From assembly GCF_963853765.1 (NCBI RefSeq), contig NC_088855.1, forward strand, positions 47,864,001 through 47,928,000: 64,000 nucleotides of DNA, written 5' to 3'. The notes beneath the pieces were generated by a model. It had not been told where the DNA came from, ran no database searches, and saw nothing but the letters and a program-made list of their open reading frames with translations. The first letter of the stretch is position 1; the number at the start of each line of letters is the position of its first letter. Below are positions 1 through 64,000 of the stretch, piece after piece. Position numbers and translations under genes: made by a program. This DNA comes from Magallana gigas (lineage: Eukaryota).

Positions 1-939
1 GCTGAGATTAACATTGTTTTAGTATGTTTGATAAAATTTTACTCGTAATAATGATGAATAAATAAATTCTATTAGGGTTAGTGTATGGTCCTTTGGAGAA
101 AGGTTCTGATATGTTGTAATATTCGGGTTTTTCCACCTGCTTATTATGCTATATATTCCTTCAAACCCTATTTCACTTCGAACAGACGCATTTTTTCCAA
201 TAATAATCATATTTGGTCAATAATTTAACTTTTTAAAAGAAACATTTAAGTCTCAGAACTCTTGTTAACCCCGAGCAGGATATACCTTTTTCTATTAGTA
301 CTCCTGTGCAGAAAACCTAAACAAAATTAAATCATTACTTAGCCTACTTCCTTTAATTGGTAATTGATCTGAACATTTTCAATTTTTAAGTTAATGGGTG
401 AATTACTTGCGGGATTATCATTTCTATCGACATTTATTTACAATTATAATTATCATATTTTTTTTATTTAGTTACACAATTTAACATTCTAAATATAGAC
501 CTACATATACTATTATCATAGAAAACCTTACAATCGCGCATGTACGTATAGTTTGCAATATGTAAAAGCTACTACTTTCTTTTTTTTTAAATTGGGACGT
601 TGATATTTAAGAATGTACGATGTAATTTCTGTATGGGTTTTTACGTTTCAAACACTTACTTTATGGATGATACGTAATGAGCAAATTTATTTACGATCAC
701 GCGCTTGCACCATAATCGTTTTAATGACAGACATTGAAAATAGCTTTGTGGACATATGAAATATAAGTGCATGTAAACATGTCTTAGCCAAAGAATCGAT
801 AAAATCATTTTGGTCAAGCATTTCAAAGCTAAAAAATACTAGTATTCAGGTTGATGTTAACATGATTTTGATATGATGGCCCTTTATGCGTTATTTTTCT
901 TTACACATCTGTATCATTTCAGCTAGTTCGTTTTAAAAC

Positions 940-2457
940 ATGGTGGCCTTAAAGGAACTCGTAAAAGCCCTCATCCTGCAACCTCTTTCTGTGGGGAATA
1001 CCCGGCAGTCAGGTGGACGCAGGATAACTGATGCCAATGTGTCGTCTGCTGTTCTCTTTGCTTGTCTATTGGCCATTATATTAGTCATGGTAGGCGTCTT
1101 CGGACCACTGTCTACCACCTACAATTTTGCAAAACATTTAATGTGGGGCCTAGCAATTGGTCTAATATTACTGAGCCTTATTTGCATAGTGTTTCTGACT
1201 GTGATGATTTTTCGAAATAAGGAGGATTGGGTTGACATCCGCTCTGAAAGCCCCGATCCGGCAACAAAAGTGAAGACAAAATTTCTCTGGTTATTTGGTT
1301 GTGGGATGATATTGCAAACTTCTCTTGTTTTCGCTATCAATATAGAGTGTCTAAGCGATGACACTTTGGTTGCTTATCATGGATTTAGTTTGATATCGTC
1401 ATTGCTGAAAGTGATATATGTAGTATGGCAAATGGGATTTGTGACATACCTTCAGAACTCGGTATTTGTCAGCAGGAAGATGGTGAACTATTCGGTAGCT
1501 GTGATGATTATCTGTAATTTGTCATTATGGGGCACTATCGTATCTCATGAAATCACCCATATAGTGTATAATGACACCAAACCGCAGACTTTTAACGATT
1601 CACTTGATCAGACGTGTTATTTGAATTCGGCAATTAACAAGTTCTCGGATAAAATCCAGCCATACCTGATTCCTGTTAGAATTGAATATCTGCTCCTATC
1701 ATCCTTATTTGTGTTCAGAATGTGGCCAACATTTCGGGTTGCTGAGCCGCTCAATTCGGATGTTGCTTCATCTTTGTCCTACAATCACGAGAGAGAACGA
1801 ATGACTTTCATTGGCGCGGCTGTGTCCGGATCAGTAACGAATCTTCCATTTTTTATTCAAACGTTGTTGTTGGCCACCGTATATCGGGGACAGCAGAGCT
1901 TCGGATTTGAAGTTTGGCAGATCATTGTCTCCATTCATAACATTATCAATCTGATTCTTATTTTCGTATGCTTTTATCTATTACGGAAAACAGCGCACGT
2001 GAAGACTTACATATGGCAACCGGGTGCTTCCGAATACATATTGCTTCTGACTAATACAGGTCAGGTTGCTGACGATGCCTTCGGTGTAATTGCTGCTAGC
2101 GGTTGCTACTGTAGCCCAGACAGAACTGTTCAAATGGCTGAAGTTTCATCCATTCTTCAAGCCTTCTTTCAGACAATTTTCATCTTGAATTCACTACGTT
2201 ACGAACAAATAACAGTGAACTTGTCCTCACGGATCTTGCGATTTATTTTGATCTACCTCTTTATATCTAACCTTAGTTTCTGGTTCACAGCAACATTTAT
2301 CGGGCTTGATGGAAAAGTCATTTCAGAGGGCCAAAATGTAATGTTCAAGGATAAAAAGACTTGGGGAGTTCTGCAAGTCATAGTGCATCCCCTGTTTATG
2401 TTCTTCCGTTTCCATTCAGCGATGTATTTATACACCCTTTTTCATAGATTTTCATAG
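940..2457 (+). CDS. Otopetrin-family proton channel (OTOP-like), 505 aa, single coding exon
   Basis: About 12 hydrophobic segments. Otopetrin-type motifs: WQMGF (Gln), CNLSLW (Asn), RIEYLLLS (the IEY motif), FIxNLSFW and FFRFHS (the FYRxHS motif). ATG is in an aacATGg context, and the catttcag acceptor at 921-922 implies a 5'UTR intron. Family-level call only. Confidence 0.88.
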   Translation: MVALKELVKALILQPLSVGNTRQSGGRRITDANVSSAVLFACLLAIILVMVGVFGPLSTTYNFAKHLMWGLAIGLILLSLICIVFLTVMIFRNKEDWVDIRSESPDPATKVKTKFLWLFGCGMILQTSLVFAINIECLSDDTLVAYHGFSLISSLLKVIYVVWQMGFVTYLQNSVFVSRKMVNYSVAVMIICNLSLWGTIVSHEITHIVYNDTKPQTFNDSLDQTCYLNSAINKFSDKIQPYLIPVRIEYLLLSSLFVFRMWPTFRVAEPLNSDVASSLSYNHERERMTFIGAAVSGSVTNLPFFIQTLLLATVYRGQQSFGFEVWQIIVSIHNIINLILIFVCFYLLRKTAHVKTYIWQPGASEYILLLTNTGQVADDAFGVIAASGCYCSPDRTVQMAEVSSILQAFFQTIFILNSLRYEQITVNLSSRILRFILIYLFISNLSFWFTATFIGLDGKVISEGQNVMFKDKKTWGVLQVIVHPLFMFFRFHSAMYLYTLFHRFS

Positions 2458-4869
2458 ATGAGTATCAAGTAATTTGAAAGAATTTTACCAAACCGATTTT
2501 CGTACAAGTACATGTAATTACTATCATGATGGGTTTTTTTTCAGGGAACAAATGAACAAAGATTTTTTCTATATCAAGGTATTGGGAAACTTGTTATTGT
2601 AGAGCTTAATATTAGTGTTTTATATCACTTTAAAACAATTAAAATGGATTTTCAATAAACTGCTTACTACTTATATATACGTGTATTTCATTTTCCTTTT
2701 GGTGTTTATATTCTGTACATTTCCTTGTGTAGACGAAAATTAATATGCGATCACATGGTCACATCCCGAACTACTACAAGAAGGAAATAAATAATTGATT
2801 CGAAAATATGTTATGAATGGCTTTTGGAAAGTCGGGGGTGTGCAGAAAAACATGTGTTATTGTATATTATCTTGTACTGTACGGGGATTTTGATAATGCA
2901 GTAAAACATTGAGAATATACCGACATTACTAGGAATATCACCAAAGAGGGTTTGTAAAACTTTTTTTAAATTATGTTACTATACTTTGTCCCAAGATAAC
3001 TTGATATTTATAAAGACCTTAGGGTTCAAATGATGCTCATATTCTAAAGTTCAATTCAATTCAATGTCTACGGGGATTTTGTATCGCGGCAAGCCCGGAT
3101 GATAACGTTGAAAAGTTAAGCGAGGTATTCCGAATGGAGAAAAGATGTAAACATTCCCCATTATAAATGTCCTGCATAAATGTCTTGGTACAGACTATAA
3201 CAGATGTATTGGACAACAGGCAGAGGCCATGTTAGCCATCTCCCTACATGCAGTGTACGATGTCATATTAATTAGAAATACTTTTAATGACACTCTCTAA
3301 TGAAGATATAATTAGGAGGCTGTTTAATTTTACTACATAGTATTTTTTGTTAAAAAGTCCGATTTGTTTTTTGTTTTTTTTTTGCGTAAAAACTACAATA
3401 CCAAAACTCTTTGATTTTTTAAGAATATGTAATTTACACTAACTCTACTGCATTAGTATATTTGCGTAGTTTCAAGAAAATCTACCATCTGGTTCTTTTT
3501 AGGGGCTATCTCAAAATATAGGCACATTTACTATAGGGATTTATAGATAATCGACATTTTTGGCACTTCGAAGCAAGTTAAAAAATATTACAATAGCGAT
3601 TTTACTCAAATTGTAATACATGTATGTGAATAGTAATATCATTTTACCGGTATGTAAAAAATACTAAATTTTATTGTCTGGTAAAGGGGGTCATATCAAA
3701 ATATCAAAATACACGAAATGTTGACCTATTTTTGGAGTTTAACAAGTGAAGATTGAAATAATGGAATCATGTTAAAAATTTAAAAAAATGTTCTGAGGAT
3801 ATTATTTTGTGTGCAAAATTTTAAAGGCGTAATTTTTTTTACTTATTTTTATTTTATTTCTTATAACGTAAACTTACAAAGCTTCTTTTGAATATCATAA
3901 CGTCATAAAAGCACAATGGCAACGCTCACCTACCAAACAATGAAAAAAATCCTTTAAAATCAAAATGTTCCTTTAAAAATGTACATATATGTATTTGTAT
4001 TTTGTTTATTGTGATAATTTAATAATGGAATCAAAACAAGTCATGCTCTGTATTTTACCAGAATGCGCAAAAACATGCCTAATGACTACTAAAGTCGGTC
4101 TCTTTAAGTGTTTTCAAAGTTTGAACCTTCTGAATAAAGGGGGTGGGGGTGGGGGGGGGGGGGGGGGGGTTACCCACTTTTCTTAAAATTTGAAAAGCGT
4201 CCTGTTTCTTAATGTATAAGAATTGCTTGATTAGTCCTGTACACCATTGATATACCATTCACGTTTTGAATCATAAAAGTTTATCTATTTTTTACAATCT
4301 TCTTGGAGGTTCCATTAGGCTAGCCTTGAAAATTATATCATGCGCAGTTCCCCTATAAAGGGAACACTTTGATGCTTATTTTAGTGATGTGGAACACGTA
4401 CACACACTATGTACTTGTTTTATTTATTTATTCATTTATCTATTATTTGTTTTCATTAGTTAATTCTTTAAGGGTAATTTAACGATAAGTTAATGAGACA
4501 TATATAGCAATAATATAAATTTTTTTCGAGATAAATGCGATTTGTTGATGTTGGAATGATTTTTATTTTGACATTGTACACCAATAATTTGATAAATTGT
4601 TTTAATTTCAAAAAATGTCGTGATGATGCATGTCTAAAATCATTATCCCTCAAGGTGTTTGAAGTTATTTGGTGTCCTTTGTTTGAAATGGTTTTACCGA
4701 GTTCCTCAAATGAATGACCTCCAGACTATACGTAGATCGTTCATTTCAGTTCGGTTGTGTGAGTTTGATAAGAGGGATAAAAATAGACAGTTAACATATT
4801 TTATTAAGTCATATTGTACGCTTTATTTATTTATTTTTTGTTGTTGATAGTGTTGATAAACAAAGAATA

Positions 4870-13530
<8,661 letters not shown>

Positions 13531-13610
13531 AAAGAGCTAGGTCACAAAACAAATTTGACATATATCTTTATCATGGTCTTCAACAAACTTTGATTTTCAT
13601 TAGGTATTGT

Positions 13611-13613
<3 letters not shown>

Positions 13614-13676
<63 letters not shown>
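13614..13676. repeat. (TA)n microsatellite
   Basis: Perfect TA run. Confidence 0.95.
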
Positions 13677-13679
<3 letters not shown>

Positions 13680-14249
13680 GAGTGAGAAAATGCACATAAA
13701 AAAATTAATAAATTACTTAAACTTTGATTTGTTTTGATAATTACATGTACCAAAAACATCAACAACAAAACTTTTTTAAAAAGCCCTTTTTGTGTTTTGA
13801 TATTAAAAAAGATTAAGATACTTTGTAATTTTACAGTAATCAAAACCAGTTTAGATTTTTCATTCCTGCCTGCTCCTCTTAATATCCATTCAATTGCCTT
13901 TTGATTCCAATTTTTAAAAATAGGTGAGAAAAACAATTCAGAAAAAATTCGAGCACAGTATATATATAAAAAAAGAACAGACAAAAAAATCTGGTTCATA
14001 TACAGAGCCCAGTAACGTGTCACGTGTAATTCCCCACGCTTCATCAAATAGTTATAATTACACGCCAAAGCGCGTTTACCACCATACTCCCATTTTTGCT
14101 ATTCAGGGCTGGTTTTTCGAAAAAGAAAGTGAGTTTTTAATTAATTTCACAGTAATTACTAATCAAGTAAAATCAACTACAGTTTAAGGAAATCATCTCC
14201 CATGTTTTGAAATACCAAAGAAGTAAGCAGTTAATTTGGTTAATTTCGT

Positions 14250-14425
14250 ATGTGCAGATCTAGAGGGGGTGGGGAAGGGTCCGGAAAGGTTTCCTTAAAT
14301 AATTAAAATATTTTTAATTAACATAGTAAATTTACATAGTAAGATTACCGCATATATGCCTCGGACCGCCTTTTTGAAAATTTAGATATCCCTGGGAACA
14401 CCACCCCTCCCCAATGGATCCGCAA
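14250..14425. mobile_element. Short MITE-like repeat
   Basis: Starts tgtgcagatctagagggggtgggg and ends ccctccccaatggatccgca, giving imperfect inverted ends. Confidence 0.35.
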
Positions 14426-14559
14426 AATCTTGTGGCGACAACATCTCTTTTATTTTAGATCAAGACATGGAATACTCACTACTAGTAGTTAGTATTTATA
14501 GTCTTATTTCACTTTAAATGTCCGTTCTACAAATTTGAATGCCTTTCAACCCATCGACC

Positions 14560-16200
14560 CCCTCGAATTCACACCATTAGTGGTGCTGGCGGATGGGGGT
14601 GTTTTGGTTATGAATGAGACGTAAGCTATATAAAAGAAGAACCATAACATGTGGGAGTTATAGCTTGTAATTATTTGCATTGAAATTCTTTAACTTTTTT
14701 TCCAGGATAATATTTATCATAATTTAATATACATTGGGTTGTTCCGTATTTAAAAAAAAATAAAGATAGGCATAACAGGTATTTTCTCTGACTAGCAGCA
14801 GGGTTGGTTTGATTCTACTTTTGTATTTTAAAAGATGACAGATTTAGCTTAATTATCAAATGAATGACAGGCTTTGATAAAAATAATGTTTCCCTCTCAA
14901 TATTTTTGATGCCTTTTGGACATTACCTTGTATTCTTATATCAAATTATAAATTGTCCAATGCAGAAAAAGAAAGGAACTCGAGGTCACAATAGATTGAT
15001 TATGACAGAAAGAATGACAAATATGAAATAGAAAATATGCAAACTTAACGACGTCAAAAACTCGTTCTCACTCCATTATGATGAGACAAGGAGATAAAAC
15101 GGTCTAAAACACCATATAAACAGAGTAAATGTAGAATCGACTTTTTACAGCCTGTGTATGAACCATTATTGACATGTTTGAGTGTAATGGGTAAGATACT
15201 TGTTTGTCTTACAATAAAAGTGAAAACTTACCTAAAAACGGAAGGACGAGCTATGAACATAACTATCTTAGTCGACTACTGACTAGAGACGTGCTATGAC
15301 GTAATGTGACAATGCGTCAATTTGGTCTACTTGTACATACCTACTGATTTCAGGAAACATCAGCTACATGTATCTACAAACAAAACGAATTGTATGTAAT
15401 CTGGTCAGTAAAAACGCGTTTTTACACTTTTCTTATGGTTTGCAGTTTGTTTTCAGTCCTAGGTTTGGTTTTTGCGTTATAAACTTTAATACTGATACAT
15501 TTTATGCATGCAATACCTTGATAAGATAAAACAAAACCCAAAACAATTCTACCGTTTTAAATAAAAAAAAAAGTAATACATTAAAAATAAGCAACTATTT
15601 TCAATTCGCAATATAACACTTTTAAAAAATGATACTATACTAGATACAAGTATGTTTGTATAGTTTGTATAACTCACCCTTTGGATTCAGTAAAAAGCCC
15701 ACCGAAACCGATTGGATAGACTCTGAATGAACGTTTTGTACATTCTGGTCTGACTGAGTTTATTCTTTTCTTTTTGCTCGAAAAGCAGTTGTATCTCTTT
15801 CTCTTCTCTTATATTTTATGACAGCATATTGATTCATTTAAAGTTTGTGTTATCAAAAAATAAAGGGTTATACGCACGTCCGCCTCTTATTTTTTAAAGA
15901 AGAATGGAGAAAAAGGAATGGTCTCTCAAAAATCAAAAGCAATTGTTTTTTAAACACCCTTAAGCTTGCATTAAAGATTGTATGAAATATAAAAAAGGTA
16001 AATAAAATCAATTTTAGCAAAATCTTTTTTAATATTTGGTGATTTCGTCTCAAAAGTGTCGTTCTGCTTTAAATACATATAATGAATGCTAATTATGTAC
16101 AGAATACAATATGAAATAACCAAAAACATTATATTTACATATATAAACTTTAAATTAGGATCAACAAGCCAAGCTTACATGTTAGAAAACCATCGCAAGT
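14560..16200 (-). pseudogene. Internally deleted relic of a PAN-domain gene paralog
   Basis: 14560-15440 aligns by eye with 18110-18980, and 15650-16200 with 21660-22180. The signal-peptide exon copy (15743-15678, donor gtgagt) has ATG changed to ACG and a 1-nt deletion. No PAN exons remain between the two blocks. Confidence 0.6.
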
Positions 16201-16340
16201 TTTTTTCATAGCGCATGCGTAAACAGCCGATAGCAGAATGCGTAACGTCGATGTTGTAATGAGGTGATAGTGAACTAAAGAAACTAAATATTGAATAAAA
16301 GAACACTTGTCAAGACGATGAAGCATGTTTAGGTTAATAA

Positions 16341-17091
16341 TTTTTATTATAATCCCCGCAAACAAAGTTTGGGGGGGGGGGGGTATATAGGAATCACTTT
16401 GTCCGTCCGTCTGTCTGTGCAATCGTGTCCGGTCCATATCTTTCTTATGGAGAAACATTGGAAGTTCTTACTTCACACAATGATTGCTTATGACATAAGG
16501 AAGTGTCATGACCTTGACCCAAGGTCATTCGGGCAAGGTCAAGGTCACTGGCAGAAAAAATACAAAAATCGTGTCCGGTCCATATCTTTCTTATAAAGAA
16601 TTATTTGAAGTTCTAACTTCACACAAAGATTGCTTATGACCTAAGGGTGTGTCATGATCTTGACCCAAGGTCATTCAGGCAAGGTCAAGGTCACTGGTAG
16701 AAAAAATACAAAATTCGTGTCCGGTCCATATCTTTGTTATGGAGAAACATTGGAAGTTCTTAATTCACACAAAGATTGCTTATGACCGAAGTGTGTGTCA
16801 TGACCTTGATCCAAAGTCATTTGGGCAAGGTCAAGGTCGTTGGGAAAAAATAATGCAAAATTCGTGTCCGGTCCATATCTTTCTTATGGAGAAGCATTGA
16901 ATGTTCTTACTTCACACAAATATAGCTTATGACCAACAGTTTTAAAAAAAATAGAGCAGTTGTTATTTATAGAAAAATGGACGGTGAAATTGATTCATCC
17001 AATATTTTCTATAATTGGAAAAATACACGCATTATGATTTTTATCTTAGCGGGGGGTATCAATTGTGAGCTTGCTCACAGTACCTCTAGTT
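16341..17091 (+). mobile_element. Non-autonomous Helentron (HINE) carrying a ~146-bp tandem array (~3.5 copies)
   Basis: 5' T-run plus ccccgc, then a GTCC/GTCT microsatellite. The unit cgtgtccggtccatatctttc recurs at 16424, 16570, 16716 and 16863. The 3' end has gcgggg, hairpin tgtgagc-tt-gctcaca and terminal ctagtt. Confidence 0.75.
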
Positions 17092-17480
17092 TTGCATTGG
17101 TCCTTTTAGTCCACATTACGACAAAAAAGCATGCGCAAAGACATAGTTCGAAATCCCCGCACATTTGCCGTTTTGCACAAACAACAGTAGAAGATGGTGT
17201 TATTCTGTAGGATTGAACTTAAATTAAACTCTGTTTAGAATACTACCTGTACGTTGTAATCGCGGCATATTGGTTCGCTTTGTTCTATTTTGGTAAAAAG
17301 CAACTCTATGGTTGTAACAAAATTGTTGATTTTAGTTCTGTTATTAAAAAAGGTGCATTTTAAATTTTTCAAAACAAAACCTTTAAAATTCTAATTATTG
17401 AATTGTTCCGGAATTTTTTTCTAATAAAAAAGGTTCTGTCGCCGGGAAAGACTCAATCTTACACCGACAACGCTTCCCTA

Positions 17481-18015
17481 TCTATACTACTATATTAAAA
17501 TACTAGTAATAGACTCGAATTTTTGGGCTTTAATACCGAGAAATCGGAAGAGTACTGTCTTTTGTTTTATATATATTTTAATATCATTGGTATTTGGAGA
17601 TTACCAATTAGTTTTTATTTTTTCTCAATCAGGCTACGCTAATCAATAATCAACAAAATACCTGTAAAAAATCCGAAAATCGTCTTAATGTTTTGGATTT
17701 TACAATCTTGCGCATGCGCATTACATTCACACGTCATCACGGGATGCTCTTTAGTTTAATATGTTTTCACAATATCACATTTGCATGGATAAACTAAAAT
17801 CCATAATACAAATTCGTGAAAATTTTCATTACAAATTTGCTATATATTCTGTTTATGAAAGAAAATACGGGAGATTACTCTAACTCAGTGCGTTTAATAT
17901 GAAAAATTCCGAGAGTTCTGAATGTCAACATGGTGTGCAAATTTGATGTATCTATTTCGTAAATCCCCGACATAATATGCAATGTCAACCCGTGCACGCA
18001 CGGGTCAAAGTCTAG
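17481..18015 (+). mobile_element. Non-autonomous Helitron
   Basis: A|TCtatactactatattaaaa ... hairpin acccgtgc-ac-gcacgggt ... tCTAG|T. This gives a 5' TC, a 3' CTAG with subterminal hairpin, and insertion between A and T. Confidence 0.75.
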
Positions 18016-19101
18016 TTATTTTAAATAAAGTATTCAAGATGTGGAATATGCATAATTAGTGTATTTAGATTTTAATTTCACTTTTGAAAGGCCGTTTTAT
18101 CTTGATTTTTGTCCATCCACTTCCCCCATTCTGACTCTTCAGTGGTGCTGGTAGGTGCGGCGTAAACTGTATAAAAGAAGAAACATACTACATTGTATGT
18201 GGGAGTCGTAGCTTGAAATCACTTTCATTATTTGTTAAATTTCTTTAATATTCTTCTTTAAAAAATTGTTTTATTTTTCTCCTTAAAAAATAGAAGATAT
18301 ACGTAATAGGGAAAATTTGACTTGAAGCAGGTTGATTTGGTTACTCCTATTGCACATTAAAGATGACGGATTTTCCTTTATCATTAAAACGACGATATGC
18401 TTTGATATAAATATGTTTCCCCCAGGATATGTTGAAACCCGTTGGGCATATCTTTGTATTCTCAAATCAGATAATGAATTGTCCAATGAAGAACTTGTGA
18501 GATGAAATTAACTGAGACAGCAATAGGTTTATTGTGACAGAAAGAAGGACAACTATGAAACAGATAATATGCAAACTTTACCTCATATGTCAAGATATCG
18601 TTCAAAATTCATTCTGATGAGACAATGAAATAAAACGGTCTAAAACACCATATAAACAGAGAAGATGTCGAATCAACCTTCTACATTCTGTGTGTGTATT
18701 AACCATTATATTTGAAAGTAAACAATGCTTCAGTTTCCGAAATTGGTGGGAGACTTATTTGTTCTGCACTTGTCTTAAACAAGAAGGACGAGCTATGAAC
18801 ATAACCATCTTACTCAACTTCTGACTAGAAACGTTCTATGACGTAATGTGATCACGTTTCAATGCGATGTACTTGTACATACCGACTGATTTCAGTATAT
18901 ATCAGCTATCTAGCAGCACACCCGATCTTTATGAGATCTGGTCAGAGCACTTTTGCACTGTTCCTATGCTTTTCAGCAAAATGAAATAAGATAATGGTCT
19001 TTGGAATGTTGGTTGTAATCTGGTCTTGATATACAAAGACTACAGACGCGACAAAGACGAGATTGACAAATCGAGAACTTTTTTGAAACTGATTTACATA
19101 A

Positions 19102-19278
19102 AGGAATAGAGGCCGGCCAAAGGAGACTTGGCGAAGAACTGCCCTGAAAGACCTTGAAAGCAGAGGCCTGACCATTGAGACAGCACCTGGAGTAGCTGCA
19201 GACCGAGCCAGGTGGAAATCCCTTGTAGATGCCTCAAGCACCTGACGGCGCAGAGAGGATTGAACATGAACATGAACA
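19102..19278 (+). mobile_element. 5'-truncated RTE-like LINE (ORF2 C-terminus and tail)
   Basis: Translates RNRGRPKETWRRTALKDLESRGLTIETAPGVAADRARWKSLVDASST*, matching the GRPKxTW...DRxxW C-terminus of RTE-clade ORF2. It ends in a (TGAACA)3 tail. Confidence 0.75.
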
Positions 19279-19295
19279 CTTGACATGAAGCTTAC

Positions 19296-21752
19296 ACCAT
19301 GATAGACGATGCCGATCTTAGCTACATATATATTATTTGACCCATGACGTTTTACATTGATTGAAAAAGGTACTAATTTCTAAGTTCGCATGGTGTATAT
19401 ACATCGAAATAAAACTCACAGTTGCTTCGATAATACTGTGAACCATCGTCTTCACGAAACGATTCAATTGTGCTGGAGATTTCAGAATAACCCTACAATA
19501 TATTCATTACATTTATGTTAACATAATATGAGAGAGAGAGAGAGAGAGTGAGAGAGTAAGAGTAATACCTGACAGTTTCCCGAGATCCAGTTATATGTAA
19601 ACGACAGACAGGAGAAGGCTGTACACTCTTTAGCACACTCTCCAAGATCAGCCAGTCTTTCGTCAAACAAAACGTCGTCAGTGCCGTTATTTGTTATCAC
19701 GGAAAGTCCTACGTATTCAGGGGATGACGAGAAATGCAACATTGAGTATTCAGTTATACTTTATACTTGTGATCTACCCGAAAATGGCCTTCAGTATTAA
19801 TACTACGCCATTGATTGAGGTCAGGAAACGAAGGTAGCCATATATTTGGTTGAAATATCAAGGCATAAATATTTTTAACCATAAAAAATGAATACCCTTT
19901 CCTTGAGATTTTTAAAAGTTTACTTCATTGATAAAAGTAAATCATTAATTGTCAGACTCATGATAAATGACTGCCGTAGGTTGTTGATACTTAAACAATA
20001 AATAAAGGAAAAGCAAGAGTGAAAGGAATCTTAATTGACATTATTTTTCTAATTATACAGACAGTAAATTATACATAATTGTCAAAAGTATTTCTCGAGA
20101 TACTGTTCATTTATTCATTCTTTATTTCTTAAAAGAGGCATGGTCACAATTTTGGTCAAGAATTATTTTTCCGAATTTAATGTTACAAGCGAGTTACAGA
20201 GCTCACATTTCTTTACTGTGTAAACAATGCTTTTGTTTACATTTTGAATGTGGAAGTGAAAAGTCCAATTTTAGACCTTAAATGTTTATTTATGTTCAAG
20301 ATAATAAGAAGATAGACAAATCAGCTTGAAAAAGATTTTTTACTGGTATATTGAACCTAGGGCACGAGCCTTGTTACATAACAAAAAATTGTGAGCTCTG
20401 TATCTTGCATATAAATTAATGACTGACTCTCAAATTTCATTCATTAGAAATTTATAACTAATGCATTGTAAATGATAAAAACAGAAAAATAGAATTTGAC
20501 CAAAATCGTGACCATGCCGTTTTAAGCTTTGCGGCTCATCAGATTATACAAATTAAACATAGTTAAGTACAAGTGAGTGTTTTACAGGAGACCATAGTAC
20601 ATACATAAATATGAAAAATGACATTAGTAAAGAGAAAAAGAATCAAAGGAAGCTCATTTTTGATGAGAACTTATAAATCAATGGTACGTATATAAATCAA
20701 AGCTTTTTCGACAGAGGATGCTTTTATCATCATTTTAAAAAAAAATTCATCAAATTTTATTATTAATTGTATTAATTAAAGGCCCTTTGATATAAAATCC
20801 TTATGTTAACAATACATTTGAGTCTGTAAAAGACGAATTATAAGCATGATTTTCTTACAAAACATAAACAAAAAAAAATATAATTCTTTAAAACCAAGAG
20901 AATTTACATTAATACTTTCAAATATTTAAGTATGGATTTTTGAAATTCAATGTGAATTCAATTTTGGCAAATGAGAAGAGAAATATTATTTAGAAACATA
21001 TTACTTTAATGTTTATTCTATTGAAAGTTAAAATCAGATTAATTTGATTTTTTTTACAGCTTATCACAAAATCGGCATACCGCAAACACTCGATTTTAAC
21101 AATAATGATGAGAAAATATGCAAAAATTTGGCATAAAATTCCTAGATTAAAATTGTTGGTAATTCATTTCGTTTTATGGTAAGAAATAATCATGTTCAAG
21201 TATAAACCATCTCCAATAGTCATGCTAATGGTTTTCCAACCAAAATATATCTGAAAACCTAAGAATTTACCTGGGTGTTTATAAAAAGAGAAGAAACAAT
21301 ATAGGAAAGAATGTTTGTCTGTAAGTGAAATTGAAAAAAAACCTGAAATTGCTTACTTGTGTCATATAAGCAGCTAATTTAATTCTTAAATAAAAAGGGG
21401 CGTGCGATGTTTACTACATCTCTTTATAATGTTGTTCTATCGCAAACTAAATAACAAAAGTACAGAAAAGTAGATCGTGTTTGATATCTAATTTAAATTA
21501 GATAAAAAAATATTTCAAAATATTAGAATAAAGATAAAACAATACATTTGAGAATATGTACTTACTTTGTTTAAACAAGAATTTAAGACTATTTCAACGA
21601 ATTGGAAAGGAAATTTTTAAAAAGATTCTGCTATTCTTAAATCATAATTTTACAAATCTCAGTGAAACCTGTTTATATAGTTTGTATAGCTCACCAGTCG
21701 GATCAAGTAAGATCCCCAACAAAACCAACATGAATGGACTATGGAGGAACAT
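19296..21752 (-). CDS. Secreted PAN/apple-domain protein, paralog 3 (possibly defective; 3' end unresolved)
   Basis: Signal exon 21752-21695 (MFLHSPFMLVLLGILLDPT, phase-1 donor gtgagc). PAN exon ~19758-19569 (GECAKECTAFSCLSFTYNWISGNCQ, donor gtatta). Second exon 19492-19420 (GYSEISSTIESFREDDGSQYYRSN). Candidate next exon 19321-19296. The only open AG before the PAN exon is phase 2. Confidence 0.6.
20129..20525. mobile_element. TTAA-flanked MITE, family C copy 1 (reversed, internally deleted)
   Basis: ttaa-aagaggcatggtcacaattttggtca ... tgaccaaaatcgtgaccatgccgtt-ttaa. The interior matches 43069-43556 and 51042-51517. Confidence 0.75.
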
Positions 21753-23763
21753 TTTGTACACCGTAGTCAACCTGTAGTTTATCCTTTTCTTTGCTCGAAA
21801 GGCAGTTGTATCTCTTTATTTATATGACAGCATAGTGATTCATCAAAAGTTTAAGTATTGAAAAAATAAAGGGTTACGCAAGCCTGCCTCTTAGTTTTAA
21901 AGAAGAATAGACAAGAAAGAGTGGCCGTACTGTGATCAAATGTATTTGCTCATTAAACACCCTAGCTTAAATGTTCGTGCAAAGATGGTCGATTACATAT
22001 TATGAAACAATAATAGGGTTAAAATCCATTTTAACTAAAGCTACTTTTATATTTGATGATTAAGTTCAGAAGCATCGTTTTGACTTAAATACATTTGATG
22101 AATGCTAATCATGCACAGAATAAAAATAAAATCACCCAAACCTTATACGTTCATAAGCCCAAACTTGCTTGTTAGAAAACTTGGGGTTTCAGAAAATATG
22201 AGAGAAAACAATAAGTATGAGGATACAGGAAATCATCAAATTCTCCATCTTATTATCAACTTTCTTAAATTTGAGTAGTGTATGGGAGATTTCAATTAAC
22301 TGTATATTACTGAATATTCATAATTATTATCCTTGCAAAGTTGAGGAACTTATGGTATTTTATTCACAGACAGATGACATTTCCATGAGCATAATGGTAT
22401 TTCATTCAAATTGATTGACGTATAAAACATATTTTAAAAAAAACCAGTTGGTTTTGTAGTCGTTCTTTTGATTGTTTTTTACTATAAAAAGCTTAATAGC
22501 AGATTATTGATTTTAGATATTAAAAAAACTTGATATTTGAAAATTGTGGAATCAATAAATCCATGATTTAGTTGATCAAGTTCAAATACTTATATAAATG
22601 TAAAGAAAATATATAGTAAACATGATCGAGAACTTCAAGAATAATAATTAGTCTCAATATAGAATTAGAGGTACAGACAAAATCAATTTTACAATAAACA
22701 AAAATCAATTTTACAGGTACCAACCCACCTGACAATTTTCACAGAGAATAAATGTACACAATCATTATGTACAACCATCTTTCAATCTAACAGCATATAT
22801 AGATTATCAATAAATACGTACATACATTCACTATCAAAGATTTTATTTATAGACAATACGAAAAAATATAATAAAGTCATGTCATGTAAATAAATAAATA
22901 TATTAAAACTATATTCTTTACGGAGTGAATGTGATTTACTTAGAAAAGAGTAAAGCAGTACAATAAAAAAGATTTCAATAACTATTATATACAACACTTA
23001 AAGTGGCAATTTTATAATTTGAGAAGTACAATTCGGATTCTAATTATCACATGAATTTCAATTCACATAAATATAAATGTTACGTAAATTTCACGTTAAT
23101 TCAGAAGGATTACATGCGTACAAGTCTGTTATTTATTATATCTTTTAAAAATATAGTTTTGAACCTTTGTTGAATGGACCGAATAAATGTGCCCCTTTTT
23201 ATATTGATCAAGTTTAGACAAAATGGTTCTTAAAAAAAAAAAAGATTCAATGTCGTGCTATTATGATCTATAAAAAAATCAGTTCTTTTACATAGAGTAT
23301 ATACATGTAATTAATATAAACTTAGATTTAATCATAATGTGCAAATGTAAGGTTAGCCATTATGCGTACTATAACTGCCAGTATTGTTGATTATGCTACG
23401 TAGAAAATCATGCATTTTAAAAATCTATTGGTTGTTCTCTACATGTAATTTGTTTCTCAAAATAATCATCTAATTGGTATATATTTTATAAACATTGATT
23501 ATGGTAAACAATTTTCGTATTGTGGCAATTAATAGTATATGAATCAAGGAGTGTATCGATGTGAAAAAGAATAATTATAGCCGAAATATCATATTTTTAA
23601 AAATTAAAGTATTTTTTCACCATCTATTGAATTTTATCCAGGTGCTGTTCAGAGTTCCTAGTAAAATTTTCCGTTTACGTATTTATTTCTAATCAGAATT
23701 AAATGAACAATCCTGTAAAAATGAGACGCTTGCAAGTTTTTCACCATTGCTGCAAAGAAGTGG

Positions 23764-25771
23764 TTAACGATCTTTCAATCTTTTCGATCTCTTTGTGGTA
23801 GCGGGTGTAGCTAAAAGTGAAGAAAAAAAGAAGAAATTATTATTTTAAAAATATGAAAAAAAAATGAAATGGTCTTTTGCCTGCAAATTTAATAAAAGTA
23901 TTTTGATCGTAATATTTCAGCATTCGATTTTATGTGCCTTGGATATGGAAAGTGTTATAAAGTAAACGTAGGTACCTTGGACTACATTTTATTACGAGAA
24001 GAAAATACGACTACAATCTCTTCACAAAAATAGGAACGGTTATACCTTTCTGTACATCGGTTAATTCAACGTCCCCAAAAAACGGAGAGTTAACTCAATA
24101 AATTCAACACAGTGTGACACAACTTTTAATAGGTTGTGAGGTAAAGGTGAGGTATTTTTCCCTTTTTGATGCCGAATATAAGTATAATATCCGTAATTTA
24201 TTGATTGTGCGCATTAAGAACGACAAAATTTCAATAAATGAACATTATAGATAACACTCTGAATAAATATATATTTCTCCCTTAACCTTTTTAGCAAGAC
24301 TCATTGCATAAACAATGGTCAGGTTATGGTTACCATGTTAAATCAACAACCGTTAAAATCGTTCTCCGCACAAAAATGTAGTTCCAATTTGAAAGAAAAC
24401 GTAGAATGTGCATTATGCCATTTGGTCATTTTGAGTTTACATCTGCTATATTTAAACATTACACATTCTTCTCTTCCGACGTATTCTTAATACTTCGAGA
24501 GTGCCGCTATGTAAAGTTGCTGAGCGGAAAAGGTTGTTAACAATTGTAGCCAATCCAATAAATTGTTGCGGGAGTTGTTTTAGAAGCGTTACTTTACAAA
24601 AGCTAAGCTTAGCTGACCCTCGCACGATTTTTTAAATTTACGATTAAATTAAATTAAATTCATTATAGTGTCTCAATGTGACTATCCAGTTTGTAATAAT
24701 GCCAGTCTATATCATGAATACGTTTTCAATACATATCAAATGAGCACGGATATTTTTGCTTTATGTTCTTTGATTTATGATATTGATAATGACGATTACG
24801 GTAATATTAAATGAGTGAAAGAGCTTCTGTTAAGAGTTGTTTAAGAGAATGATTAAGTTATACTGTGTGCAGTTTGTAATGAGAGAGAATTATTAAAATA
24901 GAGTACATGTCAAGTGTTAGTTTATGGCCTTTGTTTCAATGACGTTCATACATGTATCTCCCCACCCGCCGTCAAACATACAAAACTCTCACAATTTTTT
25001 GAGATTGTTATAATTGTTGTGATCAAAACTCCGCAGCCTAATAAATCGTCACCATATGCCCAAGTAAAGCTTAGATAAATGGAAGAGAGAATTTAAATCT
25101 ATTGGGTCATATTTGGAGTAAATGCTCAAAGTATTATAGAACACCATTTTAAGTAAAATAAAAAAAATAATGAAATTAATAATCAAAGGTGATATGTCAC
25201 TAGTATTTAACCCCGCAGTTTAATTCTGAACTTTGTAGCATTCTCCCTCTCTCTCGTATCACTGAAATTACATCTTATCAAAAAGACCATCAATTAATTT
25301 TCTAAGAATATCAATAGAATATCACTAATTTAAACTGAGGTCTATAATTTGAATATAGTTTATATTAAATTTCAGATTTCCTTGACTCCGCCTTATCTAG
25401 TTTCGTGGTTGTGTAAAAAAAACTTACTAGTCACGGGCGGGCGAGGTTTATAAAAATACTGAGCTCCAATAACGTCCTCCAGATTAGGGTCATGTTTATC
25501 CAATATTAAAATGTGTCCCTAAAGAATACAAAATATAAATATTGTTATACAACTGTTAACACTTTGCTTTATTCATAATTAAATTATTTATCATACTAAC
25601 CAATAATTTTTCAATTGTAGTTTGGGCAATAATCTCCTTTTATTTACATTTTCAAAAATAGTTACAGGCTATTTATATACATTTTTTTTTTCAAATAAAA
25701 GATTTGGAAAGCCTACACATTCCAGTACATGTACATATATATTCATTAAAAAAAATTATATAAATACATGT

Positions 25772-25861
<90 letters not shown>

Positions 25862-26415
25862 ACACAGAAGTTTATCGAGCCCATTCCAAAATATTTCAGA
25901 AGAAAATAAATGTATTATTATCATGACGACAAACTTTTATTTAGAATTGTTATTGCAGATGTACCTACCGTGCACTGATTTAGGTCCAGATTAATCGTAA
26001 AGGATAAACAGTCGGGCTCTAGATGACACAGTTTCGCACACTCTCCCACATTTTCTGCATATTTTGGAGCAACCCAGGTGTTCAGCGATGACTCTGTAAC
26101 CCCGCGGCCTACCAGATCTTCAGAGGATTCGAACACGTCTCTAGCAAAAACTACTCACCCAACGAATGGTGAAATTAATACAATGTTTATTTATTTATGA
26201 TATTGCATTTAAAACGATATATTTAAGACTTAATCTGCTGAATTTCGGGGTTTATTTTGTGGCTTTTTGTTTTGTTTTTGTTATTTTGGGTATTTTAATA
26301 AAAAAAATACCAATGATGAAGAAATGCTCAAAAGGGAATAGGAATACTTTTAACTTGAATTACCATTGGCGTACAAGATAAAAAAGGAGAAAGAAATCCT
26401 AATCCAGAGATTCAT
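23764..26415 (-). CDS. Secreted PAN/apple-domain protein, paralog 2 (~123 aa)
   Basis: Exons 26415-26364 (MNLWIRISFSFFILYAN), 26150-25969 (VFARDVFESS...GECAKLCHLEPDCLSFTINLDLNQCT), 25518-25428 (GHILILDKHDPNLEDVIGAQYFYKPRPPVT) and 23810-23764 (TTPATTKRSKRLKDR*). Phases 1/0/1 match paralog 1, and the total of 372 nt is in frame. The last exon is the least certain. Confidence 0.75.
25786..25857. repeat. (CT)n microsatellite in a PAN paralog 2 intron
   Basis: Perfect CT run. Confidence 0.95.
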
Positions 26416-26738
26416 TGTAACTCCCATGAACACTGAGAATCTTATGACTCAATTCAAAGGCCTATCGTTCTTTTGCACTTATTATTTTAGTTTCCGTTTA
26501 CACATGCGTACATAGAGATATTAACAATTTATAGTTGCACATAACTTATGTCAAAGAATTGTTTGCTTATATCGATGCATTATTTAAAACTGTTTACAAG
26601 ATTTACAAATAAAAGTAATTATTGCATAGATTTTCCTTGTCTCGGAAATTGATTATCCTTTATCAAACAAACCTTTTATTATTCCTTTTAATTAATTTTT
26701 TTTTCTTCAAACACCAAGTGGGATTGGGATGATGTATC

Positions 26739-26741
<3 letters not shown>

Positions 26742-26797
<56 letters not shown>
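26742..26797. repeat. (GA)n microsatellite
   Basis: Perfect GA run. Confidence 0.95.
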
Positions 26798-26802
<5 letters not shown>

Positions 26803-27457
26803 CAATAAAATTAATATATTTATTCGAGTTAATTTGACGCTACCTTTAATGTTATTGGCGATAATTAAGACATTTTTCATGTTGTTGTTTTGATGTCAAA
26901 TAAAGTATTTTTCCTTATTAATATATCAAATAAATCCATTCACAAGGTATCAAACCCTTTATTCATACTGCTATATTTATTTTTGTGATAATTATTTGTG
27001 TTAATTATGATGTTATCAAAATCCGTTTAAAGATCAGTATTACTGCTAGCATATCAATATAACTCCTAAATATCCTAAGCAATCAAATGCTGAAACAACT
27101 GTTTTTCAAGTCTCTTTATTCTAAAATACCTCTATTGTCTTGTTTATCTTCAAAATACACTTCTGATGAAGCAATATGCCATTTCAAAGTATTTGCTATT
27201 CTTTTAATCCCTCTTATTGATAGTAATAATGTACATAGTGATATACAAGTAAATAACAATAAGTTAAATACCTTGAATAACGAGAAAGCGTTTTGCTTGG
27301 TGATTTATTCATTATAATGTTTTGACACACTCTCTTATAAACAAAAGCTGAGACAGGTAATTCAAATATATCATTATATGTTTGCTTCAAAATAGGATTA
27401 TTTAATTCATCATGGAGTGACCTGTCCGCCACTAGTGGTAGTGGTTTCTTGGGTGAC

Positions 27458-28754
27458 CTATCCGCCACCGGTGGTAGTGGTTTCCAGGGTAACCTGGCCG
27501 CCAACAGTGGTAGTAGTGGTTTCTTGGGTGACCTGTCCGCCACCAATGGTAGAAGTGGTTTCCTGAGTAACTTGTTCGCCGCCACGAGCCTCTTTTTGAG
27601 GACCCCCTCCTTTCTTTGTCGTTGTGGTGGATGGTATGGGTGTTGTTGGCGGTGTTGGACTGTACGCTGAATGACACGATTGTAATCAATAATCATATGT
27701 TTGATAAAAATGATTGCTTACGGGTCAAAGTGACTTGTATATAATAAAAATGTTAATTGAACTTCTTTTGACTTAAACCTACTTATGCTGTAGTAATACT
27801 GTGATCCTAAATCTTCGTTGAAAGATCCTGTTTGACGGTCGAAAATCTCAGGATGGCCCTGCATATAAACCAAAAGACATCATCGTTAACCAACATTAAT
27901 TCAAAGTTTAAAGTTTTACCATGAATAATTTTTATTGTGATTTGTACGAATAATTCGTCTCATTTTCTGTTAGCAGTCTAAATTCAGTTTATACTTGTAT
28001 GACGTTAGTTATTTAGTTATTTCTATAGTAACGCATTATTAATTCATAGGGAAACTGTAGTAAAACTTTGGTAATGAGTAGAGGATAAGAGAGACGATCA
28101 ATAGATACCCGGCAATTCCTGGTTATCCAGTTGTAAGTGAATGACAAACAGTCTTTGTTCAGTTTACACGTTTTGGCACACATTCCCATGTCATCAGCGG
28201 TGACCACAGACCACAGGTCATTTTTACGGACAGACAAACCGTGAAAGTCAAGAGAGGACTCGTAAACATCCCAGCAGTCAACTGCAATTGTGAACATAGA
28301 TCAAGTGTGAAACCACTCAACAACACAAATGATTTCAACATAACTGTTTTGCTGCTATTTTGTAGAGTAAAATCAATTTGATGAGATGGATAAAATGCAA
28401 TTAATCTTTGGTAAAGAATTATGTTAAAACATGATATATTTTAATGTATTATACTCAGAATTGATATTATAATTCAAACATATTTCTCTTTTATAAGCAA
28501 AATCTAAGTATATGCTCAATAACTAAAATATGCAACATTGATTGAATCCTTCCAAGGTCTTTAACCTAGCCATTTTGACTGCTTGCACTTTTAACATAGG
28601 TATATATAAATTGACATCTATTTGTAAAAGAAAATCAAAATTTAAACATACAATGCAAAACTGTGCTAAAACGTTTTTTATGCTTACCAGACGGATTGCA
28701 TAAAATCAACAGAAAAAAGCCCAGATAAGTGGACATGTGCAGCATCTTCTTCAT
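27458..28754 (-). CDS. Secreted PAN/apple-domain protein with Thr-rich mucin-like tail, paralog 1 (174 aa)
   Basis: Exons 28754-28688 (MKKMLHMSTYLGFFLLILCNPS, donor gtaagc), 28281-28109 (VDCWDVYESS...MCAKTCKLNKDCLSFTYNWITRNCR), 27858-27783 (GHPEIFDRQTGSFNEDLGSQYYYSI) and 27666-27458 (TYSPTPPTTPIPSTTTTKK...GGQVTQETTT repeats, ending TAG). Phases match and the total is 525 nt. Confidence 0.82.
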
Positions 28755-29559
28755 GGCACAAGACTGAAAAATCGACTCTACTTTCGATACATGCTAGTTA
28801 AACAAACATATTTTAGAAATCATTAAGTTAATACACTTACAGCTACCATATTGATTTAAAATAAAAGCATCATCATACATACAACAATAACTTGTATCAA
28901 TGCCGACAGAATCCAAGTGTTTAAAATTCAATAGCTTTGACTATGCCTTGGTTCGACAAATACTTTTATCTTCGGCTGATGTATGTTTTAATCGATGTAC
29001 ACATAGTTTTTTTTTATGGTAAACTATTTTGTTTAGAATCACAATCATCAGATTGGCGTACATTTAATATGGTTTAGTTCCTTAAAATACTCCATTTTGT
29101 TCATGTTTCTTTTATTCGCCATTCCGAATTGTTAACAGTACTGTTTGGCTAATTTCATGTCATTTTTAGTTGTTGTTAATATCTTTTGATACCTTTTTTT
29201 AAAACAACATCGATATCTTTTAGAATTAAATACAAATACCTTCCTTCTGCATTTCTTAATAACATTATGAGTGGATATATTGATCTGTGTGTATTTTTAA
29301 CAATTATGCCTTTTGGCAATCTTGGGTTTTTTTCGTAACGAATAATACTTGATAATTCACTGCACAGATGCTTGTGAAATTGCAGCTAGTTTGATTGTCA
29401 CATTTATGTTGCGTCGTAATTTTTATTATCAGATAATACTTTGTCGTATGTATGCCAATATTTCGTAATGTGATACTTCTTTCAATATATGCTAATATAT
29501 TATTGCAGGATGACATTTCGCCATTTTATACTAAAAATTTAATATTTTATTTCCTTATG

Positions 29560-29915
29560 CTTTCATGTTAAATACTGAAATCTGATTGGTTTAGACGCAG
29601 TTAATAATCCGTTTTATTACCCTCAGCGGTAGCAGCTTACTTGGCAACAGGTAACATAACGAATTGTTATATGCGCGTAAATTATGCGCCTTCGGTTCGA
29701 CGTAGAAGTCATTTCTATAAAAAAAAAACCAGTATTTTTTTTAAATCAAGACATTCAGTTTAATAAAATAAATAGTACCTGTTTGGGAGGATAACAGTTG
29801 AAATGGACACTCTTCGAAAACCGTTGTCAACCTCCGATTCGCGTCGGTTGACAGTGGTGTTCTCGGGGTGTCAATTTCAACTGTTTCCCTCGAAAACAAG
29901 CACTATTTATATAAT
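29560..29915. repeat. Probable interspersed non-autonomous repeat with internal hairpin (possibly Crypton-like)
   Basis: atctgattggtttaga near the start, hairpin gtcaacc-tccgattcgcgtc-ggttgac, and end tatttatataata. Classification is by resemblance only. Confidence 0.3.
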
Positions 29916-32685
29916 ACAACATTATATGACTATACGTTTTTGTGACTATTTGTTAATCATTCATTATGATGGTACTTTGACTTATATGACGATTCTTCAT
30001 TATTCGATGATACTTTAGCATTATATGCTAAGAGTATGTCTTCGTACGCTGATACTTCATTCTGTGATAGCATTTTGGCATTTTGTGATGATACATTAAT
30101 TAAGTATAATGGTTTTTTGTGAAACTTTTACGCCATATACTAATAATTTTTTTAATTTTTAAAACCAACAAATTCATATTGTAGGACACAGGCTCCCTTT
30201 CTTAACGAGACCAAGTGTAATCATTTTTATCTTAGATATATTGATAAAATACCTTGCATGAAATTTACTACTTTATCAATTACTTATGGATTGAAAGACT
30301 ACGGGTTTGATAATGAAGTGCTAATTGGGATAAGTATTTATTCTTGAATAATATTCCAAAGTTTTAAAACGCATTTGTCGTTTCACTACATTGACATAAT
30401 CATTTTCTGATTTATCAGGAATATATAAAGGTATATGGATTTTTTTTTCATATGATACATGAGACATTATTTAAACGACTCTTCAGTGATTACGTTCGGT
30501 GTTTTCCATCAGTTCTGGGCTTGTATAATTGATTCTTAATTGATTATTGCATAAACGTCATAATTATTATTTATCCATAGCAAATAAATCCATCAACTCT
30601 CAAATAAAAGGACCGGGGTTCAGGGGTTTCTAAGGGGTGCGCTAAATATATCTTCGACTTTATTGAACATGATTCCGGTAGATTGCACGAACTTTTTGTT
30701 TTCTGTTACCCATGGCGACCACAAATGAAAGTTTTATGATCGTTTGATATGCTGTTGTATTACTGATACTTTTTAGGCCGAGACTAATTATTTTTATCAA
30801 ACATATTTTGAAAAACATTTTGATAAAACTTTTTTAATACTACATCAATTATTTAAAGATATGAAAAGCTATGTATTGACCATACCGATTTTAAGGAATC
30901 GTCTTAAAGATTATGCATTCTAATGAATTTGTTGGAGAACACCTCATTTTAAAAAATGTTTCCGTACTTTTTCGTTTTTCTGCTATTTGGATTTCGTTTT
31001 CTTTCGAATTAATGAAAACTCTTGCGAAATGTCACTGAATGAAATTGGTCCAAGAGAATCATATTAAAGATATTGGAGAAGGAAAACTAATTAGAGAAAT
31101 TATATACAATTCTTTATATAAAATTCGTTTGATGCAAGGTGGAAACTGTATTAGGAAATAATTCGTGACATTCCCATGTGTGCTAGGTAGTCATATTTTC
31201 TCTTTAGTATGCGCAAAGTGATGCACAAAAATGCACTAAATCATGATGTGTAGCCATTTGTGCAGAAATCGATTGATAAGAGAATTGAGCACAATAGTTT
31301 TTAACAAATTCATATGACAAATCAGTCGACTTTTTATATGATGATAACATGCCATTATTGTACAATTTTTGTTGCCAGCTCACATGCACGTGTGTTACGT
31401 AAACATTAAATAAAATATTAGGTAAAACAAAAAGAGAGATTCTAACACTCTTCATTTTAATTCAGGTGTCGCTCCCAACTTTGCATTTATAGTGTCTGCG
31501 TGTCTGAAGATACATGTGATAACTGTGAGAAGAGGTATATTTATCAAACGTAAAATGCAATGCGCACAAAAATCATGGTTGTGGTTTTAACGATATTTAT
31601 TGATATTTTACAATAGCAGGTACATGTATTTGGCATTAAGTACAATAAGATTGGGAAACAAGCCAAAAGGCTTTTACAAATCCCTCTCTTAGATAAGAAA
31701 AAATATGAGAGGTGCAAATTACATATAAGTGTTACGAAATTTATTTCTCACATCCCAATACACATTCCCTATTGCAACAAAAGTCCACATACACCATATC
31801 AAGAAGTGAATTTCCGTTTAATACATCGCATGATGATCATTCGCTGTGTACTAAGATATTTTATTCATGTATTCTTTGTTTACAATTACCAATCAATGTC
31901 GAAATTATCGGCGAGAAATTATCCCGAGTTTCCTCGACGATTCATTTGGTTTTATTTATATTTCCATGCATCATTTAAACCCTTTCGTTTCATTAATTCC
32001 TCAATCACAACTCCCTCTATTGCCTTTCGATAATACATATCGTCAAAACGCCGTTATTCACGTGTTTCAGTTCTCCCATCTTGTTTACTGCTTTCCCCAT
32101 AACGGCGGGTTTGTATAGCATGCGGTATGACGTCATAAAGGCCGAGCCCGATGCCTTAAATAACGAGCTCAGCTGTTTGCACGGCAGTTGGTTTGATCTG
32201 CCACGGCAGATCAGACGGTCGAGTCCACATCTGGACAACATCCACACACTGGAAATGACCGTGGAAATTTCCCGTTGGGTAAATGCTCAATAATTTAGCA
32301 GTGGGAGCTGATGCAATAACCTTTTATTAATCAATTTATTATATTTAAGTATATAGGCTACAGGGGAAAGATTGTATAGGAACGGGACTCCCGCACGGTT
32401 AAGTGGGATATTTAGAGCTATATTTATTAAGGGTTTTGGCTATTTGTAATATTTGTATTTTAATCCCATCAAGTTGGGAATTAATTTATGTTATATTTAC
32501 ACTCCCAGAGTCTTGGGACTATCCTCGTTTAATAAACTGAAATATCTATATTTTATTTGAATCCTGACTTTGAGTTTTCTTTGGTACCAATATACAGATT
32601 TGGGAGACCCACAAGTTGCGTTTCACAACATCCCGGGTTATATATAAAACCCAAGTTCAATAAATTATAATTTATAAGCGGGACA

Positions 32686-32774
32686 GTTTTAAAAACGCAA
32701 CATTGGTGTCAGAAGTGGGATAGTTTAAAAACGCAACATTGGTGTCAGAAGTGGGATAGTTTAAAAACGCAACA
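32686..32774. repeat. 36-bp tandem repeat, ~2.4 copies
   Basis: Unit gtttaaaaacgcaacattggtgtcagaagtgggata. Confidence 0.85.
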
Positions 32775-33564
32775 TAAGTATGATTAAATAAAGAATCAGA
32801 AAGCTCATATAAAAGAGGAGAAAAAGACATCCAATATATATATATATATATCAATCACAAGTAGACATTTTGACATATGCATTAGTTTGAGAGTTGGAAT
32901 TACAAGTGCATTTATTTTTAAACTAGTGAGCTTCCCAACCCACGAACGTATAACTACATGTTACACTATAAGGAAAACTATACAATTATGTTCAGAACAA
33001 TTTGAAGTAAAACACCAAAGGAAATACATGTATGAAATACATCCCTGTATAAATATATCCTAGATGCTTTTACATATTTAGAGAATATAATTAAGTAGAA
33101 ATAGTGTCGAGGTTACACTAGGTACCCTGAAATCGTTTACTGTCGATGATAAATTTTTGAACCATATAAAAAATGTATTTATTATCATTATCGCTAAGAT
33201 TGGGAGACCCAAAGAGTAATAGGTTGCCATTTGTTGAATATCGAAGTTTGTTAATCTTGGTTGTGTTTAGAATGATCTCTTTAATTGTTTCCTATATTTT
33301 TAGATCGTGTCAGCTAAATGATTTTAGAAATAGAAAACTGGCTAGTGGTTACAAGAGTGGTCAAGACGTAGAGAGACCTACCAGTAAATTGAAGTTTTAA
33401 CACATCCATGCATATAGAACTTCAAAATTGGTTAAAATCGTAACATCTGTTTCTTCTAGCCACAATCTTAAGTATATAACATTTTTTGTTTTTCGCAGAT
33501 TAAGTGGATGTTTGTTAACCAAAAGTAATGATAAGCTTTGAATTGTCAAAGATTTTCTTTCTTA

Positions 33565-34101
33565 CCATAATCCCCAGAAATGGTGAGAAAAAAAAACCCT
33601 AATTCCCAAAATCATGAAAATGGTGAGATAAAAAAACCTAATTCCCAAAATCATGAAAATCCTATTCCGTGGGGGGGGGGGGGGGGGGGGGATCTCCTAC
33701 TCTTCCAAACCAAAAAATCTTTCCGGCCATAACATTTTTTTCCCCAAGTCATGAACATCCTAATCCGTCGGGAGGGGGGGGGGGGGAGTATACCTATAGT
33801 TCCAATAAACCAAAAAATCTTTCCTACCAAATTCTCTTTCTTTCATAAATAACGAAATTCCTAATCCGTGGAAGGGGGGGGGGGGGGGGGGAGCTAGTAT
33901 GCCTTGACTCCAACTTCTCAATATTTCAAACGTACATTAAGGAACAATTTTGTTTCCTGCGAAAAAAAGTTTGCGGGGGGGGGGGGGGGGGGGGGGGGCT
34001 GAACCCTCTATTCTGCTATGTGCCAAATGGTTAGGTCTAAATTAGCAAAAAAAGTGGGGGGGGGGGCTAAGCCCCCTAGCCCCCAAGGTTCCTGACGCCT
34101 A
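33565..34101. repeat. Degenerate modules with long poly-G tracts, probably a repeat-element remnant
   Basis: Three cctaatccgt/cctattccgt-(G)n modules, two followed by aaaccaaaaaatctttcc. Five G-runs; ends ggggctaagccccctagcccccaaggttcctgacgccta. Confidence 0.5.
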
Positions 34102-34213
34102 TGATAATAGTTCCCTGAACAAAAAATAAATCACAAACACGTCTACTCGAAAAAGAAGTTGGTACTTATAAAGCTTTCAAAGTATTGCATTTCCTCGTAT
34201 AAACTATATACAT

Positions 34214-35145
34214 TTAAAGGCCGAACATTTTTACCGGGTGGTAAATCTCAGGTGAGGGCGGGGCTTAATTATTAGAGAGGTGAAAGCCTCCGGGGCTTGC
34301 AGTCTACCGTGGTCGTAAACGCTGCTAATCGCTATACACAGGAAGCAAATTAATACACAGGAAATAAAGAATTAGTCAGAATTGGTCTTAGTTTAAATAT
34401 CTTATTGTTCTAATGACCATACGAAGCGATTTTATACGGAAATGGTATGTGTTGTCCGAATTTTCTCTAAGCACACGTGTGTAATGCACAATTGAAAAAA
34501 TGCAGTAAATTAATTCTGCTATAAAAGCATAACTCAGTACATTGTGTTTAGCGCTTGACATTGTTTAAAAACTTAATTTTAACAATTATAATAGTATAAG
34601 AAAACCATACGATCAGTATTAAAGAATGTGGAATATAAAGACAGCCATTATACGATCGACAATTAATGGAGTTCGTTTTCCATGGAGTGACGTTTACATG
34701 CACCAACTTCCAACTGAGTGAATTACCAGTAAATATAGCTTTAGTAGCACTAGCACAGTGTACGTTTGTTGTAAAAAGAAAATTTTATGTTTTGGAGCTG
34801 TCCATGCATTTTCGCGGAATTTATTCGGTCACACACATTCATTGACAAAATAATTCAAATATAAATTGTGCGTATTTTCAATCACTGAATAATTATTTTT
34901 CATAATCAGTTTTAATACTGGTAATGTTTAAAAATCAATTTTCAATTTTAATACATGACGGAAGATATCAAAGATAACGTTGTTAATTGCTAGTCAACAG
35001 AAATCAGCGGACCTGGCAAGATCACGCTCGGACGATCACGTCAATCAATTTGGGTGCTATTGTTTCAAACTTGATTGACAAGCGGCATCATTTTGAAGTT
35101 TGTACAGGTAAAAAAGGGGGCGTTTGTAAAATGTTCGGCCTTTAA
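34214..35145. mobile_element. TTAA-flanked non-autonomous TIR element (D), Kolobok-like
   Basis: ttaa-aggccgaacatttt ... aaaatgttcggcct-ttaa (perfect 14-bp TIR). Confidence 0.7.
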
Positions 35146-36141
35146 CCTTTCTGTAACCCAGCGACTGTCAGTCCGAACACCAAAGTAAAAATTCATGACA
35201 ACTTTTCTTTTCTCAAATTTGGTAAAAATATCAATAGAATGAAGTAGCAAAATATATGTATAATTTACAGGAAACACCCGGTTGGAAATAAGTTCATTAG
35301 ATATACTTAATTAGATAGCACAGAACACCGGGGGTTCTGTACACAAGGCTGAAGCTACCAACCACTAACAGCAGCCACTAACCCCGTAGAACCTAGCAGC
35401 CAATAAGGAAATTCATCAAGGTACTGAGAATTCTCGAACAGAAAATTATATTTTACTTTATTATGAATTAATATCGAGACGATTTATTCATGAATAATTT
35501 CTCTGAGCATTGACAGCTTCGGAGGCAGTAGAGCTAACCTAGATAAAATCAACAATGCGTTTGTGTCTAATGATTTCTGTTCAATATCGGTATTTGTCTA
35601 TACATTGATCTAAATTTTGTCTAAAAATTGATCCCCATGTCTGATCACTCTTCTCCAAAATTAACATGCATCGATAATCATAAAACTCCTCGTATTGTTA
35701 CGAAAATGGGAGAGTCAGACATCTTTCATTGTGATTTTATTCTCATCCAAAAATCAGCATCAATCGCACAGAAAAAGGTTAGAAATCTGAAGATGAATTA
35801 AGGAATATTTTGTGTCAGCCATATTTTGAAGTGAACCTTCAAGAAAATTTACAAGAGACTAACTAGCTCACCCGAACATTGACATTTTTTAGCACTACAC
35901 AATGATATAGGGGTGAAAAGTCGTTCCAGGGCAGTGTAGGGGACCTATTGGGCACTATTTCCCGCTCTCATTTGGGCTGAAGAAGTACCACCAAGTGGTT
36001 TCCAGGGGTTCGGGCTCATTTCAGGGCTTCATATCTGACTTGAGTTTGATCACAAGAACTTGGAAACACTAGGATTAGGTAGAGGACCTCAGGAGGTGGT
36101 CATAATATGCGTTAGAGGGCATGAAATGCTCATTTTTTCAT

Positions 36142-37791
36142 AACAAGAGGCCAATTGGCCTTAACGGTCACCAGAGTAGCATATATCCAATACACAAACT
36201 TGTCATGGAGTCTCATATATGCATCTAATTAATTAGGTTTCATACTGGAGTAGAAAAATTATAAATTTGTAATGACAACCACATTTAATTCAAAAAGAAC
36301 TGTGAAACCTATAATTTTGGTGAAAAACTAAAAGATCTGGTCTACAAAATAATGAATTTAGTTTTCCTTTCAGGTGTGTGGGGGTAAAGAAGATAATGTT
36401 TTAACGTTATATGCAATAGCATCTATACATCCATTTTGGCCCTGCCCTATAGTCAAAACCCATACCCCAGGGGACATGAAAATTAAAATTTCAGTAGAGG
36501 ACTTCCTGGTAAACATAATTATTAGTCGGTTTTTTTATACAGATGTGTGAGAATAGAGAAGAAGATTTTTAAACATTATATGCATTAACACTTTATTGCC
36601 ATATTGCCCCCCCCCCCTCATGTCCTGAACCCCTGACCCAGGGGCCATGAATTTCACAATTTAGGTAAAGGAGATTGTGGATATCATAACCATGTATTCA
36701 GTTTTTTGCCCACATGTGTGGGAGTAGAGAAGAAGATTTTTTAAGATTTAAATCATTTTTACTATATGGCCATATTGGCCCCACCCTAGAGCATGAACAC
36801 CTAACAAAGGGGTCATGAATTTCACAATTTTAGTAGAGAGCCTCATGGACATCATAATCATGCATTTAGTTTTTAACAAATATATATGGGAGTAGAGAAG
36901 AAGATTTTCCAAGATTTAATACATTTTGACTATTTGGACATTTCGACCCCACCCTAGAGCCTGAACCCCTGACCGAGGGGTCATGAATTTCACAATTAAA
37001 GTAGAGGGCTTCATGGACATCATAACCATGCATTTAGTTTTTAACAAATATATATGGGAGTAGAGAAGAAGATTTTCTGAGATTTAATACATTTTTACTA
37101 TTTGGCCATATTGGCCCCACCCTAAAGCCTGAACCCCTGACCCAGTGGTCATGAATTTCACAATTTAGGTAGAGGGCTTCATGGACATCATAATCATGCA
37201 TTTAGTATTTAACAAATATATATGAGAGTAGAGAAGAAGATTTTCTAAGATTTAATACATTTTTACTACATGGCCATATTGGCCCCACCCTAAAGCCTGA
37301 ACCCCTGACCGAGGGGTCATGAATTTCACAATTAAGGTAGAGGGCTTCATGGACATCATAACCATGCATTTAGTTTTTAACAAATATATATGGGAGTAGA
37401 GAAGAAGATTTTCTAAGATTTAATACATTTTTACTATATGGCCATATTGGCCCCACCCTAGAGCCAGAACCCCTGACCCAGGGGCCATAAATTTCACAAT
37501 TTTGGTAGAGGGCTTCATGGACATCATAACCATGCATTCAGTTTTTTCCTCACTTGTGTGGAAGTAGAGAAGAAGATTTTTGAAAATTTGGCTTTTTTTG
37601 TATATTGGGCCCCGCCCGTGGCACCCCAGGGGTGGTAGAGCCATAAATTTCACAATTTAGATTCTTCTTACCATAGAGATGCTTCACACCAAAAATGGTA
37701 ACGATTGGCCTGGTAGTTTTCAAGAAGAAGTTAAAAATGTAAAATTGTTAACGCACGACGCACGACGCACGACGACGGACGAAGACCAATT

Positions 37792-37828
<37 letters not shown>
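36142..37828 (-). mobile_element. Non-autonomous Helentron (HINE) carrying a 168-bp satellite-like array (~5.5 copies)
   Basis: Right end: perfect hairpin aggtcacctgag-tga-ctcaggtgacct, an A-run and a (GACGCAC/GACG) microsatellite. Left end: aacaag, palindrome aggccaattggcct and subterminal ggtcaccagag. The motif gatttaatacat recurs at 36913, 37081, 37249 and 37417. Confidence 0.8.
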
Positions 37829-37829
<1 letters not shown>

Positions 37830-38613
37830 GAGTCAGTGTGCAAAGAAGGATATCTACTATATGATCTTATAACATCAAAATATTTAACTTAAAAAACTAT
37901 TTCCTTGTAATTGTGTCTTGTGTCAATGGCAGAAATCTTCCTATCGACACGGAAATGTACATACAATGTAAATGGTTTGACATATATGTTATATACCACA
38001 GAGAATTTTCTTTTTTCTAAGATTGAAACATTTAGGGAATTTTGCTGAATTTTAATTCTACCAATATTTCTCATGCTCAAAACTAACAGTTATACAAAAG
38101 ATAAACCAAAATATGTTAATGTTGGCATCAATTGACGCCCGATAAATATATAAATCAAATAGAAATCTGTTCATTTTATTAGAATAGAATGTACATAAAT
38201 GTTGAAATTGATATGATTGTAAAATGATTGATAAAATACGGGTATTGTGTGACAATACTGGATGCGAAAAGAGGTGACATTTTTTGAATAGTTTTAATTC
38301 ATAGAAGAGACATTCATTATCTTAAAAATAAGATTGTGATTTCCAAAGTTCTAATTTGACCCAACAATCAAGAAACTAAACAAATGGGCATCATTGGCAA
38401 TAAAGCTGCTAAGATCAACCTTATTCGACTGACGATCTATAGTAATTTGCTCAGAACCTATCTGGTAAAGAAAAGTTCATGATCTCTTAAATCATTTTTG
38501 GTCACGTGTACCAAGAGTTCAAAAATCAGCAACAAACAAAAAACAAAACCTACATTCTAAAAATTCTTCTGAAAAGTAAAAGTATTTGGTATACAACATT
38601 CGTCAAAACCTAT

Positions 38614-40728
38614 TCATTTACGCATGAATAATACCAGTCTCTTCCAAAATAATTTGTTCCCGTTAGCATTTGTAGTCCATTCGACACTTTCAGCTTCTTT
38701 TAACAATGTTTTAAGAGCTATTGTGAAATGTTTGGAATCTATATCATTCAAAAGAATGAGAAGAATGTTGTCTTTATTTCCATCGGCTAATTGGTGGTTT
38801 GCTATTATAGTTTCAAATTGACACCACTGATCTTCCATGAAATTATTCGAAAGAACTAAAATAAGCTTACGACTAGATTCTATGTTGTCAAAAATATTAT
38901 CCACATGAGAACCTATCGGTAGAAAGTTTCTTTCGTGAAGACACAACTTGTAGTTTTCTTTTTTCTCCAAAATGTCGACGAGCTCTGACATTATCCACTT
39001 CCGGTCATGCGTATTATATGCAACAAAACCATCATATTCTTTAGTACCTCTGTCCACAAGTCTCTGATATCCCCTTCGTCTTCCATGGGTACAGTTATGT
39101 ATATAATATAATATGTCCCATCGGAATTTTCTAATAAGTACGAAAATAAACAAGAAAACAAACACAAATGACCCAATCGTCGCGCCTATAACAATAGTAC
39201 GATTCAACACATGACATTTCATTTCTAGGGAATGCAAATTATCTCCAATAAATCTACTTTTCCATTCTTTTGGTGAATCGCATTGGTTATCTTTGTACTT
39301 TTGAACGTGTTTTCTATTTCTTTTTGACCACTTAATGAACCATTCAAGGTCGCAATCGCAGGCAAAAGGGTTAAACGAGACGTCTATGGAAAGATTTGGG
39401 TTATTCCAGATTTCATCTGTAAATGATTCCTCTCGCAAAGAGGTGAGTTGATTTTTACGAAGAATTATTTCACTGATGACTGAATTGTTTTCAAACAAAT
39501 CCTGATGAATATGACGTATAAAATTTCCATTTAAATTCAGAGACTTGAGATGGGGAAGATGCGAAATAAAAGGAGCAAAGTTTAAGGAACAATGCCGTAA
39601 CATAAGTTCTCGAAGATCTTGCAGAGGTAGTAACATTCTATAAAAATCCTCCTTGTCAAAATTTGAAAAGTCAAAATTCGACATATCTAATGTTCGAAGA
39701 TTTGGACAATTTTTGAAAATAGTTTCATATCGCAGCAATTCTTTTGTAACTCGTTTTGGACTGCCAAAGAACAATGCAGTGAGAGACATTGACCGAAAAG
39801 CCTCCTCTTCAATCAACAGATCGTAAGTTAACATATTTTCTAATCGTAATTTCTCCAGACTTCTTATTGTTGAAAAAGCATTACTTTTAATGATACTGAT
39901 GGCATTGAAAGATAAATTTAGATATTTTAACTCTGGTAAACAATGACCTTGGCGATAGAATTCAAGCGAGTCTGAAATGTGATTTATTGCTAGCCACATT
40001 TTCTTTAGTCTTGGAACTAACGATTTGTTTTTTGCATCACACATATTTGGAATGCCGGAAAGTTCGTTTAACGTTAGGTTCAAACGGGAGATGTTGTGAA
40101 GTCCCTCCATATTCATTGCAAGTATCTTGTTATTACTTAAATCTAAAGTACGTAAATTGTTGAGATTCTGGAAAGAGAATCCACTAACATTGACCAAGTT
40201 CCAGTTTTGGAGTTGGAGAGAATTGAGAGAACTGTTTCTTTCTAAACTCTCGAACGCATTTACAGGAAGTGTAGACGGTGCTTGTTTGACGTCCGATATG
40301 TTTAGGGCTTCTATACATGAGCTGTTCAACTTCTCTAAAACCAGACGAGTATTTTTGTAAGAAATGTTATTTTTAGAGAGATCAAGCTGTCTGATATTTT
40401 GGACAGAAAGGAAAGCCTCAGGTGATATATATTTCACTTGGCATCTGCTAAGACTTAACCTCTCTATTTTCAGTGACTCGATGGGTTTTAAAAAGGCTGT
40501 CCTGATATTCATAAAAGTGTTTCCCGACAGGATTAAATTTGTAGTTGTTATTGGAAGCTGATTTTCGAGACGATGCAAAGACTCCAAGTTCCTGTCAGAA
40601 CAGTCGGTAGTTGTATTTGTGCACAAACAAGGTGTATTGGGACAAAGGTTGACTGAGGAACATTTGGTGTGGAAAACGACGACAATCACTGCTAGTATCC
40701 ATGACGCATTTGCATTATTTAAAGCCAT
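38614..40728 (-). CDS. Toll-like receptor, paralog A (704 aa), single-cysteine-cluster architecture
   Basis: Signal peptide, LRRNT (CPNTPCLC), LRRs, LRRCT (NPFACDCDLEWF...C...C), TM helix and TIR (YDGFVAYN; LCLHERNF; LFW). The true ATG is at 40728, 3 nt after the tttcag acceptor; the ORF-track extension to 40791 is intronic. Confidence 0.95.
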   Translation of the reverse strand: MALNNANASWILAVIVVVFHTKCSSVNLCPNTPCLCTNTTTDCSDRNLESLHRLENQLPITTTNLILSGNTFMNIRTAFLKPIESLKIERLSLSRCQVKYISPEAFLSVQNIRQLDLSKNNISYKNTRLVLEKLNSSCIEALNISDVKQAPSTLPVNAFESLERNSSLNSLQLQNWNLVNVSGFSFQNLNNLRTLDLSNNKILAMNMEGLHNISRLNLTLNELSGIPNMCDAKNKSLVPRLKKMWLAINHISDSLEFYRQGHCLPELKYLNLSFNAISIIKSNAFSTIRSLEKLRLENMLTYDLLIEEEAFRSMSLTALFFGSPKRVTKELLRYETIFKNCPNLRTLDMSNFDFSNFDKEDFYRMLLPLQDLRELMLRHCSLNFAPFISHLPHLKSLNLNGNFIRHIHQDLFENNSVISEIILRKNQLTSLREESFTDEIWNNPNLSIDVSFNPFACDCDLEWFIKWSKRNRKHVQKYKDNQCDSPKEWKSRFIGDNLHSLEMKCHVLNRTIVIGATIGSFVFVFLFIFVLIRKFRWDILYYIHNCTHGRRRGYQRLVDRGTKEYDGFVAYNTHDRKWIMSELVDILEKKENYKLCLHERNFLPIGSHVDNIFDNIESSRKLILVLSNNFMEDQWCQFETIIANHQLADGNKDNILLILLNDIDSKHFTIALKTLLKEAESVEWTTNANGNKLFWKRLVLFMRK

Positions 40729-41390
40729 AACCTGAAAGAGGATGTAAATTTCTCTAAAATAATTTTGTATAAGAAATACAATCTTAGTCAAACGTACTAG
40801 AAACTTGATTTTGGTTACTTATCAACTAAAAGCACAATGGAAAATAGTACATGACAGAAACGTGTATTTTCGAAGGAATTGTAAAAGTAATGAAATTTTC
40901 TAGAACAAAAATCAATAACTTTGTACTTATTGTTGTAGAAGTCCTCTTTTGAATGTTATTATTGTAATCTCCAATAAAAGCTGACACACTATAAATGTTT
41001 TACACGTATTAGAACATGGACCCTAATCGAGTTTATACCATCATTTCCGCCTATTCATTCGAGTAAAGCGACAAAACAATCCGATCATATTCTTTTCGTG
41101 ACTTCCATGAGGTTGGTCACACCAAGATCCTTCCTAACCTCACATTGCCTTGTTTGCTTCACCTAGCGAATGAATGATTTTGTGTCCTCCTTACATCTAC
41201 TTGTTCATGTTGCAACATAAAAGGAAGGAAGAAACTAATTAAAATATTTACCAGCTCTTCGAAAGCCAGTCAATGAGTCAATATATTTCCCATGTTGCTA
41301 GGAAAAAATAAAATTTATCATGATTCTAAAGGCTGATTAGACATATCATATCTACAAGATTGAATCCAGCCGTGGCAAAATGTGCGGTTT
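40729..41390 (-). repeat. Duplicated upstream/intron block shared by TLR A and TLR B
   Basis: Aligns by eye with 46334-47030 (e.g. acttgattttggttactt; aaggaattgtaaaagtaatgaaat; gaaagccagtcaatgagtcaa; tctacaagattgaatc). Not seen upstream of TLR C. Confidence 0.8.
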
Positions 41391-41599
41391 TTTTCCCTTT
41401 CTCTGCGACTAAGAATTACCTTCTATACAAATTAAGTTATTTTTAACATAATAATTATGCACGTATATTTCTAAATGCAAGCTTTTTTAGAGTATGGCAA
41501 TTTGACTAACATTCGTCAAAACTGAATATGTTCACTCAAGTTTACACAAGTGTGTAAATGGACATACTTATGTGCTAACTTTTATGAGAACATTAAAAT

Positions 41600-41600
<1 letters not shown>

Positions 41601-41657
<57 letters not shown>
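41601..41657. repeat. (TA)n microsatellite
   Basis: Perfect TA run. Confidence 0.95.
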
Positions 41658-41663
<6 letters not shown>

Positions 41664-43068
41664 GGAAATTTGATTTACAGTCAACTCCGTTTCTCTCGAT
41701 TAAAGCATTAACAAATAATTATAGGATCATGTTGTGTTCTGATATGCTAACAATTATCTTCCGGGTAACTTTTTATATCAGCCTTTCAGTCTCCACATTA
41801 TCTGTGATTTTTCCTGCTCGATCAACGACAATTTAGATGAAATTTGCACACGTAGGAACAACAGGCCATCAGGCAAAATAAATATTTGCAACATCCGAAC
41901 ACTGTCATTGATTAACAGATAATATGGACTGTAGATAGTGTTGAATAAATTATTTTTAAAAACAGATAGACGGCCGACGATTTTTAAGGCAAAATTTGGC
42001 GACAGTCGGCAGTTCATTGGGTGTTGTATTGGCCAATATCGACTTCTATTTTCAGTGGCCGACCATTTTTTCGTTCGTTGGGCCAAGTTATATTTTTTTC
42101 TGCGCCGGTGGCCGATTTTTCAGTTTTAGTAGACGCAGACACCGAATGACGACCGAATATCGACAAGTCGACTAATCTTTCGATAACTAAATGAGTATAT
42201 CCATACTTGTTTAGCATTAGCAGGCGGACAACGCTATGCTTTTTTTGGACTATTGTAGCGATATTTACGTGGTTACACATTCAGCAGTAGGGGACCTGTT
42301 TATGTAACTGGCTGACTGTGACAATCCCACTGTGGACTAGCGCTCGATTATCGACTCTATTGAACGGTGTTCATAGAAATTGACTGCTCCGCTCTCAGCG
42401 ATCATGTTTCTTCAACCGACGATACGAGAAAAACTTGTTCGTCTTCCTACCGAAAAAAATGTCCTAAACATACCTTTACATCATCTCAAATAGTATTTGT
42501 AATTTTAAAAATCTTTTAAAAACTCGTTTTTGTAAAAACATGCTTATTTGATTCCTGAAAGATACCAAAAATCTGCATGGACCTAAATGTTTGTATTGAC
42601 CTGCTCTACAAATTTCTTTTTTCATATTTGGTGAAAAATTTAATGCTTTGAAATCCTTGCATTGAGCTTCTAGTGGCTGTTTGTTTTATACAGTTATAGT
42701 TCTAGTTTTCACAAGACTATTCCATAATTATCATGTACGAAATGGGGTCAGATAATCAGTAAAGTTATACACTTATATTGTATTCAATCTTCTGAAACGG
42801 GGGGCTAAATGGTAAAAAGTTTTTAACCATTTCGCAATCAAGAGCCAGGGTGTAAAGGCCTTTTCCTTTCTTTCGATTGCAACAGAAGTTCAGTGTATCA
42901 TGATATGAAAAGACAAATAACAAAAAACAACCATTATTGCAATTAATAATTATAACGATCAAAGTAAGTATATTACCTGAATCAGAGTAGTTTAACAAAA
43001 CAAAATAATGCTTTGATTACATGATAAAAAGCTAGTTGCATCTCGATTAAGGGTTTTCTTCAATGTAT

Positions 43069-43556
43069 TTAAAGGGGCATGATCACGATTTGGTCAAATT
43101 CTTTTTTTCTTTTTTAATAAGTTACAATGCTTTAGAAATGCATTTTAATGATAAAATGAAATTTGAGTGTCAGTCGTAGATTTAATAGCAAGATACAGGA
43201 TTCACAATTCACAAGTCTCGTGCCCTGTGTTTGTTTACATAGGTTCAATATACCAGAAAAAATCTTTTTCAAACTGATTTGTCCATCTTCTTACTCATTT
43301 TAAAGCATAAAAAGAGTTTCTAATTAATGTTAAGCACATTCATTTTAAGTCAAAAAGCAGATTTTTCATTTCGACATTTAAAATGTAAACAAAAGCTTTG
43401 TTTACATAGCAAAGAATTGTAAGCTCTGTAACTCGCATATAACTCAACGAACGACACTCCATTTTTGGTTGCCTATTTCAAATGCCTTAGTGAAGCAATG
43501 TAAACATTTAAATCGGAAAATAAATTTTGACCTAAATCGTGACCATGCCCCTTTAA
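43069..43556. mobile_element. TTAA-flanked MITE, family C copy 2
   Basis: ttaa-aggggcatgatcacgatttggtca ... gacctaaatcgtgaccatgcccct-ttaa. Confidence 0.8.
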
Positions 43557-44215
43557 TCGAAAAAGTTGTTTTTATCTGTTTAAGTTAAAAGAACAACCTT
43601 CTTCGTTGCTGCAAAAAGATATTTAAAGCATGATGTGTAGGTTATATTTAAAAAAATTTAAACGAAAAGGTTGAGGAACTGATGAGTTTCGATTCAGGTG
43701 CATAACATGAGAGCTAAATTTACGAAACCATTTAATAGAATAAAGTTTTAATTTTTATTTTGTTTTACTTCTGTTTACTTCAATTGTAAGCTAAATGAAA
43801 AATTACAGAACATATATACATTCTACAAAAAAATATTATGTAACAGCAATCAAATGAATAGGATTTTTTAAATAGCTCCTCTACGATACAGTATACAAAA
43901 TACATCTTTGTATAATACAGCATCGACTTAAAAAAAAACAACTTGCTGGTGTCAATTGCAAATGAAACAAAATAGGATTTTTCAGTATGTACTATCAATC
44001 ATGTTACAGCATCCCAGATTTATTTTCAAAATGTCTTCAAGAAACAAAAGCATAAGCATTATTTACAATTTAGAGGGTAAAATACACACATGCCATAGTT
44101 ATCCTCTTTCTTTTTTTTAAATCACTTAATTTTTAGAATTGCCTTTCGTATCAAAACGTTACTTATAAATTTAAAAAACCGATGAAAAAAAAAACGAGGA
44201 TATTGGCAGCAAAAG

Positions 44216-46333
44216 TTAATATTTCTGCATAAAAGAATTTATTTTTTTCCAAAATAATTTGATCCCATTATCGTTTGTTGTCCATTCGACACTTTTAGCT
44301 TCTTTTAATAACGTTTTCAAAGCGATGGTGAAATGTTCGGAATCTATATCATTCAAAAGAATAAGTAAAATTTTGTCTTTATTTCCGTCGGCTAATTGGT
44401 GGTTTGCAATTACAGTTTCAAACTGACACCACTGATCTTCCATGAAATTATTCGAAAGAACTAATATAAACTTACGACTAGATTCTATGTTGTCAAAAAT
44501 ATTATCCACATGAGAACCTATCGGTAAAAAGTTTCTTTCGTGAAGACACAACTTGTAGTTTTCTTTTTTCTCCAAAATGTCGACAAGTTCCGACATAATC
44601 CATTTTCGGTCATGCGTATTATATGCAACAAAACCGTCATATTCTTTAGTATTTGTGTCCAAAAGTCTCTGATATCCCCTTCGTCTTCCATGAGTAAAGT
44701 TATGTAAATAATATAATATATCCCATCGGAATTTTCTGATAAGTACAAAAGCAAATAAGAAAATAAACACAAATGACCCCGTCATCAAGCCTATTACAAT
44801 GGCACGATTCAAAACATGGCACGTCATTTTAAGAGAATTCAGATGACCCCCTATGTGGCTAGTTTTCCATTCCTTTGGTGAATCACACTGGTTTTCTTCG
44901 TATTTATTCACGTGATTGATATTTTTGCTTGACCACTGAATGAACCATTCGAGATCACAGTCGCATGCAAATGGATTATATGAAACATCTATGGATAGAT
45001 TTGGGTTGTTCCAGATGGTCTCTGTAAACGAGTCCTGTTTAATAGTTGTGAGATGGTTTTTTCGAAGAATTATTTCACCAAGTTCAGAATTGTTTTGAAA
45101 CAAATCCCGGTCGATGTAACGTATGAAATTTCCTTTTAAATTAATAGACTTCAGATTGGAAAGGTGCGAAGTGGGAGGAACAAAATTCAAAGAACAGTGA
45201 CGCAACATAAGATTTTCCAGATTCTTCAATGGTAGTAACATGTTATAAAAATCATCCCTGTCAAAACTTAAGAAATCAAAATGCGATACATCTAAAGTTT
45301 TGAGCTTTGGGCAATTGTTGAAAATGGTCTTATGTTTCAGCAACTGCTTTGTATCTCTTTTGGGCATGCTTATAAAAAGTTCAATCAAAGATATCGACCG
45401 AAAAGCATCTTCCTCAATCAACAAATCGTAAGTTAACATATTTTCCAGTCCTAATTTCTCCAGTTTTGATATGGTAGAAAAAGCGTTATTTTTTATAATA
45501 CTTATTGCATTAAAGGATAGATTAAGATATCTTAATTCTGGTAAACAATGGCCTTGGCGACAGAATTCTGACGAGTCCGATATATGATTAATTGCGAGCC
45601 ACAAATACATCAGTTTCGGAACCAACGATTCATTGTTTGCATTACACATTTTTGGTAGCCAGGGTAGTTCGTTTAAAGTTAGATTAAGATGAGTAACTTT
45701 ATCAAGTCCGTTCATGTTTAAGGCAAGTATCTTGTTATTACTCAGATCCAACGTATTTAAGTTGGTCAGATTTTGAAATGCCGCTCCATCAACTTGCACC
45801 AAATTCCAGTTTTGGAGTTGAAGAGATTTGAGAGAACTGTTCCCTTCAAAACTCTCGAACGCATTTACAGGAAGTGTAGACGGTGCGTGTTTGACGTCCG
45901 ATATGTTTAAGGCTTGTATACATGAACTATTCAACATCTCCAAAACCAAAAATATGTTACTGTAATTCAGATTATTTCTTGAGAGGTCCAACTGTTTTAT
46001 ATGTGGGAAGAAACGAAATGCTTTAGGTGATATATATTTCACTTGACATCTACAGAGACTTATCTTCTCTATTTTCAATGACTCAATGGGTTTGAAAAAG
46101 AATTGACTGACATTCATAAAAACGTTTCCTGACAGGATTATATTTGTAGTTGTTTTCGGAAGTTGATTTTCGAGAAGTTGCAACGACTCCAAGTTCCTGT
46201 CAGAACAGTCGGTAGTTGTATTTGTGCACAAACATGGTGTGTTGGGACAAAAGTTGATTGAAGAGCATTTGGTATTGAAAACGACGGCGGTCAGCGCTAT
46301 TATCCATGACACATTTGCGTTATTTAAAGCCAT
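44216..46333 (-). CDS. Toll-like receptor, paralog B (705 aa)
   Basis: Same signal-LRRNT-LRR-LRRCT-TM-TIR architecture, with an intact ORF. The ccttag acceptor lies 3 nt before the ATG. Confidence 0.95.
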   Translation of the reverse strand: MALNNANVSWIIALTAVVFNTKCSSINFCPNTPCLCTNTTTDCSDRNLESLQLLENQLPKTTTNIILSGNVFMNVSQFFFKPIESLKIEKISLCRCQVKYISPKAFRFFPHIKQLDLSRNNLNYSNIFLVLEMLNSSCIQALNISDVKHAPSTLPVNAFESFEGNSSLKSLQLQNWNLVQVDGAAFQNLTNLNTLDLSNNKILALNMNGLDKVTHLNLTLNELPWLPKMCNANNESLVPKLMYLWLAINHISDSSEFCRQGHCLPELRYLNLSFNAISIIKNNAFSTISKLEKLGLENMLTYDLLIEEDAFRSISLIELFISMPKRDTKQLLKHKTIFNNCPKLKTLDVSHFDFLSFDRDDFYNMLLPLKNLENLMLRHCSLNFVPPTSHLSNLKSINLKGNFIRYIDRDLFQNNSELGEIILRKNHLTTIKQDSFTETIWNNPNLSIDVSYNPFACDCDLEWFIQWSSKNINHVNKYEENQCDSPKEWKTSHIGGHLNSLKMTCHVLNRAIVIGLMTGSFVFIFLFAFVLIRKFRWDILYYLHNFTHGRRRGYQRLLDTNTKEYDGFVAYNTHDRKWIMSELVDILEKKENYKLCLHERNFLPIGSHVDNIFDNIESSRKFILVLSNNFMEDQWCQFETVIANHQLADGNKDKILLILLNDIDSEHFTIALKTLLKEAKSVEWTTNDNGIKLFWKKINSFMQKY

Positions 46334-48112
46334 GACCTAAGGATGAGGAAATATTCTTACAAATGATTCGTAATAAAAAAAAAACAATCTTAGCCAAAAG
46401 TTACTTGATTTTGGTTACTTGTTAATTAAAGTACAGTCGAAAATGGTAAATGACAGAAAACATGTTTTTCAAAGGAATTGTAAAAGTAATGAAATCGTAT
46501 TAAGATGCTACCTTTTAAAATTTCCTGAAAAACAATTCAAACTTGTACTTAATGTTGTAGAAGCCCACGTTTTAGATGTTCCACCTTTTTGTAAACTCCA
46601 ATAAAAGATTATACACTCCAACTTTTATTACACGTTGCGTATTAAAACATGGGGCACAGTCAAGTTTAAATTAACATTTCCGTCTTTTCATTCAAATAAA
46701 GCGATAAAACCATTTGCTTATATAAATACTTTTCATGACTTTCATAAGATTGGGCACACCAATCTCCTTCCTACCTATAAGTCATTTTGTTTGATTTACA
46801 AAGCGAATGAATGCTTTTATATCCCTCAAGTACCTACTTGTTCATGTTACAATATAAAAGGAAGGAAGAAAGTAATGGAATATTTAGAAGCTTTTCGAAA
46901 GCCAGTCAATGAGTCAAATTTTTTCACGTCGTTGCTAGGAAAATTTAAATTCATCATAATTCGTAAGGCTGATTAGTTATATCACATCTACAAGATTGAA
47001 TCAAGCCATGCCAAAATGTATGTTCCTGCCTTTCTTTGCGAGTAAGGAATTTTATTTAAAGTGCATTCAGGTTTTTAATATGATACCGATTATCCATTTT
47101 CTATACAGTGGGTCATTTTCGCTCCCTCTTATTTTCGCCCTTCTACACTTGCAAACGGTTTCACTCCGTTAATTTGTAACATTGGAAATCGCACAGTCTT
47201 AAATTCGCCTACAGACAACGAGAGTGAAAGGGGTGAAAATAAAATGGAGGAGTATACCTTTCTGAAAACAGAATATTTTCATATGCATAGCTAAGCTTTT
47301 TCAAGTCTCGTGATTACGATAAATAGTATTTACAATTAAAAGACATAAAAGCACTTTTGCAAAATTAAGGCCCGAGGTGGTTCAATTTGCCCACCTCCAG
47401 TTTGAAATGATCAACATCTGGAAGTGCGACAACATCCGGCAGTACTCTTCTCTCATATTCTTACCGGTTCATGTTTACGTATGTATTGTAGTTTAACATA
47501 TTAAACTCATCCATTACTTACATGCATCAAGAATCAGACAGAAGAGTAAAAGACGTATAATCTTCAGCATTTCTCAACATAGCCGTATAAGCACTTGTTT
47601 ATGACGTCATGTAAGACGTCATTTTGTTTTATTGGCATACCTACCCCGAGCTTATTATAGAAGAATAACAAAACACAACACTGTTTTTCAACAGCACTAG
47701 AATTGAATTGAATCTGACAGTCATTTTGTTTTGTTGGAATACCGATCCTGAGCCTATTATAGAAAAATTATAAAATACCGTGTTTCCACAGCATTAGAAT
47801 TTGACAGAGAAATGTTTTTGTATTGACCGAAATACCTGGCAGTGACCAGACACGAATTCAGTCCCATAGTACTTTCGCATGTAACAAAGGTTTGTTTCCC
47901 ATGGGAACAAAATTTTAAATGTCTTTTATGAAGTAAAACAGCATAAACATGAGTGTTGATATAGAGAATGTCAAGTTATAAAGCCGTGAGATTATATCAA
48001 ATCGGGGAAAAATCCTACATGTTTACAAAAAACACTATTTTGATAGGTATTATTGCTTCTAAATTCAATTTAAAACTTCATCACTTTAAAAATGGAATCT
48101 TTATTATCCTAA

Positions 48113-50166
48113 AACAAGAGGCCAATACGCCTTAACGGTCCCCTGAGTACCATAGCCATGCATAACAAAAGTTTTCGATTAGTCTCATATATGCATTTAA
48201 TTAAGTTTCATTCTGGAGTAGAAAATATATAATATTGTAATGACGACCTCTTTCTATGAAACGTATAATTTTAGCTAAGATCATATTATTGTTCATGACC
48301 TGACATTGAAAAGGTGCAGGGTTCTGATTGAAAATAATTTACCCTTATTTGTTAATATCAAGATAGGTTTTACGTGTATATGTTTTCATAGATTAACTAA
48401 AACAAGGTGGCTAGTATACCAGTAAATACTTTACTATTAACAAGTTTACTTGTCAATATAAAAAATTTAAAAGCTATTTTTGTTTCAAATAATAAATATA
48501 TTTGCATAACTCTTTTGATCATACAATTTCTTAATTACATTATATTCAACGATTAATTACTTAATATGAACAAGCAAAGGAAGATAACTCCATTATGAAA
48601 AAGCAAGGAAAGATAACTCCATTAACTGATACATCCTCCCCAAAACTCTTTCCATATGCTTCCGAAATATCTTAACTTTGATAGACAGCTTCATTCTTTC
48701 TCTTTTCAAAATATGTGAATTAACTCAATTTTTTTTCATTGAAATTCCTGAGCAGAATAAAATAATAAGAAAAATATATACCCCCACCCCTCCCAGCCAC
48801 ATATTCCTTGCATTACATGTAGGCGACATGAAATATTATTAAAGATGACAGCTTCATGTTTTTTTTTTCTAAATATGCAGTTAGTTTTTATTCCGTGTTA
48901 GTAGACGTTTTTAAACATTTTATATACATTAACACTGGCCACACCTTGCGTTAAGAAGCCCTACCCAATACACTATATCAGTGTTTTGGCCCCGCCCTAG
49001 ATTCAAATCCTTACATTGGGAAACATGAAATTTAAAGATTTGATAGATGGCTTTATTTTCTTTCTTTTTATGCAGTCAGTTTATATTCAGTTTCAGCAGA
49101 TGTTAAGAAGACAGTTTTTTAAACATTAAATGCATTAACATTATATGACTATTTTTGCCCCGCCCTAGAGTTAGAACATATGAAATTAGAGATATGAAAT
49201 TAATAATCTTTGTAAAGGGATTCTTGATCTACAAAATTATGAATTCAGTTTTCCTTCGAGGTGTGTGGGAGTAGAGAAGATAATTCTAAACATTATATAA
49301 ACACTATATACATCCATTTTGGCCCCGCCCTAGACTCAAAAATCATACCCCAGGGGACATGAAATTTACAATTTTAAAGGACTTTCTGGTTAACATAATT
49401 ATGAAGTCAGATTTTCTTACGGATGTGTGAAAGTAGAGAAGAAGATTTTAAACACTATATGCATTAACACTATATGACCATATTGTCCCCCTCCTCCCAT
49501 GGACAGAACCCCTGACCCAGGGGCCAAGAATTTTACAATTTAGGTAGAGAAGTTCATGGAAATCATAACCATACATTTAGTTTCTTCCCCATATGAGTGG
49601 GAGTCAAATATAAGATTTTTCTAAGATTTAATATATGTTCACTATATGGTTATAATGACCCCACCTATTAGGACCTGAAACCCTGTCCCAGCAGTCATGA
49701 ATTTCACAATTTAGGTAGAACTCTTCATGGACATCATAACCATGCATTTAGGTTTTTTTTAAATATGTATGGGAGTAGAGAAAAAGATTTTTTAAAGATT
49801 TAATACATTTTTATTATATGCCCGCTCGAGAGCCTGAACCCCTGACGCACAATTTTGGTAGAGGGCTTCATGGACAGCATAACCATGTGATCAGTTTTTT
49901 CCTCACATGTGTGGGGGTAGAGAAGCTTTTATTTTACATTTTTTTTTTTTTTACATATTTTTCTGTTTTACTTTGGAGACCCGGGGTGGCAGAGCCATGA
50001 ACTTCACAAATTAGATTCCTCTTATCATAGAGATACTTCACATTAAAATGCTATGTAGTTTTCAAGAAGAGGTTAAAAATGTAAAATTGTTAACGCACGA
50101 CGGACAATGGACGATGGACGACGGAAGACGACGGACGAAGAACAATTGCAATAAGTGACCTAAAAA
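48113..50166 (-). mobile_element. Degenerate copy of the 36142-37828 Helentron family
   Basis: Same left end (aacaagaggccaa...ttaacggtc), decayed ~168-bp units at ~48840-49960 and the same gacgacggacgaag...attgcaata...gtgacctaaaaa right end. The terminal hairpin is partly deleted. Confidence 0.7.
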
Positions 50167-51041
50167 TCTGTTATGAAAGAGCATCGCCATCGAATTCGTA
50201 AACGTTAATGAGACACCCCTGCGAATGTGTTCGGAATGGTTTTTTTATCGTTGCTAAGTATGTAATAAATCCAGAGGTGCTCGAATGAAAGTTCACGAGA
50301 CTTCACCGAGATTTGTTCAGTTCTTGTGAAATTTCGAGCGGAAGTATAAGTGTTCGGATTATATTCTCAAAATACGTAAGTACTGGTCGTTTTTCATATC
50401 ATATCCTACTTGGATTTATATTAAAACATGAAAACCTTTTAAGATGTAAGTCTTTTTTCACCATCTAGCGGTTATTTACAGTAAACGATAATATTCAGAA
50501 CAGAATTATCGTTCGTGTTCAACCACGTGTAGAGTGGTTGAAAATATAAACATTGGGTTGCTTAATAAAATCATAGCCATGTTTGATGCTTGTGGTGTGC
50601 AATACCATGTTTTTAGAAAAATAATGAGTGTCTGTTTTGCATAAAAACTTAGTATATCGAGCCATTTCAAGGAACATTCTGCATAAAATAGTATAGTCTG
50701 TTTCACTATTGATGCTATTACTAGGTCAGGCGCGGATCAAAAATTAATCCTCAGGGGGATCTCTACAAGAATGTTAATTGTTGCAACAGCAGACAAAAAC
50801 TATTTTTGTATTGTCACATTTTATCCACCAATTAATAAAGATAAAGTTTAAAATCAATAAACCTCTACATTTAATATTTGATTCGTTGATTCTATGAAAT
50901 ACACTATAAACACGAGGCATGATTTTTACTGCGAAACTGAAAGGGTCAAATAAAATCACGTGGTCTAAAGTTTAAATGACAATAACATTCGCAGGGGTGT
51001 GAGAGAGCATATGAAATGTTTGTTTGGTTGAGCTTTATGAC

Positions 51042-51517
51042 TTAAAGGGGCATGGTTACGATTTTGGTCAAATTTTATTTTTATGTTTTTATTATTTACA
51101 ATGCTTTAGAAATGCATTTCTACTGATCAAATTAAATTTGAGAGTCATTCGTAGAGTAATAAGCAAGAAACAGGGCTTAAAATTCTTTGTTATGTAAACA
51201 AGGCTCGTGCCCTGTTTTTGTTTACATAGATTCCATATACCAGTATACAATCTTTTTCCAGCTTATTTGTCTATCTTTTTATTTATTTTAAGCATAGATA
51301 TACAGATCCTAACGTTTAGCACATTCGTTTTAGGTTTTACTTCAAAGTTCAAAATGTAAACAAACGCTTTGTTTACATAGCGAATAATTTCAAGCTCTGT
51401 AATTCAACAAATGAGACTCAAATTTCGGTTGCTTATTAAAAATGCCTTTCTGAAGCATTTTAAATATTTAAATCGGAAAAATAACTTTTGACCAAAATCG
51501 TGACCATGCCCCTTTAA
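51042..51517. mobile_element. TTAA-flanked MITE, family C copy 3
   Basis: ttaa-aggggcatggttacgattttggtca ... tgaccaaaatcgtgaccatgcccct-ttaa. Its flanks differ from those of copy 2, so it is an independent insertion. Confidence 0.8.
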
Positions 51518-53365
51518 AAGCATTATTCGAGTTTTCGAACGCCGACGTCCTATTCATTTTAAACCTGCGCAAATATCTGGAGAAGTATTAGGGACGCTGT
51601 AAGCTGTAGAAAGTGTGAGGACAGGTATATCTTGTTGTGAGAATGGTTAGGCTGACAGTTATTGGAAATCTTGAGATTGTCTTTATAACGATTTTTAAAA
51701 GATCGTGACAAAATATGGTTTTGATGAACAAAGGAGCCTCTACTATATTCACGACCTCAGAATCAGAGGGTTCTGATGTTAGACAGGGCTCTATTTGTCT
51801 TATAGTGACTTGTTATGAATTGCTTTAAACATATCTTCAGTTATGGTGGACAAACATTTGTCAGACATGGTCATCACCATTAAATTTGTTTTAATGAGTG
51901 GCTCCTGGTTATGACTATTGGTGAAAGTGTAAGGCTCTATATATTAACCTATTGCATTTGGGAACTCCAAAAATGCACAAACTTATGCCGAGTGTCCCAT
52001 TTTACGTTTTTCTTACAAGCTTTGTATGGGTGAAATCTTTCCTTATTAAATATAAAGGGAATTTGCAGCTGAATTCAAAATTAACAATTTCCAAATATTG
52101 TATGTATGGGGGAAAATTTGGCGAGGTGTACTATGAGATTAACTTATAACTCTATCACATAGGATTGAGAAACTTTATTAAGCCAGTCCTATCCCGAAAA
52201 TTTGATTAAGTATATGTTTTTCTGCCATGCTCTAATCATTTCTTATTTTCTTTAATTAGACTAACCTGTCGCATTTGTGGAAGTGTTCAGGAAATAAGTA
52301 AAGGTAGACATATATCTACTCATCTTCTTTTCATCTTCAAAGAATTGGAAGTGTCTTGTGGTCAAGTTTAAAATACCGTTGGGTAAACATTGCGCATGCA
52401 GTATTTCTGTTAAGACCCCTGAATTTCTATGTAAGGGGGGGGGCCTAAAGATTTGTCAATGGCATGTAGCAATTAAAAGGCAGGTTGTATAAGATATGCA
52501 GATTGCATTCTTAGCCACCATGCTTGTCAGGTATAGAGTCACATGGTTTCCGCATCTTTACTTGCTATATAATAATTATGTGATACATTGTGTAAATTTT
52601 AGATCGAAATTGATTAGTTGCATAAGGTAAAAATGGTGTTTTCTTTTTCGAGTGCCCGGTGTAGTGATATGATTTAAAAAGAAAATAACTAGAGCAACCA
52701 TTAGTTGTGATTAGTTATAATTTAATTTACACATAGCTAAATCAATATAAACGATGCCTAAATTACACTACAAAATAAGCAGTTCCTTTCATTGGGAAAC
52801 TGTCTTCAATATGTTAAAACCTATGAGATGTGTCTTAAATTGTTGCAACTGCAATTATAAAAATCAATTATATATTTTATTGAGTATGTGTATATACTAC
52901 AAGGACACTATACAGTAATGATGAATTATGTATAATGCCTATGATATGTATATTACACTTTAAAAAACCTTTTTATAAACGAAATATAAATAAAGAGGGT
53001 ATGACGAGTTCAATGTAGAGAAATCGTAAACTTGATGTTCTTTGAATATGAGTTATTGTGTCCTGGGTCTCGTTTCTCAAAAGGATTTACATCCAGGGGT
53101 ACGCTTAGACCGAACTAAATCAGGGACAAAACCTCCAAACCCGACTTAGTTGCGTTTCACAAAAAGGCAAAAACTTATTTTGGACTAATTTAGGGTTTAA
53201 ATCTACGCCTGTTCATAGGTAGGCGTATGTCCATTAAAATTTGTACACAAAATTTGCGAAAATGTGTTAATTTTAAAGTAGTTTGCTGGTAAAGTTAATA
53301 GATAATACTAAATTAAATTGTATGTCAGTATGTTTAAGAAAAAAAGCATTACAATATATTTGAAT

Positions 53366-53372
<7 letters not shown>

Positions 53373-53440
<68 letters not shown>
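53373..53440. repeat. (TA)n microsatellite
   Basis: Perfect TA run. Confidence 0.95.
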
Positions 53441-53445
<5 letters not shown>

Positions 53446-53946
53446 TTTTCCTATTTCTAGATACATTTGAAAAAATCAATTTAATAAAAATGAAATAAAG
53501 GCTTAACTCCATAAACGTTGATGGTATACATTAGTACTCGTAAATGAAGATTAAATGAAGTATTTAATATAAACTTATTGATTATAGAGATGCTATATTC
53601 AAAAATGTACATCATTACAACACCGAGTACATACAATGTGCATCATATAAATGTTTATAGGTACTTATTATTCGATTTTGAATTCAACAAAACAATTGCT
53701 ATGGTGACATTGTTAAATAAGCCATTATTTATATTCATATTTGAAGATTTTCTTGAATTAGTACTAAATGTATATGGAACATGTTAAACGGAGACTGAGA
53801 TTGATACAATGTGTCGATACTAAATGTGATCCTCTATTTTAATTATTTAAATTATTTAATTATATGGATCGACTTTAAAACAACGAGTACATGTTAATAA
53901 AATAAAACAAAAATAAGTAATCCCATGCTAATGGAAACAAAAGTAA

Positions 53947-56058
53947 CTATTTCCGCATAAATGAGATTATTTTCTTCCGGAATAATTTGATTCCGTTAGC
54001 ATTTGTTGTCCATTCGACACTTTCGGCCTCTTTTAACAATGTTTTCAATGCTATAGTGAAATGTTTGGAATCTACGTCATTCAAAATAATGAGTAAAATT
54101 TTGTCTTTATTACCGTCGGCTAATTGGTGGTTTGCTATTACAGTTTCAAACTGACACCACTGATCTTTCATGAAATTGTTCGAAAGAACTAAAATAAGCT
54201 TACGACTAGATTCTATGTTGTCAAAAATATTATCCACATGAGAACCTATTGGTAGAAAGTTTCTTTCGTGAAGACACAACTTGTAGTTTTCTTTTTTCTC
54301 CAAAATGTCGACGAGCTCTGACATAATCCACTTCCGGTCATGCGTATCATAAGCAACAAAACCATCGTATTCTGTAGCTCTGTCTACAAGTCTCTGGTAT
54401 CCCTTTTGTCTTCCATGAGTACAGTTATGTAAATAATACAATATGTCCCATCGGAATTTTCTGATAAGTACAAAAGCAAATAAGAAAATGAACACAAATG
54501 ATCCTGTTATCAAGCCTATAACAATACCACGATTCAAAACATGGCATGTCATTTTAAGAGAATTCAGATGACCTCCTATGTGGCTAGTTTTCCATTCCTT
54601 TGGTGAATCACACTGGTTTTCTTCGTATTTGTTCACGTGTTTGATATTTTTGTTTGACCACTGAATGAACCATTCAAGATCACAGTCGCATGCAAATGGA
54701 TTATATGAAACATCTATGGATAGATTTGGGTTGTTCCAGATGGTCTCTGTAAACGAGTCCTGTTTAATAGTTGTGAGATGGTTTTTCCGAAGAATTATTT
54801 CACCGAGTACAGAATTGTTTTGAAACAAATCCCCGTGAATGTGACGTATGAAATTTCCTTGCAGATTGATTGACTTGAGATTGGAAAGGTGCGAAGTGGG
54901 AGGAACAAAATTCAAGGAACAGTGACGCAACATTAGAATTTCCAAATTCTTCAATGGTAGTAACATGTTATAAAAATCATCCCTGTCAAAACTTAAAAAA
55001 TCAAAATGCGACACATCTAAAGTTTTGAGCTTTGGACAATTGTTGAAAATAGTTTTATGTTTCAGCAACTGCTTTGTATCTCTTTTAGGCATGCTTATAA
55101 AAAGTTCAATCAAAAGTTTCGATCGAAAAGCATCTTCCTCAATCAACAAATCGTAAGTTAACATATTTTCCAGTCCTAATTTCTCCAGTTTTGATATGGT
55201 AGAAAAAGCGTTATTTTTTAGGATACTTATTGCATTAAAGGATAGATTAAGATATCTTAATTGTGGTAAATAATGGCCTTGGCGATAAAATTCTGACGAG
55301 TCCGATATATGATTAATTGCGAGCCACAAATACATCAGTTTCGGAACCAACGATTCATTGTTTGCATTACACATTTTTGGAAGCCCGGGAAGTTCGTTTA
55401 AAGTTAGATTAAGATGAGTAACTTTATCAAGTCCCGTCATGTTTAAGGCAAGTATCTTGTTATTACTCAGATCCAACGTATTTAAGTTGGTCAGATTTTG
55501 AAATGCTGCTCCATTAACCTGCACCAAATTCCAGTTTTGGAGTTGAAGAGAATTGAGAGAACTGTTTCCTTCAAAACTCTCGAACGCATCTTCAGGAAGT
55601 GTAGACGGTGCCTGTTTGACATCGGATATTTTAAGGGTTTCTATACGTGAACTGTTCAAATTCTCCAAAACCAAAAGTATGTTTCTGTAAGTGAGATTAT
55701 TTCTGGAGAGGTCCAACTGTTTTATATATGGGAGGGAAACAAATGCTTCTGCTGAAATATTTTTAACTTGACAATTTCTCAGACTTAGGTTCTCTATTTT
55801 CAATGACTTAATTGGATCAAAGAAGAGAGTACCAATGTACCCGAAGTTGTTTCCAAACAAATTAAGATTTATTATTGTCTCTGGAAGTTGATTTGCAAGA
55901 ATTTGCAGGGACTCCAGAGTCCTATTGGAACAATCAGCTGTTATATTTGTGCACAAGCAAGGTGTATAAGGACAAAAGTTCAAGGATGACTTTTTCTTTT
56001 CGAAAATTGCTATGGTCAGCGCTAACATCCGTATCACAAGAATTTGTTTTAAAACCAT
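53947..56058 (-). CDS. Toll-like receptor, paralog C (703 aa)
   Basis: Same architecture, with an intact ORF. The tttcag acceptor lies 3 nt before the ATG. TIR box 3 reads LFRKK rather than LFWK. Confidence 0.93.
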   Translation of the reverse strand: MVLKQILVIRMLALTIAIFEKKKSSLNFCPYTPCLCTNITADCSNRTLESLQILANQLPETIINLNLFGNNFGYIGTLFFDPIKSLKIENLSLRNCQVKNISAEAFVSLPYIKQLDLSRNNLTYRNILLVLENLNSSRIETLKISDVKQAPSTLPEDAFESFEGNSSLNSLQLQNWNLVQVNGAAFQNLTNLNTLDLSNNKILALNMTGLDKVTHLNLTLNELPGLPKMCNANNESLVPKLMYLWLAINHISDSSEFYRQGHYLPQLRYLNLSFNAISILKNNAFSTISKLEKLGLENMLTYDLLIEEDAFRSKLLIELFISMPKRDTKQLLKHKTIFNNCPKLKTLDVSHFDFLSFDRDDFYNMLLPLKNLEILMLRHCSLNFVPPTSHLSNLKSINLQGNFIRHIHGDLFQNNSVLGEIILRKNHLTTIKQDSFTETIWNNPNLSIDVSYNPFACDCDLEWFIQWSNKNIKHVNKYEENQCDSPKEWKTSHIGGHLNSLKMTCHVLNRGIVIGLITGSFVFIFLFAFVLIRKFRWDILYYLHNCTHGRQKGYQRLVDRATEYDGFVAYDTHDRKWIMSELVDILEKKENYKLCLHERNFLPIGSHVDNIFDNIESSRKLILVLSNNFMKDQWCQFETVIANHQLADGNKDKILLIILNDVDSKHFTIALKTLLKEAESVEWTTNANGIKLFRKKIISFMRK

Positions 56059-56798
56059 GACCTGAAAGATGTATCTAGCATCAAAATGCCTGGCGTAAGA
56101 ACGTCATATCTAAATAATCATTATCATATTCATTCATTGGATCAACTATTCCAATTGAAAATTCAAACATGCCAAAGAAAACATTATATAACTTCTTAAA
56201 AGTGATTTTCGATCCACATGAAGTCGAATGAAATTACTCAAGTGTAAAATTTTATCCAAACAAAATAAAATGGAACAAATAATAACTTCGTTGATGTTCA
56301 GGTTTTGGAAGATTAAGTAACAACAGTTGACTACTACATTATGATAATTCAATAAAAAGTTTTATCTAAAAAGCATGCTATATTACCATTCAGGTTTCAT
56401 TTAAATTGGCTGTTTTGTAGTTACTTGATATTTCCGCAAATGACAACACTTTTTTTCTCCTTTAAATAAAAATGTCCTACTAGTGTTGTGAATTGACAGT
56501 AAGGCAATAATTGGAGAACGCTATGATGTGTAAAATAAAATCAATAAAATGTTTTTTCCTCATTATTAAAGCTGAATGCAGTTTGTAAGAGGAACAATTT
56601 TTCATGATGTATTTTAAATTGAATCTGTATTTCCCGTGTAGCTGATCTCTCTGAAATTTTTTTAGACCGTTCAAAACGTATCGGTTTCAAGATTTCACCT
56701 GTTTGGATGTATGTACTAGTACATGAGAAAAACGCTTATTTCGGTATACAGGAACAGATCGCTTTAAAACTGTTTCTAAATGAATCATAATTGATTTC

Positions 56799-56802
<4 letters not shown>

Positions 56803-56849
<47 letters not shown>
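56803..56849. repeat. (GA)n microsatellite
   Basis: Perfect GA run. Confidence 0.95.
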
Positions 56850-56853
<4 letters not shown>

Positions 56854-57629
56854 TATAGTGGATGTAAATTTTTGTCAATGATCTTGGAACGGCGTGTTTG
56901 ATGTAAAAGAATGAATAAGAGTATGTCAAAAATCAAGTGAACTTAAATCTTCCGTAGTTCTTCTTGTTTGTTGAATCACTTTGTCTTTTTTACCCATCTA
57001 TTTTATATATTGTTCATCCTCGTTATATAAAATACAAATTATCATGATAAATTCAAGGAAAATAACTTACTTTCTTAACTTCCGAGAATTGTCACTTGCT
57101 AACTTTTCATCCTTGGACCACACAGTTACCGAGTGCGCTTAACATTTTACACAAGCACTTGTATCCCCATCACTTCTTTAGGAAGCTTTCATGTCACAAG
57201 AAGGAAGGGAGTTGATAAATTTAAAGGTTTTTCAACAACTCATTGAGTTCTACTTTGTTGCTAGGACCAACAAAAATCTGCTCAGGATAGTAAGGGCAAC
57301 TATGCCAAGTATATTTTCAACATTTATATTTATAGGGATTTGTATTATATTTACCTAATGCAGATATGGGCGGGTTTCACTGATGTTTCGCTTTTTTTTC
57401 ATAACAAATGGAAGATTTAAAAAAAACCTGTAGATATATATTTTACTTCACCAGAAATAATTTTATTTACAGCGAAGCTTTTTGTGAAAAGTAACTTCAA
57501 AATTGTTAAAACCACAATTAACTCCCACCAACAGTGGGTCCCGATGAATTTTGCATTAAAGGAATATTTGAGGAGTTAGAAAACGCCTTTAGCGTTTTCT
57601 CGAGGGCAACTGTTAATGTAGACACATTC

Positions 57630-57905
57630 ACATAAAAATGAGCTAAACATAGTTTTGTTGTTTATAACCTAGGTTTATCGACCGTTAACTATAGTTTACG
57701 AACCGTAATCTATAGTAAACGATTCGTTTACTGTAGTTTTCATATGTAAAATCATACTCAATAGTTAACGATTCTAAACTATAGTTGACAAATGCTAAGT
57801 TTTTGTGCTTTAAATAAACAAGCACTAGTTTTCTGTCGTAAACTAATGTTTACAACCGATAAACATAGTTTATCACTATGAAACTCTGTTTAGCTAATTT
57901 TTGTA
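57630..57905. mobile_element. Palindromic MITE-like element
   Basis: acataaaaatgagctaaacatagttt ... aaactctgtttagctaatttttgta, with internal aactatagtt-type subrepeats. Confidence 0.55.
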
Positions 57906-59189
57906 AATTTGGCGTGCCATAAATTTATTCTTATATATCACAGACTCTTGACTTTTTCAACTGTGACCCATTCCTACAAGTTCACCAAAAGTAAAGAGGG
58001 GATTTAGATGTCAGTAAAGGAAATAAAAAATATATAGTCCTTATTTGATTCTGAAGGCTTTAGTTTCCTGACATCTAGATTTAATGAACATTGAATCAAT
58101 GTATTTTTTTAACATGTCAAAAACCAGACATCAGAAACCAGAAAACAATACTATTTCCTTAAAGTAGAGATTTTTTTATGCCCCCTCCCCAATAACTACC
58201 AATAAGATTCTACTAAATATTTCACTTGGGTCACTGAGACATATATAAAAGTATTAAGCCCTCCCTAGGTGGGATGGGTGGTTTTTTTGTTTTGTTTTTT
58301 TGGTTTGTTTTTTGGGGTTTTTTTTATAGCTAGAGTTTTTAGGCAAGATAATTCTCACAGTAATAGAATTCATGACCAATTATGCCCAAAAATCTACAGA
58401 GAATTCGTAGTTATTGATATAGATAAATTTTGCCAATAAATGCATTACTAAGTACATGTGTATGCGACAAATATTGCTGGTATAATACACTTCCTGTATT
58501 TTGATGTCCGGGAGAACGGAAACGCACCTCGAGTTACTCAACTGAGCAGCTGTTTTTCCAATTATAAATGTACATCTCTCTGTCAAATGTTAATATTTGA
58601 ATTTTTAAAAATGTCGTAAATCTCCATTCTCTATGTAAAGAGGTTTTTTTTTTTTTACCTAGACAGTTCTTCTAAATTAATGGCCTTTTAAAATGAAATT
58701 CTGTTGAGAACGATGAACAAATAAAAATTGTTTTTTTTAAATATTGAAACCTCTGGATGCATTTGAATTTATCGCATAATGCAGGTGTTCTGTAGTTCTG
58801 TTGGATTGGACCGAGAAAAATAACCTGGAGGTTTTTGAGATATGGCCCAAAAAATAATGTGTTCTTGACTAAGCTGTAATATCTAGAACACTAAAATATC
58901 CTTACATTTTGGAATAATAAATCAGTTTCAATGAATCTGAAAAACTAAAACTGGTGATATCAAATGCGGCCCCCATTACATGAATTGGAATCAATATCAA
59001 TTTTGAGAATTTGTTTCAGTGCAAAGCCATACAAAGATATATGGAATAAAAAAGAGCCAAGAAACCTTGTAAACCATGGCAAACGCCGCAATGTAAAGCC
59101 TTGCAGTAAAACATTATGTGAACTTCGTTTATTTTACAACGATTGACAAAGAAGTCCTACAACTTATATTAATATTTCTCATTGGCACG

Positions 59190-59240
59190 GATGTTATCGC
59201 GTGGGGTCATTGATGTGAGAGGAAGCCGGAGGGCCCGTAA
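59190..59240. repeat. Possible SINE fragment
   Basis: gtgagaggaagccggagggcccg resembles the ggaaaccggagtacccgg segment of tRNA-derived SINEs read antisense. It is very short. Confidence 0.3.
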
Positions 59241-59646
59241 TAGTAGATACTTGCAATATAAACACGTAGTACTACAGTCTTCAAATAAAACAAAATATAT
59301 CAATGAATTCTCATACATACAAAAGAGATAATTTTATTGCTTGAAATTGTTCTTTTCATGTAGTTAGTTATGAAATATACAAAAATAATAGTCTAATATC
59401 CAAAGTATTTACAAATTTACATGTGCCCTTTCTTCCCAAATTTAACATTGAAAAAAAAATTGCAAAAATTTATTACATCTTGAATCAAACAATACAAAGG
59501 GCTAGTGCAGTGAATAAGATGAATTATCTACAATTTACAATAACATCAATGGATTTTTTAGCTGCTTCAAGATGCTATAAACCTTACAGAAGTCATACAG
59601 ACTCACACTATATATATATACATCCATCAAAATAGTACAGAATTTT

Positions 59647-59960
59647 TTAAGGTGGTATGGGGCACCTGCCAATATTAACATGGACGATAGAAAATTATAA
59701 TCGAAATACTTTAACCTTTTTCAAATTTTCAAATTTTACAATATTTGACCAAAAAATAAATAGAAAAAGTAGAAATTGTAAAATCCCTAATGGGATTCGA
59801 ACTCATGACATACAGATTAGTAGATCACACTTTCATCCATTGCGCTATGCTGATAGATAACAATTTTGGTGTAGAAAACATTTATAAAATCATACTTTAT
59901 TTTATTGTTTATTTTGATGGGAAGTATGTCACAATGTGGAGGTGTCCCATACCAGCTTAA
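59647..59960. mobile_element. TTAA-flanked TIR element (E) containing a degenerate tRNA-like sequence
   Basis: ttaa-ggtggtatggggcacc ... ggtgtcccataccagc-ttaa. On the minus strand, an A box (tagcgcaatgg) and a B box (gagttcgaatcc) lie within 59785-59853. Confidence 0.7.
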
Positions 59961-60055
59961 GAAATGTCAGTGATAGAAAAACCCTCCATACTGCATGACT
60001 GTCCAATCCCTGTCTTTTGTGATACGTTGACTGCAGCACATAATATAACTGGTTC

Positions 60056-63000
60056 CTAGGACTTGTCCCAGCCATATCTCTGGACCATCCTTTGAAATGC
60101 TGCTCGGGCTTCAGACTGGGTGTATGCTGTGTTTGCATTGTTCAGGTCCAGCTGAGCGTTGGGGTCACTAAGAATCTCACATCTGATCTGTACTAAAATG
60201 TTCTGTACAAAAAAAAATGCACTGCCTGAGTTACTCCAAAAACAGCATATTCCAATGAAAATAGCAGAGAATTATAAATCCCTTTAATATTAATAAAAAG
60301 ACAATTGCAATCTATAGACCTATAGTTGAATATTTAAACATGGAATTACTTCTATATCGTTTGTTGGCGTCCATCCAGATTTTGTCAGCATTTCCATACA
60401 GATGGAACCTCCAATAGTCACATGACCTAATAGGTACAGAAGACGTAAATACTATTAACGTGTAAATTTCAATTGTTTCAAACAAATATACAATATGCCA
60501 AGAAAAATGTTTTCTGATACTAGCATATATTTGTTTTCTACACTACGTTTTACACAGTTTTTATGTGTTAATTTAGTTAAAAAGTTACCCAATGTATGGA
60601 GATTAATAAAAAACTTAAACTACTAATGAAAGACAATTTACCTGTAAGAAATTTAAATCGTGGAGTTGTAACCCTCACAAATGGTGGAGACATCGGATAA
60701 TCTGGTGGAAACATCATCTCTAAGTTAATGCAGGGCTGTAACAGACAGACAACATATCTATCAAACTGTAGTTTTAAAAGTTCTCGGTAATAACAGAAAA
60801 CAGGGCTGTAATAGACCATCATTAGTTAATACAGGGCTGTAATAGACCATCATTAGTTAATGCAGGGCTGTAACAGACAGATAACATATCTACTTGTAGG
60901 TAAGTACCCAGTCATAACAGAGAACAGGGCTGTAATAGACCATCATTAGTTAATACAGGGCTGTAATAGACCATCATTAGTTAATGCAGAGCTGTAACAG
61001 ACAAACAACATATCTATTTGTAGGTAAGTACCCAGTAATAACAGAGAACAGGGCTGTAATAGACCATCATTAGTTAATACAGGGCTGTAATAGACCATCA
61101 TTAGTTAATAAGGGCTGTAACAGACAGCAAACACATCTACATATAGCTAAGTACTCGGTAATAAGAGAGAAAAAGGCTGATATAGACCATCATCAGTAAA
61201 TATAGGGCCGTAATAGACCATCATTAGTTAATACAGGGCTGTAACAGACAGACAACTTATCTACATGTAGGTAAGTATCCGGTCATAACAGAGAACAAGG
61301 CTTTAAATGACCATCATTAGTTAATACAGGGCTGTAATAGACCATCATTAGTTAATACAGGGCTGTTATAGACCATCATTAGTTAAAACAGGGCTGTAAC
61401 AGACAGACAACATATCTACTTGTAGGTAAGTACCCAGTCATAACAGAGAACAGGGCTGTAATAGACTATCATTAGTTAATACAGGGCTGTAATAGACCAT
61501 CATTAGTTAATGCAGGGCTGTAACAGACAGACAACATATCTACTTGTAGGTAAGTATCCAGTCATAACAGAGAACAGAGCTGTAATAGACCATCATTAGT
61601 TAATGCAGGGCTGTAACAGACAGAAAATATATCTATTTGTAGGTAAGTACCCAGTCATAACAAAGAACAGGGCTGTAATAGACCATCATTAGTTAATACA
61701 GGGCTGTTATAGACCATCATTAGTTAATGCAGGGCTGTAACAGACAGAAAATATATCTATTTGTAGGTAAGTACCCAGTCATAACAGAGAACAGGGCTGT
61801 AATAGACTATCATTAGTTAATACAGGGCTGTAATAGACCATCATTAGTTAAAGCAGGGCTGTAACAGACAGACAACATATCTACTTGTAGGTAAGTACCC
61901 AGTCATAACAGAGAACAGGGCTGTAATAGACTATCATTAGTTAATACAGGGCTGTAATAGACCATCATTAGTTAATGCAGGGCTGTAACAGACAGATAAC
62001 ATATCTATTTGTAGGTAAGTATCCGGTCATTGCAGAGAACAAGGCTGTAAAAGACCATCATTAGTTAATACATGGCTGTAACAAGTAGAATAACATGTTC
62101 TCTTATAGAACAACATTTTCTAAGTAAAAAGTAATAGAAAGCTGTAACATATAGTATTACAACTGAATGTTATTATGTTCCACACTGTATCAGGCAGCAC
62201 ATGTAATTTCACTGTAGCCATAAATGAATCATGTAACGAAAGGCTGTAATGAACATTAAATCAGTGCTAGATTTTCACAGATCTTGCATCATCTTATTTA
62301 ATCTTATAGGACAACAACAAACACCAATATACCTAAAGATTTCTCTAGTTTTAAAACGCTGTAACTGACTGTACAACATCCTAAAGTACAGCTGTAACTG
62401 ACTGTACAACACCCTAAAGTACAGCTGTAACTGACTGTACAACATTCTAAAGTACAGGTGTAACTGACTGTACAACATCCTAAAGTACAGCTGTAACTGA
62501 CTGTACAACATTCTAAAGTACAGGTGTAACTGACTGTACAACATCCTAAAGTACAGGTGTAACTGACTGTACAACATCCTAAAGTACAGGTGTAACTGAC
62601 TGTACAACATCTTAAAGTACAGCTGTAACTGACTATACAACATCCTAAAGTACATGTCTGTATTAGAGAGAAAAATTCTCTAGAGACAACATGCATACAT
62701 GTATCTAGGTACAACATGTCAAGTTCTGTACTAGAAAGAAACAACATACATGTATTTATATATTTATGATTATGCGTATCAGAAAGAACAACATTTCAAG
62801 ATTCATACAAGGCTATGGCACAGTGCCTCATCTTAGTACAATAACAGCAAGAACAATGTATGTTGGTTGGTACAGGCCTCATACAGACAGATTTGTATCA
62901 CCTTATTAATATGAAGCAAAAATACAAAATAATAGAGAACATTTCTGACACAAGCTATCAATGCTTAAAAAACACTCAGAAATTTTTTTTTATGCCTGGT

Positions 63001-63461
63001 ACTCTAATTATTTAAAAAGAAATGAGAGAGGAAGTTCTTTACTGTTAAACCACAATATCAACATAAATAAAGTTTAACATTAATTATGTGGAAAATTATA
63101 TCCATTATTTATCATAACATGATAAATCCTAAATTTACCTCTGTGTTATGTCTCTTTGCAAATGTTTCAAGATCTTTTGAGAGTTTTGATTCTGGAATGT
63201 CTATAAGTTTTATATCCTGCAAGAAAAAAAAGTATTTTATAAATAATATTACACTTCTGCTATGTAGCAATGGTTCATATTCCCTGGTAATAAAGTTACT
63301 TCAATATTTCCCCAATATTATACAACTTCTTATATATCTACTAAAGTCATTAATGGTGGAAATAATTATGGTCTCATAACATACCCAGAGAAATAAATTA
63401 TCATTTCTAGGTCCTCCATCTAATCCAAACTTTTTCCCATCTTTTCTGAATGCTTTCAAAT
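60056..63461 (-). CDS. UBE2Q-like ubiquitin-conjugating enzyme E2, 3' part (5' exons not found in window)
   Basis: Exons 63461-63385 (DLKAFRKDGKKFGLDGGPRNDNLFLW), 63216-63139 (DIKLIDIPESKLSKDLETFAKRHNTE), 60735-60642 (PCINLEMMFPPDYPMSPPFVRVTTPRFKFLT), 60426-60350 (GHVTIGGSICMEMLTKSGWTPTNDIE, catalytic Cys) and 60202-60056 (NILVQIRCEIL...YTQSEARAAFQRMVQRYGWDKS*). Phases match. GGSIC in place of HPN...GxIC is typical of the UBE2Q group. Confidence 0.88.
60722..62085. repeat. 124-bp higher-order tandem array built on a 31-bp subrepeat
   Basis: gtaacagac occurs at 60738, 60870, 60994, 61117, 61241, 61396, 61520, 61613, 61737, 61861 and 61985 (mostly 124 apart, also 93 and 155). The subrepeat is cagggctgtaatagaccatcattagttaata. 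Confidence 0.95.
62357..62655. repeat. 33-bp minisatellite, ~9 copies
   Basis: Unit gctgtaactgactgtacaacatcctaaagtaca (the first base is c/g variable in cagctg/caggtg). Confidence 0.95.
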
Positions 63462-64000
63462 CTGCAATAAGTCACACCAAATTGTAACATTATTGGTTAT
63501 ATATTTAGAATTAATGGACATATCTTGCATGTTATGAAAGTATACATGTATAGTATGGTTATTTAAGCACTAAACTCTTTTGTGTTGAAGGTACGTGTTC
63601 ATCATACAAGAACATATATTAAAATGAGTACCGGGTACATTCGTACTTGTATTTTAATTCTTTTGATGACTGATGCTACTGTAGTGTGTATATACATATA
63701 TGAAGAATCTCTAATTACGTCTGCAACATTTTATGCTGCTTTATTGATGTCTGTAGTAACGAGATTTGTTAAAAAAAATAAAATATCCACAGGACCTATG
63801 CCTTGAACTTCCAAAAAACATATCCAATTAACAAAAATTCTAACACAAGTGAATTAATAAGGAATCAAATGTGATTATTTGATTGAAAAAAAACAAAACA
63901 TCAGTGTCTAGGGCTATCAGGTTATTTATCTTTTATAAGGTTTGAATTTGATTGTCTTGATAAAGAATCTAAGGGCCCTAAGTGTTTGTAACACAATGTT

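Follow-up and report, generated by a model that had tools for sequence, protein, structure and literature searches.

Three tandem genes for small, predicted secreted single-PAN proteins near a TLR cluster in the oyster Magallana gigas

Here, we describe a 64,000-nucleotide window of the Magallana gigas genome (contig NC_088855.1, positions 47,864,001 to 47,928,000) containing three tandem four-exon PAN genes on the minus strand (C, B and A), a broken duplicate of gene A (the relic) and three TLR genes (locations in Table 1). A, B and C are separately transcribed, spliced genes, each with a signal-peptide exon followed by a PAN exon, an exon encoding G..G(S/A)QY(Y/F), and a Thr/Pro-rich tail exon. 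That three minus-strand genes share one exon plan had been predicted from the sequence alone, and the prediction is borne out by the RNA joints in C and B and by the exon phases, which are those predicted in all three genes (1, 0 and 1 at the ends of exons 1, 2 and 3). RNA contigs from three runs (X1-X3) were compared with the region of genes B and C and confirmed six of six introns, all with GT..AG joints. The gene C introns (28688|28281, 28109|27858 and 27783|27666) are joined in all three runs at a depth of about 50, and the gene B introns (26364|26150, 25969|25518 and 25428|23810) at a depth of 5-9, with the first of these supported by one contig from one run. Raw polyA reads from a further run (X21), sampled at about 1/100 of the reads of a metatranscriptomic run, gave no match to the stretch.

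Table 1. Features of the window, with positions counted from its first nucleotide.
Feature	Positions	Strand	Details
Gene C (LOC105332160)	27092..28754	-	CDS exons 28754-28688, 28281-28109, 27858-27783, 27666-27458; 3' UTR to ~27092
Tandem repeat in gene C tail exon	27417..27580	-	TRF; 36-39-nt unit, ~4 copies
Gene B	~22933..26427	-	CDS exons 26427-26364, 26150-25969, 25518-25428, 23810-23764; long 3' UTR to ~22933
Gene A (LOC105332148)	18078..21752	-	Exon 1 21752-21695; exon 3 19492-19420; exon 4 18166-18078
Relic	14383..16141	-	Partial decayed duplicate of gene A; blastn vs gene A, 70-72% identity
TLR 1 of 3 (LRR + TIR, single ORF)	38614..40791	-	Pfam LRR_8 + TIR; 9.9 kb upstream of gene C
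TLR 2 of 3	44216..46333	-	Pfam LRR_8 + TIR
TLR 3 of 3	53947..56058	-	Pfam LRR_8 + TIR

Gene C encodes a 174-aa product, identical to XP_011432919.1 (P0058) and covered by full cDNA contigs (L008 and L009), with a signal peptide, a PAN domain and a Thr-rich repeat tail of about four units of 12-13 aa, GGGQVTQETTTT-like. The repeat continues beyond the TAG stop at 27460-27458, and this stop is polymorphic: a TAT (Tyr) codon in RNA run X1, in one of the two cDNA contigs (L008 vs L009) and in M. angulata (P0057) gives a 190-aa allele. Repeats are longer in the C-type tails of C. virginica and O. edulis. Gene B encodes 127 aa, with a signal peptide, a PAN domain and a short tail that is first Thr-rich and then basic; the B and A tails carry no more than a short cluster of Thr. 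The predicted tail types (C Thr-rich, B short basic) stand with the gene B tail exon now placed, and the gene A tail, first given as unresolved, has been located as well. In all of these products the signal-peptide cleavage is inferred from composition.

The four core hairpin-loop cysteines (C-x3-C ... C ... C) are invariant across all paralogues and orthologues. Genes C and B both read C-x3-C-x5-C-LSFT-x7-C, and gene A reads C-x3-C-x4-C-LSFT-x7-C, so the predicted motif holds through LSFT and needs correction after it, where seven residues rather than six or seven precede the last Cys in all three genes. Each PAN exon alone scores above the curated gathering threshold of Pfam PAN_1 (PF00024; 21.4 bits), with 38.5 bits for C, 23.0 for B and 25.3 for A, and the full-length proteins C and A score 38.6 and 29.5 bits; the C. 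virginica B-type protein (P0013) falls slightly below the threshold at 19.0 bits. Divergence among the paralogues is as high as had been claimed (42-51% identity in the PAN exon). An AlphaFold (AF2) model shows strands at 27-40, 48-50, 69-73, 78-82 and 93-106 and a helix at 54-63, the one-helix-on-antiparallel-sheet arrangement of the PAN fold, with a pLDDT of 60-86 in the PAN core and a disordered tail. Foldseek returned PAN domains throughout (probability 1.00), including those of plasminogen, HGF, SML-2, MIC4 and leech LAPP. Small targets gave a TM by target of 0.6-0.7; the E-values are weak (about 0.01), since disorder affects half of the model. No oyster member has the C-terminal Cys needed for the outer disulfide (Cys 1-Cys 6) of the apple subtype, and judged by their cysteines these proteins do not belong to the six-Cys apple domains of the factor XI / prekallikrein type. 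An N-terminal Cys is present in C-type proteins only and, since there is no C-terminal Cys, would be unpaired within the domain.

The family had been called hidden, which is true only of a prokaryote-style ORF track: genes C and A are already in RefSeq/UniProt under the identifiers in Table 1, labelled uncharacterised or "Apple domain-containing protein". All three genes are called in M. angulata (annotated genes LOC128189853 and LOC128187887), including a 128-aa gene at the position of gene B, and annotated orthologues are found in C. virginica (LOC111136108), O. edulis (XP_048749302, "mucin-2-like") and S. cucullata (LOC134231309). Searches by gene, protein or cDNA-run identifiers, or by PAN/apple domain plus oyster, found no literature on these genes. 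Exon sequences and database entries identical to the spliced products served as queries; word-indexed protein searches with the gene C PAN exon and full protein returned self-like entries only, and an exhaustive profile search over 1.84 billion representatives revealed the family. In this census small single-PAN relatives were identified only in oysters, with one further small match, an unnamed ENA protein of unknown origin (P0050), and the other named matches were generic multi-PAN proteins. By this measure the family is oyster-specific (Ostreidae).

The alignment shows conservation of the exon/domain plan, of the Thr run with its basic motif and, among C-type proteins, of the N-terminal Cys, and the gene order C-B-carboxylesterase-otopetrin is common to M. 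gigas and C. virginica. In a PAN phylogeny the B types of these two species group together (91/99; the C. virginica orthologue is P0013), and gene A sits on a long branch that does not place its origin. The original prediction of a diversifying family does not hold for B and C: comparing their M. gigas and C. virginica orthologues gives a dN/dS of 0.19-0.27 (about 0.2-0.3), which indicates purifying and not diversifying selection, and omega comes close to 1 in gene A alone, on very few changes. B and C form an old pair that purifying selection has maintained across several genera of oysters, and the young copy A alone looks relaxed.

Exons 1, 3 and 4 of gene A match public M. gigas and M. angulata protein models (tblastn; P0006 and P0061). 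Its PAN exon ends at 19569 and homology reaches 19742, with the sole open in-phase acceptor of this haplotype giving a start at 19708. The chance that this haplotype carries a decaying or null allele of gene A is somewhat below even. A 7-bp gap removes the canonical exon-2 acceptor and the first codons (VGG in M. angulata) used by M. angulata and by the RefSeq M. gigas model, the upstream AGs as read in the sequence all run into stops, and the frame is kept only through a cryptic acceptor (19709/19708), at the cost of about 14 residues in the first strand; none of the Logan RNA contigs gives the full gene A protein, and the sister copy is already dead. The dN/dS against M. angulata (0.9 overall, 1.6 in the PAN part) points the same way but rests on six nonsynonymous and one synonymous change, too few for a test, and the reading frame is otherwise intact.

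The dead sister copy is the relic, which by its alignment to gene A (blastn) is an old partial copy of it. Positions 14620-15445 correspond to intron 3 and exon 4 (70% identity; exon-4 copy at 14626-14549) and 15653-16141 to the 5' flank and exon 1 (72% identity), with an in-frame stop in the translation of the exon-1 copy, from 15743 onward. The predicted broken copy is real. What it retains of gene A is the 5' flank, an exon 1 that is dead, intron 3 and exon 4; by blastn against gene A and by translation, the PAN exon and exon 3 are absent. M. angulata has the relic likewise downstream of gene A (92% identity), but neither copy A nor the dead partial copy was found at the orthologous locus of C. 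virginica.

Leech anti-platelet protein (LAPP) comes from the saliva of a blood-feeding species and binds collagen. Like the oyster proteins it is small, secreted and built of a single stand-alone PAN (PDB 1i8n; TM by target 0.62), but it lacks a Thr-rich repeat tail and shows no detectable sequence match, and it is a fold-level analogue and not a family member. The top Foldseek matches, the N-terminal PAN domains of plasminogen and HGF (4dur, 3hms), have the four-Cys hairpin-loop core in common with the oyster PAN and are modules of large kringle and protease proteins with roles in heparin/receptor binding or auto-inhibition. The closest solved sequences are the galactose-binding apple domains of Toxoplasma MIC4 (E 1.6e-6) and Sarcocystis SML-2 (E 1.6e-5; PDB 4a5v, 2ll3 and 2yil; overall 1.6e-6 to 5e-4 over the C-x3-C...C..FTYN...C core), which have the same fold as the oyster model by Foldseek. 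They demonstrate that galactose lectins can be built on a PAN module, and that one of them engages TLR N-glycans (PMC6608980). Unlike the oyster proteins, MIC4 and SML-2 are parasite adhesins of multi-domain or dimeric make-up; behind the last core Cys, three residues are missing from the oyster proteins. In MIC4 A5/SML-2 the sugar is bound by conserved residues such as MIC4 Lys469, and the likeness of the oyster proteins to them is one of overall similarity. A lectin activity of the oyster PAN proteins is only an analogy. The gene C tail resembles mucins in its Pro/Thr/Ser-rich tandem repeats, but the oyster PAN products (119-190 aa, with no domain besides PAN) have neither a gel-forming architecture (vWD, Cys-knot) nor a membrane anchor.

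We favour, with somewhat better than even confidence, the reading that these are Ostreidae-specific small secreted proteins, each with a signal peptide, one four-Cys PAN that would bind glycan or protein, and a Thr/Pro-rich tail that would act as a mucin-like stalk. By analogy with stand-alone and lectin-type PAN domains (LAPP, SML-2/MIC4, HGF N domain), the PAN module would bind an extracellular glycan or protein ligand. The tail, followed by a basic cluster, is probably O-glycosylated, to judge from its composition, and could keep the molecule stretched out and hydrated within mucus or extracellular matrix, and the conserved fifth Cys of the C type may form a disulfide-linked dimer or attach another partner. 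This is no new kind of system, as PAN proteins of the stand-alone and lectin types have been described before and annotation already covered these genes; what is added is a transcript-checked description of an oyster-restricted stand-alone PAN family that databases list merely as uncharacterised, which settles the gene models, the old B/C pair, a recent decaying duplicate and a stop/Tyr polymorphism that alters tail length.

It is rather improbable that the proteins instead serve as structural or adhesive parts of a matrix (shell, periostracum, larval cement) or are precursors cleaved at the dibasic sites behind the Thr run. Different species keep basic or dibasic motifs right after this run (KK in C-type proteins, RRKR in the B type of C. 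virginica and KR..KR in gene B of M. gigas), the tail sequences are low in complexity and repetitive, and the O. edulis member is annotated as mucin-2-like. Against this, known shell-matrix protein families were unmatched, the PAN fold and not the tail is best conserved, and the only paper found to combine the PAN domain with Crassostrea gigas lists PF00024 in phosphate-mineralising systems without these genes.

The three co-oriented TLRs lie, as had been described, about 10 kb from the PAN genes; all three are intronless LRR+TIR genes. Orthologues of TLR 1 are found in Saccostrea and Ostrea (56-64% identity), and the TLR lies upstream of the PAN gene on the same strand at 7-10 kb in Magallana (7 kb in M. 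angulata), 59 kb in O. edulis, and 42 and 76 kb in S. cucullata. This linkage is loose but conserved and is best read as ordinary inherited gene order, which would account for the nearness of the TLRs, although a loose association with one TLR subfamily, retained in three genera, would also be compatible with a functional tie.

It is very unlikely that the PAN proteins are soluble TLR accessory factors that bind the TLR ectodomain or its N-glycans, or present ligands, and are co-regulated with the TLRs. The neighbouring TLRs are adjacent and co-oriented, the same subfamily recurs upstream on the same strand in M. angulata, O. edulis and S. cucullata, and there is a precedent in the Toxoplasma apple-domain lectin MIC4, which binds mammalian TLR2 and TLR4 N-glycans (PMC6608980), but this precedent is a parasite-host interaction. 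Moreover, unrelated genes (dynamin-like GTPases, a VWA7-like gene and a RING-finger gene) intervene between the PAN gene and the TLR in Ostrea and Saccostrea, and C. virginica keeps C and B, yet the 4.3 kb upstream of them contain no TLR, and a search limited by its word index returned no close orthologue of the TLR. Slimmer still is the chance that the oyster proteins might be endogenous soluble lectins on the N-glycans of the linked TLRs, tuning mucosal TLR signalling, with the pairing preserving the linkage across the family. The gene models make the TLR idea testable by binding and co-expression.

A single long multi-PAN gene, of which the three-gene reading would be an artefact, was rejected and has next to no chance of being correct: all exons are co-oriented and the more distant matches are often multi-PAN proteins, but the transcripts contradict it, with a separate signal-peptide exon, stop codon and 3' UTR for each gene in the RNA contigs and no RNA joint connecting neighbouring genes, and the public models give 174-, 133- and 128-aa products. 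No additional PAN exons were found within the window (tblastn). The claim of separate, stand-alone small secreted single-PAN proteins is upheld by the same contigs, in which each transcript ends in its own stop and 3' UTR.

The window is AT-rich, eukaryotic DNA with public matches from the Pacific oyster, Magallana (Crassostrea) gigas, and reading of its sequence revealed a PAN-like cysteine pattern in three short minus-strand ORFs at 18-29 kb. Exons assembled from the sequence by script give one four-exon plan common to genes A, B and C: a short signal-peptide exon ending in phase 1, a PAN exon ending in phase 0, an exon with G(H/Y)...G(S/A)QY(Y/F) ending in phase 1, and a tail exon with a Thr/Pro run at its start, ending at the stop. 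No further PAN exons were detected in the whole 64-kb window by tblastn with the products of A, B and C.

Features of the PAN locus in M. gigas (window positions) and in the loci of other oysters
Feature	Position	Strand	Remark
Gene C (LOC105332160)	exons 28754-28688, 28281-28109, 27858-27783; exon 4 CDS 27666-27458	minus	174 aa
Gene C stop (TAG)	27460-27458	minus	
Gene B	exons 26427-26364, 26150-25969, 25518-25428; exon 4 CDS 23810-23764	minus	127 aa
Gene A (LOC105332148)	exon 1 21752-21695; exon 2 to 19569; exon 3 19492-19420; exon 4 CDS 18166-18078	minus	
Gene A, 7-bp gap	19742-19760		versus M. angulata L001 14010-14030
Gene A, alternative acceptor AG	19710-19709	minus	
ORF in gene A intron 3	18942-19286	minus	114 aa
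Relic, gene A 5' flank and exon 1	15653-16141	minus	72% identity
Relic, gene A intron 3 and exon 4	14620-15445	minus	70% identity
Tandem repeat	16404-16934		146 bp, ~3.5 copies
Microsatellite, gene B intron 2	25776-25858		
Microsatellite, C-B spacer	26742-26798		
Microsatellite, gene A	19530-19562		
Carboxylesterase	4870-13530	plus	N run 7677-7807 inside
Otopetrin	940-2457		
Integrase-type element, M. angulata	L001 7715-8864; L005 17142-18291		
B-like copy, S. cucullata	L004 14561-15130		

RNA-derived contigs (three runs from two studies) aligned to 22900-28850, the interval of genes C and B, show GT..AG joints on the minus strand at all introns of both genes. The joints of gene C coincide exactly with the hand-built model, and two additional public RNA contigs contain the spliced cDNA of this gene in full length. 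In gene B, the acceptor of exon 2 falls 12 nt upstream of the hand model, and the RNA now places the start of the tail exon at 23810. A small sample of a raw polyA read set contained no matching reads and was too small to count for or against transcription. Word depth is ~50 for C and 5-9 for B. Contigs run past each coding sequence, to ~27092 for gene C and ~22933 for gene B, so that each gene ends in a stop and 3' UTR of its own, and no joints between neighbouring PAN genes occur among the contigs over this interval. The original observation, of separate minus-strand genes with a common exon plan in phases 1/0/1 and a relic beside them, holds in almost all its details. Its interpretation is correct in part: the products are stand-alone secreted PAN proteins, and there is good support for how genes and products are built. 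The family was also described as hidden, which it is not, these genes being already in public annotation as uncharacterised or Apple domain-containing proteins.

Searched alone against Pfam PAN_1 (gathering score 21.4 bits), the PAN exons of all three genes score above threshold (C, 38.5; B, 23.0; A, 25.3 bits), and in the full-length proteins the match extends over exon 2 and exon 3 and takes in positions 6-71 of the 76-position profile. All four core cysteines are conserved without exception. The outer Cys pair of six-Cys apple domains is missing. The gene C product, modelled in AlphaFold from a family alignment of nine sequences, has a PAN core (pLDDT 60-86) and a disordered tail. Foldseek against the PDB matches this model to the N-terminal PAN domains of plasminogen and HGF, SML-2, MIC4, leech anti-platelet protein and factor XI apple domains, with probability 1.00, E-values of only ~0.01 and TM by target of 0.6-0.7 for small targets. 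Among solved structures, only MIC4 (Toxoplasma) and SML-2 (Sarcocystis) are related at the sequence level (E 1.6e-6 to 5e-4). From these analogies we infer a function for the family: most likely, the PAN module would bind a glycan or protein ligand extracellularly, held out on a mucin-like stalk within mucus or matrix.

Searching 1.84 billion cluster representatives with a profile built from the three PAN exons gave 55 matches. All identified small single-PAN matches are from oysters (M. gigas, M. angulata, C. virginica, Saccostrea cucullata and Ostrea edulis, the Ostrea member carrying the name mucin-2-like); one further small match, P0050 (205 aa), is an unnamed ENA protein, and the remaining named matches are generic multi-PAN proteins from annelids, sharks, octopus and protists. 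Members share a signal peptide, PAN domain, Thr run, basic cluster and a variable, often repetitive tail. C-type proteins of every genus have an additional Cys right behind the signal peptide, which gives an odd cysteine number in the mature protein.

Gene order in the window (TLRs, C, B, A, relic, carboxylesterase, otopetrin) can be followed in M. angulata (TLR, C, B, integrase-type transposon, A, relic) and in C. virginica (C type, B type, carboxylesterase, otopetrin; without A). Saccostrea has a C type and then a B-like copy with a stop and a frameshift; across oysters, this order indicates that the B/C pair is old. Among the loci compared, gene A and the relic turned up in the two Magallana genomes only. 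The carboxylesterase and otopetrin show that the window locus is orthologous to that of C. virginica; the former is multi-exon, with Pfam COesterase pieces in order. In Saccostrea, 2.7 kb separate the B-like copy from the annotated C-like gene upstream of it; the copy is not among the called genes, and both its in-frame stop and its frameshift are in the PAN exon. The M. angulata element between B and A carries DUF3504 and Phage_integrase domains (Crypton- or DIRS-like) and has no counterpart in the B-A spacer (1.2 kb) of the window.

Three LRR+TIR genes without introns share the strand of the PAN genes, the first beginning 9.9 kb upstream of C. The nearest TLRs in other oysters were sought by one protein search and then located on the genomes. 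Upstream of the PAN gene, M. angulata has a TLR at 7 kb, O. edulis a TLR13-like gene at 59 kb (same strand), and S. cucullata an LRR-only gene at 42 kb and a TLR at 76 kb (same strand and contig). The Ostrea and Saccostrea intervals contain dynamin-like, VWA7-like and RING-finger genes. In C. virginica no TLR is present in the 4.3 kb upstream of the PAN genes, and a word-index-limited search returned no close orthologue. Given these distances and intervening genes, the proposed PAN-TLR synteny is conserved but loose, as inherited gene order predicts. The apple-domain lectin MIC4 binds N-glycans of TLR2 and TLR4 (PMC6608980), and with this precedent the idea that oyster PAN proteins may be TLR partners is not absurd, but it is unlikely and gains no support in oysters from the present results.

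The family had been proposed to be diversifying. Nei-Gojobori dN/dS between M. gigas and C. virginica, at dS near saturation, is 0.24-0.27 for gene C and 0.19 for gene B; against M. angulata it is 0.3-0.5 for C and B and 0.9 for gene A as a whole. The PAN part of A gives 1.6, but behind this value stand six nonsynonymous changes and a single synonymous one, a number too small to test. On these sequence comparisons the family appears fast-evolving yet constrained, not diversifying. The gene C stop falls within a 36-39-nt tail repeat, and its TAG alternates with TAT (Tyr), which adds 16 residues of more Thr-rich repeat up to the next stop. RNA shows both alleles expressed, and M. angulata gene C is the long form.

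Public gene A models from M. gigas (XP_011432909) and M. angulata (XP_052714499) agree with window exons 1, 3 and 4 and align to the window PAN exon only from its Met onward. Their exon 2 opens with Val-Gly-Gly, codons preceded in M. angulata by an ACAG acceptor; the 7-bp gap in the window haplotype deletes both acceptor and codons. All AGs upstream run into a stop, and the sole acceptor keeping phase 1 gives a predicted product without ~14 first-strand residues. The relic is an old, partial copy of gene A: an in-frame stop interrupts its exon-1 copy, and it lacks both the PAN exon and exon 3. M. angulata has this relic too, again downstream of its gene A, at 92% identity. The tandem repeat between relic and gene A (copies 86-91% alike) is probably a piece of a transposon or satellite. 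The ORF in gene A intron 3 has no Pfam match. Long perfect (CT)n/(AG)n microsatellites are found inside gene B intron 2 and upstream of gene B, and a shorter microsatellite directly follows the gene A PAN exon.
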